Shown: positions 1 to 61,611 of the stretch, piece after piece | Layout: each line of letters begins with the position of its first letter | How positions within the stretch are numbered: the first letter of the stretch is position 1 | Source: a virus | Lineage: Duplodnaviria > Caudoviricetes | Direction: 5' to 3' (one strand) | IMG/VR virus record: IMGVR_UViG_3300032216_000320 | Coordinates: 1-61,611 of that record | DNA length: 61,611 nucleotides | Notes under the pieces: model-generated | Told to the model about the DNA's origin: nothing | The model's database searches: none | Seen by the model: only the letters and a program-made list of their open reading frames with translations | Position numbers and translations under genes: made by a program

Positions 1-834
1 TACGGCGAAGAGCACAAAGAAATCTACGAAACAGAGAAATCTGAGCGTAGCTTCGAAGAAGAGACAAAGCTGGCTGGCTTTGCTTCTGCTCCCGTCAAGA
101 ACGAGGGTCAAGCCATTGCGTATGACAACGCACAGGAAGCCTTCACAGCACGTTACAACCACGAGACTATCGCCCTTGGCTTCTCCATCACGGAAGAAGC
201 TGTGGAAGATAACTTGTACGACAGCTTGTCTGCTCGTTACACCAAGGGCTTGGCCCGTGCTATGGCTTACACCAAGCAAGTTAAGGCTGCTTCCGTTTTG
301 AACAACGGTTTTAGCTCTAGCTATACTGGTGGTGATGGTGTTGCTCTGTTCTCTACAGCGCACCCATTGGTGTCTGGTGGCACAAACAGCAACCGTCCTT
401 CAACCAATGCTGACTTGAACGAAACATCGTTGGAAAACGCTGTTATTCAGATCGCAGCTTGGACTGATGAGCGTGGTCTGTTGATTGCTGCTAAACCTAA
501 GAAATTGATCGTGCCCCCAGCACTTCAGTTCGTTGCTACTCGTTTGCTCGAAACCAGCCTGCGCGTTGGTACAACCGACAACGACATCAACGCGTTGAAG
601 AACAACGGTTCAATTCCTGAAGGTTACACAATTAACCACTACCTGACCGACACAAACGGCTGGTTCTTGACAACTGACGTTCCTAACGGCTTGAAGCACT
701 TCGAGCGTATGGCGTTGTCTACATCTATGGATGGTGACTTCGACACAGGTAACGTTCGTTACAAGGCCCGTGAGCGTTATAGCTTCGGCTGGTCTGATCC
801 TCTGGGCGTTTTTGGTTCACCCGGTTCGTCCTGA
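1..834 (+). CDS. Major capsid protein, Mu gpT-like (HK97 fold); 3' part, with the first 26 codons at 61172-61249 across the circular join (~303 aa total)
   Basis: Frame 1 is open from base 1 (YGEEHKEIYE...LIVPPALQF...YKARERYSFGWSDPLGVFGSPG). It continues the ORF starting at 61172, sits after scaffold/decoration genes and is followed by a terminator. Confidence 0.9.
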   Translation, partial: YGEEHKEIYETEKSERSFEEETKLAGFASAPVKNEGQAIAYDNAQEAFTARYNHETIALGFSITEEAVEDNLYDSLSARYTKGLARAMAYTKQVKAASVLNNGFSSSYTGGDGVALFSTAHPLVSGGTNSNRPSTNADLNETSLENAVIQIAAWTDERGLLIAAKPKKLIVPPALQFVATRLLETSLRVGTTDNDINALKNNGSIPEGYTINHYLTDTNGWFLTTDVPNGLKHFERMALSTSMDGDFDTGNVRYKARERYSFGWSDPLGVFGSPGSS

Positions 835-862
835 TAAAAACAGCCTCACAAGGGCTATTTGG

Positions 863-885
863 GGCCACCTTCGGGTGGCCTTTTT
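863..885 (+). terminator. Rho-independent terminator after the capsid gene
   Basis: GGCCACC-TTCG-GGTGGCC stem-loop followed by TTTTT. Confidence 0.85.
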
Positions 886-952
886 ATTGTCACAAAGGTA
901 AACTACGATTAACCTGCAGTCGGGCGGACTGTTTAACTTTTAGGGGCATATC

Positions 953-1192
953 ATGAAATTTGAAATGGAATTTGGTTACTTTGGTAATAACAAAATCGCT
1001 ATTGAGACTAATGACTTTGACATGATTCAAATCTTTCAAGAGTTCATTCAGTTCCAAGAGAACTATGGCTGGGCTGTTGAGTACGTAGCCGTGCCTGATG
1101 ATGAAGATCTGTTTGAGGATGAAGACGATACTGAAGAAGAGTTGGATGGCGCTGTGGCTGAAGCCGCAGAAGAAGCTGCTCAAACAGAGTGA
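953..1192 (+). CDS. Small, extremely acidic protein (79 aa)
   Basis: ATG after AGGGG; about 25 Asp/Glu versus 2 Lys and no Arg. Confidence 0.7.
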   Translation: MKFEMEFGYFGNNKIAIETNDFDMIQIFQEFIQFQENYGWAVEYVAVPDDEDLFEDEDDTEEELDGAVAEAAEEAAQTE

Positions 1193-1194
1193 TA

Positions 1195-1575
1195 CTAGGG
1201 GGCCTTGGCCCCCTTCTTCTTTTTGGCTTTTTTGTTTTGGTGTTCTTCGTAGTGGTGTATGCGGTGGCAGTTGGCGCAAAGCACAACACACTTCTTGACT
1301 TCTTCAATGGCTTTTTTGAATGCCCTGTTTTTAACCAGAGCGTTTACTGAATATTCTTTGGTAGCTCGGTCTACGTGGTGAAAGTCAAATGTAGCGGGGT
1401 GGTTTTGGCCACATTTTATGCAAGACAATGTAGCTTTAAAGCTACGCCACTGTTCTTTGTACGCCTTGGCCGAGGTTTTACTTGCTGCAATAATAGACGC
1501 CTTGTTGTTGGCATAGTACGTACGAGCGTACTCTTTTTGTTTAGTTTGCTTAACTTTTGGGTCTTTATACGGCAT
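1195..1575 (-). CDS. HNH endonuclease-like protein (start revised to MPYKDP)
   Basis: CIKCG...FDFHHVD...CVVLCANCHRIHH Zn-ribbon/HNH pattern. Confidence 0.85.
   Translation of the reverse strand: MPYKDPKVKQTKQKEYARTYYANNKASIIAASKTSAKAYKEQWRSFKATLSCIKCGQNHPATFDFHHVDRATKEYSVNALVKNRAFKKAIEEVKKCVVLCANCHRIHHYEEHQNKKAKKKKGAKAP
1198..1226 (+). terminator. Hairpin/terminator where the acidic-protein and HNH genes converge
   Basis: GGGGGCC-TT-GGCCCCC followed by a T-rich tract. Confidence 0.5.
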
Positions 1576-2005
1576 GCTGTATCCGGTACTTCCAATACAA
1601 CGCCGTTTTAAAACCCCAAGGGTCTGACGGCTCAAACATTTTGAAACCTGTGGCAATTAAGTTGTTTGCCGATGCTGGATTGTGGTGGGTGTCGGTAATG
1701 ACCCAGTTCATGCCTAGCGCTTTTGCTTTCCGAATACGTGCCCTAAGAAGCCTTTTCTGTAAGCCCCGTCCTTGATGAGCGCGTGTAACACCTGCGCGGC
1801 ACAGATACATAGCATCAGCCCAACGACTAGAGGGAACAATACCACCGAAGCCAACCGCCTCACCACGATGTGTGTAAACGACATACCAGTATCCTTTTGT
1901 AACCGGGTAAATTTTGTCAGCGGGAAGGCAGTTTTTCTGCAACCAATTGAGCAGATGTACCACTTCGGGTACGGTAGTGTCGACCTGAACAACGCTGTAT
2001 TTCAT
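1565..2005 (-). CDS. GNAT-family acetyltransferase (start revised to MKYSVV)
   Basis: Acetyl-CoA motif A V-TRAHQGRGLQKRL and motif B N-PASANNLIATGF. Confidence 0.85.
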   Translation of the reverse strand: MKYSVVQVDTTVPEVVHLLNWLQKNCLPADKIYPVTKGYWYVVYTHRGEAVGFGGIVPSSRWADAMYLCRAGVTRAHQGRGLQKRLLRARIRKAKALGMNWVITDTHHNPASANNLIATGFKMFEPSDPWGFKTALYWKYRIQHAV

Positions 2006-2045
2006 GCACGCATATTGCCGAAAAATTGTGACAAGAAAATAAATG

Positions 2046-2074
2046 TTGCACGGCGTAAAAAGCCATGATATAAA
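2046..2074 (+). promoter_or_regulatory. Sigma70-like promoter, start site ~2081
   Basis: TTGCAC-N17-TATAAA with an extended -10 TG. Confidence 0.6.
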
Positions 2075-2080
2075 CACAGC

Positions 2081-2157
2081 AATCCGGGCTTTCCGGTGCA
2101 TCAAACAGTCCCGGCTGACGACATACCGATTGATGCACTTCACTTGTATGTAAGGAG
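2081..2157 (+). ncRNA. Pseudoknotted structured RNA, candidate Mu-gpT-DE motif
   Basis: Three interleaved stems: 2084-88/2110-14, 2096-2104/2130-38 and 2121-26/2146-51. The last abuts AAGGAG. It lies downstream of a Mu-gpT-like gene. Family identity is inferred from context only. Confidence 0.55.
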
Positions 2158-2163
2158 ATCCTC

Positions 2164-2634
2164 ATGGGATTCGCAACTCACCTTGGCCCTTGGCTCTTGG
2201 GCACTGTCAAAAACACAACCGGCACTACTGCTGGCACAGTTCAAAACACTGGCTGCACAATCGTAGCTCAAACATTCAATCTGACTGCTACTCAAGTAGC
2301 TACAGGTAGCATTTCCGCTGGGTATATTCCTGCTGGCGCTGCAATCACTTCAGTTCAGATCTTGACAACTACCTTGTTTGCTTCAGCTACTACGCTGAAA
2401 GTCAGCATTGCTGGTGTTGATACAGCGACTGCAACCACAATCACATCTGCTGGCACATACCCCATCACTTTTGCCGCAGGTTTCACACCTACTCAAGCAA
2501 ACGTTGGCGCTACTGATGCGGCATTGACATTCACTACTACCGGCTCTTCATCGACTGGTGCTGCGACTGTGATCGTTGCTTATATTGTGCGCAACTCTGA
2601 CGGCGCAATGCAACAAGCTGGTCAGCAAAACTAA
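2164..2634 (+). CDS. Virion structural protein (Thr/Ala/Gly-rich, beta-rich)
   Basis: AAGGAG RBS, composition, position in the head module. Confidence 0.7.
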   Translation: MGFATHLGPWLLGTVKNTTGTTAGTVQNTGCTIVAQTFNLTATQVATGSISAGYIPAGAAITSVQILTTTLFASATTLKVSIAGVDTATATTITSAGTYPITFAAGFTPTQANVGATDAALTFTTTGSSSTGAATVIVAYIVRNSDGAMQQAGQQN

Positions 2635-2642
2635 TTAATCTA

Positions 2643-2662
2643 GGGGGCTTCGGCCCCCGTTT
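2643..2662 (+). terminator. cUUCGg hairpin / weak terminator
   Basis: GGGGGC-TTCG-GCCCCC then GTTT. Confidence 0.55.
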
Positions 2663-2677
2663 ACAAGGAGATTAATT

Positions 2678-3205
2678 ATGACGATGCAAACAGATGTTAA
2701 AGCGGCGCATTTAAACCAATCTGGTTTTTTAACCAAGTTTCGCTGTCGTAAAAAACAAGTTACCTTGGCTGGAAACGCAAGCCAGTCCGGAAAATTGGCA
2801 TTTTTTGATACACAAACAGCGCCTGTAACTTCAGGTAATTATGGTCGTTCAGGCACTACGATTACGGTGTCTTCAACGGCGCATGGGTTGTCTACTGGCG
2901 CAACAATTGGAATTTCGTTTAATACAAGTTCTGGTGTATCTGCAACAGACGGCAACTACACTATTACCGTGACGGATGCCAACACATTTACCATGACAGA
3001 CATTAACTCTGGAACGGTTACAAATGCTGGTACGGGATGTCAATACGTGGTTGGTAATACAAATTTGTGGATTGCCACTTACGAAACTTTATCTGGCGCA
3101 ACCTCTACGCAACAATTGCTTGTTCCCGGAGAAGGCCAATTGTGCGCAAACGGTATTTACGCATACATGTCCAACATGGGTTTTGTGACTATCCACTATG
3201 GCTGA
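2678..3205 (+). CDS. Virion structural protein with an inserted beta module (TITVSSTAHGLSTG...DGNYTITVTDANTFT)
   Basis: AAGGAG RBS; the module is typical of phage virion proteins. Confidence 0.7.
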   Translation: MTMQTDVKAAHLNQSGFLTKFRCRKKQVTLAGNASQSGKLAFFDTQTAPVTSGNYGRSGTTITVSSTAHGLSTGATIGISFNTSSGVSATDGNYTITVTDANTFTMTDINSGTVTNAGTGCQYVVGNTNLWIATYETLSGATSTQQLLVPGEGQLCANGIYAYMSNMGFVTIHYG

Positions 3206-3938
3206 AACAAAACAAGCAACATTGATGGGGCGCAAGCTGTTCATAGGCATCCCAGCTTATGACGGCAAGCTAAATATCAAGACCGCATTTGCTCTGGCGC
3301 AGTTAATGCCCAAGGCGATGAGTCTTGGGGTGTCCGTCACGTTGTCTGATTTGTCAAACTGCTCCATCATTACCATGGCGCGTAATGCCTTGGTGCATGA
3401 ATTCTTAAAAACAGATTGCACAGAGCTTTTGTTTATTGACGCTGATGTGGTTGTTCAACCCGATGACATCATGCGATTGATGGCCCAAAGCGGGGGCAAA
3501 GACATTACCGCTGGGGCATATCCACGCAGAGCCAAGGATGCTAAGTTCTTTGCAGATATTTACTTTGATGAAAACGGCAATCTAGAGTTTGATGGCTCTT
3601 TGATGCGTTTAAAGCGTGCGCCTACTGGGTTTATGTTGATTCAGCGTCATGTCATTGAGCAAATGGTTTTTAACCATCCAGAGTGGACATACGAGAAGTC
3701 TCCAACAGAGAAGATGTCAGCCGTGTTTGACTTTGCCATTGTGGATGGCAAGTACGTGGGCGAAGATTACTTGTTCTGTGACAGAGCTACGCAGATGGGG
3801 TTTACGGTTTACATCGACGTTGATATTAGCCTACCCCACGTTGGGCAGGAAATGTTTGAGCGCAATTTCCGTGAAGAAGTTGTGATGCCGATGTTGGAAA
3901 ATATCTACCAATCCAAACTGAGAGTTGTAAATGGCTAA
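3198..3938 (+). CDS. Glycosyltransferase (GT-A fold, GT2-like)
   Basis: IGIPAY, ARN, LLFIDAD (DxD), TGFMLI, GEDYLFC and HVG motifs. Confidence 0.85.
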   Translation: MAETKQATLMGRKLFIGIPAYDGKLNIKTAFALAQLMPKAMSLGVSVTLSDLSNCSIITMARNALVHEFLKTDCTELLFIDADVVVQPDDIMRLMAQSGGKDITAGAYPRRAKDAKFFADIYFDENGNLEFDGSLMRLKRAPTGFMLIQRHVIEQMVFNHPEWTYEKSPTEKMSAVFDFAIVDGKYVGEDYLFCDRATQMGFTVYIDVDISLPHVGQEMFERNFREEVVMPMLENIYQSKLRVVNG

Positions 3939-4200
3939 AACAACTACAAAGAAAAAAGGCCCATCGCTGGCTGTTGGCCGTGGCGAGAAGCTACCCGTAT
4001 CCAAGGGCGCAGGGTTAACTGCCAAGGGCCGAGCTAAGTACAACGCTGCTACAGGTAGTAACTTGAAGGCTCCACAGCCACAAGGCGGCCCACGCAAGAA
4101 ATCATTCTGTGCTCGGATGTCGGGAATGCCCGGCCCCATGAAAGATGAAAACGGAAAGCCAACCCGCAAAGCGGCCTCTCTTGCAAGATGGAAGTGTTGA
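3931..4200 (+). CDS. Small basic phage protein
   Basis: Lys/Arg-rich; GLTAKGRAKYN...SFCARM...RWKC; overlaps the upstream stop. Confidence 0.75.
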   Translation: MAKTTTKKKGPSLAVGRGEKLPVSKGAGLTAKGRAKYNAATGSNLKAPQPQGGPRKKSFCARMSGMPGPMKDENGKPTRKAASLARWKC

Positions 4201-4201
4201 T

Positions 4202-4402
4202 ATGACTACGAACTCAGATACAGTTAAAAACACACTGGATATAGTTTCAGTGTTTGCAGCCGTGGGATCTTTTTTAGAAATGTTTACCCCAATATTTGGT
4301 CTTATTGGCGCAATCTGGACAGTGATGCGTATCGCTGAAATGATTGCGGGTAAACCCTTTGCTGAAATAATCCGAAGGAAAAAAGATGCCGTCGACGAGT
4401 AA
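4202..4402 (+). CDS. Small membrane protein (start revised to MTTNSD)
   Basis: Two hydrophobic segments and a basic C-terminus. Confidence 0.6.
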   Translation: MTTNSDTVKNTLDIVSVFAAVGSFLEMFTPIFGLIGAIWTVMRIAEMIAGKPFAEIIRRKKDAVDE

Positions 4403-4865
4403 AAAACAACACAACTTTATGGCGGCAATTGCGCATAACCCCGCGTTTGCCAAGAAGGTTGGAATACCGCAAAGCGTTGGAAAAGATTTTAACGAGGCGG
4501 ATAAGGGTAAGAAGTTTGGTAAGGGCGGGGAAACTCGTCCAGATGTGCAAGGTATCAACAAGCCTAAAACCGATCACGGAAAAATGGCTTTTTTTAAAGA
4601 AGGTGGAAATATGGCTACTTCAAAAATGGGCGCTCCTATCATGAAAAAAGGTATGAGCACCGCCAAAGACGGTATGAAAAAAGCAACCCCCATGGCTGAC
4701 ACATCCATGATGGGTATGAAAAAAGGCGGCATGAAAAAGATGGCTGCTGGCGGTTATACACGTGCTGCTGATGGGATTGCTTCTAAAGGCAAAACCAAAG
4801 GTACGCAGATTGCCATGAAGTCTGGTGGCATGACCAAGAAGATGAACTACGGCGGCAAGTGCTAA
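4386..4865 (+). CDS. Basic Met/Lys/Gly-rich protein with repeated xxGG motifs
   Basis: FGKGG, FKEGG, MKKGG, MAAGG, MKSGG, MNYGG. Confidence 0.75.
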   Translation: MPSTSKKQHNFMAAIAHNPAFAKKVGIPQSVGKDFNEADKGKKFGKGGETRPDVQGINKPKTDHGKMAFFKEGGNMATSKMGAPIMKKGMSTAKDGMKKATPMADTSMMGMKKGGMKKMAAGGYTRAADGIASKGKTKGTQIAMKSGGMTKKMNYGGKC

Positions 4866-4868
4866 GTC

Positions 4869-5144
4869 ATGATGGCCAGCCGTGGGATGGGGGATATTTC
4901 CCCCTCCAAAATGCCCAAAGGCGTGAAAAAAGCACGCCGTGATGATACTGACTTCACCCAATACAAAGAGGGTGGGAAGGTAAACGCTGCGGGGAATTAT
5001 ACAAAGCCCAGTTTGCGCAAGCGAATTGTGTCTCAAGTAAAAGCCGCGGCAACTCAGGGTACTGGCGCAGGTCAATGGTCAGCCCGTAAAGCTCAGTTAG
5101 TTGCCAAGAAGTACAAGGCGGCTGGCGGGGGTTACAGAGATTGA
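4869..5144 (+). CDS. Small basic protein
   Basis: NYTKPSLRKRI...GQWSARKAQLVAKKYKAAGGGY; tight operon packing. Confidence 0.75.
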   Translation: MMASRGMGDISPSKMPKGVKKARRDDTDFTQYKEGGKVNAAGNYTKPSLRKRIVSQVKAAATQGTGAGQWSARKAQLVAKKYKAAGGGYRD

Positions 5145-5374
5145 AAGCGCCACAGAAATCCTTGAAGGATTGGGGCGACCAGAAATGGAGAACCAAAAGT
5201 GGAAAACCGTCTAGTAAAACAGGTGAGCGATACCTTCCAGAAGCTGCGATCAAAAGTCTCAGCGCGGCTGAGTACGCTGCTACAACTCGTGCAAAGCGTG
5301 CTGGCAAAAAAGCCGGGAAGCAATTCGTAGCACAACCCAAAACCATTGCAAAGAAAACGGCAGGATTTAGATAA
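5141..5374 (+). CDS. Small basic protein (TTG start)
   Basis: QKSLKDWGDQKWRTKSGKPS...ERYLP; 4-nt overlap with the upstream gene. Confidence 0.7.
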   Translation: MKAPQKSLKDWGDQKWRTKSGKPSSKTGERYLPEAAIKSLSAAEYAATTRAKRAGKKAGKQFVAQPKTIAKKTAGFR

Positions 5375-5550
5375 TGGCTACAAAAAACTGGATTAAAGAC
5401 GCTATCAAGAAACCCGGAGCTTTGCGCTCTGCGCTTGGTGCTAAAAAAGGTGAACCCATCCCCGCCAAGAAGCTGGCAGCGGCAGCTAAAAAGCCCGGTA
5501 AAATGGGCCAACGCGCACGTCTGGCTGAGACTCTCAAAGGCATGAAATGA
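5374..5550 (+). CDS. Small basic protein, 58 aa (not in the ORF track)
   Basis: MATKNWIKDAIKKPGALRSALGAKKGEPIPAKKL...LAETLKGMK; fills the gap with overlapping stop/start codons. Confidence 0.75.
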   Translation: MATKNWIKDAIKKPGALRSALGAKKGEPIPAKKLAAAAKKPGKMGQRARLAETLKGMK

Positions 5551-6476
5551 CCACCTCCGGAATCGCAACGTTTAATCTTGACCTCTCAGAAATTGTTGAG
5601 GAAGCATTTGAACGCGCCGGTTCCGAGTTGCGCACGGGCTACGATTTACGTACTGCTCGTCGTTCATTAAACTTGATGTTTGCTGATTGGGCGAATCGTG
5701 GCATCAACATGTGGACTTTTGAGCAAGGGGCTATCACCCTTGTGCCCGGTCAAAACACATACGCCATACCTGCTGATACTGTTGACTTGCTTGAGCACGT
5801 GATTCGCACGGGCGCGGGTAGCGCATCTACACAAGCTGACTTAACAATCACGCGTATTAGTGTTTCTACTTACGCCACGATTCCAAACAAACTCCAACAA
5901 GCCCGACCAATTCAAGTTTGGTTCCAGCGTTTGGATGGCCAGACTTCATCAGTTGGCACAACTCTGTATGGCGCAATCACGGCCACAGATACAACAATTA
6001 CGCTGACGTCCACAACTGGACTGCCAGCCACAGGTTTCTTGCTCATAGGCTCAGAAACCATTCAGTATGGCTACATCTCAGGTAACGTGCTATACAACTG
6101 CTTCCGCGGCCAAAACAACACGACAGCGGCATCACACGTGAACGGTACAGCTGTTTACGTGCAGAACTTACCAAGCGTCACTATGTGGCCGACTCCTGAT
6201 AACAGCACAACGTATCAGTTTATTTACTGGCGCATGCGCCGTATTGACGATGCTGGCGGTGGTGTGAATACCATGGACGTGCCGTTCCGTTTCCTGCCCT
6301 GTATGGTGGCGGGGCTGGCCTATTATCTGTCGCTCAAAGTTCCTAATGGCGCTGAGCGCCTGCCTGTGCTTAAACAGCAGTATGACGAGGCTTGGGAGCT
6401 GGCCGCTACGGAAGACCGCGAGAAGGCCGCAGATCGCCTTGTACCTCGCCAGATGTTCATAGGCGGCGGAACCTGA
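5547..6476 (+). CDS. Head-tail adaptor / tail tubular-like protein with an inserted beta module
   Basis: IVEEAFER...ARRSLNLM...WPTPD...YW pattern; position. Confidence 0.65.
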   Translation: MTTSGIATFNLDLSEIVEEAFERAGSELRTGYDLRTARRSLNLMFADWANRGINMWTFEQGAITLVPGQNTYAIPADTVDLLEHVIRTGAGSASTQADLTITRISVSTYATIPNKLQQARPIQVWFQRLDGQTSSVGTTLYGAITATDTTITLTSTTGLPATGFLLIGSETIQYGYISGNVLYNCFRGQNNTTAASHVNGTAVYVQNLPSVTMWPTPDNSTTYQFIYWRMRRIDDAGGGVNTMDVPFRFLPCMVAGLAYYLSLKVPNGAERLPVLKQQYDEAWELAATEDREKAADRLVPRQMFIGGGT

Positions 6477-6477
6477 T

Positions 6478-6891
6478 ATGGGAAACCGCTTCGCTTCTGG
6501 CAAGAACAGTATCGCCATATGCGATCGCTGTGGTTTCCAGTTCAAGTTAACTTCTTTGAAAAAGGAAGTTATCAAGACAAAGCTTTACAATTTGATGGTG
6601 TGCCCTACGTGTTGGGATCCAGATCAGCCGCAGTTGCAGTTGGGTATGTACCCAGTTGATGATCCGCAGGCTGTGCGTAACCCCCGCAAGGACACAACAT
6701 ATGTGACCGCAGGTTTGAATGGCTTGCAAGATACGGTAAATGCTAATGGCGGATACCCGACAGGCGGTTCACGAGATGTTCAGTGGGGTTGGAACCCTGT
6801 GGGCGGGGCGAGTAGTTTTGATGCAGTTTTAACACCAAACTACTTGGTGGCAACGGCATATGTTGGTACAGTTACGGTAACAGTTTCATAG
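6478..6891 (+). CDS. Zn-finger-containing phage protein
   Basis: CDRCG...VCPTCWD. Confidence 0.7.
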   Translation: MGNRFASGKNSIAICDRCGFQFKLTSLKKEVIKTKLYNLMVCPTCWDPDQPQLQLGMYPVDDPQAVRNPRKDTTYVTAGLNGLQDTVNANGGYPTGGSRDVQWGWNPVGGASSFDAVLTPNYLVATAYVGTVTVTVS

Positions 6892-6900
6892 GAGCTAAAA

Positions 6901-7098
6901 ATGGCTAAAGAAGACATGAAGGCAGACAAAAAACAAGACGTCGCCTTAATCAAAAAAGCGTTCAAGCAGCATGACAAGCAAGAACACAAGGGCGGCAAGG
7001 GCACAGCCTTGAAGCTGAAAAAGGGCGGCCCTACGACCGATGACCGTATGCGTATGGGTCGTAACTTGTCACGCGCTAAAAACCAAACCACAGGTTAA
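6901..7098 (+). CDS. Small basic protein
   Basis: AGGAG RBS; Lys-rich; LKKGG motif. Confidence 0.7.
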   Translation: MAKEDMKADKKQDVALIKKAFKQHDKQEHKGGKGTALKLKKGGPTTDDRMRMGRNLSRAKNQTTG

Positions 7099-7102
7099 TA
7101 TC

Positions 7103-7345
7103 ATGGCCATCAACAACAAACCTGCTTCTGCATACGCCAAGCCCCACACAATGAGTGGTAAAGCTGTTGTTGCGTCTACAAATCCCGGCGTGCCTCCCAA
7201 TCGTAGCAAGCTTGACTCTTTGGATGTCAGTGTTGGCGGGGTGAGCAAATCTGCTGGCGATGAGCCAGTTAAGACTTCCGGCATCAAGATGCGCGGCACA
7301 GGCGCGGCTACCAAAGGCACAATGTCACGCGGCCCTATGGCTTGA
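7103..7345 (+). CDS. Small basic protein (start revised to MAINNK)
   Basis: C-terminal GIKMRGTGAATKG. Confidence 0.7.
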   Translation: MAINNKPASAYAKPHTMSGKAVVASTNPGVPPNRSKLDSLDVSVGGVSKSAGDEPVKTSGIKMRGTGAATKGTMSRGPMA

Positions 7346-7352
7346 GGTATAC

Positions 7353-8024
7353 ATGAACTACACCCAGTTAAAAGCAGCTATTCAGGCATACACGGAGAAC
7401 ACGGAGACTAACTTCGTGGCAAATATCCCTGTGTTTGTGACGCAGGCTGAGCAGCGCATTTATAACTCGGTGCAGTTCCCTTCCATTCGCAAAAACGTGA
7501 ATGGTGTTGTGTCTACAACTACACCTTATTTGAATGCCCCAGATGATTATTTGGCCACGTATTCTTTTGCGGTGATTGATGCTGCGGGCAACTACGAATA
7601 TCTGTTGAACAAAGACGTTAACTTTATTCGTCAGGCGTATCCAAAAGTTACAGACACGGGGCTTCCAAGGTATTACGCACTGTTTGGCCCAAAGGTTACA
7701 GGCGCTACAGTTTCAGACACACTGTCTTTTATTGTTGGCCCTACACCGGATTCCAACTACACAGTCGAGCTGCACTATTACTACTACCCTGAGTCCATCA
7801 CGGTAGCGGCAGATGGGCAAACATGGCTTGGCAATAACTTTGACACAGTGCTTTTGTACGCATCTTTGGTCGAGGCTTACACCTACATGAAGGGTGAGCA
7901 GGACATGATGCAGCTTTACAACACCAAGTTCATGGAAGCTTTGGCGCTTGCAAAACGTTTGGGCGATGGTATGGAGCGTCAAGACGCCTACCGATCTGGA
8001 CAGTTCCGTCAGAAAGTAACTTGA
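7353..8024 (+). CDS. Head-tail adaptor/tail protein (start revised to MNYTQL)
   Basis: GAGG RBS; AEQRI...PTPD...LLYASLVEAY pattern. Confidence 0.7.
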   Translation: MNYTQLKAAIQAYTENTETNFVANIPVFVTQAEQRIYNSVQFPSIRKNVNGVVSTTTPYLNAPDDYLATYSFAVIDAAGNYEYLLNKDVNFIRQAYPKVTDTGLPRYYALFGPKVTGATVSDTLSFIVGPTPDSNYTVELHYYYYPESITVAADGQTWLGNNFDTVLLYASLVEAYTYMKGEQDMMQLYNTKFMEALALAKRLGDGMERQDAYRSGQFRQKVT

Positions 8025-8025
8025 T

Positions 8026-8445
8026 ATGGCGATTGTTCAGACCCAAACCACAAGCTTCAAAGCGGAGCTGTATCAAGGTATTCATGACCTGACAACTGAT
8101 GTGATTAAGATTGCTTTGTACACGGCCAACGCTGATTTGAATGCTGATACTACTGTGTACAGCACAACCAATGAAGTAGCGGCTACTGGCACATATGCGC
8201 TTGGTGGTTCACAACTGACACCGATTACAGTCAGCACTTCTGGCTATACGGCTTACGTGGGATTCCCCAACGTCAGTTGGACTGCGGCACTTACGGCTCG
8301 CTGCGCGTTAATTTACAACGCAAGCAAAGGCAATAAGTCTGTTGCCGTGTTGGATTTTGGTTCAGATAAAACATCTACCACAACGTTCACCATCACAATG
8401 CCAACCAATGGCCCAACCACTTCATTGATTAGGAGTTCAAATTGA
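8026..8445 (+). CDS. Tail/virion structural protein, paralog of 8643-9101
   Basis: Shared SF..EL...H..TT...K.ALY...YS.T.EV...ALIYN...NK.V.V..FG motif. Confidence 0.75.
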   Translation: MAIVQTQTTSFKAELYQGIHDLTTDVIKIALYTANADLNADTTVYSTTNEVAATGTYALGGSQLTPITVSTSGYTAYVGFPNVSWTAALTARCALIYNASKGNKSVAVLDFGSDKTSTTTFTITMPTNGPTTSLIRSSN

Positions 8446-8633
8446 TTGTTACGACAACCAAAGGCGATATGGACGACTCTCTTCTTGAGAAAAAAGAAGG
8501 TTTTGTTGATAATGACGACGAGTACACCACGTGGGTGGAGTATTGGTTGGATGGAGAACTTGTTCACCGTTCGGTGCATGTTCAGTTAAAAAAATCCGTG
8601 GTTCTTTCTGGTTCCACAGCTTCTTTTGAGTAA
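8442..8633 (+). CDS. Small hypothetical protein (TTG start)
   Basis: AGGAG RBS; overlaps the upstream stop. Confidence 0.65.
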   Translation: MIVTTTKGDMDDSLLEKKEGFVDNDDEYTTWVEYWLDGELVHRSVHVQLKKSVVLSGSTASFE

Positions 8634-8642
8634 GGAAAAATC

Positions 8643-9101
8643 ATGGCAAATACCCAAGCAATGTGCTCATCGTTCCTCGGCGAATTGATGACAGCCACAC
8701 ACAATTTCACTACAAGCACAGGTAACACTTTTAAAGCTGCTTTGTATTTGGCTTCTGCCACAGTGAACGCATCTACAACTGCGTACTCCGCTACTGGCGA
8801 AGTTTCAGGTACAAATTACACTGCTGGCGGCGTGACAGTGACAAACGGCACATCGCCCTTGTCTACAAATACATCTACCACAGCCGGTACAGGCTACTGG
8901 ACACCCAGCGCAAGCATTACATACACCAACGTAACTTTGGGTACTGCTTTTGATGCTGTGTTGATTTACAACTCCACCAACAGTAACAAGGCTGTTAGCG
9001 TGCACACATTCGGTTCACAGACCGTGACTGCCGGTACATTCACGTTGACAATGCCTTCAAACACCACATCAACTGCGTTGCTGCGTTTAGCTACAACCTG
9101 A
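8643..9101 (+). CDS. Tail/virion structural protein, paralog of 8026-8445
   Basis: AAGGA RBS; shared motif. Confidence 0.75.
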   Translation: MANTQAMCSSFLGELMTATHNFTTSTGNTFKAALYLASATVNASTTAYSATGEVSGTNYTAGGVTVTNGTSPLSTNTSTTAGTGYWTPSASITYTNVTLGTAFDAVLIYNSTNSNKAVSVHTFGSQTVTAGTFTLTMPSNTTSTALLRLATT

Positions 9102-9125
9102 TCCTCCATATTAGGAGGGCAGTAA

Positions 9126-9998
9126 ATGGCAACCGCATGGGGCGCGAGTACATGGGGCAGTAATACATGGGGAGGGCAGCAAGCTGCTCTAACCGGTAAT
9201 GCTGCGTCTGGCTCTGTTGGGTCGGTTACTGCATCTGTTGAATACCCCGTACCGATTACGGGCGTAGCGAGTTCCGGTACAGTTGGCTCAGTCGCGATTG
9301 GTTCAATTACTGTTGCATTAACGGGGGTTTCTGCCGCAGGTGCAGTTGGTACGGCTACAGTTGCTGCGCGGTCTTTTGCGCTGACAGGAGTTAATGCTTT
9401 TGGCGATGTGGGCTTGGTTGTCCCTGCCGCAGCCGAAGGCGAAGATGGCGTAGTTGCTACAGGTTCAGTTGGTACAGTAACGCCGACCAGAACAGTTGCT
9501 TTATCGGGCGTATCAGCCACAGGCGCGGTAGCTACTATCGGTTTTACTTACGGCGCTAACGTTAACGGTAATAGTGCAGCAGGTGCTGTTGCAACTCCGG
9601 AGTCTAGCAGAACAGTTGCGTTGACGGGTGTATCCGCTACAGGTGCTGCTGGTACAGCGGTATTTAACTGGCAAGCGGCGGGTATACAGGCTACTGGTTC
9701 TGTTGGCACTGTTTCAATGGGAGCGCGGACAGTTGCGCTTACAGGTATTAGCGGTTCGGGTTTAGTTGGTTCCGATGTACCTGTTAAAGAAGTAGCGATT
9801 ACTGGCGTATCTGGGACAGGCGCAGTTGGCACAATATCAGTTGGGGCAAGGCTTGTCGCTATTACAGGCTCTCAGGCCATGGGTAACGTTGGCAATCTCG
9901 GTGTGTTCTACTGGTCATTAATTAATGACAACAACGATCCAAACTGGCAAAATATCAACACTGTTCAGTCTACGGACTGGACGCTAATTTCTACTTAG
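9126..9998 (+). CDS. Virion protein with ~20-aa repeats (VALTGVSATGAVG)
   Basis: AGGAGG RBS; WG-repeat N-terminus; repeated TGVS.TG.VG. Confidence 0.75.
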   Translation: MATAWGASTWGSNTWGGQQAALTGNAASGSVGSVTASVEYPVPITGVASSGTVGSVAIGSITVALTGVSAAGAVGTATVAARSFALTGVNAFGDVGLVVPAAAEGEDGVVATGSVGTVTPTRTVALSGVSATGAVATIGFTYGANVNGNSAAGAVATPESSRTVALTGVSATGAAGTAVFNWQAAGIQATGSVGTVSMGARTVALTGISGSGLVGSDVPVKEVAITGVSGTGAVGTISVGARLVAITGSQAMGNVGNLGVFYWSLINDNNDPNWQNINTVQSTDWTLIST

Positions 9999-10008
9999 GA
10001 GCCGCAAC

Positions 10009-10977
10009 ATGGCAGCTACAACAGGTCAACTTGGTTTAGTCACCCCAACACAGGGCACGCTCTCTGGTACGTGGGGTGACACGGTCAACAACGGTATTAC
10101 TGAATACGTCAATATTGCCATCGCTGGCACTTTGTCTTTTGCGGGTGACGGCGCTATTACTTTGGCCAACACAACCGGCGATGCAAGTGCAACAAATATT
10201 GGCTCAACCTCGGCGCAGTATGCGGTAATTCGTGTTACCGGCACATTGACCACTACTAAAGTTATTACAGCGCCCAGTTACAGCAAGCTGTACATGGTTG
10301 AGAACGCGGCTACTGGCGGTACTGTAACTTTTAAAGCTTCTGGTCAGTCAGGCGTATCAATCGCTATTGGCGAACGTGCAACGGTTTATTACAATGGCAC
10401 GGATTACGTCAAAGTTGGATCAAACTTTGTAAGTGGTGTACTGCCTGTAGCCAACGGCGGCACAAATGCTTCATCTGCAAGCATCACAGCTTTCAACAAC
10501 ATCACAGGTTACACAGCCTCTGGCGCTACAGGAACAACCAGCACAAACTTGGTGTTCTCTACAAGTCCTACATTGGTAACACCTTTGTTGGGTACGCCAA
10601 CTTCTGGAAACTTATCTAACTGTACTGCTGACGGCACAACTGCTGTTGGTTTCTTGAGCATCCCGCAAAACAGTCAGTCAACGGCGTACACAACTGTGTT
10701 GGCAGACTCTGGCAAGTGCATTTTCCACCCAGCTTCTGATGCCAACGCCCGTACGTTTACTATTGCAGCTAACAGCTCAGTGGCTTATCCTATTGGCACA
10801 GTGCTCCAGTTCATCAACATGACTTCACAAGTTGTAACGATCGCCATCAATACTGATACGCTTACATGGGCGCAGGGTGGCGGCACTGGAAGCCGAAGCT
10901 TGGCGCAATATGGCGTGGCCAACTGCGTTAAAATTGCTTCAACTCAATGGCTCTTAACAGGGACTAACGTAACATGA
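10009..10977 (+). CDS. Tail fibre protein
   Basis: N-terminal GTWG..VN attachment motif; GVLPVANGGT and LVTPLLGTP.SG fibre repeats. Confidence 0.75.
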   Translation: MAATTGQLGLVTPTQGTLSGTWGDTVNNGITEYVNIAIAGTLSFAGDGAITLANTTGDASATNIGSTSAQYAVIRVTGTLTTTKVITAPSYSKLYMVENAATGGTVTFKASGQSGVSIAIGERATVYYNGTDYVKVGSNFVSGVLPVANGGTNASSASITAFNNITGYTASGATGTTSTNLVFSTSPTLVTPLLGTPTSGNLSNCTADGTTAVGFLSIPQNSQSTAYTTVLADSGKCIFHPASDANARTFTIAANSSVAYPIGTVLQFINMTSQVVTIAINTDTLTWAQGGGTGSRSLAQYGVANCVKIASTQWLLTGTNVT

Positions 10978-12398
10978 GCGGAATACTTAGTGCTTTTGTC
11001 GGCGGTTCATACGGATCGCCCCCCGTCAACACTGTTGCTCCAGTTGTTTCTGGAACTGCCACGGTTGGTCAAACACTAAGTACAACCAATGGCACATGGA
11101 CGGGTGTGCCCTCGCCTACGTTTACGTATCAATGGCAACGTGCCGGATCAAACATCGGCAGTGCAACATCCAGCACTTACACGCTTGTGGCTGCTGATGC
11201 AGGCAACACAATTCGCTGCGTGGTGACAGGAACAAACGCTATTGGTTCCTCTTCAGCTAATTCCAACTCAACTGCTTCTGTGGCGGCTACAGTTCCCGGC
11301 GCACCAACAATTGGTACAGCCACATCAACTGGCTCAACAACAGCAACTGTTGCGTACACAGCACCAGCAAGCAACGGCGGTGCAACAATTACTTCTTACA
11401 CTGCGGTGTCTTCGCCCGGAAGTATTACTGGTTCGCTGTCTACTTCAGGCTCTGGAACAATTACAGTTTCTGGTTTGTCACCTTCTACAAGTTATACGTT
11501 TGTGGTGTACGCAACCAACTCTGCTGGTAATAGCGCAAATAGTTCAAGCAGTAATAGCATTACAACAAGCGCGGCAACAGGACAAGCAACATACACATCT
11601 CCCGGAGTGTATTCATGGGTTGTTCCTGCAGGGGTTACTCGTATTTCTGCCATGGCAATATCAGGAGGCGGTGGTGGTCACGGTTCACCTAATGCTGGCG
11701 GTGGTGGCGGCGGTGGCTTGGTTTATACAAATAATGTAACTGTTACTCCGGGCTACACATTTACGGTACGAGTTGGTCAGGGTGGAAGTGGAGGCGCCTC
11801 TGGATATTGTGGTCAGGTAGGAACTCTCTCACAAATTACAGGGCCATGTGGTAGCAATCCTATTATCACTATGGCTGGTGGTGGAGGCGGTAACTCCGGT
11901 ACAGGCGCTAATAATGGAAATGTTTACCAAGGGTCAGGCGCTGTAAATTATGGTGGCAACGGGGGTGGAGGCGCTTACTCCTCAGTTACAGCTGGTGGTG
12001 GAGGCGCGGCTGGATATTCTGGAACAGGTGGTAGAGGCCAAGGTAGTGCTGGGGGTTCAACGGCTGGAAGTGGAGGCGGTGGAGGCGGTGGAGGTGGCGC
12101 TTCCGCTTACTTTAGCAATGCTTCTGGCGCTAATGGTGGCGGTGTTGGAATTTATGGCCAAGGCTCAAATGGTGCTGCTGGTACTGACGGAGGTTGTGGT
12201 GCGGCTGGTGCAGGTGGTGCAGGAAGCGGCGGAAGCGGCCAAAGCTATGGCGGAGGTGGCGCGGGTGGTAGATTTACCTATAACTGTTGCTGTGGTACTT
12301 CGTACTATGGAGGTAATAGTGGCGCAGGTGGCGCAGTTCGCATCTTGTGGCCCGGTAACACTCGCTCGTACCCATCAACTAACACAGGTGACTTGTAA
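10974..12398 (+). CDS. Tail fibre-associated protein: Ig-like + FN3 + glycine-rich domain
   Basis: PVNTVAPVVSG...YQWQR (Ig-like); VPGAPTIGTA...YTFVVYATN (FN3); long GGGG runs. Confidence 0.8.
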   Translation: MSGILSAFVGGSYGSPPVNTVAPVVSGTATVGQTLSTTNGTWTGVPSPTFTYQWQRAGSNIGSATSSTYTLVAADAGNTIRCVVTGTNAIGSSSANSNSTASVAATVPGAPTIGTATSTGSTTATVAYTAPASNGGATITSYTAVSSPGSITGSLSTSGSGTITVSGLSPSTSYTFVVYATNSAGNSANSSSSNSITTSAATGQATYTSPGVYSWVVPAGVTRISAMAISGGGGGHGSPNAGGGGGGGLVYTNNVTVTPGYTFTVRVGQGGSGGASGYCGQVGTLSQITGPCGSNPIITMAGGGGGNSGTGANNGNVYQGSGAVNYGGNGGGGAYSSVTAGGGGAAGYSGTGGRGQGSAGGSTAGSGGGGGGGGGASAYFSNASGANGGGVGIYGQGSNGAAGTDGGCGAAGAGGAGSGGSGQSYGGGGAGGRFTYNCCCGTSYYGGNSGAGGAVRILWPGNTRSYPSTNTGDL

Positions 12399-12916
12399 TG
12401 GAATTATTTATTCGCGTAGATGAAAATGGGAACACCGTAGATCACCCAATTTTGGGAGATAATTTTAGACAAGCGTTTCCTCACATTGATGTTGACAACT
12501 TGCCATCAGAATTTGCAAGGTTTGTTCGTGTTCCTAGTCCTAGCCTAGGTATGTACGAAGTATTGGTAAGTGATGAGCCAAACTATCAAAGAATTGATGG
12601 CGTTTTTACGGATGTTTGGGACATTCGTGAGATGACACCTGAAGAAAAATCGGCAAAGCAACAAGCTGTACGCAATGCTTTTAATGCTCGTCCACAATTT
12701 GAAAATTGGTCAGCATGGGTGCTTGATGAAGCAACTTGCACAATGCAACCGCCAATTCCAAGACCAGATAAAAATCAAGCGCAAATTGCACTGGGTATTT
12801 ATACATATTGGTGTGGTGCTGAAAATGGTTGGAAAGAAACACCAGCCAAACCTAATGATGGCAATGAATACAAGTTTGATTTTTTTATTTGGGAATGGAT
12901 TGTAATTACGCCATGA
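12398..12916 (+). CDS. Tail fibre assembly-like protein
   Basis: Follows the fibre genes; W..DE.TC...PPIP.P motif. Confidence 0.55.
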   Translation: MELFIRVDENGNTVDHPILGDNFRQAFPHIDVDNLPSEFARFVRVPSPSLGMYEVLVSDEPNYQRIDGVFTDVWDIREMTPEEKSAKQQAVRNAFNARPQFENWSAWVLDEATCTMQPPIPRPDKNQAQIALGIYTYWCGAENGWKETPAKPNDGNEYKFDFFIWEWIVITP

Positions 12917-13617
12917 GTAAAGTAACAAAGAAACAAAAAGTATGCAAAGCCGCTGAATCAGTGGCGCAAGTGGTGCAAAACACGCAACTTCAAGTTGCAT
13001 ACCATTTTCCTTGCCCAATTTACATCATTGAACGTCCTGATTTTTTAGAGGCGGTTAAAGCGGTTTCTGAAGAATCGTTGGAACGGCAGCGAAAAGTGCG
13101 CGACTTGGATGAGATTTACCCAATCTACCAATCAGAAAGTTATTTTGCTGACCCTCGCGTAGCCGCGTTTACTGAGTTTGCTGGCGCTACTGCTTGGAAC
13201 ATTTTAAACGAGCAAGGCTATGCCATGCAGAATATGGCGGTGCAGTTTACAGAAATGTGGACACAAGAGCATCACAAGCATTCAGCAATGGACGCGCACG
13301 TTCACGGGTATGGCTCTCAAATTGTTGGTTTTTATTTCCTTGAGACACCTGAAAATTGCTCCCGTGTGGTGTTCCATGACCCGCGTTCAGCCAAAGTGCA
13401 GATTGATTTGCCAGAGCAGGATGTGAACATGGCAACTCCCGCCAGCAAGATGATTAACTTTACGCCAAAACCCGGCATGATGATTTTTGCTAACTCATGG
13501 TTGATGCACTCGTTTACACGTCATGCAGCAGAGCAACCCATCAAGTTTGTGCACTTTAATTTGACGGTGATCCCTCAGCAAACTTGTGAGTTACCTCCAG
13601 CCGCTGAAATTGTATGA
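12913..13617 (+). CDS. 2OG-Fe(II) oxygenase-like protein (HxH...H type; start revised to MSKVTK)
   Basis: AHVHG..IVGFYFL...FHDPR...PKPGMMIFANSWLMH double-stranded beta-helix pattern. Confidence 0.8.
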   Translation: MSKVTKKQKVCKAAESVAQVVQNTQLQVAYHFPCPIYIIERPDFLEAVKAVSEESLERQRKVRDLDEIYPIYQSESYFADPRVAAFTEFAGATAWNILNEQGYAMQNMAVQFTEMWTQEHHKHSAMDAHVHGYGSQIVGFYFLETPENCSRVVFHDPRSAKVQIDLPEQDVNMATPASKMINFTPKPGMMIFANSWLMHSFTRHAAEQPIKFVHFNLTVIPQQTCELPPAAEIV

Positions 13618-13868
13618 ACACGTACCAGATCAGATTCAACAAAACCCGTGGGCAAGCTGGCCGCGGTTCGATGGATCACGTCTGGCGTGTTTTTGAAAAC
13701 GGCAAAGAGTTTTTGTTTAAGAACCTTGACATCACTGCACCCATCAAAAGCGAAAAAGATGCGAATGGCGTGGATTACAACATTGTCTGCCAAGGCTACA
13801 TGACGATTGATCGAGATACCTCGACTGCCGTTATCACAGCCAAGGTAAAAGTACATGAATTAGTATGA
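13614..13868 (+). CDS. Hypothetical protein
   Basis: ATGA overlap with the upstream gene. Confidence 0.65.
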   Translation: MNTYQIRFNKTRGQAGRGSMDHVWRVFENGKEFLFKNLDITAPIKSEKDANGVDYNIVCQGYMTIDRDTSTAVITAKVKVHELV

Positions 13869-13871
13869 TAA

Positions 13872-14156
13872 ATGCGCTGGCTTCTTCTACCACTGTTGCT
13901 GTGTCTGGCAGGAGCCACCGCAAATGAAAGATGTGTTGTTAATGACTTCTACGGGTTAAGTTGGATCGGTGATCCAAGCCTGCGGCATTCGCAGTTGTCC
14001 ATGTGGCTGACTACGAATGGTGGTAATTGCAGTACAGAGCAGTTGCTGGTGATCTGGAACAACTTGGCGATGTGGGCGGGGGCGGCGGATTCGTCAGAGC
14101 TTAGAGTCAAGCTGCTTCATGCGTATGCAAGGGCGGCGGAGCGTGAAAAGAAATGA
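13872..14156 (+). CDS. Exported protein with signal peptide
   Basis: MRWLLLPLLLCLAGATA N-terminus. Confidence 0.6.
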   Translation: MRWLLLPLLLCLAGATANERCVVNDFYGLSWIGDPSLRHSQLSMWLTTNGGNCSTEQLLVIWNNLAMWAGAADSSELRVKLLHAYARAAEREKK

Positions 14157-14392
14157 TCCAGCTCCACAAATGGTTTCCTTTTGTACTGCCCGGGCCGCAT
14201 GACATTAGGGCCATCGCTGTGGAGCGCCGCGCTGAAAGACTTGAATTTGAGCAGAGGCAGGAAGAAAAAGCCGAAAAGGTGCGCAAGGCTGTTGAAACGT
14301 ACGACCTTGAGTTGTACAACAAACGTGCCGAGCAGCACAGTGTTGAGCTTGAGATGTTCAAAGACCGCAAACGATTTGATAAATTTGCTTAG
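14153..14392 (+). CDS. Hypothetical charged/coiled protein
   Basis: ATGA overlap; lies in the lysis region. Confidence 0.55.
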   Translation: MIQLHKWFPFVLPGPHDIRAIAVERRAERLEFEQRQEEKAEKVRKAVETYDLELYNKRAEQHSVELEMFKDRKRFDKFA

Positions 14393-14400
14393 GAGTTGAA

Positions 14401-14661
14401 ATGGATAAGCAGCAAGATATAGATCGCAGACTGACATACTCGGTCACTATGATGGTGGCCTCCACGCTTTGCTTGTCGGTATTGGGTATGGTAGGGGCTT
14501 TCTTGCTCGGCTTATGGGCTAAGGAAGTTGATAATGCCGAGATCTTCAGTATGCTTCACCCGGCTTTCCAAACCATCATCGGTGGCTTCATCGGCCTTCT
14601 GGCTGGCGTAAAGTTGGGCCAAGGCAACAAGAACAACCACTGTAAACACTGCGGAGAATAA
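14401..14661 (+). CDS. Two-TM membrane protein
   Basis: AGGAG RBS; two hydrophobic helices. Confidence 0.65.
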   Translation: MDKQQDIDRRLTYSVTMMVASTLCLSVLGMVGAFLLGLWAKEVDNAEIFSMLHPAFQTIIGGFIGLLAGVKLGQGNKNNHCKHCGE

Positions 14662-14663
14662 CC

Positions 14664-15158
14664 ATGTTTGATATTTTATCTGGGGGCTTACTTGGCTCCA
14701 TCTTTGGCGGCGTGTTCCGCCTTGCGCCTGAAGTCTTGAAATATTTTGACAAGGCTAATGAACGCAAACACGAGTTGGCAATGTTTGAACAACAATGTCA
14801 ATTAGAAACCTTGCGTGGTCAGCAGAAGTTGGCTGAGATTGGCGCACAGCGTGAGGCCGCAGTAGATGTGGGCGTTATGGATGCGTTCAACTCCGCCATT
14901 CAACAACAAGCCGATATGGTTAAAGCTGCCGGTGGTTGGGCTGCATCGTTGTCTGCATCCGTTCGTCCAGTCGTTACTTACTGGGTATTGTTTATCTGGA
15001 GCTTCATCCATGTTTGGTTTGCCTATAACGCATGGACTATGGGTTCTCCCCCAACCGAAGTGTTCAAAACAATGATGACTCCAGACTTCTCGGCTTTGCT
15101 GGCTGGGACAATTAATTTCTGGTTCCTCGACCGTACTTTGGCTAAACGTGGGCTATGA
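14664..15158 (+). CDS. Holin-like membrane protein
   Basis: ASVRPVVTY TM segment, FWF..R C-terminus, directly before the lysozyme. Confidence 0.7.
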   Translation: MFDILSGGLLGSIFGGVFRLAPEVLKYFDKANERKHELAMFEQQCQLETLRGQQKLAEIGAQREAAVDVGVMDAFNSAIQQQADMVKAAGGWAASLSASVRPVVTYWVLFIWSFIHVWFAYNAWTMGSPPTEVFKTMMTPDFSALLAGTINFWFLDRTLAKRGL

Positions 15159-15598
15159 ACCTAGAGTTAGCCGCCTCTCTGTGCCGTCAGTTTGAGGGCT
15201 ACCGTGCCAAGCCGTACCTGTGTCCGGCTGGCATTCCCACGATTGGATACGGCAGTACCTATTACTCTGATGGCCGTAAGGTAGATTTAAACGATCCACC
15301 GATGGATGAACCCACGGCTCGGGCACTTTTGATGGTTGAGCTAAACCATACTTACCTACCCGGAGTTTTGCGTAACTGCCCCGGTCTAATTACTGACGAG
15401 CGTAAGTGCAACGCCATAGTTGACTTCTGCTACAACCTTGGTATAGGACGCTTGCAAACAAGCACGTTAAAGAGGAAAATCAACGCCAATGATTGGGACG
15501 GGGCCAAGGAACAACTGATGCTCTGGACTAAAGGGGGCGGCAAGGTACTGCCGGGACTACTAAAACGCCGCACTGCCGAGTGCGCACTGCTGGACTAA
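15155..15598 (+). CDS. Endolysin, GH24 phage lysozyme
   Basis: FEG...YLCPAGIPTIGYG...YNLG...W.K.GG.VLPGL..RR..E. Confidence 0.92.
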   Translation: MNLELAASLCRQFEGYRAKPYLCPAGIPTIGYGSTYYSDGRKVDLNDPPMDEPTARALLMVELNHTYLPGVLRNCPGLITDERKCNAIVDFCYNLGIGRLQTSTLKRKINANDWDGAKEQLMLWTKGGGKVLPGLLKRRTAECALLD

Positions 15599-15601
15599 CC
15601 G

Positions 15602-17668
15602 ATGCCATTACAAAAGATTCTGTTTAAGCCGGGCGTCAACCGGGAGAATACTCGCTACACAAATGAGGGTGGCTGGTATGAGTGCGACAAGGTTCGTTTT
15701 CGTCAAGGCACTCCGGAAGTTATTGGCGGCTGGCAACCCATCTCCGGCTACACATACCAAGGCGTATGCCGATCACTTTGGAATTGGTCCTCACTGGCTG
15801 GCGCTAACTATATTGGCGTTGGCACAAACGTTAAATTTTACGTTGAAAATGGTGGGTACTACTATGACATCACGCCGATTGCTTCCACAGTAACGCTGGG
15901 CACAAACCCATTTACGGCCAACGGCACAACCACAGTAACAGTTACAGCCTCAACAACCGGTTTGACGATTGGCACGTTTGTCACGTTCTCTGGCGCTACT
16001 GGTACATACGCTTCTACTTTTAACGCCCAGTACCAAATTCAAACTGTAGGCGCTAGCTCATTTACGATCACAGTTGGCTCGGCTTTGACTGCTGGATCGT
16101 ACGGTGGCTCTGCTGTTTCTGCGGCTTTCCAAGTAAGCGCTGGCCCTGCCACTCCTGTTCCTTTGCTTGGTTGGGGCGCTGGTACTTGGGGGCAGTTGGG
16201 CACAACATGGGGTAACGGCGGCACTTCTACATCAGCACTGCGCTTGTGGAACCAAATTAACTACGGCCAAGATTTAGTCTACGGCCCCCGTGGTGGTGGG
16301 TTGTACTACTGGTCAGCGACATCCGGTACAGGCACTCGCGGCGTGTTGCTTAACTCCAAAGGCGGCACAGTCACGTTTACTAATGCTTCCCCCACGCTTG
16401 TTACCTCTACGATTGAGTACACAGAAGGCGCGGCTTTGCAATTCTCAGGTGGCTCTTTACCGTCTGGAGTTTCTGCGGCAACTACGTACTATGTGTATCA
16501 AGTTAACGGGCTGACATTTAATTTGTTGGATACTGCGGGAAACCCCGTCAATACAACTTCTACAGGCTCTGGCTCGGTGTCACTGATTGTGGACGTGCCA
16601 ACTGTGCAGAACAATCTGACAGTTTCGGACACTTCCCGTTTTGTGATTGTGTTTGGTTGCAACGATTACGGCTCGAGCACAATGGATCCAATGTTGATTC
16701 GCTGGTCTGCGCAAAACGACCCGTACAACTGGACACCTGACCCGACTAACCAAGCTGGGTTTGTTCGCCTTTCTCATGGCTCACAGATTGTGACCACGGT
16801 TCAGACCCGCCAAGAGATTGTTGTGATTACCGACTCAAGCGTGTATTCGCTCCAGTACCTTGGCCCCCCATACGTGTGGGCACCGCAGTTGCTAGGTGAC
16901 AACATTTCAATCATGAGTCCCAACGCGGCTGTGATTGCTTCTGGTGTTATCTACTGGATGGGCGTTGACAAGTTCTATGTATATGATGGTCGTGTACAGA
17001 CGCTTAACTGCGACCTGCGCCGCTACGTTTTCCAAGACCTTGACCAGACACAGGCATTGCAAGTTTTCTGCGGCACAAACGAAGGCTTCAACGAAGTGTG
17101 GTGGTTCTATTGCTCTTCTGGCAGCTCAACCGTAGACAAGTACGTGGTGTACAACTACCTTGAGAAAGTCTGGTACTACGGCACGATGGCACGCACAGCA
17201 TGGTTGGATTCTGGCTTACTGCCGTTCCCGATTGCAGCAACATATAGCAACAACATCGTCTTCCATGAAGACGGGTTAAATGACAACACAACAGGTACAA
17301 ATAACGCGATTGATGCTTATATCAGTTCGTCTGAGTTCGATATTGGCGACGGCCACAACTTTGGTTTTGTCTGGCGCGTGCTTCCGGATTTAACTTTCTC
17401 TGATTCATCTAACGCACCCAACGGCGATGTGCCCAAGGTAACAATGACGTTGTACGGTCTGACCAATTCGGGTTCCGGCAGGACAAGTAGCGCAAGCCAG
17501 AACGTATCTAGCAGCAGTGCATACGACATTACGGAAGAGTTCACGGGGCAGATTTACACCCGCATGCGTGGCCGTCAAATGATCTTTAAGATTGAGTCAA
17601 ACCAAGTCAACACTGCTTGGCAGTTGGGCGCACCCCGTATCGACATTAGACCGGACGGCAGACGCTAA
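15602..17668 (+). CDS. Tail hub / DNA stabilisation protein (P22 gp10 / tubular B-like)
   Basis: 688 aa, beta-propeller-like; LIRWS, EVWWFY, RTAW motifs; precedes the ejection genes. Confidence 0.7.
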   Translation: MPLQKILFKPGVNRENTRYTNEGGWYECDKVRFRQGTPEVIGGWQPISGYTYQGVCRSLWNWSSLAGANYIGVGTNVKFYVENGGYYYDITPIASTVTLGTNPFTANGTTTVTVTASTTGLTIGTFVTFSGATGTYASTFNAQYQIQTVGASSFTITVGSALTAGSYGGSAVSAAFQVSAGPATPVPLLGWGAGTWGQLGTTWGNGGTSTSALRLWNQINYGQDLVYGPRGGGLYYWSATSGTGTRGVLLNSKGGTVTFTNASPTLVTSTIEYTEGAALQFSGGSLPSGVSAATTYYVYQVNGLTFNLLDTAGNPVNTTSTGSGSVSLIVDVPTVQNNLTVSDTSRFVIVFGCNDYGSSTMDPMLIRWSAQNDPYNWTPDPTNQAGFVRLSHGSQIVTTVQTRQEIVVITDSSVYSLQYLGPPYVWAPQLLGDNISIMSPNAAVIASGVIYWMGVDKFYVYDGRVQTLNCDLRRYVFQDLDQTQALQVFCGTNEGFNEVWWFYCSSGSSTVDKYVVYNYLEKVWYYGTMARTAWLDSGLLPFPIAATYSNNIVFHEDGLNDNTTGTNNAIDAYISSSEFDIGDGHNFGFVWRVLPDLTFSDSSNAPNGDVPKVTMTLYGLTNSGSGRTSSASQNVSSSSAYDITEEFTGQIYTRMRGRQMIFKIESNQVNTAWQLGAPRIDIRPDGRR

Positions 17669-18534
17669 TGGCTAACAATGATCGCATCATTAACCCGGCA
17701 GCCCCTAACTTACCGTTGGGCGGTACAGAGTACGAACGACAGTGGCAAGATCAGTATTCCAACGTTTTGCGCCTGTACTTCAACCAACTGCGTAATGCAC
17801 TGACCGAGTTACTTGGTAATGTTGGCGGGCGGTACGTTGCGTTCCCTTACGGCGCGTTTCACCAAAATGGGTATACAACTTTAACTAACGCTATACCGAC
17901 TTCAGGCTCAACTGCAACTATTGTTGTTGGTTCAACTGTGGGATTTGCATCTGCTGGAACTATTATTATTCAAAAAGAACTAATTAGTTATACAGGCAAA
18001 ACTGCCACTACATTTACGGGCATTACTAGATCGCAGTACGGTTCATCAGGCGCTTCACATGCTGCGGGTGTTTATGTATCGGAAGCTCAGGCGGTACCCT
18101 CTGCAACTACGGCTTTAGCTATCCCATTCGATACGACAGATGCTAGCAATCAAGTGTCTTTAGACCCCACAGATAACACCAAAGTTGTTTTTGCTATTGC
18201 TGGGTATTACAACATCCAGTTCAGCATTCAGCTTTTAAACGCTAAAAGTTCAATAGATAACGTAACTCTTTGGTTTAGGCAGAACACTGTTGACATTCCA
18301 TATTCGGCTGGTATTGCAACCGTTCCTCTTGGCCCCGGCACTACTTTAGGCGCAAGTCTTGTGGCTTGGAACCTAGTTTTACCTGTAAACGCTGGTGATA
18401 ATATCCAGTTAATGATGGCTTCAGAATCTGGAGATACAGTAGCGGGCACTTATCCACCCGGAACAGCACCTGTGCACCCAGCAGCCCCATCCATCATTCT
18501 TACTGCAACATTTGTGTCTGCGCTTCCACCATGA
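17668..18534 (+). CDS. Tail protein with an inserted beta module and C1q-like C-terminus
   Basis: LRLYFNQL N-terminus; G.YNIQFSIQ; module shared with 5547-6476. Confidence 0.6.
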   Translation: MANNDRIINPAAPNLPLGGTEYERQWQDQYSNVLRLYFNQLRNALTELLGNVGGRYVAFPYGAFHQNGYTTLTNAIPTSGSTATIVVGSTVGFASAGTIIIQKELISYTGKTATTFTGITRSQYGSSGASHAAGVYVSEAQAVPSATTALAIPFDTTDASNQVSLDPTDNTKVVFAIAGYYNIQFSIQLLNAKSSIDNVTLWFRQNTVDIPYSAGIATVPLGPGTTLGASLVAWNLVLPVNAGDNIQLMMASESGDTVAGTYPPGTAPVHPAAPSIILTATFVSALPP

Positions 18535-18568
18535 TATTATCGACCAACCCCCATTTTGAGAGGCAAAA

Positions 18569-21130
18569 ATGAGCCTTCACGTACTAGCCGAGCACATGGC
18601 ATCCAAAGGTCGCAACGGCGATTCGATGCTTGTCCATATGACCCCCGGAGAAGTCGCTGGACTTCATGCCCTTGCTGTTAAACATGGCGGGCAACTGACC
18701 ATTAACCCAGATACGGGTTTACCCGAAGCTAACTTCCTTAAGTCTATTTTGCCAATGTTGGCAGGTCTTGCTCTTGGCCCCGCCGGTTTGGGTTTGACTA
18801 TTGGTGGTTTATCAAGCGCGGCTACCGCGGGCTTGCTGGTTGGTGGTGTTACTGGATTGGCTACGGGCAGTCTGTCCAAAGGCTTGATGGCTGGTTTGGG
18901 TGCGTATGGTGGCGCAGGTATTGGCGAAGGATTGGTAAATTTAGGTAGTACCGGTTTTAGCCCCGAAACCCTTGCGCAAGCCAATAAATCTGTAGACCCA
19001 ATTGCTGCACTTAGCGAAGCACCTAAACAGGCAATTCCTACGGGGTTTGAAGCTGCTAAAGCTGGTTTGACTACTGCCTTAGATGATCCTAAAGCGTTGT
19101 TAAATCAAATGGGTGGCGCAAAAGGCGCACTTACTACCGTAGGTATGGCGGCAGCCCCTATCCTTGCTGACCAGATGGTTCCAACAACCACCAAAGCTCC
19201 TGCACCCATGAACCCCGGAATGATTCGCCAAAAGATTTGGGATGGCCGTCAGTTTGTGGACGTTGGCCCTGTTGCGGCTGACCAGTTTGGTAACAAAAGT
19301 TTCTCTGATGTTTTTAAAGGTTATAGCGCCAAAGATGGCGGTATCGTTGCTTTAGCGGATGGTGGTGCGGTGCGTATGGCTGATGGTGGTTATACACAAG
19401 ATCAAATCAATGCCGCCCTTGCAAGCGAAATGGCTGCGCGCCCCGGTACTTCTCAGGCTGACTTGGCCAACTATGCTAAGTCCCAGTACGGTTTGACAGA
19501 CGCACAAATTAACGCTGCATACGCCGCGCAACAACCCCCTGCCCAAGCGCAAACCGCAGCCCCAGTTGATTACAATAAATTGGCAACGCAGTATGTAGCA
19601 GGAGCAATGGGGCCAGACGAAACAACAAACCAATTTATCTCTGGTGCAAACACTGCCGGTATTGGTTTGACTCAACCTTTGGCCACTGCTTTGCAAAATT
19701 CAGGTTTGTCTGCTGGTGCTCAGTATGCACTGACTCACGCTGACATTGGCCCTTCTTCTAACGCTGCCGAAACTTATGGTGGTTTAAAGGGTTTGAGCAA
19801 CAACATCAATTATGCGCTTAGCCAATACAACGCAGACCCTACCAATAAACTTAAAACTGCTGACCAAAAACGGGCAGAAGCAAGGGCGGCGCTGGGTAAA
19901 GATTTGACTGAAGCTGATGTTATTCGTGCAACAGGTAAAACAATCAACGAGTTGTTCCCCAAGACAACTACAGTAACGCCAACAGGTGTATACGGTGAAT
20001 ACGGCAACAACACAGGCAATCCTTTGACGTCAACTTCTGGCGACATTGGTATGAATCCTGACGGCACAGTGACTGTAACGCCTAATATTCCCGGTCGCCC
20101 CCAAGGTGGATTTACGGGCATGGGCCAAGTTAAAAATGCTTACACTGCTGGCGGTGGTAGTTTGGGTTACATTCCATACGCACCTAAAACGATTGACGAG
20201 TTCAACGCCAAATACGCTGACCGTATGAGTGGTGATTCCAAAGCCGCTTATGATTACCTTACAGGTAAAGCCGGTGCCGCATACCCTGTTAAATCCACAG
20301 TGGGTCAGATTTCTCGCCCATACGATGAGGCAGTTTTGGGCTACCCTGCACGGGGCAACTTGCCATACATATATGACAAAGCCACCGGTAAAATGGTGCG
20401 TAACATGGACTACATAGCGCCAGCCCGTGATTCAAGCGGTAACGTGGTGTACGGTATGTCGCTGAACGACGTTAAGAAATATTTAACTGATTCACCATTG
20501 TCAGGCCAAGCCTTGTACGACTGGGCTAAAACAAACAACTTGTCTGCCCAACAGATTGCAGATGCCACAGGTCAATCTCTGTCACAGGTGTATGCGCAAT
20601 TCCGCGCAGGTCAGCAGGCTGCGACAGCCACTGATAAAAAGAAAGCCGATGAAGCTGCTGCAACAGCCGCGGCAGCTAACGTTTCTCAAGATGGTGGTAC
20701 GAGTGGGGGCGTTAGTGCTAGCTCTGGCGATAGTTCGGGCGACAGTGGCGATGGTGGAGATGGAGGCACTTCCGCTAAACGCGGTGGATTGCAACTTGCG
20801 TACGCTATGGGTGGCATGTCTTACTCTGGCGGTGGCCTTGGCACATTGGGTGGTTACTCTGACGGTGGCCGTTTGCTCAAAGGCCCCGGTGATGGCGTGT
20901 CCGATTCCATACCCGCAACGATTGGCGCTAAGCAACAACCCGCACGCCTTGCCGATGGTGAGTTTGTAGTGCCTGCGCGTATTGTATCTGAGTTGGGTAA
21001 CGGCTCAACAGATGCAGGTGCTAAGAAGCTTTACGCCATGATGGATCGCGTGCAACGTGCGCGGGGTAAAACCACAGGCAAAAACAAAGTTGCGGCCAAT
21101 ACCCGCGCTGACAAATATCTTCCCGCTTAA
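18569..21130 (+). CDS. Internal virion / DNA ejection protein (853 aa)
   Basis: GRNGDSMLVH...INPDTGLPE N-terminus; glycine-zipper TM segment; GPGDGVSDSIPA...DGEFVVP C-terminus. Confidence 0.75.
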   Translation: MSLHVLAEHMASKGRNGDSMLVHMTPGEVAGLHALAVKHGGQLTINPDTGLPEANFLKSILPMLAGLALGPAGLGLTIGGLSSAATAGLLVGGVTGLATGSLSKGLMAGLGAYGGAGIGEGLVNLGSTGFSPETLAQANKSVDPIAALSEAPKQAIPTGFEAAKAGLTTALDDPKALLNQMGGAKGALTTVGMAAAPILADQMVPTTTKAPAPMNPGMIRQKIWDGRQFVDVGPVAADQFGNKSFSDVFKGYSAKDGGIVALADGGAVRMADGGYTQDQINAALASEMAARPGTSQADLANYAKSQYGLTDAQINAAYAAQQPPAQAQTAAPVDYNKLATQYVAGAMGPDETTNQFISGANTAGIGLTQPLATALQNSGLSAGAQYALTHADIGPSSNAAETYGGLKGLSNNINYALSQYNADPTNKLKTADQKRAEARAALGKDLTEADVIRATGKTINELFPKTTTVTPTGVYGEYGNNTGNPLTSTSGDIGMNPDGTVTVTPNIPGRPQGGFTGMGQVKNAYTAGGGSLGYIPYAPKTIDEFNAKYADRMSGDSKAAYDYLTGKAGAAYPVKSTVGQISRPYDEAVLGYPARGNLPYIYDKATGKMVRNMDYIAPARDSSGNVVYGMSLNDVKKYLTDSPLSGQALYDWAKTNNLSAQQIADATGQSLSQVYAQFRAGQQAATATDKKKADEAAATAAAANVSQDGGTSGGVSASSGDSSGDSGDGGDGGTSAKRGGLQLAYAMGGMSYSGGGLGTLGGYSDGGRLLKGPGDGVSDSIPATIGAKQQPARLADGEFVVPARIVSELGNGSTDAGAKKLYAMMDRVQRARGKTTGKNKVAANTRADKYLPA

Positions 21131-21140
21131 GGAATAGATC

Positions 21141-22136
21141 ATGGCTGATCCACAAATTTCGCAGATAACGCAGTCGCAAACCACAATCCCCGACTATGCA
21201 AAACCGTACGTTGAGAATTTATTAGGGCAAGCGCAAGCCTATACTGACCCTTCTCAAAACCCCTATCAGCAGTATATGGGGGAGCGTCAGGCGCAGTTCT
21301 CGCCTTTGCAGCAAATGTCTTACGACAATGCGGCGTTGATGCAGTCTCAACCCCAGTTGCAAGATGCCTCGGCTTTAGCGGGCATGGCTGGTCTGGGGGC
21401 ACTCAATACACAATATACCTTCCGCCCCGCTAACTTCTCCTCTGCTGATGCTCAGAGTTTGATGAACCCCTACATGCAGAATGTGGTGGAACGTCAGCAA
21501 CAGGATGCAACACGCCAAGCCGCTATCGCTGCCCAAGCTCAAGGTGCGCAAGCTGCACGCGCAGGCGCGTTTGGTGGAAGCGGTGACTATCTCATGCGTG
21601 CACAAGCCGCAGGTAATCTGGCACGTCAAAAAGGCGACATCCAAGCTACAGGGTTGAACAATGCGTATGGCCAAGCTCTACAGCAATACAACACCCAGAA
21701 CCAACTGAACGCTCAGCAACAACAGTTTGGCGCGGGTCTGGGATTGCAAGGTTTACAAACAGCCAACACTGCCGCGCAGAATTTGGCCAACATTGGTCAG
21801 ACGCAGTACGGTCAGAACATGGGCATCAATCAGTTGCAGAACCAGTACGGCTTGCAGCAACAGCAGCAACAGCAAAACATTCTGAACAATCAGTATCAGG
21901 ATTTCCTGAACTACCAGAACTCACCATATAAGCAGATGGGCTTCATGTCCGACATCTTGCGTGGCTTGCCTTTGACTCAGCAGTCTTCGACCATGTACCA
22001 GACTCCCCCTTCATTGGGTTCGCAGTTGGTTGGTGCAGGTACGTTGGCGGCAGGTGTTGCACTCAAAGCTAAAGGTGGTTCGATTAAAGAGAAGCCCGCT
22101 GGTCTGGCTGATCTGGCTTTATCCAAAATGGCGTAA
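21141..22136 (+). CDS. Gln-rich DNA transfer/ejection protein
   Basis: MNPY, GAFGGS and poly-Q coiled segments. Confidence 0.75.
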   Translation: MADPQISQITQSQTTIPDYAKPYVENLLGQAQAYTDPSQNPYQQYMGERQAQFSPLQQMSYDNAALMQSQPQLQDASALAGMAGLGALNTQYTFRPANFSSADAQSLMNPYMQNVVERQQQDATRQAAIAAQAQGAQAARAGAFGGSGDYLMRAQAAGNLARQKGDIQATGLNNAYGQALQQYNTQNQLNAQQQQFGAGLGLQGLQTANTAAQNLANIGQTQYGQNMGINQLQNQYGLQQQQQQQNILNNQYQDFLNYQNSPYKQMGFMSDILRGLPLTQQSSTMYQTPPSLGSQLVGAGTLAAGVALKAKGGSIKEKPAGLADLALSKMA

Positions 22137-22145
22137 GGAAGTAAC

Positions 22146-23786
22146 ATGGCGATCGATCAAAGAAACATCTCCGCTGAACTGCGCATGATGAATGACCAGC
22201 AATTGCAGCAATACGCTGCGATGCACAAAGCCGACCCTTACATTTTCCCTTTGGCTTTCCAAGAGAGCCAGAACCGTCAAGCATTGCGTGCAGGGAAAAC
22301 TGCACAGATGGCTGGTATGGAACAGCCCAAGGTGGCGGATGCCGCACTGATGGCAATGACGCCAACAGCAGCCCCTGAAATGCAGGGCATCGGCAAGCTA
22401 CCTGCTCCCAATATGCAACACATGGCTGACGGCGGTATCGCAGGGTTTGACGAAAGCACTAACTCACCCATGTCCCGCGAAAACTTAGATGGTATGGGCA
22501 ACACGGGTGGTATGTTCAACTACGCCCAAGATGGTGGCGGCGTTATGCGCATGGCAGCGGGTGGACACATTCCACGTTACGGTGGCCCCACAGATGGTGA
22601 AGACCCCGATCAAGTTGTGTCTGATGATAATAGGTCTTTTATTGAAAAACTGTTGTATTCAAATCTTACCCCCGCAGAACGGGCGCGTAAGAAATCATTG
22701 GAAGACCAAGCAGAAGGCAGGCGCACTACTAAAACTTCTCTTAACGCGGAACGCGACCGCAATATGGCAGAAGTTAACCGTAGTAACCCTAACAAAACCC
22801 AAGAAACACTGGAGCGTGTGGGACTTGCTACTCGCCAAAACCAACCTACTCAACAAGTAGTTGGACAGCCAGCCACCCCTGCTAATCCACCGAGCGTTAA
22901 GGTTCCTAGCGTGGGCACAAACAAACCCGCGCCTGCGCCTGCGCCTGCGGCACCTACCGAAACCGCCGCTACTACTGTAGGTACACCCGCGTACACACCA
23001 AGCAACCCTGAAGACATCCGCAGAACCGCCGACACAATGGCCAAGCCTGAGTTGGAAGAAATCCAAAATGCTTATAAGCCATACGCCGAGCAGTTTGGTC
23101 AGGAACGCACTCGTCTTGCAGAACGCGAAAAAGGCAACCTCAGTGATGCATTAATCCGCGCAGGTTTGGGCATGATTGGCGGCAGGTCACAGTTTGCCGG
23201 AGTTAACATTGGCGAAGGTGGTATCCAAGGTCTAAATGCTTACCAAGAAGCGCAGAAGGCCGATGATGCCGCACGTAAAGCTTTGATGCAGTCTGAGATG
23301 CAAATGGCTGCTGCGCAACGCGCTGAACGTACAGGTGCCCGTAGAGATGCCGTGTCTTTGACGCATCAAGCAGAACAGTCTAAGCAGGTGGCCGTACAGT
23401 TGGCAAACCAATCTCAGCAGATTAAAAATACCGAAGCGTTCCAACAAGGCCAGCTCGAACATTACAAACGCGCTGATGCTGCCGCTATGCTAGCTGCCCA
23501 AAACCGTGGTTTGGGCGCAAACGCTAACGAGAACAAGTTAATTTTGAACGCTTTGGTTAAAGAGCGTGACGATATTGCTAAACAACTTGATCCAAAAGCC
23601 AACCCCTTTATTCATCTGTCTAAAAATGCGGAAGAAAAGGCACGTTTGGTCGCACGTCGAAATCAGTTAAACGCAGCTATTGCAGGGATGACGCCAGAAG
23701 GTACAATCCCATCTGGGCTAACGCTCGCAGGCTCCCCCACTGGAAGTGGTGGCGGGGATAAAGTTATAGATTTCAATAAGATATAG
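22146..23786 (+). CDS. Internal virion / ejection protein (546 aa)
   Basis: MADGG motifs, helical, position in the ejection cluster. Confidence 0.7.
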   Translation: MAIDQRNISAELRMMNDQQLQQYAAMHKADPYIFPLAFQESQNRQALRAGKTAQMAGMEQPKVADAALMAMTPTAAPEMQGIGKLPAPNMQHMADGGIAGFDESTNSPMSRENLDGMGNTGGMFNYAQDGGGVMRMAAGGHIPRYGGPTDGEDPDQVVSDDNRSFIEKLLYSNLTPAERARKKSLEDQAEGRRTTKTSLNAERDRNMAEVNRSNPNKTQETLERVGLATRQNQPTQQVVGQPATPANPPSVKVPSVGTNKPAPAPAPAAPTETAATTVGTPAYTPSNPEDIRRTADTMAKPELEEIQNAYKPYAEQFGQERTRLAEREKGNLSDALIRAGLGMIGGRSQFAGVNIGEGGIQGLNAYQEAQKADDAARKALMQSEMQMAAAQRAERTGARRDAVSLTHQAEQSKQVAVQLANQSQQIKNTEAFQQGQLEHYKRADAAAMLAAQNRGLGANANENKLILNALVKERDDIAKQLDPKANPFIHLSKNAEEKARLVARRNQLNAAIAGMTPEGTIPSGLTLAGSPTGSGGGDKVIDFNKI

Positions 23787-23790
23787 CATC

Positions 23791-26700
23791 ATGGCATATT
23801 CGATTCGCCTCCCAGACGGAACCCTTGTACAGAACATACCTGACGAAGTAACCCCGGAGGCGGCGAAAGCTAAGATTCTTCAAGCCCGTCCTGACCTTGC
23901 CCCCAAAGAGCGTTCACTGACTGAGGCTGCAACCGATATAGGCGCTAGTGCCATATCGGGGCTTGGCAGTTTGGTGCAGCTACCCGGCCAACTGTATGGG
24001 TTGGCCACCGGTAATATGGAAAAGACCGGTACATTGGGGCTTGGGGAAAACATTCAGAAGTACGGCGAAGAAATGAAATCCGCGGGTTTAAAAGCCCGTG
24101 AAGCCGCCCGCGCACGTAATGTGCAAGAAGCCGAAAAGCGTGGCCAAGGCGCTGCGTTTGTAACATCTTTTGCCGAAACCCTCAAAGACCCTGCCCTGCT
24201 TACATCGTTCCTTGCTGAGCAGGTGCCACAGCTTCTAGTACCCGGAGCCGGTGCTGGTATTGCAGGGCGTGCAGCCCTCAAGCGTGGTATTGCCGCGGGG
24301 GTTGAAGAAGCTGCCGCTAAAGAAGCCGCTGTTCAAGCAGGCACACGTGCCGCTATTGGTGTAGGTGCAGTGCAACAAGGCGCTGATGTTGGTTCACAAG
24401 CTTATGAAGATATTTACAAGAAGCTTATCAAGGATGGTAAGCCTGCGCCTGAAGCTGCGGGTATTGCTCTCAACCTAGCCCGTGCCGCTGGTGTATCAGG
24501 TGCAGTCATATCTTTGTTGGCGCAACGCCTCCCCGGTGCAAAAGCTTTGGAAGAAGCTCTGGCTGGTAAGAAGGGTGTGGCCGGTGTATTGGCTGGCGCT
24601 GGTAAAGGCGCGCTGGGTGAAGCCTTAAGCGAATCCGTAGAAGAAGGTGGTGGTAAGTTCACACAGAACTTGGCCATGCGTGAAGTTGATCCTACTCAAG
24701 CATTGATGCAAGGCGTTGGCGCAACCGCTGGTCAGGCGGCTGTTGGTGGTGTTGGTATGGGCGGCGGTGCGGGTGCTATCAGTGGCCTGCGTGGAGGCGA
24801 AGCTCCTACGGTACAACAAATACCCGGGCAGCCAACTTTTACAGAAGCCCAAGCACAGGCCGCACGTGAAGCACGCGCCCGTGAACAAATGGGTGTCAAG
24901 CAAGGCCGTGAAGCCCGTGAGGGTGAAAAGTTAATTGATGCAGAAGCTAAAGCGCAAGCCGCCCAAGAGCAGGCTGTCCGCGTACAGGCTGAGCAACAAG
25001 CCGCCCAAGAACTACAAGCATTACGTAACCAACGCCAAGCTGAACTGGAGCAAGCGTTCCCCAAAGATTACAGCGATGTAATGCAGAGAACCAACTCGTA
25101 TGCAGAGTTGTATCAAGAAAAGCAAGCTCTGCTGGGGCAGACAAAAACTAAAGAAGTAAAAGCACGTCTTAAAACCCTTGATGGTTTGATGGAAAGCATC
25201 GTTGAAGAAGACAACCGTGTGCCTAACGAGTTTGCACGGATGCAAAAGGAAAACGCCAAGGTCATCAAGAAGTTACCCAAAGAATTGCAAGCCAAGTATG
25301 CGGCTACTGCGTTCACTGTGCCAGAGCCACAGCAGATGGAGATGCGTGCGTTTATTGACCAACCACCACCCATACAACAAACTAATTTATTGGGTCAGCC
25401 AATTGAGCAAGAAGCGCCTGCACCAGCCGAGCCTGAGTTTAAAACTGTAAAAACACGAGAAGAAGCGCAAGCTGCCTTGGATGCGCAGAACAGACGCAAA
25501 GCACGCGCTGGGCAAGCCGAACGCAACGCCGCCAAAGATGCAGGCCAACTTGGTTTGTTTACGCGGGTTGGTACACCAACCGAACAAGCCGCCGTGGTGG
25601 AAGAAAAGCCACCAGTTACCGAACCTGTGGTGAGGCAGAAGCCCACTCCCGAAACAGTTGCGCCTGTCATCACAAGCGAAACGCTTGGCGTGTTGGGTAT
25701 TGGCCCCACTGCTGTGATGCGCAAGCCCGGTCATGCTATCCAAGGTCTGGACATTACCAAACCAGAAGATGCGGCTGAAGTCAGGAACATGCTGAACATC
25801 TATAAGGAAGGTCGCAGCGAAAAGATTACCCAGAAAATTGACGCGTTCCTTGCACGCCCTGAGTTCCAAGGCTTGCCAGCTCCTGCACCCAAACCAACAC
25901 CCGCACCAAAGGTTGAAGCTGCACCTACGCCAGCGCCTACCGTTGCAGAAGCACCTGCACCCACACCTATAGTGGAAGCTCCTATTGCTGAAGCGCCTGC
26001 TGTTGCGCCACCTGCTACTACACCAGAAATTAAACAACCTGCTGAGAAGCGGGCGGCTAACAAAGCGGCACAGCCATCCGCAAAGAAGGTTAAGAAAGAA
26101 GAGGCCAAAAATGAAGTTGTACAACCAACTGCTGAGCCTACTCCTGCGCCTACCCCTGCCAAAGCAGTGGAAGCACCGCCTGCTCCTACGCCTCCTAAAG
26201 TTGTAAAGAAGACTCCAAAGAAAGTTGAGGCCAAGAAAGAAGAACCCAAGGTTGAACCTAAAAAGGAAGAGCCAAAGGTTGAGCCTAAGAAAGAAGAGCC
26301 AAAGGTTGACAAGGCGCTTGAGAAGGCGCGTGAGACTGCCGATGATCTTGACCTCGATCCTGATACAACCAAAACTAAAGTCAAATCATTTGCTAAGCGT
26401 TTGCACAAGGCAGGCTTGATCGATGACATCAGTTTGAACGCGGTTGAAAGCATATCCAAAGACAAGGATATGGGTACTCAAGACTTGTTAGATGAAATTA
26501 AGTTTGCGCTTGAAGCCTACGAAGGTAAACAAAAAGAAGCACCCGCTAAGCCTGAACCCAAGGTGGAGGCCAAGCCCGAACCAAAAGTTCCGGAGCCACA
26601 AAAGGCACAGATTGAAAAGCCGTTCAAACGTTTAACAGAAGATCAGAAGCAGGAACTCGAAGAGTTCTATGGTGAGAAGCGTGACGCCGATGCCTTCTGG

Positions 26701-29700
26701 GACAAGCTACGTGCTGACGTTATAACGTCAATCAACAAAGGCTCAAAGGCCGTTGCACAAGCGATCCGTGAGATCGTCAATCAGATTGCCGCCGGTGTAC
26801 TTGCAGTTGGCTTGGTGTTTAACCCCACGGCACTGAACAATCAGTACAACATCAATCTGCCAAAGACGTTCAAAGAAACGATCTCGGTAACTGCGCCTGT
26901 ACCAGAAGCCGCTAAAGGCAAGATGTCGCCCCTTGCACAGAGCGTGTATGAGGCTATGGCACCCGTTGCCATGAAGACCGGCAAGTGGTTTATGGTTGCC
27001 GACAAGCCCAACGGCATGCTGCATATCTTCAAAGAAGATGGTTCACATTTCATATCTGACGCTACCTTGTACGGCAAAGATAAGGGCGATGTACTAGCTA
27101 ACGTATCTTCGCTTGAGGGCGGTGCAAAGATCACCCCCGCTGGTAAGTTCACACTGAAACAATCTGAAGCTGAATACGCTGGTAAAGTTGCATTGCTTTT
27201 GGTTGAATCCCAAGACTCAACAGGCTACATCGCTGTCCATGCAGCAGATGTCAGCACGCCATCTGAGCGCAGGCTCGAGCGTTTGGAAACCCCAACTTCT
27301 GCCGATAACCGCATTAGCTACGGCTGTATTAACACCAAGCACGAAACGTTCATCAACGAAATTAAACCTCATATCAATGAGCTTGACGGTGGCCTGATCT
27401 TTGTGTTGCCTGACGCAACTGAAAAGACTGCTGAAATGTTCGCGCCTGAGACAAAGGTTGTTGAACGTACAGAAGCCCCTGCCCCCACTGCCAAGACAGA
27501 AGGCGCGCGGGAAATTGCAAAAAAAGAAGAAACGCTTGCGGAAACCCAACGCCTGCAGAAACCTGCGGCTGACCTATCTTATGTGGATCGCCCTGTATCT
27601 GTTGAGGCTGACTTGCAAGCTAAGCTGCAAGAAGGCGATGTCAAAGGCGCATTGCAGGCTATCCTTAAAGCGCCCAAAGGTGTGTACAACGATCTTGACC
27701 GCGCAGTAGCACGTCGCATCTTGTTGTCTAACAAACTGCCAACCATCGAGATGGTAGCTGAAGGCGCCTTGGGTCGAGAAGGTAATAACATTGTTGCCGG
27801 TCAATACGATGCGCAAACCGATAAGATTCAGTTGGTCAATGGTTATGCTGGCGCCCACGTACTATTGCACGAGCTTGTACACGGATTCTTACACCGCGCC
27901 ATTGCCCTACAGGGCGCAGGCAAACTCAACAACGTTGGTATCCGTAACCTGCAAGAGTTGTATGAATACGTAGCTAAGGCCAATCCAAAACTGATTGACG
28001 AATACGGCATGACTAACCTCAGTGAATTTGCGTCTGAGGCAATGTCCAATAAAGCCTTCCAAGCTGCGCTGATGGCTATCCCATACCGTCGCAACAGCAA
28101 CGTGTTCACCGCGTTTGCAAACGCTGTATTGAAGGCACTTGGACTGGCAGCAGATGCTCAACACACTGCGCTTGCATCAGCCATGCTGACTATTGACAGC
28201 ATCATGACGGAAGGCCGTAAGATTCAAGAATCTTTGACAGGCACAGAAGTTGAAGGTTCACTGCCCGGTATCGCCCCCGTTATGGTAAAAGAGTTGGATG
28301 ATGCAACTCGCCAATCTATCAAAGATATTCAAGCGCAGTTCCCAGTAGGAGATCAATTAGGGGTTGGTGGTGTTGTTACACAAGCATTGAAGGGCGTGCA
28401 GTCAGCCAGAGAAAACTCTGGAATCATGAACACATTCCGTCAAGCAGTGGCTGACAAGTACGCTACGGTTGAAGCCAAAGTATCTACCATGTTCTCTCAG
28501 GGCGTGCGAGATTATTTTGGCAACATTAATCCTATGCTGTTGGCACGTCAGGCAGAAGATAGCGCCAAGGTTGTGATGGACTTCTTCCGTGCAGGTGGCG
28601 TGCGTTTGACTAAAGATGGTTTGGTGGAATCTTACAAGCAGGGTAAGTCCATGGTGACTGCGCTTCAAAAGGTTTCTGAATATGCTCGTGCAAACAACCT
28701 GTCTTACGAAGATGCAAAGAGCGAAGTGTCGACCGTATTGGAAGGCCATCGTTTGCACAATATTAACGAAGAGCACAACAAGCCCTTGGAAGCATCTGCT
28801 CTGATCCTTGAACAGCAAGGTAAGAACAAAGAAGCTGATGCTGAGCGCAAGAATAAGATTACTCTGCACATGGATCTGAAGCAGATCGCTACGCTGGAAA
28901 AGGCATACCAACAATCCGCTGGTATCAGGGAAATCCAAGACGATCTGAACGCAACTCGTACGCAGGCTGTCGACTTGATGATTGCTACAGGTCGCTTGAC
29001 TAAAGAGCAAGGTCAGTTTTGGAAAGACAACACTGCATACGTACCGTTCAGCCGCGTGTTTGAAGAAGCCGTACCTAACATGGTGTACCGTGGCAAGGGC
29101 TTGGGCGTGCTGAAAAAATTCCCGGGCATGGAAGGCTCGTTGGGCCGCCCTGTTAAAAACGTACTCGACAGCTATGCCAACCGTCTGAGTTGGATGGTAG
29201 AAGATTCCATGAAAAACCATGCAGCCGTCAAGCTGCTTGAAACGATGGAGTTGGGTGGCTTCGCACAAGAAGTGCCGACCAAAGATAAGGCCAAGAACCC
29301 CAATCTGGTCGTGAGCCTGTACCGTGACGGAAAGCCCGTGTTGTTTGAAGTGCAGAACGAATACGATCTGCTTGCCTTCCAGCAAGCACCTGAGATGATG
29401 AATGGCCTGACCAAAGCGTTGGGTGCTACATCTCGCTGGTTGCGTCTATCGATTACTGCAATGCCGCCCTTTGCAATCAAGCAGGTGATTGAAGACGCGC
29501 AACGTGCCGCTTTCTATTCTGGTGTGGAGCGCCCATTAGTTGTAGCCATGAAGACTTTATACAACATGCCCCGTGTGTTCTTTGGGGAAGTTACAGGTCG
29601 CAAGTCGCCTATGGTCAAACGCATGGAAGAACTTGGTATTGTGGGTGACTATGACTTCAACGTGTATCAGCCTGTAGGTGACATTGAAAAAGAGATTGGC

Positions 29701-30948
29701 GCAACCAAACGCAACGTAGGGCAGAAGTTGTTTCATCGTCTTGAGCAATTTACCAAAGCCTCTGACTTGGCGGCACGTCTGGCTGTTTACGAAGAAACCA
29801 TGCGGGATACCAAAGGCGACGAAGTGCTTGCCCAAACCCGTGCACGTGAATTAATTAACTTTAGCCGCCGCGGTTCAAGCTCTGCAATGCGCACTGCCGC
29901 ACGTGTGATTCCATTCTTTAATGCCTACGCACAAGGCATGGATGTGCTGTACCGATCAGCCACAGGTTTGGATTCTTCGTCTGCCTTAAACCGTGCCGCT
30001 GCCCGTAAATTATTCTTAAGCCGTGTGGCCATGATGACTGCGTTGGGTTTTGCATACGCACTTGCCATGAGTGACGATGATGGCTACAAGAACGCAACAG
30101 ATGATGTACGTGACAACAACTGGATTCTTCCTAATGGTTATAAAATTGGTGTACCAAAAGAACTTGGCTTCTTGTTCAAGTCAATCCCAGAACGTGTGGT
30201 TGAGTACTACAACCGCTATGGCACACCAGAAGAGCAACGCTTAACGGAAGCGCTGGGCAGTGTGGTCAAAGGTGCAATGTCTGCGTATGGTTCGCCCAAC
30301 GTGACACCATCGTTCATCAAGCCAATCCTTGAGAACATGACCAACTATTCGTTCTTCTTGCAACGTGAGTTGGAATCTGCATCGCTCAAGCGTTTAGAAC
30401 CCGGCCAACGGTTTACTTCTAGCACTTCCGAACTTGCTAAAGCGTTGGGTGAACAAACTAATATATCGCCTATTAAGATTGATAACTTCTTGCGTGGTAT
30501 GTTTGGTATGGCTGGTTCAACCACACTGCTGGCAACTGACGCTGTGCTGAACCCAACACGCCCTGATCGCCCCTTGTATCAGATGCCATTCGGTAGCTTG
30601 TTCTTGTACGACACCATTGGTGGCCGCGCTAAAAACGAGTTCTATGACCTGCAAGAACGCGTCAGCCAAGCCGATGCTACATACAAAAACTTGCTTGAGA
30701 AAGACCCTGAAAAAGCACAAACGTATCTTGAGAAAAATGAAGCGTTGATTAGTATTGCACCGACTATCAACAACACATTGCAGCAACTGAGCACACTGCG
30801 CAGACTGCGTACCATGTACGAGCAAGGCACTGAAGAAATGCTTGGCATGTCTAGCGCGGAGCGACGTAAATCAATTGACGAAATTCGTGAAGCTGAGAAC
30901 GAAACGTTATCGTTTGTGCGGGAACTCAATAAATCTTTGGAAGATTAA
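23791..30948 (+). CDS. Giant polyvalent internal virion protein (2385 aa): Gly/Ala hydrophobic N-terminus, Pro/Lys/Glu linker, YkuD/L,D-transpeptidase-like domain, HExxH metallopeptidase, LPD38-like C-terminus
   Basis: IAVH...NRISYGCIN; LLHELVHG...EFASEA; NFSRRG...IPFFNAY.QG...PKELG...SPIKID..LRG.FG. Confidence 0.85.
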   Translation: MAYSIRLPDGTLVQNIPDEVTPEAAKAKILQARPDLAPKERSLTEAATDIGASAISGLGSLVQLPGQLYGLATGNMEKTGTLGLGENIQKYGEEMKSAGLKAREAARARNVQEAEKRGQGAAFVTSFAETLKDPALLTSFLAEQVPQLLVPGAGAGIAGRAALKRGIAAGVEEAAAKEAAVQAGTRAAIGVGAVQQGADVGSQAYEDIYKKLIKDGKPAPEAAGIALNLARAAGVSGAVISLLAQRLPGAKALEEALAGKKGVAGVLAGAGKGALGEALSESVEEGGGKFTQNLAMREVDPTQALMQGVGATAGQAAVGGVGMGGGAGAISGLRGGEAPTVQQIPGQPTFTEAQAQAAREARAREQMGVKQGREAREGEKLIDAEAKAQAAQEQAVRVQAEQQAAQELQALRNQRQAELEQAFPKDYSDVMQRTNSYAELYQEKQALLGQTKTKEVKARLKTLDGLMESIVEEDNRVPNEFARMQKENAKVIKKLPKELQAKYAATAFTVPEPQQMEMRAFIDQPPPIQQTNLLGQPIEQEAPAPAEPEFKTVKTREEAQAALDAQNRRKARAGQAERNAAKDAGQLGLFTRVGTPTEQAAVVEEKPPVTEPVVRQKPTPETVAPVITSETLGVLGIGPTAVMRKPGHAIQGLDITKPEDAAEVRNMLNIYKEGRSEKITQKIDAFLARPEFQGLPAPAPKPTPAPKVEAAPTPAPTVAEAPAPTPIVEAPIAEAPAVAPPATTPEIKQPAEKRAANKAAQPSAKKVKKEEAKNEVVQPTAEPTPAPTPAKAVEAPPAPTPPKVVKKTPKKVEAKKEEPKVEPKKEEPKVEPKKEEPKVDKALEKARETADDLDLDPDTTKTKVKSFAKRLHKAGLIDDISLNAVESISKDKDMGTQDLLDEIKFALEAYEGKQKEAPAKPEPKVEAKPEPKVPEPQKAQIEKPFKRLTEDQKQELEEFYGEKRDADAFWDKLRADVITSINKGSKAVAQAIREIVNQIAAGVLAVGLVFNPTALNNQYNINLPKTFKETISVTAPVPEAAKGKMSPLAQSVYEAMAPVAMKTGKWFMVADKPNGMLHIFKEDGSHFISDATLYGKDKGDVLANVSSLEGGAKITPAGKFTLKQSEAEYAGKVALLLVESQDSTGYIAVHAADVSTPSERRLERLETPTSADNRISYGCINTKHETFINEIKPHINELDGGLIFVLPDATEKTAEMFAPETKVVERTEAPAPTAKTEGAREIAKKEETLAETQRLQKPAADLSYVDRPVSVEADLQAKLQEGDVKGALQAILKAPKGVYNDLDRAVARRILLSNKLPTIEMVAEGALGREGNNIVAGQYDAQTDKIQLVNGYAGAHVLLHELVHGFLHRAIALQGAGKLNNVGIRNLQELYEYVAKANPKLIDEYGMTNLSEFASEAMSNKAFQAALMAIPYRRNSNVFTAFANAVLKALGLAADAQHTALASAMLTIDSIMTEGRKIQESLTGTEVEGSLPGIAPVMVKELDDATRQSIKDIQAQFPVGDQLGVGGVVTQALKGVQSARENSGIMNTFRQAVADKYATVEAKVSTMFSQGVRDYFGNINPMLLARQAEDSAKVVMDFFRAGGVRLTKDGLVESYKQGKSMVTALQKVSEYARANNLSYEDAKSEVSTVLEGHRLHNINEEHNKPLEASALILEQQGKNKEADAERKNKITLHMDLKQIATLEKAYQQSAGIREIQDDLNATRTQAVDLMIATGRLTKEQGQFWKDNTAYVPFSRVFEEAVPNMVYRGKGLGVLKKFPGMEGSLGRPVKNVLDSYANRLSWMVEDSMKNHAAVKLLETMELGGFAQEVPTKDKAKNPNLVVSLYRDGKPVLFEVQNEYDLLAFQQAPEMMNGLTKALGATSRWLRLSITAMPPFAIKQVIEDAQRAAFYSGVERPLVVAMKTLYNMPRVFFGEVTGRKSPMVKRMEELGIVGDYDFNVYQPVGDIEKEIGATKRNVGQKLFHRLEQFTKASDLAARLAVYEETMRDTKGDEVLAQTRARELINFSRRGSSSAMRTAARVIPFFNAYAQGMDVLYRSATGLDSSSALNRAAARKLFLSRVAMMTALGFAYALAMSDDDGYKNATDDVRDNNWILPNGYKIGVPKELGFLFKSIPERVVEYYNRYGTPEEQRLTEALGSVVKGAMSAYGSPNVTPSFIKPILENMTNYSFFLQRELESASLKRLEPGQRFTSSTSELAKALGEQTNISPIKIDNFLRGMFGMAGSTTLLATDAVLNPTRPDRPLYQMPFGSLFLYDTIGGRAKNEFYDLQERVSQADATYKNLLEKDPEKAQTYLEKNEALISIAPTINNTLQQLSTLRRLRTMYEQGTEEMLGMSSAERRKSIDEIREAENETLSFVRELNKSLED
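26233..26310 (+). repeat. Three imperfect 27-bp tandem repeats encoding KKEEPKVEP
   Basis: Seen directly in the linker of the giant protein. Confidence 0.85.
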
Positions 30949-30976
30949 AAAAACCCCCGGTGTTTAGCCGGGGGTA
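30947..30976 (-). terminator. Terminator where the late and early arms converge
   Basis: Minus strand ACCCCCGG-CTAAACA-CCGGGGGT followed by a T-run. Confidence 0.8.
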
Positions 30977-31023
30977 ATCCCAAAGGAGAAAGCAAACTGC
31001 AACTTACCGTTGCGGTTCTATTA

Positions 31024-31245
31024 TTACTTAATTCGCCAAACCCGTATACCCCACATGCCATTTTCTATGCGGGGAATTACCTTGACCCTAAAGCCTCGGT
31101 TCTCGGCACGCTGGATGATGCTACGCTCCATACGCCCGTGGTTGATACAGGGCAGGAAGAAAGAGGAGCCAAGCCTGAACTTGCGCCACTCAATCTGTAC
31201 CTGTATGCCCTCAATCTCAAGCGGCTTTTCTATCTTCTGCGTCAT
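31024..31245 (-). CDS. Small putative DNA-binding protein (start revised to MTQKIE)
   Basis: W..FRLGSSFFLP...GIRVWRIK. Confidence 0.65.
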   Translation of the reverse strand: MTQKIEKPLEIEGIQVQIEWRKFRLGSSFFLPCINHGRMERSIIQRAENRGFRVKVIPRIENGMWGIRVWRIK

Positions 31246-34075
31246 CGTTTGGTAGTGCCAACACCGCTTCCGCATCAAACACGTGGCTCATGGTGTCGTC
31301 AATTAACAACGCATTAACTGGGGGTGCTGCCATCAGCGTACCTTTTGCCATACGCTTCTTTACAGAATCCACACTAACGCCTGTATTACGCAGGGCGTTC
31401 ACGGTGTCGTGATAGCTGACCTGATTCTTGGCGCACCATTCTTTGAACTTCTTTTGCACAATGAACAGACGCTTGGTATCAAGCTCATACCGGATTAGCA
31501 ACTCGCCCCGCGGTTCTCGTACCGGTGCTGCAGGTAATCCATTCTCGCTAGGGTTATCCCTAACCAACAAAATGTTGTTAATGTTGGCCATGACAAACGA
31601 ACCGATTGCTGTAGCGCCATCTGTTGGGGCAGCTTTAATGTCGCCCTTGTTAGCCTTGAGCATTACCACAAGCCAGTTGAAGATGCGCTTGACGTCAAAG
31701 TCAATCAAACCCAGTTGGTTGGCAATCAAGCCGCCCGTGATACCCAGTGCACCGATAGACGACCAGAAGCGTTCACGCTGACCCAAACCTGCCGCTGTAT
31801 CCAAACGCAACTGCACATCGCGCAGAGTATCCAGAACTTCAGGTAGGTTGTTGACCACATACTTCATGAAGATTTCACCGGCATGGCCATAGTTGGTTGC
31901 CAGCTTGCCAAACAACGCATCGGTAAATTCTTTTGAGAATGTCTCGTCACGGCGAATCTTCAACTCAATGATACGCATCATCTCGCCTTCAGGAAATTCC
32001 TTTAGGGAAAACAACTTATCGTACAAGCTGCTATTGGATGATGTGATTGCAAGCAAGCGCCAGAACGTATTATTCAAACGCTCAGCGTTGGTCTGTGACT
32101 CCATGCGGTTCTTGCCGCGGCCTTGGGTGATAGCGTATGACAACTGCGACACCATTTCATCACGCATGTTGGTGACTTCATCGATCGTTGCAGGTATGTT
32201 GTTCAGAACCCCGAAGCGGTGAATCTTGGCGTTGTACGTATCATCGTTCTGAAGTAGTAGGTCGAACGGTTGCCCCCAGATACTATTGATAGCCATCTGC
32301 ACGGTTGACTTACCTGTGCCAGAGCCGGGACTCATCAGGTTCACAATGCCACCGCGCACTTGAGTAAACGGCATCAGCACCCCACCAAACCCAAGCATGA
32401 ACGCGAAGGCTTGAGCTTCCATACCGTTGTTGTTATAGAAGTTAACCACAGACTTCCATTCGTCTAGTTCGCCCTTCTTTGACAGCAGCGCACAGGTATG
32501 CAAGATTGAACTTGCAGGGGGGCTATACCTTACGCCTGTTGTTGTGATCTCACGATCGCCAAGGATGAAAGTCTTCTCATCCGTCCAACCAAATTGGCTT
32601 CTTACTTTTTCAGCTTGTCCCATAACTTGCAATTCCTTTACCCAACGGGAAACATAAAACATTAACTCATCTACAGTCTTACCCAGTACCGCCATGCCCT
32701 GCGTTGCGATGGCATCACGAAAGCGATCTTTTGACAACACACTGACCAACGGCACTGAGAACTCACGCACACCATCTTTAGGTAGGTGCAGGCGCATCCA
32801 TAGAACTTCACCAGCCACAGGGTCATGCATACGCTTGACCACGTAGAAATCATTTTCGTAAATCAACTTATCGTTGCCTTCTTCTTCGGTTTTGTTAGGG
32901 TCGCCACGGCGGTAGATGCCACCGTACTTGCCACGAAAAAAGGGGAACGGAAAAGCTGGAATGTTATAGACCCGCACATCTTTTGTGCCAGAGTCAACAG
33001 TTGTGATTGTGTTGTCTTCTTCGGTTGCTTCAATGATCTCTTTACCCAACACGATGGGCGAACCAAACTTACCTTTATGCTTGCAGTCTTTGCAACCCCC
33101 GGGTCGTAAGTCTTCAAACGTTGCACAGGTATACGGGCCTTTGGTTTCGCCAGCCTTCTTGTCTGTCTCGTAAGAGTTGTAGCTTTCATGTTGGCTCGAC
33201 ATCTCATGAATGGCAGTCTCACGATCTATGCAAAGATGTGCAATGGAAAGCCCCGCACGCCACAAAGGTTCTGCTACTTGCTTCTGGTGCTCAACGATGT
33301 GGTTCAGTTGGCCACACCCCTCAACCTTCAGGGCAATAATCTTTTCAAAGCGATACGAATTGTTCTGCCCCATGAGGGCTTTGCTGGTCGCGTCAGACCC
33401 AGCGTTCTTGATGTAGTCGGGCACTTCAAAGGGCAACGCGTCAGTAGACTGGCTTGGCTCGGGCGCACCCAGTGCGGCTGCGAAATCAAACAGGTCAACC
33501 TTGCCGTCACCACTCATGTACTCCACGGGAAGTGGGGCATCAGGATTTTTGAAGTTGTGTGTAGTTGGCACGCGCAGGATACGCGCCATGTCAGTTGTGC
33601 AAGCGGGATCAGCAAATAAGCCGCGTTCAGTGCAAACATTCTTCAAACGCTTGGCCACAGGTAGCCATGTGTTCTTGTCAATACTCTCAGGCAGTACCCA
33701 GTACGCATGCACTCCGTTACCAGAGTTGATGCAGATGGGTTGAGGTAGGTTCAGGTCAGCGCAAAACTGTCCCAGTGCCGCCATTGCCAGATCACGTGAT
33801 GCGTAATCTTTTGTGGGGCCACAGTCCAGATCAAGCCAAAATGCTTTGGCCTTGTATGCGTTGGCGGCTAGCCTACGGGGTGGCGTAATCTCTGGGTCAA
33901 ACGAAAACATCGCATAGTACGTGTCTGCGTTGGCGTCATAGATATCTTGGATTTCCGTGATGAGAGATGGAATGTCCGATGCAAAACGTGTACGTAACTT
34001 TTCCTGCTTAATACCGACCGCGCAGTACTTGCCAGCGTCGGGCAGAACTGCATTTAAAAATTCGGTCAATGTCAT
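31217..34075 (-). CDS. Primase-helicase (N-terminal primase with DLD and NSGNGVHAYW; C-terminal DUF927-type helicase)
   Basis: FWLDLD, SGNGVHAYW, RILRVP; Zn motif C..C.H; Walker A GSGTGKS; Walker B TIDE. Confidence 0.88.
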   Translation of the reverse strand: MTLTEFLNAVLPDAGKYCAVGIKQEKLRTRFASDIPSLITEIQDIYDANADTYYAMFSFDPEITPPRRLAANAYKAKAFWLDLDCGPTKDYASRDLAMAALGQFCADLNLPQPICINSGNGVHAYWVLPESIDKNTWLPVAKRLKNVCTERGLFADPACTTDMARILRVPTTHNFKNPDAPLPVEYMSGDGKVDLFDFAAALGAPEPSQSTDALPFEVPDYIKNAGSDATSKALMGQNNSYRFEKIIALKVEGCGQLNHIVEHQKQVAEPLWRAGLSIAHLCIDRETAIHEMSSQHESYNSYETDKKAGETKGPYTCATFEDLRPGGCKDCKHKGKFGSPIVLGKEIIEATEEDNTITTVDSGTKDVRVYNIPAFPFPFFRGKYGGIYRRGDPNKTEEEGNDKLIYENDFYVVKRMHDPVAGEVLWMRLHLPKDGVREFSVPLVSVLSKDRFRDAIATQGMAVLGKTVDELMFYVSRWVKELQVMGQAEKVRSQFGWTDEKTFILGDREITTTGVRYSPPASSILHTCALLSKKGELDEWKSVVNFYNNNGMEAQAFAFMLGFGGVLMPFTQVRGGIVNLMSPGSGTGKSTVQMAINSIWGQPFDLLLQNDDTYNAKIHRFGVLNNIPATIDEVTNMRDEMVSQLSYAITQGRGKNRMESQTNAERLNNTFWRLLAITSSNSSLYDKLFSLKEFPEGEMMRIIELKIRRDETFSKEFTDALFGKLATNYGHAGEIFMKYVVNNLPEVLDTLRDVQLRLDTAAGLGQRERFWSSIGALGITGGLIANQLGLIDFDVKRIFNWLVVMLKANKGDIKAAPTDGATAIGSFVMANINNILLVRDNPSENGLPAAPVREPRGELLIRYELDTKRLFIVQKKFKEWCAKNQVSYHDTVNALRNTGVSVDSVKKRMAKGTLMAAPPVNALLIDDTMSHVFDAEAVLALPNDDAEDRKAA

Positions 34076-34089
34076 AGAGGTAATTCAAT

Positions 34090-34314
34090 TCAGTGGCGGT
34101 CGATGTAAGTGAGAATCTTTTTTGCGGTTTCAGGCCGTGGCGAATATTCACCCGTGAACCATGCATACACAGTAATTTTTGTTACCCCTGCAATCTCGGC
34201 AACTTTTTTTACTGATATGTTTTTCTTGATACACGCTCGACCAATCTGCACTCCAAGCAACTTACCATCAGCTTTCTTGTTTTTTAGCACGGTGGCTAAT
34301 GTGTAACCAATCAT
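34090..34314 (-). CDS. XRE/Cro-like HTH regulator
   Basis: SVKKVAEIAGVTKITVYAWF.G..P. Confidence 0.8.
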   Translation of the reverse strand: MIGYTLATVLKNKKADGKLLGVQIGRACIKKNISVKKVAEIAGVTKITVYAWFTGEYSPRPETAKKILTYIDRH

Positions 34315-34325
34315 CGCTGTCTTTC

Positions 34326-34398
34326 ATTAGGTGGGGGTACTAAAGGCTACGGCTGATCGTCACGGGGAACCCCCCGAGTCCGACACCTAATTCCCCCC
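34326..34398 (-). ncRNA. Candidate structured RNA with a bulged-G (GAA/AGUA) motif
   Basis: Minus strand GGGGG-GAA...AGTA-CCCCC plus ATTAGGTG/CACCTAAT pairing. Confidence 0.45.
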
Positions 34399-34405
34399 GA
34401 TTGGT

Positions 34406-35284
34406 TTACTCGTCGCCGTCATCAGCCCATGCGTCAAGCACAGAGGCTACGTCTTTGGATTCCGTTTTCTTCACGGCACGTTTGACAGGTTCGTCAACGG
34501 CTTCAGCTTTGGCGGCTGGCTTGGGTGCAGGCTCTACAAAAGGAGAAGCCTTGGGTGCATCACCATCAATCTGAGCAACCGTTTGTGTTACAGCGTTCAG
34601 CGCATCTGCTGATTCACCTTGAGCTTTGCTCTCGGCCAACTCTTCCACAGACAAGGGGCGCACAGCGCGGAATGTCAACTTAGGTGTTGCACTGGCTGTA
34701 TCAAAACGCATCTCGGTCACAACGGCTGTCACGGGAATACCATGGCCACCCAAGAACTTGGCGTACTGTTGCAGGGGCATCTTGCCATTCTCACCTGTGC
34801 CAAAGATTGACTGGCCGGGCAGTGTCAACTGATACACATCACCAGACAAGTTGTTCTCTAGCGCCACGGCAATACGCTGATTAAAGCGGCAAGCACGGCT
34901 GTCGCCCTGACCGGAACCCTTGATGTTCTGCTGGCAGTTCTGGCAGCTAGTGCTTTGTGGATCTTTCACACCTTTATCGGGTGCAACGCCATCAGAAGAT
35001 GAGCATGAAGGTGCAGAGTTCTGGCCTTCAACGTAAGTGCCTGCATAGTATTGGCGTGATGTTTTTTCAGCAGAGCGCACGATTACCACGTTCATGGCGC
35101 GGTCGTCATTCTGTGCAACTTCTTTACCGCCAACAACCATGCGGAATACACCGCCACGGATTGAGATACGCTTGCCATTACCACCGCCACCCATCAGGGC
35201 TTTGGTTGTTGCGTCCAGTTCAAGGTTACGCAAGTGAGCGGGGAGAGTGTTACCACCTTGGGAGAAGAGAGCGATGTCAGACAT
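34406..35284 (-). CDS. Single-stranded DNA-binding/annealing-like protein
   Basis: RISIRGG.F, C.S.DG..P...C..C..N..GS...RAC pattern; acidic aromatic tail WADDGDE; replication module. Confidence 0.6.
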   Translation of the reverse strand: MSDIALFSQGGNTLPAHLRNLELDATTKALMGGGGNGKRISIRGGVFRMVVGGKEVAQNDDRAMNVVIVRSAEKTSRQYYAGTYVEGQNSAPSCSSSDGVAPDKGVKDPQSTSCQNCQQNIKGSGQGDSRACRFNQRIAVALENNLSGDVYQLTLPGQSIFGTGENGKMPLQQYAKFLGGHGIPVTAVVTEMRFDTASATPKLTFRAVRPLSVEELAESKAQGESADALNAVTQTVAQIDGDAPKASPFVEPAPKPAAKAEAVDEPVKRAVKKTESKDVASVLDAWADDGDE

Positions 35285-35495
35285 TTGTCGATTCCTTTTT
35301 GATAAATGTGTTGATGATTTCTAAATCAATGTTGAAAAATTTGGCAAGGTCACTAGCGAAGAATCGATAGTTCTTACCAACGCGGATAAATGGGATACGC
35401 TTCTCAGGGTTTTCTTCCCTAATCAGCGCATGGACAGTTGACGGTGCGACTTGCAAAAGCTTCGCCACCTGCGCCAACGTAAGGGCAGTTTCCAA
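35277..35495 (-). CDS. Excisionase-like HTH protein (TTG start)
   Basis: LTLAQVAKLLQVAPSTV...IPFIRVGKNYRF. Confidence 0.75.
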   Translation of the reverse strand: METALTLAQVAKLLQVAPSTVHALIREENPEKRIPFIRVGKNYRFFASDLAKFFNIDLEIINTFIKKESTNV

Positions 35496-35885
35496 TTAGC
35501 TTCTCCTGACAGTTACAGTATATTTGTGATCCACGTTCAATCCTGTTGGTAAAAGATCAGGATTTTCCCGTAGGAACTCTTTCATATTCAACTGCGATAT
35601 GCGGCGCTCAACTAAGTCAAGTGCATCATGGTCACGGATGAATTTGTGCATGGCGGCCCAGTCACCTGTCCAGTAGCGTGTTTGCACTGTACGAATAGCT
35701 GTACCGTGGGCCGTCTTAATACTCTCGGCTCCAGTTGCTTTGCAAGTCTCAAGCAAGTTTGATTCAACCAAACTCATTTGCTCTTTGATTGCAAGGTCTT
35801 CTGCTTCGTACTTCGCTTTGAGGGCGGCACGAGCATCGCGCATCTTAATGTATGCGCGTACAAGTTTGTCTGCTGTTATATCCAT
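35496..35885 (-). CDS. Conserved phage replication-module protein
   Basis: YIKMRD...SIKTAHGT...DW...RISQ...PTG. Confidence 0.7.
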   Translation of the reverse strand: MDITADKLVRAYIKMRDARAALKAKYEAEDLAIKEQMSLVESNLLETCKATGAESIKTAHGTAIRTVQTRYWTGDWAAMHKFIRDHDALDLVERRISQLNMKEFLRENPDLLPTGLNVDHKYTVTVRRS

Positions 35886-35912
35886 TTAAGTTTCCGTTTC
35901 GTTTTTTGGTTA

Positions 35913-35940
35913 ATGATACATCCAATCTTTACTTTGTCAA
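35913..35940 (-). promoter_or_regulatory. Sigma70-like promoter
   Basis: TTGACA-N16-TATCAT on the minus strand. Confidence 0.65.
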
Positions 35941-35954
35941 GTACCTCCATAAAT

Positions 35955-37511
35955 TTATTTGTTAAGGTTGAATTCGTCTTTATAAAGTTCCATCAAATTG
36001 AATTGCGCTAACTCTTTGGTTTCCAAAGCCTTGTACAGCTTGGCCTCTACTGGACTTCCTTGGAGCTTGACAACCAAACATTTATTCTTCTGCCCTGCCC
36101 TGTGGATACGTGCATTGGCTTGCGCGTATGTCTCGTATGATGTAATGGGCGCCCACCAAACGATCGTGTTAGCCGCGTGCAAGGTGACACCGTGTGATGC
36201 AGCTTGAGGCTGTATGACAAGCACTTGCGGGTCTTTTTCATCTTGGAACTTACGAAAGATTTCAGTGCGCCTACCCGCCGGTACCCCACCGTGTATCACG
36301 TCAACCGTGTAGCCATCCCTGCGCAACTCTTCGTACAGAATCTCAATCGCATGGCGGTATGGGGCAAACACCAACACCTTATGGCTGGATTCGTCAATCA
36401 CTTCCTTGAGCACGGCTGTGCGGCTACTGGCATCAAAGGTCACGATCTCGCCACTATCGGAATAGACTGCGCCACAGGAAATCTGTAAGAGTTTGTTCAG
36501 CTTGGCCGCAGCATTGATCGCCGTAACTTCTTCGCCTGCCGCTTGCATGGCCATCACCTTGCGAAGCTTCTCGTAATAGCGCACTTGCTGTGGTGTCATT
36601 GGTACTTCACGCTCGGTGTAAAGCAAGTCCGGCAAGTCAAGGCACTGCTCTTTGGTAAACCTGATCGCAGGCTGAAGCAGTGTGCTGACCACCTGCTCTG
36701 CTTCCCGTTTGGGTGCCCACTTAAACTGAGTGATCTTGTTCATCACCTGATCGCGGTACATGGAAAAGCTTCGGGGCGTGGCTGATGGGTTGACTAATTT
36801 TGCAAGGCCATACGCATCAAGCGGTGACTGAGAAGCAGGCGTACCTGTCAACATCCACAACCACATGTTTGGTTTAAGTATTCGGTTCAGTGTCTTCCAA
36901 CGTGTAGTGGTTGCGGTCTTGTAAGCGTTGGCCTCGTCGATTACCACCATGTCAAAGTTTGCGTTAACGATGTCGTCTTCCACGATCGGCACGCCGTCGT
37001 AATTGATGATGACGAACTCTGCATCTGAATTGATTACTTGCTGCCGCTTTTCTCTACTGCCGTATGCGATACCAACCTTGCGGTGCATGGCCCCTTTGAA
37101 GATGTCGTTTTGCCACGCTGACTGCATGATTGACAGGGGGCAGATAATCAGCACACGTTTGATGTGCTTGGTATTCATCAGATAATCGCACGCCCATGTG
37201 ACTGATAACGTCTTGCCTGTGCCGGGTTCAGAGAAACAAAAAGCCCTTCTGTGCAGAGTAAGAAACGCGGCTGTTTGTTTCTGGTGTGTAAATGGTTGAT
37301 AGATACCGGGCCAACTGTATTTGGCAACGATGGGTGAAGGCACGTTCTTGACTTTCAGGTTTTTTAACACCTGCGCTTCTTCCAAACCCCAGTGCACCAT
37401 CACCGTACTGATGGGGCCTTCCTCAAGCAGTGCGCTCTTGGGTATCACGTTTAGAACCTTATACGGGTTCTTTAATCTAAGTTTTAATGCTTTTCCGTCA
37501 ATGATTTCCAT
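35955..37511 (-). CDS. SNF2-family helicase (start revised to MEIIDG)
   Basis: EPGTGKT, VIDEA, LTGTP, HGVTL, QANARIHRAGQ. Confidence 0.92.
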   Translation of the reverse strand: MEIIDGKALKLRLKNPYKVLNVIPKSALLEEGPISTVMVHWGLEEAQVLKNLKVKNVPSPIVAKYSWPGIYQPFTHQKQTAAFLTLHRRAFCFSEPGTGKTLSVTWACDYLMNTKHIKRVLIICPLSIMQSAWQNDIFKGAMHRKVGIAYGSREKRQQVINSDAEFVIINYDGVPIVEDDIVNANFDMVVIDEANAYKTATTTRWKTLNRILKPNMWLWMLTGTPASQSPLDAYGLAKLVNPSATPRSFSMYRDQVMNKITQFKWAPKREAEQVVSTLLQPAIRFTKEQCLDLPDLLYTEREVPMTPQQVRYYEKLRKVMAMQAAGEEVTAINAAAKLNKLLQISCGAVYSDSGEIVTFDASSRTAVLKEVIDESSHKVLVFAPYRHAIEILYEELRRDGYTVDVIHGGVPAGRRTEIFRKFQDEKDPQVLVIQPQAASHGVTLHAANTIVWWAPITSYETYAQANARIHRAGQKNKCLVVKLQGSPVEAKLYKALETKELAQFNLMELYKDEFNLNK

Positions 37512-37519
37512 ACATACTC

Positions 37520-37690
37520 CAATGCAAAACAGACCAAAAGTGACATCCACTTTTGATCGCTATGTGACACCTTACGGGTGTCAATCGGCCAGATCATCGA
37601 AACGGAAAGTAAAGACTCTGACTGGTGCGGTTTACGGGTTCAACTTTAAAGCCCCCCATGCCACCACTCACACCTGACGTGGCACGTATT
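37520..37690 (-). ncRNA. Multi-stem structured intergenic RNA / helicase leader
   Basis: Hairpins 37659-84, 37586-37624, 37565-83 and 37532-58; possible pseudoknot 37669-74/37624-29. Confidence 0.5.
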
Positions 37691-37692
37691 CT

Positions 37693-37971
37693 TTATTTCT
37701 TCTTAGGTTTGTTTACCTTCACGGTGTGGTCGCTGTTGCGGCTGAATGAACGGTTGGCGCTCGGTGCTTTGAGTTGCAGGTTGCTTTTGGCCGTGCTTCC
37801 ACCTTTAGATAGTGGGCGCTTGTGGTCAATATCTTTTCCTTTGCGATCAATGCCTTCGCGGTCGTATAAGTCGCGTGCTTGTTCACGCTTTCTTCTTGTA
37901 GGTAATTCATTTCTATCCAACTGTTGTTGGTATTCTTTCTTGTAGGGTCTGGCTTTGTTTACGTAGGGCAT
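37693..37971 (-). CDS. Small HNH-like protein (start revised to MPYVNK)
   Basis: DIDHKRPLSKGG...NL......NR. Confidence 0.8.
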   Translation of the reverse strand: MPYVNKARPYKKEYQQQLDRNELPTRRKREQARDLYDREGIDRKGKDIDHKRPLSKGGSTAKSNLQLKAPSANRSFSRNSDHTVKVNKPKKK

Positions 37972-37972
37972 G

Positions 37973-38644
37973 TCATTTCCTTCCACAGTGGGCGCAGGAT
38001 GACACCCAGCAGTAATTTTTACACAAACCATTTGGTTTTGCATTCCAAATATCTGCGCTGTATGCACCTTCCAACATCATAACTTTGGGCATCCAGTTGC
38101 CCCAGTACCTGTGCTGTTGTTCTACTTCAAACATAGTTGGCACAAACTTATCCTCGGCTAAGAACAGCAAGCCGCCCTTGACCTTCTTGACTTCTGGGAA
38201 CATCTTGAACACCGCAAGTGCCATGAGTTCCAACTGCCCTAGGTCAGCGTAGCGGGACTTGCCAAGCTTGTAGTCAATTACACGGGCTTCACCCTTCTCG
38301 CGGTCAATGATGAGCAGGTCAGCCACACCACGGAACCAACAGTCAGGGGAGAAAAAATCGCATGGCTCCAGCTTTTCAGTCAGTGCCATCTTCAATTCAC
38401 AGAACTTCTCGCCCTGTATCTTGAGCAGGCTATCAAGCGCAGGCTTGATGAAAGCAAACTTTTCAGGAATCTCTTTGCCATCCCGTATGTATAACTCAGC
38501 AACCTCATGTACCAGCTTGCCATAAAGGGCTTGCTCGCCCTCGGGTTCCTTGACATCCTTCAACACCTTGGTGTGATAGAACTTCTTGGGGCAGGTGGTA
38601 AACGTCTTCAGGCTACTGAATGACCATGCGGGAATCTTTGCCAT
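37973..38644 (-). CDS. PD-(D/E)XK exonuclease (RecB/Cas4-like)
   Basis: WSFSSL..F..CP, GVADL, IDYK.GK, QL..MA, C..C. Confidence 0.85.
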   Translation of the reverse strand: MAKIPAWSFSSLKTFTTCPKKFYHTKVLKDVKEPEGEQALYGKLVHEVAELYIRDGKEIPEKFAFIKPALDSLLKIQGEKFCELKMALTEKLEPCDFFSPDCWFRGVADLLIIDREKGEARVIDYKLGKSRYADLGQLELMALAVFKMFPEVKKVKGGLLFLAEDKFVPTMFEVEQQHRYWGNWMPKVMMLEGAYSADIWNAKPNGLCKNYCWVSSCAHCGRK

Positions 38645-40527
38645 CAACAATCTCCGTAACTCAATCCCATACCGCTTTCGCAGTTGACTGGTAAACCTTC
38701 AGCCCATGACGGAACCCAACGCATGCAGGACTCCACATAAGCACGTGCTTCATCGGCTTCTTCTTGCCTAGCGACAATACCAATAGCATCGTGCACGGTA
38801 AGCACGACCTTGTATCGCTTAGCAATTTTCAGCATTTGATCGCCAATGATACACCGCGCAATCGCTTGTGTGAAGTTTTCTACAACTTTTCCACCATATA
38901 TTTTATTGGGGCCGTTGCGTGTTTGATATGTAAACTGTCGCTTGTCATCTTGGATGACTTCTTGCAGGCCGTTATAGTAGATGTGTAGCCCGTTCGGGAG
39001 GAGGATGCCTTTCTCATTGACTGTGAGTAGGTCATCTTTACCTAGCTTCATTGTCATGCCACGGCTCATGCACTTCAGGGCTTCTTGCGATTCACGCCAC
39101 AGCAGTGGGATCATCGGGTATGTATGGCGGTAAGTATCGATGACCCGTTTAGACGTGTCATCTTCAATGTCCACTCCGAACGTTTTAAGTTGCGCTTTAA
39201 ATTTAGGCGCTCCCATGCCGTACCCCGCGCCAAGAATGGTCGTCTTTCCGACAAACCTTTCGCTCTGCGAGATTTCTTCATTCGCCTTGCCGTAAATAGC
39301 AGATGCCATGATTTTGTATACGTCCTTGCCATTCGCAAACGCCTCCACTAAGTCATTCTGACCTGCCTCCCAAGCCAACGTGCGGGCTTCAATCTGGGCT
39401 GAGTCAGCATCAATAAACACATAACCCTCGGGTGCAAGGATCGCCTTCTTCAGCTTGCCTGCGTTTGGCCCACGGCTAGGTAGGTTCTGCAAGTTAACTG
39501 AATCTGTACCGCCCCACCTTCCGGTGTGGGCAGCGTAGTACTTGAGGGGCACAGGGAATGGCCCCCGCTTACTGATGTCGATAAACCGCTGAGTGCGAGT
39601 TTCCTCAAGCGTTGACTTGGTTCCAATGCGTGCCGCACACAGGGCTTGCACCCGCACATCTTCATGCTCAAGCAGGGCTTTGAACGCCTCGTCACTTTTG
39701 GCCAAAGCCAGAGTTGGCTTGCCTGTGGTGGGGCTTATTTTGAGGGGGGCTATCACATCCAGACCCTTGAGCATTTCGGCAAACTGATTGTTGCTCATCA
39801 ACGTCTTGCGTACTTCCGCCCGTGTTTCCTCGTCGCCAAGGATGTGCTTGACTGCAAGGTCTTGCTTGCCCACGGCCTTCAGTGCATTGACCAGATGCGC
39901 TTGCTTCTGCGCAACAGTATCTTCAAGGTGCAACCCCAAGGCTTTGGTGTCCAAACGTAGCACAGGATGAATGAACATACTCAGCGTTAGATCGATCAGC
40001 TTGAGTTCGCCTTTAGGGAATCCTGCCTCCATCATGTGCTGAAAAATGTTGTACGTTAACTGCACATCGTTGCGACAGTACGCGCCATACTTGGCAAGGG
40101 CATCGGGGCTAAAGAACTCACGACTTACGCCCACTGCGTCGTCAACCTCAGTACCTTTGACGCCTGCACCATAGCGTTCAGCCATTGACTTGAGGGATAC
40201 GCTGAAGTCCACGCCATGCAAGGCACGCCCCATGCTCATGGTATCTAGCCAGCCCTTGGGCTTCACGCCGTAACGCCACGATAAGATCGCGCCATCGAAC
40301 ATGGTATTGTGTGCAAGCACAAGCGAGTCCTCCCAAGGCAAAGTGTCCAGTACCTTTTGGATATGCTCATTGGTGCCTGTCACCCACACACAGCGTTCAT
40401 CGTTTATCTTGTACGCAAAGCCAATGGTTTCGTATCTGTTGTCACGTACGTACTCTTCCGTGCTGATCTTCTTAAGGCTGTAGTGCTGATCGTAGTAAGT
40501 CTCAAAGTCAAGTGTTATTAGGTTCAT
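38644..40527 (-). CDS. Family A DNA polymerase with 3'-5' exonuclease (start revised to MNLITLDFET)
   Basis: DFET, HN..FD, TGRWGG, NLQNLP, DSAQIEAR, KTTILGAGYG, VHDA. Confidence 0.93.
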   Translation of the reverse strand: MNLITLDFETYYDQHYSLKKISTEEYVRDNRYETIGFAYKINDERCVWVTGTNEHIQKVLDTLPWEDSLVLAHNTMFDGAILSWRYGVKPKGWLDTMSMGRALHGVDFSVSLKSMAERYGAGVKGTEVDDAVGVSREFFSPDALAKYGAYCRNDVQLTYNIFQHMMEAGFPKGELKLIDLTLSMFIHPVLRLDTKALGLHLEDTVAQKQAHLVNALKAVGKQDLAVKHILGDEETRAEVRKTLMSNNQFAEMLKGLDVIAPLKISPTTGKPTLALAKSDEAFKALLEHEDVRVQALCAARIGTKSTLEETRTQRFIDISKRGPFPVPLKYYAAHTGRWGGTDSVNLQNLPSRGPNAGKLKKAILAPEGYVFIDADSAQIEARTLAWEAGQNDLVEAFANGKDVYKIMASAIYGKANEEISQSERFVGKTTILGAGYGMGAPKFKAQLKTFGVDIEDDTSKRVIDTYRHTYPMIPLLWRESQEALKCMSRGMTMKLGKDDLLTVNEKGILLPNGLHIYYNGLQEVIQDDKRQFTYQTRNGPNKIYGGKVVENFTQAIARCIIGDQMLKIAKRYKVVLTVHDAIGIVARQEEADEARAYVESCMRWVPSWAEGLPVNCESGMGLSYGDC

Positions 40528-40975
40528 CTTTGTATATCTTTCGTGCGTCAGTCCATGCATAGTCGTAGGCATTGGTGTTGTTTGAATGGCCTAATTCAAC
40601 TTTTGTCCATTCCTTTTCCAGTACAGCCAACGCTTGAGTGGTTATTTGTGAGGCAGTCAAAGGGCCACCCCTTGTAACAATCGACACCTTCTTGGACTTA
40701 GTTTCATCACCACCCAATATGTTTTTTAGGAACGCACGCTTTTCTTTCTCAAGGTAGATGGCTTTGTACTTGATGGTCAGGGCTTCCCTCTCATGAGGCT
40801 CCAGTGCCCAGAGCGAACGCGCTGAACTAGTGTCTGTTTCCCCCATCACCCAGTCAATGATGCCTCTTGATAACGAACCCCAACGATGCTTGGGGTCACC
40901 TTCAATAAACTCTTCTGGGAACGTATCCATACGTTCCAGCACCAGCTTCACGAAATCACACAGTTCTGTGCTCAT
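40508..40975 (-). CDS. Hypothetical protein
   Basis: In operon; LERM...PEEF. Confidence 0.65.
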   Translation of the reverse strand: MSTELCDFVKLVLERMDTFPEEFIEGDPKHRWGSLSRGIIDWVMGETDTSSARSLWALEPHEREALTIKYKAIYLEKEKRAFLKNILGGDETKSKKVSIVTRGGPLTASQITTQALAVLEKEWTKVELGHSNNTNAYDYAWTDARKIYKDEPNNT

Positions 40976-41255
40976 TTAAAAGTTCCTTCAGTTCTATTAA
41001 GTTATCTTCGCGTGCAACATAGGTCAGGCCATCGGCGTTCATGATCTTGTCAAGCTCACGCTTTTGTAGTTCGGTCAGTTGACCCTTGCCTGCCTTGCAT
41101 TCGATTGCCACGAACCTGCCGTCCATACAGCAGATGATGTCGGGTATGCCTTGCCTGCCGTATCCGTTAGCAGGGGGCATGAAGTAGTAGATACCCAGTG
41201 CATCGAGGATGGCGCGCACACGGGCTTTGACTTTGACTTCAGGGGTTTGTGCCAT
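40956..41255 (-). CDS. VRR-NUC nuclease (Holliday-junction-resolvase-like)
   Basis: PE..VK...GIPDII...AIECKA.KG.LTELQ. Confidence 0.88.
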   Translation of the reverse strand: MAQTPEVKVKARVRAILDALGIYYFMPPANGYGRQGIPDIICCMDGRFVAIECKAGKGQLTELQKRELDKIMNADGLTYVAREDNLIELKELLNEHRTV

Positions 41256-41487
41256 CGCTCACCTCAATTAGTTTGGCTAGGTAATGTTGTGCCTTACGCA
41301 AGTCATCCACTCCGTTCTTGTACTTCCAGCGTGTGACGTACTTGATGATGTTACCTTCGAGAAACCCAAGGTCATTGCTGACGATGTAGTCCCAAGGCTG
41401 TATCTGCCTATCCATGTAGTGATCGCCCCCCACTTGCATATCATTGGCAGTGGGGAATAGTTCCAGTTGCTTTACGGGTTCAATCAT
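41239..41487 (-). CDS. DUF3310/SaV-like protein (start revised to MIEPVK)
   Basis: QVGGDHY...GF.EGNIIKY..R...K.G..DL.KA.HY. Confidence 0.85.
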   Translation of the reverse strand: MIEPVKQLELFPTANDMQVGGDHYMDRQIQPWDYIVSNDLGFLEGNIIKYVTRWKYKNGVDDLRKAQHYLAKLIEVSDGTNP

Positions 41488-41659
41488 TTTGCTTTTCCTG
41501 TAAGAGTTTGTCGTAGTACTGCTTGGGCATTGGGGCTTTCTTCTCGACAAGCTTGCGTAGCCAATCAGCACCGCCTAATTCGTTAAACATAATCCACTGT
41601 CTGTCAGACATTCGTACTTGCCTGCCTAGCAGTTTCTCAGGGGGTTTGGGTCTTGGCAT
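41480..41659 (-). CDS. Small protein, 59 aa (not in the ORF track)
   Basis: MPRPKPPEKLLGRQVRMSDRQW...GGADWLR; ribbon-helix-helix-like. Confidence 0.6.
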   Translation of the reverse strand: MPRPKPPEKLLGRQVRMSDRQWIMFNELGGADWLRKLVEKKAPMPKQYYDKLLQEKQND

Positions 41660-41835
41660 TATCGTTTCATGTTCCGGATGTATATAGCAAAGCTGTCAAT
41701 CGTATCTTTACCAAACGCAGTCATCTTCTCAATCTCACGTGCTACTTCTTCAAGTGTTTCGTTACGAACAACTTGTTTAAATGTTTGCGCAAAATTGTTG
41801 TTAATGTATTCTTGAATGTCATCATCGTCGTTCAT
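41659..41835 (-). CDS. Small protein, 58 aa (not in the ORF track)
   Basis: MNDDDDIQEY...RNETLEEVA; AGGAG RBS; overlapping stop/start. Confidence 0.6.
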   Translation of the reverse strand: MNDDDDIQEYINNNFAQTFKQVVRNETLEEVAREIEKMTAFGKDTIDSFAIYIRNMKR

Positions 41836-42044
41836 GTGTTCTTCTCCTTGAGTTTGTCTTCAATGGCTTTAGCAAATTCAAAACGATCTGCGTAGGGCAT
41901 TGTGTTGCTGAGTGCAAACACCTCATCCTCCGTCAGCCCTACCCACCCACGCTCAGGCAACGGATGCCCTGCTTGTTTGTAAGCTTCATCACGCCACAGT
42001 TGTGCTCGTTTCCTGTGGTACTCACAGTTTGGACAGTCGTTCAT
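41832..42044 (-). CDS. Small hypothetical protein
   Basis: WVGLTEDE...FAKAIEDKLKEKN motif common in proteobacterial phages. Confidence 0.7.
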   Translation of the reverse strand: MNDCPNCEYHRKRAQLWRDEAYKQAGHPLPERGWVGLTEDEVFALSNTMPYADRFEFAKAIEDKLKEKNT

Positions 42045-42232
42045 GCTTGTCCCCTTGCTCGGATGGCTTCAGCCAAAGTGTCCCCTGCGTATTCCACACT
42101 GCCCTCACACACCTTTGCACACTCCTCACGCTCATGTTGTGCTACTAGCTTGGCAAAGGCTTCTAAGAATTTGGGCGTAGCATCAAAGCCACCCGCTTGC
42201 CTAGTTATCTCAATAATTTCATCTTGTGTCAT
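42041..42232 (-). CDS. Small hypothetical protein (start revised to MTQDEI)
   Basis: FAKLVA..EREECAKVC...AIRARG. Confidence 0.7.
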   Translation of the reverse strand: MTQDEIIEITRQAGGFDATPKFLEAFAKLVAQHEREECAKVCEGSVEYAGDTLAEAIRARGQA

Positions 42233-42314
42233 ATCGCTCCCCTGAATACAAACAACACCCAACCCCAAAAGGCTACCAAAAAAAGAAACAAACACAAAAA
42301 TATGTGACTTACTT

Positions 42315-42497
42315 TCATGGCTTTTCCTTCAGCACTACCTCTAGTGCATCAAGCGCCTTATCCCACGTGTTGTAGTCGATGCTGTTGCCAAACGCTTTCA
42401 TCACAGCGTGCGCTGCTTGTTCAATTTTCTTTAGCCGTTTGTTCTCAGACATCAACTCGGCTAGTTGTAAATCCATCTCCCTTGTTTCTTCATCCAT
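42315..42497 (-). CDS. Small hypothetical protein
   Basis: In operon. Confidence 0.55.
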   Translation of the reverse strand: MDEETREMDLQLAELMSENKRLKKIEQAAHAVMKAFGNSIDYNTWDKALDALEVVLKEKP

Positions 42498-42498
42498 G

Positions 42499-42699
42499 CT
42501 ATTCCCCTAGTTCATAAAAAATATCATCAATGACATCGCGCACACCCTCCAGTGTGTCAGCCATATCCGCTTTGTGTGTTAACTGCTTTGCTACAAGTAC
42601 CCTGATACCCACGAGGGCTACGTACATATCCTTACCCTTGACCGCATACAGTAGCTTGCGTTCATCTTCTGGGTAGTTAAACTCCAGTACAGCTTTCAT
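42499..42699 (-). CDS. Small hypothetical protein
   Basis: MKAVLEFNYPEDE. Confidence 0.65.
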   Translation of the reverse strand: MKAVLEFNYPEDERKLLYAVKGKDMYVALVGIRVLVAKQLTHKADMADTLEGVRDVIDDIFYELGE

Positions 42700-42937
42700 C
42701 TTTATCCTTTGGTGTTAACCAATACGCATCACCTACACGGTGCCCGATGGAAGGTATGTCATCCATGTTGTGCACCATGCTTAGCAATGCAAGGTCTTTG
42801 CGTATCCATTCAGGCAACGCTTCGTGTGTATAGGACGCATTCATCTTAGCTACTGCGCCTTGAAATACCGTGACCTTCCAACGCCCCGTCGAAGGCATCT
42901 TCACAATCCGGTACATACATTTTGGGTTCCGTTCCAT
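42677..42937 (-). CDS. Hypothetical protein (start revised to MERNPK)
   Basis: AAGGA RBS; LPEWI...LALL. Confidence 0.6.
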   Translation of the reverse strand: MERNPKCMYRIVKMPSTGRWKVTVFQGAVAKMNASYTHEALPEWIRKDLALLSMVHNMDDIPSIGHRVGDAYWLTPKDKDESCTGV

Positions 42938-42944
42938 TACTTCC

Positions 42945-44093
42945 TTAGATGTGCACCGTGACTCCATGCGGTGCGACAGTTTGTTTATTGTTGATGCACC
43001 AAAGCACAGGGGCTGGCCAGTCACCGCCCCAGTCACCAAACACTTCACCATCCGTCAGCATGACAATACAGTCCGGCACAATGCGCTGCTCACGCATATA
43101 GCGTGTGACGCAACTCGGTTCTGTACCGCCCCCACCCTTGGGCTTTGTGCTTTGATGCAGTGTACTGATCGAATCGGCTTCGTAGATTTCGTGTGCAGCT
43201 ACATTGTGCCCCCAATACATCAAGTCCACAAGTTCGGGTTTAACCGAATCACACACGCCCTGCACTTCTGCAAGGAACGTAGCCAACACCTTGTCATCAA
43301 TCGAGCCTGATGTATCAGCACCAAGGGCAATACGAAACACGCTGTCGCTGTAGGATGTAGGCGCCATGACATCTTGGCTCATGAACCTGCGATCAATGCG
43401 TCTATACGATGTGTAGTCGTAGCCCGGCTTGCAGTTGGTAATGAAGTCACGCAGTGCCTCACGCCAATCCACCTTGGGCTTGAGCATCTCAAGTATGTTG
43501 CGATCCACGTTCGCACCTGCCTTGCTTGCAAAGATGTTGCCTTGCCGTAACGCTTGGTCAACTGCCTTGCTCAACTCGTCAGCCTGCTCATCGGTCAGCT
43601 TGGATGCCCCGTCCCAATCGTGTTGGTCAAAGCCCTTGGGCTTCTTGCTCTGACTGCTATCTTGCTTGAGTAGTTTGAACACTTGCCCCGCATCCATGTC
43701 ACGGTACTTCTCGTCAACACACCCACCGTCAGGTAGTTTTACAAATTGATCTTTGTAGTATCTATCTTGGATGGGTAAGTTGATGACGTAGTCACACGCC
43801 ATGTTCGCAAGCTCAGCATCCTCATCATGTAGGTAGCTCCAAGTACGTAGGTGTTTGAATGCGCAGTGCATCTTCTCGTGGAGCACAAGCCCCATAAGTT
43901 CCGCATCGGTTAGCTTCTCAATGAACTGCAAACCATACTCAGCATCTAGGCCATCGGTACGTGCTGTAAGGTTAGGGTTATCCACTACTTTGTTTTTACC
44001 CATAGGGATGATGCCTACCAACCATGTATATTCTTTGTCACGTAGCAGAGATACGTGAGCACGCTCAAGGCGTTGGGATGGTGTTAGTTGCAT
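42945..44093 (-). CDS. HExxH metallopeptidase + vWA domain protein (start revised to MQLTPS)
   Basis: TARTDG, LHEKMH, N.ACDY.IN; MIDAS DTSGS, GGGT, LTDG. Confidence 0.88.
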   Translation of the reverse strand: MQLTPSQRLERAHVSLLRDKEYTWLVGIIPMGKNKVVDNPNLTARTDGLDAEYGLQFIEKLTDAELMGLVLHEKMHCAFKHLRTWSYLHDEDAELANMACDYVINLPIQDRYYKDQFVKLPDGGCVDEKYRDMDAGQVFKLLKQDSSQSKKPKGFDQHDWDGASKLTDEQADELSKAVDQALRQGNIFASKAGANVDRNILEMLKPKVDWREALRDFITNCKPGYDYTSYRRIDRRFMSQDVMAPTSYSDSVFRIALGADTSGSIDDKVLATFLAEVQGVCDSVKPELVDLMYWGHNVAAHEIYEADSISTLHQSTKPKGGGGTEPSCVTRYMREQRIVPDCIVMLTDGEVFGDWGGDWPAPVLWCINNKQTVAPHGVTVHI

Positions 44094-44100
44094 AGTAACC

Positions 44101-45156
44101 TCACGCAAACAAGTATTGTTTATCGATAGCAAACTTGGTGAACTGATCGTTGTCAAGAACAAACTGCTTGCTTTCTTTCTTGATGATCGATGTGCAGAAC
44201 AATGCCTGCACCTCACGTTGCATACGAGCCATGTACGTCATCCATGAGTCAAGCGTATCCTCGGTCACCCAGTTCAAGGCTTGGTACGCAAGCATCAACC
44301 TGCTTGGTATTTGGTCAGGCAAACGGGCGGTGTCGGGGCTACTGATGATCTCAGCACGCTTAGGTAATGAGTCACCCATAGAAATCCATGACTGAATATC
44401 AAGGGCAGCAGGTGCACCGATCGTACCGATCAACGCTGTCTCCAACGCATTGGGTGTAAACAAGTGACGCTTGTTGATGATCTTGGATGCTTGCTCCAAT
44501 GATCTGTGTGTCACGAACGCAGAGCGTTGCGCCTTGGGGTGATAGATCAACGGATTGTCATCGGGGTTATCGTACATCTCGTACGAGTGCAAAGCATCGG
44601 GGCGCTCACCCACCCACATGATGACCTCGGGTGCAATGTTGTTCAGCCGTGCATAGTTCTCAACCCACTCGTCACCCGTCTGCTTGGCCATACGTACTGA
44701 CGTTATACGATTGCGGTGATGGGGCTTGAGCATATCACCCACACCCTCGCCACCTAGGTTGGTGGTCATGAACACAATGGATTCCTTGTGCAGATAGTTG
44801 TGGCCTTGCCGTCTCTCAACAGGCAGGGGCAGTGCCGCATCTTGCGCTGAGCGTGACCCCTTGCCGAACTCATCTAGCATCAGGATCACAGGCACATCGC
44901 TACCTAGCCCGAATGATTCGTTGTAATAGAACTCAGTGGTCTTGGTTGTATGGTTAACCGCAGGTACACGGAAGTCGCCCTCGTGCATCACAGTCATGTC
45001 CATGTACACCTTGCGGTGGTTGGGGAATCGCTTGCCGATGGCATGTATCAAAGATGATTTACCAGAACCGATGTGGCCTTCCACGATCGGGGTTACCTCT
45101 GAGCCTACGGCACAGATGAAGTCAACAGTTTCGTTGTAGTTCATTGAAGTTTGCAT
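44101..45156 (-). CDS. MoxR-like AAA+ ATPase
   Basis: Walker A GHIGSGKS; Walker B LMLDE; sensor TTN; NR. Confidence 0.85.
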   Translation of the reverse strand: MQTSMNYNETVDFICAVGSEVTPIVEGHIGSGKSSLIHAIGKRFPNHRKVYMDMTVMHEGDFRVPAVNHTTKTTEFYYNESFGLGSDVPVILMLDEFGKGSRSAQDAALPLPVERRQGHNYLHKESIVFMTTNLGGEGVGDMLKPHHRNRITSVRMAKQTGDEWVENYARLNNIAPEVIMWVGERPDALHSYEMYDNPDDNPLIYHPKAQRSAFVTHRSLEQASKIINKRHLFTPNALETALIGTIGAPAALDIQSWISMGDSLPKRAEIISSPDTARLPDQIPSRLMLAYQALNWVTEDTLDSWMTYMARMQREVQALFCTSIIKKESKQFVLDNDQFTKFAIDKQYLFA

Positions 45157-45171
45157 GATGTTTCCAGTTAG

Positions 45172-45438
45172 TTATTGAAGGGGGGTATCAGATTCGTACT
45201 TATCGTGTAATGCTTTGGCCGCAAGTGTGGCGTCGAAGCAAGCTCCGGTCGCACCCATCACGCTACCTTTATCTGCACCATGCTCGACAGCGATAGCGCA
45301 GGTCATACGTAGCAGTACGTTAATCACAACGTCAACACGCATGCCACCGTTTTGTGAAATGGTTTTGAACAGGGCTTCGTACAGATCGTCAATCTCTACG
45401 CGCATCTTGGGGTCATCAGGTGGTTGTTGGTATTTCAT
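45172..45438 (-). CDS. Hypothetical protein
   Basis: In operon. Confidence 0.6.
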   Translation of the reverse strand: MKYQQPPDDPKMRVEIDDLYEALFKTISQNGGMRVDVVINVLLRMTCAIAVEHGADKGSVMGATGACFDATLAAKALHDKYESDTPLQ

Positions 45439-45439
45439 A

Positions 45440-46309
45440 TCAAATGTCCAGTGAAAATTTATCTTTCAGTTCATCCATCTTGGTAATGATGGAGTTGCGC
45501 ATCTCAGGTGACTCACGCAGGGATTTGATGTCCACGTCAGTCAGAGATAGTTCAAGGGCACGGCGTGCCGCTTCCAAGTCAGGGTCATCTAAGATGTTCA
45601 ATGACTTCAAGGTACTACACAGACCCAATGCGTTGTCGAGCATGGATTGATATAGCTTTTGTGGCTTGCCGTCTTCCTTGGCAATCATCTTATCTCGGAT
45701 GTGTTGCACTTCTTCGTACAACCGATCCCAAGGCTCTTGCATGGCCTCTCGCATACGGGTAGTCGTAGCCGCTTCAAACCTAGACTTGAGTTGCTCAGCC
45801 GCTTCCGCAGGGATGTCAACACGGAAGTCACCCGCTTCAGGCACAGGGGTGAAGTGATACCGCAAGCCAAACTTATGCTCGATGGCTTCCACAGTTGGGT
45901 ACTCGGCAGGGTCAAACAACTTACCAAGCTTGAACGCCTGAGAAGAAATCTTGACCCCGTAGTTGGTCACAAACTGCTGAACCAAGCGATCAAATTCCTT
46001 CTCGTGTTCACCCAACTCGTGTGAGATGTCAAAGAAAGCTTTGGTTGGAACAAGCCGTGTGCCTGAGTCAGACCACGGCAGGGTAACTGAATACAACCAT
46101 GTACGCACCTTGCCAGCGTGTGAATTGATTGCCTCCAGATCAGCGTCACCTACGAACAGTGACTTGTAAACCGAAGCAGCTTTACTGGATCGGGTGTTCT
46201 TTGCAAGGTTGACCTCTTCAGCCGTGACCTTGTCTTGCTTGCGCCCTGTGTACACAGAGATGTTCATGTCAAGCAACATTGCAGATGATGATAGTGATTT
46301 ATGTTTCAT
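45440..46309 (-). CDS. DUF3150-like protein
   Basis: TLPW...G.RLVP...YP...F......PVP..GDFR; typical partner of phage AAA/vWA genes. Confidence 0.65.
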   Translation of the reverse strand: MKHKSLSSSAMLLDMNISVYTGRKQDKVTAEEVNLAKNTRSSKAASVYKSLFVGDADLEAINSHAGKVRTWLYSVTLPWSDSGTRLVPTKAFFDISHELGEHEKEFDRLVQQFVTNYGVKISSQAFKLGKLFDPAEYPTVEAIEHKFGLRYHFTPVPEAGDFRVDIPAEAAEQLKSRFEAATTTRMREAMQEPWDRLYEEVQHIRDKMIAKEDGKPQKLYQSMLDNALGLCSTLKSLNILDDPDLEAARRALELSLTDVDIKSLRESPEMRNSIITKMDELKDKFSLDI

Positions 46310-46329
46310 AACAGTTTCGTTAAAGATGT

Positions 46330-46345
46330 TTCCTACCAGTAGGAA
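46330..46345. repeat. Palindrome copy 7: TTCCTAC-CA-GTAGGAA
   Basis: Intergenic, 3 nt after a minus-strand stop. Confidence 0.9.
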
Positions 46346-46348
46346 AAA

Positions 46349-46516
46349 TTAAGTTGAAGGATTGGTCAGACGCTCCACCCTGCGCAGGGAAATCCAGTTG
46401 TCACCGAGGTAACGAACCGAACGAACCCACGCACGGATGTTGTGGCGTTGAACGTTGGAGGGAATTCCCTCCACGCACCAAAGCTTGCGAGCCAATTTAA
46501 GTTTTGACGTGTTCAT
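46349..46516 (-). CDS. Small basic protein, 55 aa (not in the ORF track)
   Basis: MNTSKLKLARKLW...HNIRAWVRSVRYLGDNW. Confidence 0.65.
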   Translation of the reverse strand: MNTSKLKLARKLWCVEGIPSNVQRHNIRAWVRSVRYLGDNWISLRRVERLTNPST

Positions 46517-46533
46517 AAAAGGCAACCAGTTAC

Positions 46534-46911
46534 TTAGCCCATGCGGAGAACTTCGACGTTTCCCGTGGTCATGTTGCGCATAGTTTTGTAGTTACCCTTG
46601 CCCCACAACACGTTAGACATAGATGCGGCTGAGCCTTGAATCTCTTTGACATCAGAGTTGTTGGGGATCGGTATCACACATACGTCACCCACCTTCATTG
46701 GCTTGAGGTAGGGCAAGATATGGCCACGCAAATATCCAAGCGGGTTGCGTGATGGGGCACGCTTTTTCTTGGGTGGGGTTGCATCGGGCACGTGCAGTTT
46801 GAGATCACCCTCGATGATCTGCTCACCCGTAGGTAGCACGATGATGTATTGCGCACGAATGATGTTGAGCAAACGTGTTGCGTCTTTTGCGGTTTTGGTA
46901 ATGATGTCCAT
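46534..46911 (-). CDS. Small putative DNA-binding protein
   Basis: MKVGD...IP...VEVLR C-terminal domain. Confidence 0.65.
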   Translation of the reverse strand: MDIITKTAKDATRLLNIIRAQYIIVLPTGEQIIEGDLKLHVPDATPPKKKRAPSRNPLGYLRGHILPYLKPMKVGDVCVIPIPNNSDVKEIQGSAASMSNVLWGKGNYKTMRNMTTGNVEVLRMG

Positions 46912-46977
46912 GATAGGTTATGTTTTCCGTTTAGTTTCAAAAAGATTGATAGTTAAGTTTCTGACTTAACAAGGTTA

Positions 46978-47006
46978 AGTATACATGATAAAGGTCGTTG
47001 TGTCAA
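46978..47006 (-). promoter_or_regulatory. Near-consensus sigma70 promoter with an overlapping inverted repeat (46964-46980)
   Basis: TTGACA-N17-TATACT; ACTTAAC-AAG-GTTAAGT over the -10/start site. Confidence 0.8.
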
Positions 47007-47021
47007 ATGTGTTTGTAGTAT

Positions 47022-47111
47022 CTATGGCCTCCAATAAAAAAGATCAGCAAGAAGTACCATCACTGCAATGAGTAACAGCACGCGTTCAAATTTTTCCCAA
47101 GGTGTCAGCAT
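47022..47111 (-). CDS. 29-aa single-TM peptide
   Basis: MLTPWEKFERVLLLIAVMVLLADLFYWRP. Confidence 0.5.
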   Translation of the reverse strand: MLTPWEKFERVLLLIAVMVLLADLFYWRP

Positions 47112-47389
47112 TTGAATGTTTCCTTTATGTATTGCATAGCTTCACGTCGGGTATCAAAGCCTCGGTACTCACCGTCTTCATCTATCCATTCGTCGGTGGT
47201 GTCGCCGTAGATAACCCAGATATCACCTGATCGCTCAACGTGCCAACAGTTTGAATCATTGAAGTTCTCCATGTATAGCTGGTGCACAATCTTCTTACAC
47301 GTTGTGTCGTCGTACCCTGTCAGGCGTTCAAGTTCTGCGGGGTGATTCTCTTCTAGCAGGGTGATGATCTGCTCTTTGAGTGTTGTCAT
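47105..47389 (-). CDS. Small acidic early protein
   Basis: ATGA overlap with the upstream gene. Confidence 0.6.
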   Translation of the reverse strand: MTTLKEQIITLLEENHPAELERLTGYDDTTCKKIVHQLYMENFNDSNCWHVERSGDIWVIYGDTTDEWIDEDGEYRGFDTRREAMQYIKETFKC

Positions 47390-47679
47390 TTTGTTTTCCC
47401 CCTTGCAAATTTAAGTGCCTCATCCCATACAAGCCACGCATCTTCGATGGATGTAAAGATGTAGTCAGGCATGACATACTTGTTGGTTGGCCGTAAGAAG
47501 TGCACCACATCCTCTCGTGTACCAACGGCTACACAACGTAGATACGTTGTCATGAACGCCATGTCTTCGGATGTCAGGTCTTCTTGCTGATCTTGCTCCT
47601 CTTCCTTCTGTGCCTGCTCGTCGAGCATGCGTTGGTGGTCGGCCAACATGTTGGTGTAGTGTGCGTCTAGTCCGTTCAT
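47386..47679 (-). CDS. Small early protein (start revised to MNGLDA)
   Basis: GGAG RBS; ATGA overlap. Confidence 0.6.
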   Translation of the reverse strand: MNGLDAHYTNMLADHQRMLDEQAQKEEEQDQQEDLTSEDMAFMTTYLRCVAVGTREDVVHFLRPTNKYVMPDYIFTSIEDAWLVWDEALKFARGKTK

Positions 47680-47855
47680 ACATACTCCCATGATGTCTCA
47701 GTTACACAGTCAATATTCCAGTCACCCCCGCCCGTAGGCTCGAAGTCACTGCCGTCCATGGCTATAGCTAACGCTCGCGCCTCCTCCTCGCTTTCTGCCT
47801 CGACGATGGCGTCACACCATACGACGTAGCTTGCTTGTATGTAATAGCGTTTCAT
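47676..47855 (-). CDS. Small acidic early protein, 59 aa (not in the ORF track)
   Basis: AGGAG RBS; IVEAESEEEA motif. Confidence 0.6.
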   Translation of the reverse strand: MKRYYIQASYVVWCDAIVEAESEEEARALAIAMDGSDFEPTGGGDWNIDCVTETSWEYV

Positions 47856-47856
47856 T

Positions 47857-48048
47857 TCATTTCTCCTTGTGGTACTGGGTAAAGATAATCTTGCCGTGGT
47901 AGTAGTGCGGTGTTATCCAGTCACCGCCCCACTTATCTGCCTCGTCCTCGATGTCGTCTTCCTCGACAAACCCCGCGTGTTTGACCGAGTGAACTACCGA
48001 TTCGTCATCGGTAAAAAAGATGTCACCAAAAATTACAAACAGTTTCAT
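47857..48048 (-). CDS. Small acidic early protein
   Basis: AGGAG RBS. Confidence 0.6.
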   Translation of the reverse strand: MKLFVIFGDIFFTDDESVVHSVKHAGFVEEDDIEDEADKWGGDWITPHYYHGKIIFTQYHKEK

Positions 48049-48059
48049 TTACTTTCTCC

Positions 48060-49154
48060 TTAGTGTGTTACGTGCAACAATTCAAACAGCGTGCACAGTA
48101 CTGTGTCTACATCTACTGACTTGAGCATGTACATAGCCCTGTCAATCAGCTTGTGGTCGATCAATCGTTTGTCCATGTGTTTGATCGCCATGTCTGGGTC
48201 TTCGGGATACACCGCTTCAGCGATCATGTACATCAGGTCGTAGGGCTTGCCAAACTCAGCGTCATACAGTGCGTCATACAACATCTCACGGTACTGCTCT
48301 TCGTCATTGATGTCGTACTGCCATATACCTGTGCCGTATACATTGGCAAAGCCTGCGTAGGATTTACTCTCCATCTCATACACACCCGGCTCACGCTCGG
48401 TTGGTAGTTGATCCCACTTGACTTTCAGCACAGCTTTGGACAGCGCATGGAAATGCAGTACGTCGAGGGATTCCTCGTTGCTGTGCTCACGGTCATAGCC
48501 TACGCTGATGTTGGTGCACTCGGGTATCAGGTGAACGAACTCTGCTGTGTCGGTGTACACACCGGTTGGGTCAGGCGAATACATGAACATATCGTCAGCA
48601 AGGTTGAGTTCATCGCTGAGATGTTGTGCAAAAGAATCGGAACAACACCGGCCATACGCTTGGTCTGTGATGATGCTATCGATACCGCGTCTGTCAAAAG
48701 CAACCGCCCTGTCGAATTCACTGAGCAGTTGTGGATAGTTCTCGGCTAGGTGTGACGCACCGATACCGCCCTTCTCTTCGCCTTGGGTAAACACATAGTA
48801 CGCAGGGACACCGGCACACATCATGTGCATCAGCATGGCACAACCCGCACCATCGTCAGCACCGAGGGGCGCACCATCCGCACGCCAATGCGTCTTGGTC
48901 TTGGTGAACTTATTTGGTGCAACTTCTTTGTGCACAGTATCCACATGGGCAACGAACAGCGTTTTGTGTGAGCCAAGGCTACGCGCATCGACGTGCAAGT
49001 TACCCGCCACATCACGCCATGTCTTGTCGGCCAAGTGTTTGGGCACATGATCTTCAAGCCACTGGGTGAAGTACGCAGTTGCAGTTGTGTTGTGTGGCCG
49101 TGCAATGGATAGAGCACGGGTCAAAGTTTTGTAAAGGATAGATTTAGTTTGCAT
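48060..49154 (-). CDS. M28/M20-clan Zn-dependent peptidase
   Basis: AHVDTVH, LGADD.AG, EE.GG.G, AFDRRG, YTD, NISVGY..EH. Confidence 0.88.
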   Translation of the reverse strand: MQTKSILYKTLTRALSIARPHNTTATAYFTQWLEDHVPKHLADKTWRDVAGNLHVDARSLGSHKTLFVAHVDTVHKEVAPNKFTKTKTHWRADGAPLGADDGAGCAMLMHMMCAGVPAYYVFTQGEEKGGIGASHLAENYPQLLSEFDRAVAFDRRGIDSIITDQAYGRCCSDSFAQHLSDELNLADDMFMYSPDPTGVYTDTAEFVHLIPECTNISVGYDREHSNEESLDVLHFHALSKAVLKVKWDQLPTEREPGVYEMESKSYAGFANVYGTGIWQYDINDEEQYREMLYDALYDAEFGKPYDLMYMIAEAVYPEDPDMAIKHMDKRLIDHKLIDRAMYMLKSVDVDTVLCTLFELLHVTH

Positions 49155-49175
49155 AATGTTTCTTAAGTTAAAAGT

Positions 49176-49192
49176 TTCCTACTTGGTAGGAA
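49176..49192. repeat. Palindrome copy 6: TTCCTAC-TTG-GTAGGAA
   Basis: Directly adjacent to a minus-strand stop. Confidence 0.9.
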
Positions 49193-50617
49193 TTATTCAG
49201 TACTTGTGTCAGCCTCTGTTTCGGGGCAGTACTTGGGGTGGAACTTCTCATCGTTCACCTCGACATACTCGGTGTCATCCGTGTACCAATCGCATGAGTG
49301 AGTGCATTGCCAGCCGTCTTCGCACAAGCCCCATTCCTCGGTGTCTTGGAAGTAGCAGATGCGCTCGTCACCGGTCAGGTAATAGTTGCCGTCAATCTCA
49401 ATGACTTCTTCGAGATGTTCATAGTCACCGTTCTCAAGTTCAACGATGTTGTTATCCTCGAGATAGTTTTGGTGATAGTACTGATCGCGTGATTCCACAT
49501 AGACAGCATCGTCCTCATGGAAGCGATACTCACGCCCATTACGGCCACGGCCTACGCGGTAGTCATTTTCACAACCTGAACAAATCAGGTGATCTTCGTG
49601 ATAACCCGCCCAATAGCCATCGCCTTCATCGATCCAGTCACCGCACGATGTGCACTCTGCACGGTTGGCAGTATCAGCATCGCCATCGGTGTTGGAACAC
49701 TCGTACTCACCATCATCATCGATGCGCAGATACGCTTCACCACCGGCATGACCTACACTCACAGTTTGATTACAGCCATCGATGTATGGCGCGATGAACC
49801 CGCAGTTGTTATTGTCATCTTCGATGTGGCGAAGCCGTGTGCCACATCCCCAACCGCCACGGTGTTCATAGCCATTGTCTCTGAGCCACGCTTCGAGGAT
49901 GTCGTCACGGCCTGAGTACCCAGTATCGTTGCGCAGATAGCTACGCACAAAGTACTTATCATCACCGTCATCCATGACAAGCGCACGGCCTAGAGTTGCA
50001 CCGTCAACGATGCGCACGGCCAAGCCCCATCCATACTTGGGTGCATAGGTTTGGTATGGATGTTCGTCAGGGTCGGTGTCGCCCCACTGCATACATGATC
50101 TTGGGCCACGCTCTATGTGGTAGATCATCTCCGCTGTGGTACGCACGATCTTGCTCTCACCCTTGCCACTCAAAGCAGCTAGGTCACGTATAGCATGGGC
50201 AGGCAGTGTGCTGAAGTGCCGTGTCAAGTACTTGCCTACCGTGGTCATGGTCTGCACATCATCTTCGCCCTTACGATCGTTGACCGTGTAGGCTATGCGT
50301 GTCGAATCCTTCGTGGCCACGTGTGGCCATTCCAGTAGCAGTTGTTGCCAATCGTCAGGTCTTGCCAACTGCATTGCCTTCGTGATGACAGGGTGCAGGG
50401 CAAATTGATGTTGCTGATGTGCATGCCAAGCACGGGTGTAGTGGCTATCCTTTGGCCTACTCATGGGTATGAGTCGGTAGGAATCATTGGTTTGGCAGGC
50501 ATACAAAGTGTTGTAGTGAGTGTTGTAATTCATGTACTCACGCACGCCACGTTTCAAGATGTGAGCGGCTTGCCAGAATATATCCATCATGGCTTGGGGG
50601 TCGTATGTAGTTTCCAT
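49193..50617 (-). CDS. Early protein with an acidic, Cys/His-rich repetitive C-terminus (start revised to METTYD)
   Basis: GPRSCM, GRALV, FVRSY core; CTSC, CSGC and CTHSC. Confidence 0.75.
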   Translation of the reverse strand: METTYDPQAMMDIFWQAAHILKRGVREYMNYNTHYNTLYACQTNDSYRLIPMSRPKDSHYTRAWHAHQQHQFALHPVITKAMQLARPDDWQQLLLEWPHVATKDSTRIAYTVNDRKGEDDVQTMTTVGKYLTRHFSTLPAHAIRDLAALSGKGESKIVRTTAEMIYHIERGPRSCMQWGDTDPDEHPYQTYAPKYGWGLAVRIVDGATLGRALVMDDGDDKYFVRSYLRNDTGYSGRDDILEAWLRDNGYEHRGGWGCGTRLRHIEDDNNNCGFIAPYIDGCNQTVSVGHAGGEAYLRIDDDGEYECSNTDGDADTANRAECTSCGDWIDEGDGYWAGYHEDHLICSGCENDYRVGRGRNGREYRFHEDDAVYVESRDQYYHQNYLEDNNIVELENGDYEHLEEVIEIDGNYYLTGDERICYFQDTEEWGLCEDGWQCTHSCDWYTDDTEYVEVNDEKFHPKYCPETEADTSTE

Positions 50618-50673
50618 ATACTTTCCGTTTGGTTTCAAAGATGCGGTGTGAGACGGCACACCACGAACCGTTT

Positions 50674-50690
50674 TTCCTACGCGGTAGGAA
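50674..50690. repeat. Palindrome copy 5: TTCCTAC-GCG-GTAGGAA
   Basis: 3 nt after a minus-strand stop. Confidence 0.9.
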
Positions 50691-50693
50691 AAT

Positions 50694-50912
50694 TCAGCGC
50701 CCACCTTTATGGGATGAGTTAAGGTTGAGTAACAGTGACCGGTCGGTCACCACGATGTAGTTGCTCTTGGGCATGGGCACAATGGTGTGCTTGCGCTCTC
50801 TAGCTTGTGCTTCCCCGCACGTCATACAGGTGCGGTATCCGAGCTTGGCTCGGGCAGGGGTCACACGTTCTGCATAACAGCACGTGCAGATGGGTAAGTG
50901 GTAGTGGGTCAT
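50694..50912 (-). CDS. Zn-finger protein, DksA/TraR C4-like
   Basis: CTCC...R..LG..TCMTC. Confidence 0.65.
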   Translation of the reverse strand: MTHYHLPICTCCYAERVTPARAKLGYRTCMTCGEAQARERKHTIVPMPKSNYIVVTDRSLLLNLNSSHKGGR

Positions 50913-51070
50913 TCGATTTCCTCAATGACAAGCACGGCGAGGCCACCCACGCAAAAGCCCGAGAACATCATGAGCAGTTGTTTATAGGGTGCTTCAAAGT
51001 CAGACCACCCAAGGTAGGCGCAGATTAAAAAGCCCGCAGTGAATCCGATGGCGTAAAAAGTGTTGTTCAT
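50909..51070 (-). CDS. Small two-TM protein (start revised to MNNTFY)
   Basis: GGAG RBS; two hydrophobic segments. Confidence 0.6.
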   Translation of the reverse strand: MNNTFYAIGFTAGFLICAYLGWSDFEAPYKQLLMMFSGFCVGGLAVLVIEEIE

Positions 51071-51084
51071 AAGTTCTCCGTTTC

Positions 51085-51517
51085 GAGTTGATAAAGTGGT
51101 GCGGTACACACCCAAGAGGGGACACGAATCCCCTCCCAGTTGCATACAACTTGTTTGCTGTATTGTTAACACGGTGGGTTCTGATGTTTGCCACCATGCG
51201 TAGTGCTTACTCTTTATATGGTTTGATTGTTCTGCTTCTACTTGTGCTATCGGGTTTCGGTGCGTCACGGCACACTACTTTGCTACACCACACAAGTACG
51301 CCGACTGGGTACGGCACGCCTATTCGCACAGGAAAAGTTCATGGCATGGCGCAGGTCATAACTCTGCATCAGCTTCCCCTCTATGTGCTTCTCGTATTAC
51401 ATTAGTTCCGAGCGGCGGTTTACTGTATGTACTGGGATACATACGCTTGATATGTTTTTAAAGAACTTTCCTACTGGTAGGAAAAACCGATGTATGGGCA
51501 CGATTTCCCAAATGGCT
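51085..51517 (-). ncRNA. Long structured non-coding leader / candidate ncRNA
   Basis: Downstream of a strong promoter, no credible ORF; stems 51116-35, 51239-46/51291-98 and 51425-44. Confidence 0.4.
51468..51483. repeat. Palindrome copy 4: TTCCTAC-TG-GTAGGAA
   Basis: About 35 nt downstream of the predicted start site. Confidence 0.9.
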
Positions 51518-51523
51518 AAAGCC

Positions 51524-51552
51524 ATTGTACCATACAAAAAGGGGTGTGTCAA
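51524..51552 (-). promoter_or_regulatory. Near-consensus sigma70 early promoter
   Basis: TTGACA-N17-TACAAT with extended TG; inverted repeat AATGGCT-AA-AGCCATT at 51511-26. Confidence 0.8.
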
Positions 51553-51609
51553 GTCAAGACATGATGAAACAGTAGATGGCGGTATCATATACCCCACGTT
51601 CCAGAACGC

Positions 51610-51990
51610 TCATTCGATGCGCTTGACCTTCAAATAGTGGCGCTGACCCCACTTAAATTTAACAGTGGTGTATTCTTTATTGCTCAGGCTTAGCTCGCGG
51701 AAGATCATGGCGCGCACGGATTTGGCCATCTCGTGGGGCACGCAAAAATAATTGCTGACTTCTAAACTACGTAACTTGCGTAGGGGGTCTTGGTCGGGTT
51801 TCAGCATCTTGATGGTGGCATCGCGCTTGCGCTGTTCACGGCTGACTTGTTCGGCTTCTTTTATGTTGGCGGTGCGCTTGGTTTGCAGTGCGTGCAGTTG
51901 GGCAGGGGTTTTGGCGGTGGTGTCGGCTTGCACTTGGTCGGCAAGGGTTTGCATGAGTTGGGGGTCGAGGCTGAGGTCAATGGGTTTCAT
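51610..51990 (-). CDS. Small putative DNA-binding protein
   Basis: LEVSNYFCVP...YTT...LKVKRIE. Confidence 0.65.
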   Translation of the reverse strand: MKPIDLSLDPQLMQTLADQVQADTTAKTPAQLHALQTKRTANIKEAEQVSREQRKRDATIKMLKPDQDPLRKLRSLEVSNYFCVPHEMAKSVRAMIFRELSLSNKEYTTVKFKWGQRHYLKVKRIE

Positions 51991-51994
51991 GTGC

Positions 51995-52460
51995 GTGTTC
52001 CAAAGTTCTTCGTTCCGAGTGTGTATCTTGTGCGTTCCAAATGATGTATTGGAACACGTATTGTATCAGTTTTAATGCTGTGCGGTGTAGTTTGCAAAGA
52101 GGGGTTTTGTGGGTGTTGCTTAAAAAATAGGCTGAAACCGAGTACGGTTCTAATTTCAAAAATCACACTTTCCAAGAAAGAAATTCCTACCAAGTAGGAA
52201 AAAGTCAAGGCTTGATCCCAGACGACCTCACGCAAAACCCCTCAAAATTCTTAAATGAAAATTTCCCAGACTGACTTTGCAAAACTTGGAACACACTTGG
52301 TTTATATATATATAAATATATTATTTTATTATTATTAGAGTGCTTTTTTGCTTTAGAACAGTTGCTAAACATTACAAGACGTGATTAGATGGGTGTTCCG
52401 ATAAAAAATTAGAACGTTCTAGGAACGTGCTAGAAAGCTGGAACATTTGGAACACGCGTG
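51995..52460. other. Candidate replication origin: AT-only core flanked by GTTCC/GGAAC repeats
   Basis: Pure A/T run at 52301-52337; many GTTCY/RGAAC pentamers. Confidence 0.55.
52184..52200. repeat. Palindrome copy 3: TTCCTAC-CAA-GTAGGAA
   Basis: Non-coding region. Confidence 0.9.
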
Positions 52461-52598
52461 GTTGCGTGGCCATGACTGCGTAGTTGCATAGTTGCTTCCC
52501 CCACCAGTTCCCCTGCAAAAGTGAGTACTTCGGATACTACGTACAAAATGAAAACCAGAACTTAAGTACGCAAAAAAGCCCGCGTAAAACGCAGGCGC

Positions 52599-52622
52599 AA
52601 AAAAACCCGCCTAAGCGGGTTT
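52599..52622 (-). terminator. Rho-independent terminator after the first early gene
   Basis: Minus strand AAACCCGC-TTAG-GCGGGTTT then a T-run. Confidence 0.8.
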
Positions 52623-52627
52623 GGTTT

Positions 52628-52643
52628 TTCCTACCGGTAGGAA
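52628..52643. repeat. Palindrome copy 2: TTCCTACCGGTAGGAA (perfect)
   Basis: Directly adjacent to a minus-strand stop. Confidence 0.9.
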
Positions 52644-53159
52644 TTATTCGGCGTCATCTTTGTTTAATGCTGTACCGTTTGCCTCAAGCACGTATTCAAT
52701 AGCGTCAATCAATGTTGACCCGTCGGCCATTGCGGTTTCAACTTGCACCAATACATCTTCGCCTACGGTTGACAACTTCCAAACGTTCAACAATGCGGAT
52801 AACATTTTATCTGATGCTGATTTTTCGTTTGCTTTTGTACCCGCGCCCTTCGCGCCCTTAGCCTTGCCCTTGGATGCACTGAAAGAAAATTCAGCACCAT
52901 TGTTCACGGCGTCAACTACTGATGTTACATAATTGTCGCGGGTTTTTTTCGCAGTTTTTGGAAACGCAACAGCGTACGCGTCAACGCATTGACGACGATA
53001 CTCGCAGGTTTTGACTGATTTGCCCATTGTGATTGACCCTGCGCGCAGGGTTTCAATGTGACCCTTGATAACGTCAAGGGATGATAGACCCGCATTGTGC
53101 GCAGTGGCGATACCCTTGAAAAGAGCAATAGTGTCGAGAGGTTTAGTTGAAGTTGACAT
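52644..53159 (-). CDS. First early gene, hypothetical 171 aa (start revised to MSTSTK)
   Basis: AGGA RBS; has its own promoter and terminator. Confidence 0.7.
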   Translation of the reverse strand: MSTSTKPLDTIALFKGIATAHNAGLSSLDVIKGHIETLRAGSITMGKSVKTCEYRRQCVDAYAVAFPKTAKKTRDNYVTSVVDAVNNGAEFSFSASKGKAKGAKGAGTKANEKSASDKMLSALLNVWKLSTVGEDVLVQVETAMADGSTLIDAIEYVLEANGTALNKDDAE

Positions 53160-53216
53160 TTTAGTGTTTCCTAAAAATATCGGGTCAATCGATATTGATT
53201 GTTTGCCGATGTGTCT

Positions 53217-53247
53217 ATTATAACCTAGTTTTGTATTGTCTTGTCTA
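53217..53247 (-). promoter_or_regulatory. Possible early promoter
   Basis: TAGACA-N19-TATAAT (perfect -10, long spacer). Confidence 0.45.
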
Positions 53248-53259
53248 GTCTTGTCATGT

Positions 53260-53275
53260 TTCCTACCGGTAGGAA
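53260..53275. repeat. Palindrome copy 1: TTCCTACCGGTAGGAA (perfect)
   Basis: Immediately upstream of the early promoter. Confidence 0.9.
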
Positions 53276-53279
53276 AAAA

Positions 53280-53530
53280 TCGCGCCCTCTCCCCAAACGC
53301 CACCAGTTCCCACGGCGCGACCCCACCGGCCCCCCACCACCACTTTGGACTTCGGGACTCCGTAGCTGCGCCTACAGTGTATTCCACACGAACGATGCCC
53401 AATTATTTTTAAATCACACCCCCACCCCTCGCGTTCCAGAACACCACCCCCCATCAAAATAAAACGCCATGCAAAAAATTTTTATAGCAAAAATCCAACA
53501 AAGTCATGTTCCGGAACACCACCCCCTTAA
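53280..53530. other. Candidate genome terminus / packaging region
   Basis: Divergence point of the two arms, upstream of TerS; C-rich tracts; direct repeat GTTCC(A/G)GAACACCACCCCC at 53433 and 53508. Confidence 0.4.
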
Positions 53531-53537
53531 TAGTGTC

Positions 53538-53568
53538 TTGACACGCTTTATATTTTTTATGTTATATT
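53538..53568 (+). promoter_or_regulatory. Promoter for the terminase operon (possibly leaderless)
   Basis: TTGACA-N19-TATATT with extended TG; ATG 7 nt after the -10. Confidence 0.5.
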
Positions 53569-53574
53569 CGCGCC

Positions 53575-54204
53575 ATGCTGACCTGTATCCCAGAGTTGAC
53601 GGTGCCAATCCCAAGCAAGCGGGAGGACGTGGTGTCTTTGCACACCAAGGTAAATGCGCTGTTTAAGACGGCTGAATTTCTAGAAGCATTTGGTGCGCCC
53701 AATGAACCATCGGAAGAAGATAAGGTGCGAGCACGCACTGCGTTCCATGAGTCAATCAGCACCGCCAAAGAGACAAGCATAGCCACGGCCCAGACCAATG
53801 CGGTTACAACAACTGCGGCGGCAATACACCTCAAGTCAATCTTGAGTGAGTACGATCAGGTGGTGGTGAGTTCGGCTGTGCAGATCAGAACGTATGTAAC
53901 CAACAAGTTGATTGAAGAGACAACGCACCCCGACCCCAAGATTCGGATTCGGGCATTAGAGTTGCTAGGCAAGGTGGGTGATGTGGGCCTGTTCATTGAG
54001 CGCAGCGAAATCACTGTCAAACACAAAACCACGCTGGAGCTTGAGGCTTCTATTAAAGATAGGATTTCCAAACTGCTTGAACTTCGCAGCAAGTCAGAAG
54101 ACATCCAAGATGTGGTAGTCAAACCAAAGACTTTGCAGGAAAGCAAAACTGAAGTGTTGAGCACACCAACGTTAGTACGCACTAACGAGAAAACAGATGA
54201 TTGA
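53575..54204 (+). CDS. Terminase small subunit-like protein
   Basis: Directly upstream of TerL; RIRALELLGK...GLF motif. Confidence 0.65.
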   Translation: MLTCIPELTVPIPSKREDVVSLHTKVNALFKTAEFLEAFGAPNEPSEEDKVRARTAFHESISTAKETSIATAQTNAVTTTAAAIHLKSILSEYDQVVVSSAVQIRTYVTNKLIEETTHPDPKIRIRALELLGKVGDVGLFIERSEITVKHKTTLELEASIKDRISKLLELRSKSEDIQDVVVKPKTLQESKTEVLSTPTLVRTNEKTDD

Positions 54205-55732
54205 TTTTTCCAACTTCACAATCGAAGATCTACAAAACGTAGATTTGGCCAAACTTGATCCTGAAGATTTAGAATCGTTTGATGCCACACTGGAAGAATT
54301 GACAAAACGGGAAGCGGCAAAAGTTGCACGGGGCAGCCTGCTAGAGTTCTGTTTGAAAATGAACCCCGACTATAAGATCGGTAAGCACCACCAGAGGCTG
54401 GCAACACTTTTGGAAGACATGGCGTTCAACCGCAAAGACCGGATTGCTGTCTCTATTCCGCCACGCCATGGTAAATCGTTCTTGGTGTCTGTTTATTTTC
54501 CTGCATGGTTTCTAGGTAATTTCCCTGATAAGAAGGTGCTGATGGTGTCGCACACCACAGACTTGGCCGTTGACTTTGGACGCAAAGTTCGTAACTTGGT
54601 TGACCTAGATACTTACAAAGAAATATTCCCAACGGTGACGCTGGCGGCAGACAGCAAGTCAGCCGGACGGTGGAACACCAACTCAGGCGGTGAGTATTTT
54701 GCGTGTGGTGTGGGTTCCGCCTTGGCCGGTCGCGGCGCTGACTTCTTGATTGTTGACGATCCGTTTTCTGAGCAGGACATCTTGAACGGCAACTACGAGG
54801 TGTTTCAAAAGGCATACGAGTGGTTTACTTTTGGTGCACGTACCCGTTTGATGCCGGGTGGCCGGATGGCGATTGTGCATACACGCTGGCACCCCAACGA
54901 TCTGATTGGCATGATGGCCAAGGACATGGCCCGTAACGATGACGCGGATAAGTATGAGTTCTTTGAATTCCCAGCCGTGTTTAACGAGGGCATGCCAGAT
55001 GAGAAGGCGCTGTGGCCTGAGTTCTTTGACTTGGATGCACTGCGTAGAACAAAAGCGTCGATGCCACTGTTTCAGTGGAACGCTCAGTATCAGCAACAAC
55101 CCACCAGCGAAGAAGGTGCGATTGTAAAGCGCGAATGGTGGAGGCCATGGGAGGAAGAAGATCCACCCGAGCTTGAGTTTGTCATCATGACCCTTGACGC
55201 GGCGGCTGAGAAGAATAACCGCGCTGACTTTACAGCACTGCTGACGTGGGGTGTGTTCAGTGATGCTAGGCGCACCGATGGGAAAGCGCACATTATTTTG
55301 ATGAACGCCATCAACAAACGGGTGGAGTTCCCAGAGTTAAAAGACTTGGCGCTGGAAGAATACAGAGAGTGGGAGCCTGATGCGTTCATCGTTGAGAAGA
55401 AGTCAAGTGGCACGCCACTGTTCCAAGAGCTTCGGCGCATGGGTATTCCTGTCTCAGAGTTCACCCCACACAGGGGCACGGGCGACAAAGTTGCACGATT
55501 AAATGCGGTTGCGGATATTTTCAGATCGGGCATGGTCTGGTATCCTGCGGGTAGACGCTGGGCAGAGGAAGTAGTAGAGCAGGTGGCTGCGTTTCCCGCG
55601 TCAGATCATGATGACATGGTTGACTGCACAAGTATGGCGTTGCATCGGTTCAGGAATGGTGGGTTCATCAACTTGGACAGCGACGAAAAAGATGACATTT
55701 ACTCAATACCGCGCAGAGCGTCGTATTACTAA
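54197..55732 (+). CDS. terL: Terminase large subunit
   Basis: PPRHGKS (Walker A), IVDDP (Walker B), TRWH, YQQ.P, HDDMVD nuclease motif. Confidence 0.95.
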   Translation: MIDFSNFTIEDLQNVDLAKLDPEDLESFDATLEELTKREAAKVARGSLLEFCLKMNPDYKIGKHHQRLATLLEDMAFNRKDRIAVSIPPRHGKSFLVSVYFPAWFLGNFPDKKVLMVSHTTDLAVDFGRKVRNLVDLDTYKEIFPTVTLAADSKSAGRWNTNSGGEYFACGVGSALAGRGADFLIVDDPFSEQDILNGNYEVFQKAYEWFTFGARTRLMPGGRMAIVHTRWHPNDLIGMMAKDMARNDDADKYEFFEFPAVFNEGMPDEKALWPEFFDLDALRRTKASMPLFQWNAQYQQQPTSEEGAIVKREWWRPWEEEDPPELEFVIMTLDAAAEKNNRADFTALLTWGVFSDARRTDGKAHIILMNAINKRVEFPELKDLALEEYREWEPDAFIVEKKSSGTPLFQELRRMGIPVSEFTPHRGTGDKVARLNAVADIFRSGMVWYPAGRRWAEEVVEQVAAFPASDHDDMVDCTSMALHRFRNGGFINLDSDEKDDIYSIPRRASYY

Positions 55733-55733
55733 T

Positions 55734-56000
55734 ATGGCAACACAAAAGTTTATGGGTAGACACCACTTAGTTGACCGCTTGGCGGCACAAGTTGGCTCCA
55801 AAGAATCGGCTGTATCCATTCTCAAGAAGCGTGGGGATATGAACGCTAAAGGGGAGTTGACTAAAGCGGGTAAAGTGCGAGATGCTATGACTGCCAAAGA
55901 ACGCGCTATTGACCGTGAGAGTAAGCGTACCGGCAACAAATCATCGGCGTACAAATATGACCCGCGCACAAACCGCGCGACTTTAAGAAAGAAATCTTGA
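55734..56000 (+). CDS. Small basic protein (start revised to MATQKF)
   Basis: Between TerL and portal. Confidence 0.6.
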   Translation: MATQKFMGRHHLVDRLAAQVGSKESAVSILKKRGDMNAKGELTKAGKVRDAMTAKERAIDRESKRTGNKSSAYKYDPRTNRATLRKKS

Positions 56001-56001
56001 C

Positions 56002-58500
56002 ATGGCTACCAACATTGACAAAGCCCTATACCAACAACCCGCCGGACTCGAAGAGTTGGCTCAAGGTGAGGACGCGATTGAAATTGAGATTGTTGACCCC
56101 GAAGAAGTTAACATTCATGCTGGTGGTTTAGACATCAGCATTGGTAAAGGCGCAGAAGAAGATTTTTCCGCTAATTTGGCTGAAGATGTAAACGAAGGCG
56201 ACTTGCAATCCATGGCAAGTGAGCTGTCTTCCGACATTGACAACGACAAGAACAGCCGCAAAGATTGGGAGAAGGCTTACACAGAGGGCCTCAAACTTCT
56301 GGGCCTCCAGATGGAAGAGCGCACTGAGCCATGGAACGGTGCATCAGGTGTGTTCCACCCTATGATTACAGAAGCAGTTGTTCGCTTCCAAGCCGAAACG
56401 ATCACTGAGACTTTCCCAGCCCAAGGCCCCGTGCGCACAAAGATTATCGGCAAGGAGACACCCGATAAGAAAGAAGCGGCCAACCGCGTCGAAGCTGATA
56501 TGAACTATCAGTTGACAGAGAAGATGGTTGAGTTCCGCCCAGAGCACGAGCGTATGTTGTGGTCACTGCCAGCCACAGGTTCAGCATTTAAGAAAGTGTA
56601 CTACGACCCCAACTTGGGCCGTCAAGTTTCCATCTTCATCCCAGCCGAAGACATCATCTTGCCTTACGGCACAACAGAGATGGATACGTGCTACCGCATT
56701 ACGCACGTGATGCGTAAGACAAAAAATGAAATTATGAAGCTGCAGCAAGCTGGCTTCTACCGTGATGTTGATCTGGCTGAACCTGATAAATCCATCAGCG
56801 ATATTCAGAAAGCTAAAGACCGGGAAACAGGTTTCAGTGACATCAATGATGACCGCTACACCTTGTACGAGTGCCACGTTGACCTAGACCTCAAAGGTTT
56901 TGAAGACGAAGAAGATGGTGAGAAGACCGGCATCATGTTGCCGTATGTGGTCACGTTGATTAAAGGTTCCAACGATGTGTTGGCCATTCGCCGCAACTGG
57001 GAGGAAGATGACCCACTTAAACTCAAGCGTCAGCACTTCGTACACTACCAATATATTCCGGGGTTTGGAGCTTATGGCTTCGGGCTGTTCCATCTTATCG
57101 GAGGCTTTGCTAAATCCGCTACATCCCTCATGCGGCAACTTATTGATGCCGGAACACTTGCCAACTTGCCCGGCGGACTTAAGACCCGCGGCCTGCGCAT
57201 CAAAGGAGATGACACACCAATCGCCCCGGGTGAATTCCGAGATGTAGATGTTGGTTCAGGCACGATCCGCGACAACATCTTGCCCCTGCCATACAAGGAA
57301 CCTAGTCAGACTCTGTACACCTTGTTGCAAAACATCGTGGATGAAGGTCGTCGCTTCGCAGCAACCGCTGATATGAAAGTGTCTGACATGAGCGGCAACG
57401 CTCCTGTTGGAACCACACTGGCTTTGTTGGAGAGACAACTCAAGGTCATGACGGCTGTTCAGGCCCGTGTGCACTTTGCGTTGAAGCAAGAGTTAGGTTT
57501 GCTGAAGAACATCATCCGTGATTATTCAGACACTGATTATTTGTATGAGCCAGAAGGCACAAAAGGCCCACGCGCCAAGCAGTCTGACTATGAACACGTA
57601 GATGTGATTCCAGTGTCTGACCCCAACGCTGCGACAATGAGTCAACGTGTTGTTCAGTACCAAGCTGTGATTCAGATGGCGCAGATGGCGCCTGACATCT
57701 ATGACTTGCCACAACTGCACCGCCGCATGCTTGATGTGCTTGGTATTAAAAACGCAGACAAACTTGTGCCTTTGGAAGAAGACCAGAGGCCAACCGACCC
57801 TGTGTCAGAGAACCAGAATGTGCTTAAGGGTAAACCCCTAAAAGCGTTTATGTACCAAGATCATCAGTCGCATATCCAAGTGCACATGATGATGTTGCAA
57901 GACCCGCTCATCCAACAATTCATTGGCCAAAATCCACGTGCTCCGGCTATTCAAGCCGCGCTCACCGCTCACGTGGCGGAACACGTTGGCTACATGATGC
58001 GTCAAAAGATCGAACAACAACTCGGTATGCCACTGCCACCCGAAGACGAGAAGCTGCCACCAAACGTGGAGATGGCTTTGTCAGCGATGATGGCGCAAGC
58101 GGCCAATCAAGTGTTGCAACAAGATCAAGCCAAAGCTGCTCAGATGCAAGCACAGCAGCAAGCGCAAGACCCCGTGCTTCAAATGCAAATGCAAGAACTT
58201 CAACTCAAAGCACAAGAGTTGGAACTCAAGAAGCAGAAAATTATTGCCGACGCCGCAGCCGCTTCCGACAAGCAAGACTTGGAAGAACAAAAGGTCAGCG
58301 GTCAACTGCAATTGGAGTCGATGCGTGTTGGCGCACAAATCCGCGAGAGCCAAGTTAAGCAACAGTTCGAACAAGAACGCACTGGCGTCCAAATGGGCGC
58401 TGACATTGCGAAGAACAAAGCTCAAATGGATTTGCAAGCCCGCACCACGGCACTGCAACACTCGTCTCGAAACCAACCTAAAACGGAACCTAAACAATGA
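56002..58500 (+). CDS. Portal protein (P22-like, with Gln-rich C-terminal barrel)
   Basis: 832 aa after TerL; GSAFKKVY, YG.G; coiled Q-rich tail. Confidence 0.9.
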   Translation: MATNIDKALYQQPAGLEELAQGEDAIEIEIVDPEEVNIHAGGLDISIGKGAEEDFSANLAEDVNEGDLQSMASELSSDIDNDKNSRKDWEKAYTEGLKLLGLQMEERTEPWNGASGVFHPMITEAVVRFQAETITETFPAQGPVRTKIIGKETPDKKEAANRVEADMNYQLTEKMVEFRPEHERMLWSLPATGSAFKKVYYDPNLGRQVSIFIPAEDIILPYGTTEMDTCYRITHVMRKTKNEIMKLQQAGFYRDVDLAEPDKSISDIQKAKDRETGFSDINDDRYTLYECHVDLDLKGFEDEEDGEKTGIMLPYVVTLIKGSNDVLAIRRNWEEDDPLKLKRQHFVHYQYIPGFGAYGFGLFHLIGGFAKSATSLMRQLIDAGTLANLPGGLKTRGLRIKGDDTPIAPGEFRDVDVGSGTIRDNILPLPYKEPSQTLYTLLQNIVDEGRRFAATADMKVSDMSGNAPVGTTLALLERQLKVMTAVQARVHFALKQELGLLKNIIRDYSDTDYLYEPEGTKGPRAKQSDYEHVDVIPVSDPNAATMSQRVVQYQAVIQMAQMAPDIYDLPQLHRRMLDVLGIKNADKLVPLEEDQRPTDPVSENQNVLKGKPLKAFMYQDHQSHIQVHMMMLQDPLIQQFIGQNPRAPAIQAALTAHVAEHVGYMMRQKIEQQLGMPLPPEDEKLPPNVEMALSAMMAQAANQVLQQDQAKAAQMQAQQQAQDPVLQMQMQELQLKAQELELKKQKIIADAAAASDKQDLEEQKVSGQLQLESMRVGAQIRESQVKQQFEQERTGVQMGADIAKNKAQMDLQARTTALQHSSRNQPKTEPKQ

Positions 58501-58691
58501 TCCAAGACTTCGTACGCGTATTACGCGAAAAATTACGCACCGACATGAACAACTACGCCGATGACTTGGCAGGCGGAGGATGTCGCACATTTGAAGAGTA
58601 TCAAAAACTTTGCGGGGTTATTCAGGGTCTGGCCCTTGCAGAGCGTTATCTCCTTGACCTTGCACAGAAAGTTGAACAATCCGATGAGTAA
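58497..58691 (+). CDS. Small head-module protein
   Basis: ATGA overlap; Y...CG.I.GL. Confidence 0.7.
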   Translation: MIQDFVRVLREKLRTDMNNYADDLAGGGCRTFEEYQKLCGVIQGLALAERYLLDLAQKVEQSDE

Positions 58692-59115
58692 TATCGATCT
58701 CTCGCCCGGTGCTTTTGCACTGCCTGATCCCATCCAGCCTCTGGATGCACCTGAACCTGAAACTAGTGATGAGCAGAAGGCCACGCAACTTCCCAACCCC
58801 ACAGGCTGGAAAATCCTTTGCGCCGTGCCAGAAGTCTCGGAAACAATTGAAGGTACAAGCCTGCTGCGGCCAATTGAGTACATGAAGCAGGAAGAAACAG
58901 CAACCACTGTGTTGTTTGTTTTGAAAGTTGGCCCCGATGCGTACAACGACACCACCAAATTCCCCAACGGAGCATGGTGCAAAGAAGGCGACTTCGTGTT
59001 GGTACGTACCTACTCTGGCACAAGATTCAAAATCTTTGGCAAAGAGTTCCGTCTCATCAACGACGACCAAGTTGATGCTGTTGTGCAAGACCCTCGCGGC
59101 CTGACCCGCGCTTAA
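58684..59115 (+). CDS. GroES/Cpn10-like co-chaperonin (start revised to MSNIDL)
   Basis: PTGWKIL...VLKVGPDAY...KEGDFV...YSG...EFRLINDD.V.AVV. Confidence 0.85.
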   Translation: MSNIDLSPGAFALPDPIQPLDAPEPETSDEQKATQLPNPTGWKILCAVPEVSETIEGTSLLRPIEYMKQEETATTVLFVLKVGPDAYNDTTKFPNGAWCKEGDFVLVRTYSGTRFKIFGKEFRLINDDQVDAVVQDPRGLTRA

Positions 59116-59127
59116 AAAGGATTAAAA

Positions 59128-60072
59128 ATGCCAGAAGCATATAAATTTCCTGACGAAATTGAAGATACCGACGCAAAATCGGCTGAATCTGAAAACGAAA
59201 GTACCGATATTGAGATCGAAATCGTTGACGATACACCTGTTGAAGACCGAGGCCGCAAAGCTTTGGATCGTGAAGTGGAAGATCCATCCGATGACGAGCT
59301 TGATACGTACTCTGATGGCGTAAAAAAGCGCATCAAAGAGTTAACGCATGCCCGTCATGACGAGCGCCGCGCCAAAGAAGCCCTTGCGCGTGAAAAACAA
59401 GAGTTGGAGCGCATCGCGCAACACATCTTGGAAGAGAACAAGCGCCTTAAAATGCACGTAAGCACGGGTGAGCAGACCTACGCGGAAACAATCAAGGCAG
59501 CAACCTTTGCTGAGCTTGAAAATGCGAAGCGTAAGTACAAAGAAGCATACGAAGCAGGCGATTCTGACGCTTTGTTGGAGGCACAAGAGGCCCTGACAGA
59601 CGCTAAGATGCGTGTAGAAGCTGCAAAAAACTTTAGACCTACCCCTTTACAACAAGATGATATTGATGTACAAATCAAGTCATCTCCTCCACCCCGGCAA
59701 GAGATCGACGATAAAACCTTGCGCTGGCAAGCAAAAAACCAGTGGTTCGGTCAACCGGGGTATGAAGAATTAACCAGCTTTTCTCTAGGGCTGCACCAAA
59801 AACTAGTGAACTCGGGGGTTGACCCTCGCTCTGATGAATACTTCGAGCGCATTGATGCTCGCATAAAGTCAACTTTTCCAGAAGTGTTTGGAAGGGAAGA
59901 CAAGCCTAAATCGGTTGACGGCTCTAAAAAAGCTGCAACAGTAGTTGCTTCCGCGACCAGATCGTCCGGGGCAAGAAAAGTTGAAATGTCGCCAACGCAA
60001 GTTGCCTTGGCTAAAAAATTTGGATTGACCCCACAGCAATATGCTGTTGAATTAGCAAAATTGGAGAAATAA
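59128..60072 (+). CDS. Scaffolding-like protein
   Basis: Acidic N-terminus, coiled coil, C-terminal A.KFGLT...YA; upstream of the capsid gene. Confidence 0.7.
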   Translation: MPEAYKFPDEIEDTDAKSAESENESTDIEIEIVDDTPVEDRGRKALDREVEDPSDDELDTYSDGVKKRIKELTHARHDERRAKEALAREKQELERIAQHILEENKRLKMHVSTGEQTYAETIKAATFAELENAKRKYKEAYEAGDSDALLEAQEALTDAKMRVEAAKNFRPTPLQQDDIDVQIKSSPPPRQEIDDKTLRWQAKNQWFGQPGYEELTSFSLGLHQKLVNSGVDPRSDEYFERIDARIKSTFPEVFGREDKPKSVDGSKKAATVVASATRSSGARKVEMSPTQVALAKKFGLTPQQYAVELAKLEK

Positions 60073-60073
60073 A

Positions 60074-60532
60074 ATGGCTGAAACTGTAGACCGCATTACC
60101 CGTGATTTAAAAACACGCGAAAAATCTGTTCGTGTTGCATACGTGCCACCGAGCAACCTGCCTGATCCGACACCTGATCCTGATTATGAGTTTCGCTGGA
60201 TTGCGACGCACGTATTAGGTCAGCCGTTATCCAATAATGTGTCTTTACAGATGCGCGATGGATATGAGCCGGTGAAAGCAGTGGATCATCCAGAATTGGC
60301 TTTGTTTGGTAACAACGCAAATGGTAACGTGGAAATTGGTGGATTGATGCTTTGCAAAGCCCCCAAAGAACGCGTCCAAGCACGCGCTGAGTACTACGCC
60401 CGACAAGCCCAAAACCAGATGGATTCAGTTGACAATCATTTCATGCGAAATAACGACCCTCGGATGCCCTTGTTTGCTGACCGCAAGTCATCATCAAGTC
60501 GCGGAACAGGATTTGGTTCAGGTTCTAAATAA
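60074..60532 (+). CDS. Head-module conserved protein
   Basis: FRWI...GYEPV...IGGLMLCK. Confidence 0.7.
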   Translation: MAETVDRITRDLKTREKSVRVAYVPPSNLPDPTPDPDYEFRWIATHVLGQPLSNNVSLQMRDGYEPVKAVDHPELALFGNNANGNVEIGGLMLCKAPKERVQARAEYYARQAQNQMDSVDNHFMRNNDPRMPLFADRKSSSSRGTGFGSGSK

Positions 60533-60543
60533 GGAGTCTATAG

Positions 60544-61158
60544 ATGGCATACCCTACCATTGATAAGACGTATGGTTTCAAGCCAGTCAACCGACTGGAT
60601 GGTCTACCCTACGCCGGAGCGATCCGTCAAATCCCCATCGCCCCTTCCTACGCAACAGCAATCCTGAACGGTGACACCGTTAAGGTTGACACTAACGGCT
60701 ACATCGTGGCTGCTAGTACAACTGATTCAGGTAACATTGTTGGTGTGTTGGTTGGATGTTCTTACATCAATTCGTTGAGCCAACCCACGTACGCACAAAG
60801 CTACCCAGCTTCTACGTCAACTTCAACAAACATGGCTTTTGCCTTTGTTGTGGATGATCCTAGTGCTGTGTTCAAGGTCTGCGCTACTGTCGCTAGTTCC
60901 ACAACTCCCACAGCTTATAGCCGTGCGATTGTTGGTTCTAACGTGGCTTTAGTTGCTAACGTTGGTTCTACCACCACAGGTGATTCGTATTACGGTATTG
61001 ACGGTTCTTCCGCTAACACCACTAATACACTTCCCGTACGTGTTGTTGACGTTGTGCCCGATACTGCGACTGGCGCTGCCAACGTAGCCGCCACAACATA
61101 TTACGAGTTCCTCGTTAAATTCAACACGGCTCAGTACAACAGTACTACCGGCATTTAA
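60544..61158 (+). CDS. Capsid decoration/cement-like protein
   Basis: YGFKPV...GD.V...VDDP; directly upstream of the capsid gene. Confidence 0.65.
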   Translation: MAYPTIDKTYGFKPVNRLDGLPYAGAIRQIPIAPSYATAILNGDTVKVDTNGYIVAASTTDSGNIVGVLVGCSYINSLSQPTYAQSYPASTSTSTNMAFAFVVDDPSAVFKVCATVASSTTPTAYSRAIVGSNVALVANVGSTTTGDSYYGIDGSSANTTNTLPVRVVDVVPDTATGAANVAATTYYEFLVKFNTAQYNSTTGI

Positions 61159-61171
61159 GGAGTAACTTACC

Positions 61172-61611
61172 ATGGCTATTTCACGCGCACAACTACTTAA
61201 AGAACTGCTCCCCGGCTTGAACGCTTTGTTCGGCCTGCAGTATGCTACTTACGGCGAAGAGCACAAAGAAATCTACGAAACAGAGAAATCTGAGCGTAGC
61301 TTCGAAGAAGAAACCAAACTGTCTGGTTTCTCTGCCGCTCCAGTCAAGAACGAGGGTTCAGCCATTGCTTATGACAATGCGCAAGAAGCGTTCACGGCTC
61401 GCTATAACCACGAAACCATTGCCTTGGGTTTTTCAATCACTGAAGAAGCGATTGAAGATAACTTGTACGACAGCTTGTCTGCTCGCTACACCAAGGCATT
61501 GGCCCGTGCTATGGCTTACACCAAGCAAGTTAAGGCTGCTGCAGTCTTGAACAACGGCTTCACAGCTGGTTATAACGGCGGCGACGGCGTTACTTTGTTC
61601 AGTGCTTCACA
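61172..61611 (+). CDS. Major capsid protein N-terminal part (runs off the window end)
   Basis: AAGGAG RBS; MAISRAQLLKELLPGLNALFG... Confidence 0.9.
   Translation, partial: MAISRAQLLKELLPGLNALFGLQYATYGEEHKEIYETEKSERSFEEETKLSGFSAAPVKNEGSAIAYDNAQEAFTARYNHETIALGFSITEEAIEDNLYDSLSARYTKALARAMAYTKQVKAAAVLNNGFTAGYNGGDGVTLFSAS
61250..61611 (+). repeat. Imperfect terminal overlap with 1-362
   Basis: First 62 nt identical, then colinear but diverged. Confidence 0.92.

Follow-up and report, generated by a model that had tools for sequence, protein, structure and literature searches.

What is the role of seven near-identical palindromes that lie between the early genes of a phage? The window, i.e. the whole stretch of 61,611 b analysed here, is a whole IMG/VR virus record (98% complete) and stems from an uncultivated freshwater phage. 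A pattern search for TTCCTAC-N2/3-GTAGGAA gave exactly seven matches, at 46330, 49176, 50674, 51468, 52184, 52628 and 53260 with the centres CA, TTG, GCG, TG, CAA, CG and CG, respectively, while none of 100 dinucleotide-preserving shuffles of the window (0/100) contained a match. All positions and centres of the preliminary description were reproduced by this search, and its spacings (632, 444, 716, 794, 1498 and 2846 nt) agree with the coordinates found. The 7-mer TTCCTAC occurs 19 times on the two strands compared with 4.6 expected, and 14 of the 19 are palindrome arms. No degenerate copies exist elsewhere in the window, as a search for the N2 form with up to three mismatches returned only two three-mismatch matches (4046 and 37889). 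The features of the region are as follows, the genes being on the minus strand.

53260 to 53275: copy 1, TTCCTAC-CG-GTAGGAA, upstream of the first early promoter and 37 nt ahead of its minus-strand TATAAT
53217 to 53247, minus strand: probable first early promoter (TAGACA, 19-nt spacer, TATAAT at 53222-53217), recognised by reading the sequence and missed by the promoter scan owing to its spacer
52644 to 53159, minus strand: first early gene (171 aa), between copies 1 and 2
52628 to 52643: copy 2, abutting the first early gene at its TAA stop, with the terminators next
52578 to 52622, minus strand: two tandem intrinsic terminators after the first gene
52184 to 52200: copy 3, centre CAA on the plus strand, leading on the minus strand into a T-rich run and listed by the terminator scan
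51524 to 51552, minus strand: sigma-70-like promoter from the promoter scan (TTGACA-17-TACAAT, TG upstream)
51468 to 51483: copy 4, in a leader, 40 nt downstream of this strong sigma-70-like promoter
50674 to 50690: copy 5, 3 nt past the stop of a 72-aa zinc-ribbon gene
49176 to 49192: copy 6, 0 nt past the stop of a 474-aa gene and 21 nt ahead of the ATG of an M28-like peptidase gene
46330 to 46345: copy 7, 20 nt ahead of the ATG of the DUF3150 gene

In the gene model used here all seven copies are intergenic, and their span (46330-53275) coincides with a leftward early block, so that the placement and the confinement originally described both hold. Gaps of at least 16 nt are occupied by a palindrome in six of seven cases within 46310-53159, the remaining copy being upstream of the first gene, as against none of five within 31024-46309. 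Four copies follow a minus-strand stop codon within 0-3 nt, as had been noted (49176 and 52628 at 0 nt, 46330 and 50674 at 3 nt), and the two reported to flank promoters do so, 53260 upstream of the TATAAT and 51468 downstream of the TTGACA-17-TACAAT promoter (51552-51524). The -35 and -10 hexamers listed by the promoter scan are all free of overlap with a palindrome, a point against the operator view given below.

Related phages display the same confinement. Across the loci of 73 relatives the core CCTAC-N2/3-GTAGG was found 152 times upstream of the large terminase gene TerL (190 kb) and not once downstream (481 kb). A count over 732 kb gave 123 exact copies, 36 that deviate at one position and 7 that deviate at two; nearly all deviations affect the two outermost positions, and none is compensated on the opposite arm. 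Where sites match between genomes, identity is 93-100% in the outer arm positions compared with 40-93% in the 30-nt flanks, the inner five positions having been fixed in advance by the search pattern. Judged from these alignments, the arms are shown to be under strong sequence-specific purifying selection. The centre differs between matching sites in both sequence and length (N2 or N3), so the variable centre length is real. On the sense strand it is biased (CC 28 versus GG 1 and CT 5 versus AG 0 in 110 distinct sites, which come from related genomes and hence are not independent).

At the positions used in the window, namely before the first early promoter, after the first gene beside the terminator, in leaders, and just upstream of ribosome-binding sites, more distant relatives have palindromes of their own, at least 16 in all and each specific to its lineage. 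Copy 1 and its counterparts precede the -35 of the first promoter by 12-31 nt, a placement seen with no fewer than five palindrome types. The stop-palindrome-terminator order seen at copy 2 recurs in L166 and L139, whereas G006 and L081 have the reverse, terminator then palindrome. In L139, G006 and L086 a palindrome ends 13-22 nt ahead of an ATG, immediately 5' of the Shine-Dalgarno sequence, and G006 has its own palindrome 21 nt ahead of the orthologue of the DUF3150 gene. The palindromes are exchanged between lineages as a whole set while the places are kept, including those before the DUF3150 and DUF2201 genes; this pattern suggests a rapidly evolving control code for early genes that is private to each lineage. 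The terminator block itself (52568-52651) retains 77-83% identity even to distant relatives.

On this basis we tentatively favour the view that the palindromes may form an array of duplex DNA operators or roadblocks for a phage-encoded, sequence-specific protein that would control early transcription. The putative reader, probably a homodimer, would act on host RNA polymerase along the leftward early operons, from one site beside the first early promoter and from others in leaders and between cistrons. By blocking or modulating the elongating polymerase, the bound protein could set the timing of early expression or end it, and site and reader would co-evolve, giving each phage lineage a private sequence. 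Replacement of entire sets between lineages is known behaviour for phage operators and their repressors. Fixed arms with a free centre are usual for proteins that read two major grooves about one helical turn apart. The centre, however, changes by 1 nt (by up to 2-3 nt elsewhere: N3 and N5 in L081, N0-3 in the TAAACA type), which a rigid dimer should not tolerate and a hairpin loop would. Nor would a symmetric duplex site be expected to have a strand-biased centre, and most copies lie in transcribed leaders by ribosome-binding sites, where RNA signals would fit as well.

These objections are the strengths of a second explanation, possible but rather doubtful in our view, that a phage factor recognises, by sequence, a hairpin formed in early RNA or in DNA while it is transiently single-stranded. 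The hairpin might load an antiterminator in the manner of nut/boxB, mark a cutting site in polycistronic RNA, or serve as a protein-bound operator of translation or stability. RNA hairpins of 6-9 pairs (-4.8 to -8.9 kcal/mol) are predicted, variation in centre length is tolerated, and the centre is strand-biased. Copy 2 is flanked by the stop of the first gene and the double terminator, and copy 4 lies some 35-50 nt inside a leader, placements that resemble nutR and nutL of lambda, and the palindromes just 5' of Shine-Dalgarno sequences in L139, G006 and L086 would also fit. N and boxB moreover offer a parallel for lineage-specific hairpins paired with a fast-evolving first gene. Here, however, loops are free and stems fixed, the reverse of boxB and of most hairpin recognition by RNA-binding proteins. 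G.U enrichment and compensatory pairs are both absent, and there is thus no sign of selection for pairing in the sense RNA: of 59 one-mismatch copies, drawn from 16 types of palindrome, 4 carry G.T at the mismatch, 12 carry A.C and the other 43 a further kind of non-pair. In L083 the half-sites, GTTAG[T/C]CG, vary independently of each other, so that two of five sites have a C-A mismatch within the sense-strand stem. At least five lineages have their first copy ahead of the first promoter, a place probably outside early transcripts, and in G006 and L081 the palindrome comes after the first-gene terminator. No Rfam family gave a match. Between hairpin or cruciform and duplex operator, the earlier preference for the former finds no support, and the lack of a G.U bias in imperfect copies speaks against a selected stem in the sense RNA.

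In favour of duplex operators, the phage encodes a protein with a fold that binds duplex DNA, one candidate for their reader.

35277 to 35495, minus strand: HTH_17 (MerR-like winged-helix) protein of 72 aa (Pfam E 3.6e-10), candidate reader

Foldseek matched its AF2 model (pLDDT 87) to BldC, RdfS, TraN and a RacA-DNA complex (probability 0.98-1.0, E about 0.1 for each). In 10 hits from window-type loci, seven of which show TTCCTAC arms, the N-terminal helix-turn-helix hardly varies, and it differs in G006, L138 and L156. Searches for HTH_17 found none in the complete genome G009 (TACTGTC type), in G011, in G012 or in the 36%-complete fragment G013; HTH_3 is absent from G006, and the family of the first gene is undetectable in L086 and G006. 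These absences count against the operator view. The HTH_17 protein is one unproven candidate for the palindrome reader and not a universal one. The product of the first early gene, whose model shows a four-helix N-domain, and other small early proteins are possible alternatives.

The thinning of the copies away from one end had been taken as evidence of a system acting in cis at DNA entry, in which an ejected virion protein or a host protein would use the palindromes as loading or protection sites on the first-injected DNA. The capsid gene is split by the window ends, which are therefore not genome ends. Among relatives' contigs that stop near TerL, 20 of 33 project onto window positions 53267-53471, and a complete 65.7-kb relative starts in this zone and has all eight of its copies within its last 5.6 kb. 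The proposed genome end near the last copy is thus borne out, as an end or an assembly break just past it. The copies do cluster beside this probable end, the phage encodes large ejection-type proteins including a polyvalent one of 2385 aa, and lineage-specific sites would suit a fast-evolving virion protein. However, the gaps between copies widen because the genes lengthen away from the end; spacing tracks gene length and nearly all early junctions with a gap are occupied, so that the thinning loses its value as evidence. In G006 an equivalent palindrome reaches 12.6 kb inward, to the DUF2201 and ATPase genes, and in L171, L118 and L141 equivalent sites continue past the DUF2201 gene. The conserved regulatory places (promoter, terminator, leader) argue for gene expression, a host protein is an unlikely user of sites whose sequence differs between related phages, and a role in DNA entry appears unlikely.

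We consider it similarly improbable that the palindromes are recombination or mobility elements, whether as micro-homologies bordering exchangeable early cassettes or as miniature mobile palindromes. They do lie at gene borders in a highly mosaic region, and the window and L171 differ in the side of the ATPase-DUF2201 pair on which the DUF3150 gene lies, the borders being marked by palindromes. A contig of run X1 links copy 4 with the flank of copy 7 in inverted orientation, as an exchange between two copies would produce, although this may be a library or assembly chimera. Against this, most copies are inside blocks that are collinear in close relatives, the listed alignments of at least 80 nt (11 loci) all have the same orientation, and 16 nt is short for homologous exchange. 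The suggested cassette boundaries fare poorly: five close relatives show about 20 distinct breakpoints of homology, counted by eye, and only two of these (52649 and 50696) fall within 25 nt of a copy. Sites also stay at matching positions while their sequence is swapped between lineages, contrary to what bursts of insertion predict. Among the window proteins no transposase or recombinase was found.

Finally, the palindromes could be hairpin promoters like those of phage N4, used by an unrecognised, possibly virion-delivered, phage RNA polymerase that transcribes from the first-injected end. One copy is near the probable end and others are right upstream of genes, with room only for short leaders, and the sets co-vary as wholes between lineages, much as phage RNA polymerases do with their promoter sets. 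A 'virion RNA polymerase' PHROG aligns through its N-terminal part with residues 89-509 of the 2385-aa virion protein (E 2.4e-17), but only positions 177-602 of the 3406 in the profile are covered, and a polymerase domain was not found. Pfam gives only LPD38 for this protein and the PDB no sequence match; what we take by eye to be an L,D-transpeptidase-like SYGC motif and an HExxH motif are present, and only 29% identity over 315 aa is shared with the giant protein of G006. No RNA_pol family was detected among the 83 window proteins scanned, and profile searches of the window proteins agree with the initial statement that neither an integrase nor an RNA polymerase is visible. The free centre is unlike the loop that N4 needs, the symmetry of site and immediate flanks gives no direction, terminators follow directly after copy 2, and sigma-70-like promoters are present. 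We regard such promoters as very improbable.

Returning to the tentative view of an operator array, several known systems invite comparison. In coliphage N4, hairpins with 5-7-bp stems and a 3-nt loop occur in few copies ahead of early genes near the first-injected end; promoter function there depends on the loop being conserved, with A/G at -11 and G at -10 (PMC4496689). The window likewise has short inverted repeats near a probable end and ahead of early genes; N4 in addition requires a conserved +1 and a virion T7-like RNA polymerase, whereas here no polymerase domain was found. The repeated stem-loop elements (PeSL) of T4-type phages are similar in lying between small early genes of a plastic region. 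They are about 50-70 bp and include an early promoter, while the palindromes here measure 16-17 bp without one, and breakpoints are not clearly enriched at them. With lambda nut/boxB they share a lineage-specific hairpin after the first gene and before a terminator, plus one in an early leader. Lambda, however, has two nut sites per genome, always transcribed and recognised by the loop, as opposed to 7-12 sites with a free centre here, one of them upstream of the first promoter.

With the ram sites of RacA in Bacillus subtilis and the OB operators of KorB in plasmid RK2, a small helix-turn-helix protein reads tens of identical 13-14 bp palindromes, which are gathered in one section of a replicon and whose distance from promoters varies. 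The HTH_17 model also has a RacA-DNA complex among its fold matches. The RacA and KorB systems serve chromosome anchoring or plasmid-wide repression; a swap of specificity between close relatives is not known from them, and no ParB/KorB family protein was found in the window phage. The stoperators of Cluster A mycobacteriophages, near-identical sites mostly in short intergenic gaps, allow one phage protein, the L5 repressor gp71, to stop the elongating polymerase, and their motifs track repressor distance (PMC6550527; PMC9283540). Stoperators are asymmetric 13-bp sites, read by a monomer, oriented with transcription and spread over the whole genome of temperate phages, where they serve immunity. 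The sites described here are palindromic, restricted to the early region and matched with a candidate reader only, in a phage in which no integrase or lysogeny genes were seen. As with stoperators, many near-identical short sites are arrayed along transcription units, and their motif differs by lineage.

The IMG/VR record of 61,611 b is classed as linear and 98% complete. The major capsid gene is cut by the record ends (C-terminal part at 1-834, N-terminal part at 61172-61609), so the assembly is circularly permuted and the record ends are not genome ends. The gene map is as follows.

54197-55732, plus strand: TerL, the large terminase
after TerL, wrapping to 1-30948, plus strand: portal and structural genes, the 2385-aa protein last
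23791-30948, plus strand: 2385-aa virion protein (PHROG, Pfam and by-eye motifs)
~53400 down to 31000, minus strand: small early genes; DUF3150, ATPase and DUF2201 genes; replication block

The replication block encodes a family A DNA polymerase, a PD-(D/E)XK exonuclease, an SNF2 helicase and a DUF927 primase-helicase. Pfam searches with the 83 window proteins gave no match to RNA polymerase, integrase or recombinase families, and neither a repressor module nor tRNA genes were found in the window; the phage is apparently a lytic podophage. The nearest phages by TerL (43-46% identity) are the Pelagibacter phages HTVC027P and HTVC023P, DSL-LC04 and 023Pt_psg01. The cultured relative HTVC027P has a different gene order and no recurrent palindrome in the 41 kb examined. 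No near-identical phage record was found for 46000-53500, and a 474-aa early protein matched only unnamed viral clusters in the protein atlas and nothing in the PDB by sequence.

The seven TTCCTAC-N2/3-GTAGGAA palindromes of the preliminary description were all recovered, with the coordinates and centres it had claimed, and no match occurs in any of 100 dinucleotide-preserving shuffles. Numbered from the probable genome end inward, the copies are:

53260, copy 1, centre CG: 5' of a TAGACA-19-TATAAT promoter-like site ahead of the first early gene (52644-53159, minus strand)
52628, copy 2, centre CG: adjoins the TAA stop of the first gene, with two canonical intrinsic terminators next
52184, copy 3, centre CAA: T-rich run next on the minus strand
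51468, copy 4, centre TG: 40 nt 3' of a strong TTGACA-17-TACAAT promoter (minus strand)
50674, copy 5, centre GCG: 0-3 nt past a stop codon (minus strand)
49176, copy 6, centre TTG: 0-3 nt past a stop codon (minus strand)
46330, copy 7, centre CA: 0-3 nt past a stop codon (minus strand)

The TTCCTAC 7-mer occurs 19 times on both strands, 14 of them as palindrome arms. The claim that the rest of the window is free of copies also holds, since allowing up to three mismatches in the N2 form adds only two three-mismatch matches elsewhere. Likewise, four copies (2, 5, 6 and 7) lie 0-3 nt past a minus-strand stop codon and two (1 and 4) beside promoters, as had been described; the next ATG is 20-21 nt beyond the end of copies 6 and 7. 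Intergenic placement was borne out by the occupancy of gaps of at least 16 nt: a copy is found in 6 of 7 within 46310-53159, copy 1 being upstream of the first gene, versus none of 5 within 31024-46309. Thus, the element tags early gene junctions. The thinning of copies, previously read as a gradient from the genome end, reflects longer genes further inward.

Several simple functions were considered and rejected. The element does not fit an intrinsic terminator, which has a G+C-rich stem followed by a T run on the transcribed strand: the base next to the 3' arm is A in 84% of 110 sites, the stems have three G-C pairs, and a loose terminator scan passes only the copies at 52184 and 49176. The geometry is against a classical activator site for the downstream gene, with start codons just 13-26 nt past many copies. 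Sequestration of a Shine-Dalgarno sequence by the GTAGGAA arm was discarded because the arm is at least 20 nt from the ATG and the arms of other lineages are not Shine-Dalgarno-like. Rfam returned nothing at gathering score, the two sRNA matches at 52570-52670 scoring 21 bits against a gathering score of about 50.

Some of the DNA around the copies has features of its own. The double terminator together with copy 2 (52568-52651) is the best-conserved non-coding block, with 77-83% identity in three distant loci (L054, L059, L060) where the surrounding sequence fails to align. At 53223-53259, short GACAAGAC-type tandem words separate copy 1 from the TATAAT, and relatives carry GACAAGACAGGACAAGAC... 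at the corresponding place. The strong promoter and copy 4 are followed by about 400 nt without a convincing ORF (51071-51467), which may serve as a leader or encode a small RNA; its first 30 nt past copy 4, including a 7-bp hairpin, are 93% conserved in 11 relatives, and the region matches no Rfam family.

A search anchored on TerL yielded 80 loci from relatives. Exact copies are present in 34 of them, in each case on the side of TerL that faces the early genes. Confinement to the early region therefore extends beyond the window: in 73 loci the core CCTAC-N2/3-GTAGG is found 152 times upstream of TerL (190 kb) and never downstream (481 kb). In the 732 kb of relatives, exact copies number 123, another 36 sites carry a single mismatch and 7 carry two. 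Such changes fall almost entirely on the two outermost arm positions, several of them where the arm shares bases with a TAA stop; in no case does the opposite arm have a compensating change. At flank-matched sites the outer arm positions are 93-100% identical (the inner five being fixed by the search pattern), compared with 40-93% for the 30-nt flanks, and the centre varies in its bases as well as in its length, with CAA, CA, CC and AT seen for copy 6, for instance. There are 25 different centres among 110 distinct sites. Beyond the arms only the adjacent bases are biased, with T or A before and A after (the latter in 84% of the 110 sites), whereby the palindrome is partly extended. As judged from these alignments, selection is acting on the arm sequence.

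The array probably lies against a genome end. The start of the complete relative G001 (65.7 kb) lies about 950 nt upstream of TerL, and its 8 copies all fall within the last 5.6 kb. Among relatives' contigs that stop close to TerL, 20 of 33 project to 53267-53471 of the window, and in the probable source sequencing run (X1) the assembly contigs break inside this zone, at 53400-53423, where depth falls from 20.3 to 15.4. Taken together, these make a genome end or terminal-repeat border just beyond copy 1 likely, and 53400-53423 may be that terminus or border.

Palindromic DNA and a hairpin stem are one and the same property of a sequence, and symmetry by itself is therefore indecisive as to whether the element is read as duplex or as structure. 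The 2-or-3-nt centre had been taken to suit a hairpin or cruciform, and the palindrome may indeed work in this way: centre length varies among matching sites, and the centres are strand-biased, with CC in 28 and GG in 1 of the 110 sites, a bias perhaps overstated because the genomes sampled are related. The bases themselves fit a sense-RNA stem poorly. The 59 one-mismatch copies break the pair mostly as plain non-pairs (43, versus 12 A.C and 4 G.T), and the centre is unconstrained. In locus L083, which has a different palindrome, the half-sites vary independently (GTTAG[T/C]CG), giving C-A mismatches within the putative stem at 2 of 5 sites. The first copy, moreover, is upstream of the first promoter in several palindrome types. 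Predicted hairpin stability is modest, at -4.8 to -8.9 kcal/mol for RNA and -3.0 to -6.7 for DNA. The length variation behind the earlier hairpin proposal stands, but on overall weighing of the sequence evidence duplex recognition of the palindrome is favoured.

In loci with a TerL only 63-65% identical the element is absent, and other recurrent palindromes are found on the early side: GTATACC-N2-GGTATAC, GTTAGGC-N3-GCCTAAC and GTTAGGG-N3/5-CCCTAAC. The complete genome G006 has 10 copies of its own palindrome, GTATACC-N2-GGTATAC, none of them outside the leftward block of early and middle genes (43865-56518). A further search anchored on DUF2201 provided 80 more loci, kept from 578 confirmed relatives. 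An arm with at least three copies was found in 43 of these 80 in a recurrent-palindrome scan that had no shuffle control; three-copy families, e.g. GCACCA, may be chance or unrelated. The types are TACTGTC-N1 (12 copies in one locus), TTCATAC-N1 (12), TAATGTC-N1 (9), TAAACC-N2 (8), TTAACA-N2, TAAACA-N0-3, GTAGTGA-N1, GTCTACA-N2, GTCGGAC-N3, TATACAC-N4, ATGACCA-N5, AGTGTCA-N3 and TTAGGTA-N2. Overall, at least 16 lineage-specific palindromes were found, and the 16 types tallied comprise 249 distinct exact sites.

The positions of these palindromes recur across types. They are found 12-31 nt ahead of the first promoter's -35; past the first gene and next to a terminator, which they precede in the window and in two relatives (L166, L139) and follow in G006 and L081; in the DUF3150 leader, 37-45 nt past a TATAAT; and a few nt 5' of Shine-Dalgarno sequences. 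Ahead of DUF3150 the site stands at a distance of 20 nt in the window and of 21 nt in G006, and the two sequences are unrelated. Unrelated palindromes at recurring positions indicate that the full set has been re-coded where it stands, and repeatedly, which would require a trans-acting reader that changes along with the sites.

A second motif, GTTCYGGAAC, is present 4 times on both strands (0.15 expected), and 14 GGAACR half-sites fall within 51760-54775 (3.5 expected). Its palindromes and clusters include:

51598-51607: GTTCYGGAAC palindrome
53433-53442: GTTCYGGAAC palindrome
53508-53517: GTTCYGGAAC palindrome
51995-52057: second-motif cluster
52288-52455: second-motif cluster

Similar words, of CCAGTTCC type, lie beside the palindromes of other lineages; the second motif may therefore be common across lineages, unlike the main palindrome.

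Among candidate readers, the 72-aa HTH_17 protein (35277-35495, minus strand) is modelled as a MerR-like winged helix (pLDDT 87), and Foldseek matches it to BldC-DNA, the excisionase RdfS, TraN and RacA-DNA (probability 0.98-1.0, E only about 0.1). Homologs are found at the same place in G001, G002 and G006. The N-terminal helix-turn-helix is nearly invariant across 10 matches from window-type loci, 7 of which have visible TTCCTAC arms, the remaining 3 having little early flank; it differs in four other relatives (G006, L138, L156, G010). The protein was not found in G009 (complete and of TACTGTC type), G011, G012 or the 36%-complete fragment G013. The HTH_3 protein (34090-34314) was rejected as a universal reader, since G006 lacks a homolog and leaves no space for one at the corresponding place.

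The first early gene invariably has a copy on either side, and its sequence changes fast, 27 orthologs being 31-82% identical. Members of its family are found as far as L171 and L166, with none detectable in L086 or G006. The model of its product (pLDDT 75) gave nothing in Foldseek at E ≤0.001, and the best VIA-align matches (Z 6.3) are generic helical bundles, an uninformative outcome that does not count against this product as reader. Small sigma-70 region-4-like proteins are encoded in some lineages (L171, L140, L169, L175, L180), and their recognition helices differ among TTAACA-type loci, so they are no obvious common reader. The close relative L110 (DUF2201 93% identical) encodes, at 2935-3738, a 268-aa protein in which a segment is clearly sigma-70 region 4; the window, G006 and G001 have no homolog of it or of any of the other sigma-like proteins. 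The fairly close TACTGTC and TAATGTC types differ in too many early genes to single out a reader. Given the patchy distribution of all these candidates, the reader may be non-orthologous between lineages. Another small early protein, of 72 aa (50694-50912), has a CxxC...CxxC zinc ribbon resembling zinc fingers of the TraR/DksA type, without a Pfam match; it keeps about 65% identity in L086 and L083, two loci with different palindromes, and has an ortholog in L171.

The copies had alternatively been proposed as cassette borders for shuffling early genes. Two breakpoints, 52649 and 50696, do lie within 25 nt of a copy, but the rest of about 20 distinct ones do not, and about 5% would be expected from position alone (five close relatives, compared by eye). 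All blocks in these relatives keep their orientation. In run X1, one contig fits through the end of copy 4 (51468-51484) and continues for at least 255 letters from the minus strand at 46329 onward, thus joining copy 4 to what flanks copy 7, in inverted orientation. Inversion of 46346-51467 between two copies would be expected to produce such a junction; since copies 4 and 7 share 19 nt inverted, a genuine minor inversion is possible, as is a chimera.

A cis-element system is well supported, while its mechanism is putative. In a more speculative scenario, to which we give a rather low probability, the early program of this large aquatic podophage family would run on a private, rapidly re-coded palindrome code, its site set and reader having been exchanged 16 or more times under diversifying selection; a bolder variant has a reader that tolerates any loop. 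Every early transcription unit would then be tagged by the same 15-19-bp element, and in the bolder variant a new type of factor would read the extruded hairpin. If the scenario were true, the swaps would fit competition in co-infections among lytic relatives (cross-silencing or exclusion), an 'immunity' without lysogeny; should the swaps reflect such competition, the evolutionary logic of immunity and stoperators would extend beyond temperate phages. The element also offers a sequence handle for the early region and probable genome end in metagenomic contigs and a marker to sort lineages, and pull-down with it is a direct route to the regulator. A full-text search on repeated intergenic palindromes in phage early regions gave nothing relevant among the matches listed, and the words 'palindrom', 'promoter' and 'hairpin' occur 0 times in an HTVC023P-type genome paper (PMC9599517); neither result is proof that the element is undescribed.

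Of the known systems, hairpin promoters of the N4 type have conserved bases (-11 A/G, -10 G) in a 3-nt loop and need a T7-like virion RNA polymerase, according to excerpts of PMC4496689; the centres here are free, and no RNA_pol family is found in the 83 window proteins. Residues 89-509 of the 2385-aa protein do match a 'virion RNA polymerase' PHROG (2206) in its N-terminal part only (profile positions 177-602 of 3406). At its N-terminus this protein is similar to the corresponding domain of N4-type virion RNA polymerase, and a long Pro/Ala/Lys-rich linker is present. Pfam LPD38 is found near the C-terminus, SYGC and HExxH motifs were seen by eye, and there is no sequence relative in the PDB. 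Identity with a 2398-aa protein of G006 is only 29% over 315 aa. From these profile and motif matches the protein is tentatively read as a polyvalent ejection protein, not a polymerase.

In T4 PeSL and other cassette-border repeats, gene-content breakpoints coincide with the repeat; here 2 of about 20 distinct breakpoints are within 25 nt of a copy, versus about 5% expected from position alone. Lambda nut sites are placed much like the element, and differ in the part that is conserved. They lie within the early transcript upstream of terminators, which fits copies 2 and 4 but not copy 1, G006 or L081; in boxB the loop is conserved and the stem may co-vary, whereas here the centre is free and the arms are fixed, with no compensatory changes.

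The best-documented dispersed, co-evolving site arrays are the stoperators of Cluster A mycobacteriophages, as far as the excerpted portions of PMC6550527 and PMC9283540 describe them. The likeness lies in many near-identical intergenic sites along transcription units, conserved in sequence and not just in structure. Stoperator motifs co-vary with lineage and with their reader protein; here there are at least 16 lineage palindromes, and the candidate HTH_17 protein has a helix-turn-helix that tracks the TTCCTAC type but is missing in G009. At stoperators the bound protein blocks transcription elongation, an action that is putative for the palindromes. By contrast, stoperators are asymmetric, oriented and bound by a monomeric immunity repressor, whereas the sites here are palindromic with symmetric flanks, and a repressor/integrase module is lacking. 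With its palindromic sites restricted to the early genes of what is apparently a lytic podophage, the element is placed outside the stoperator family; by analogy, the system would work most like a dispersed operator/roadblock array with co-evolving specificity.
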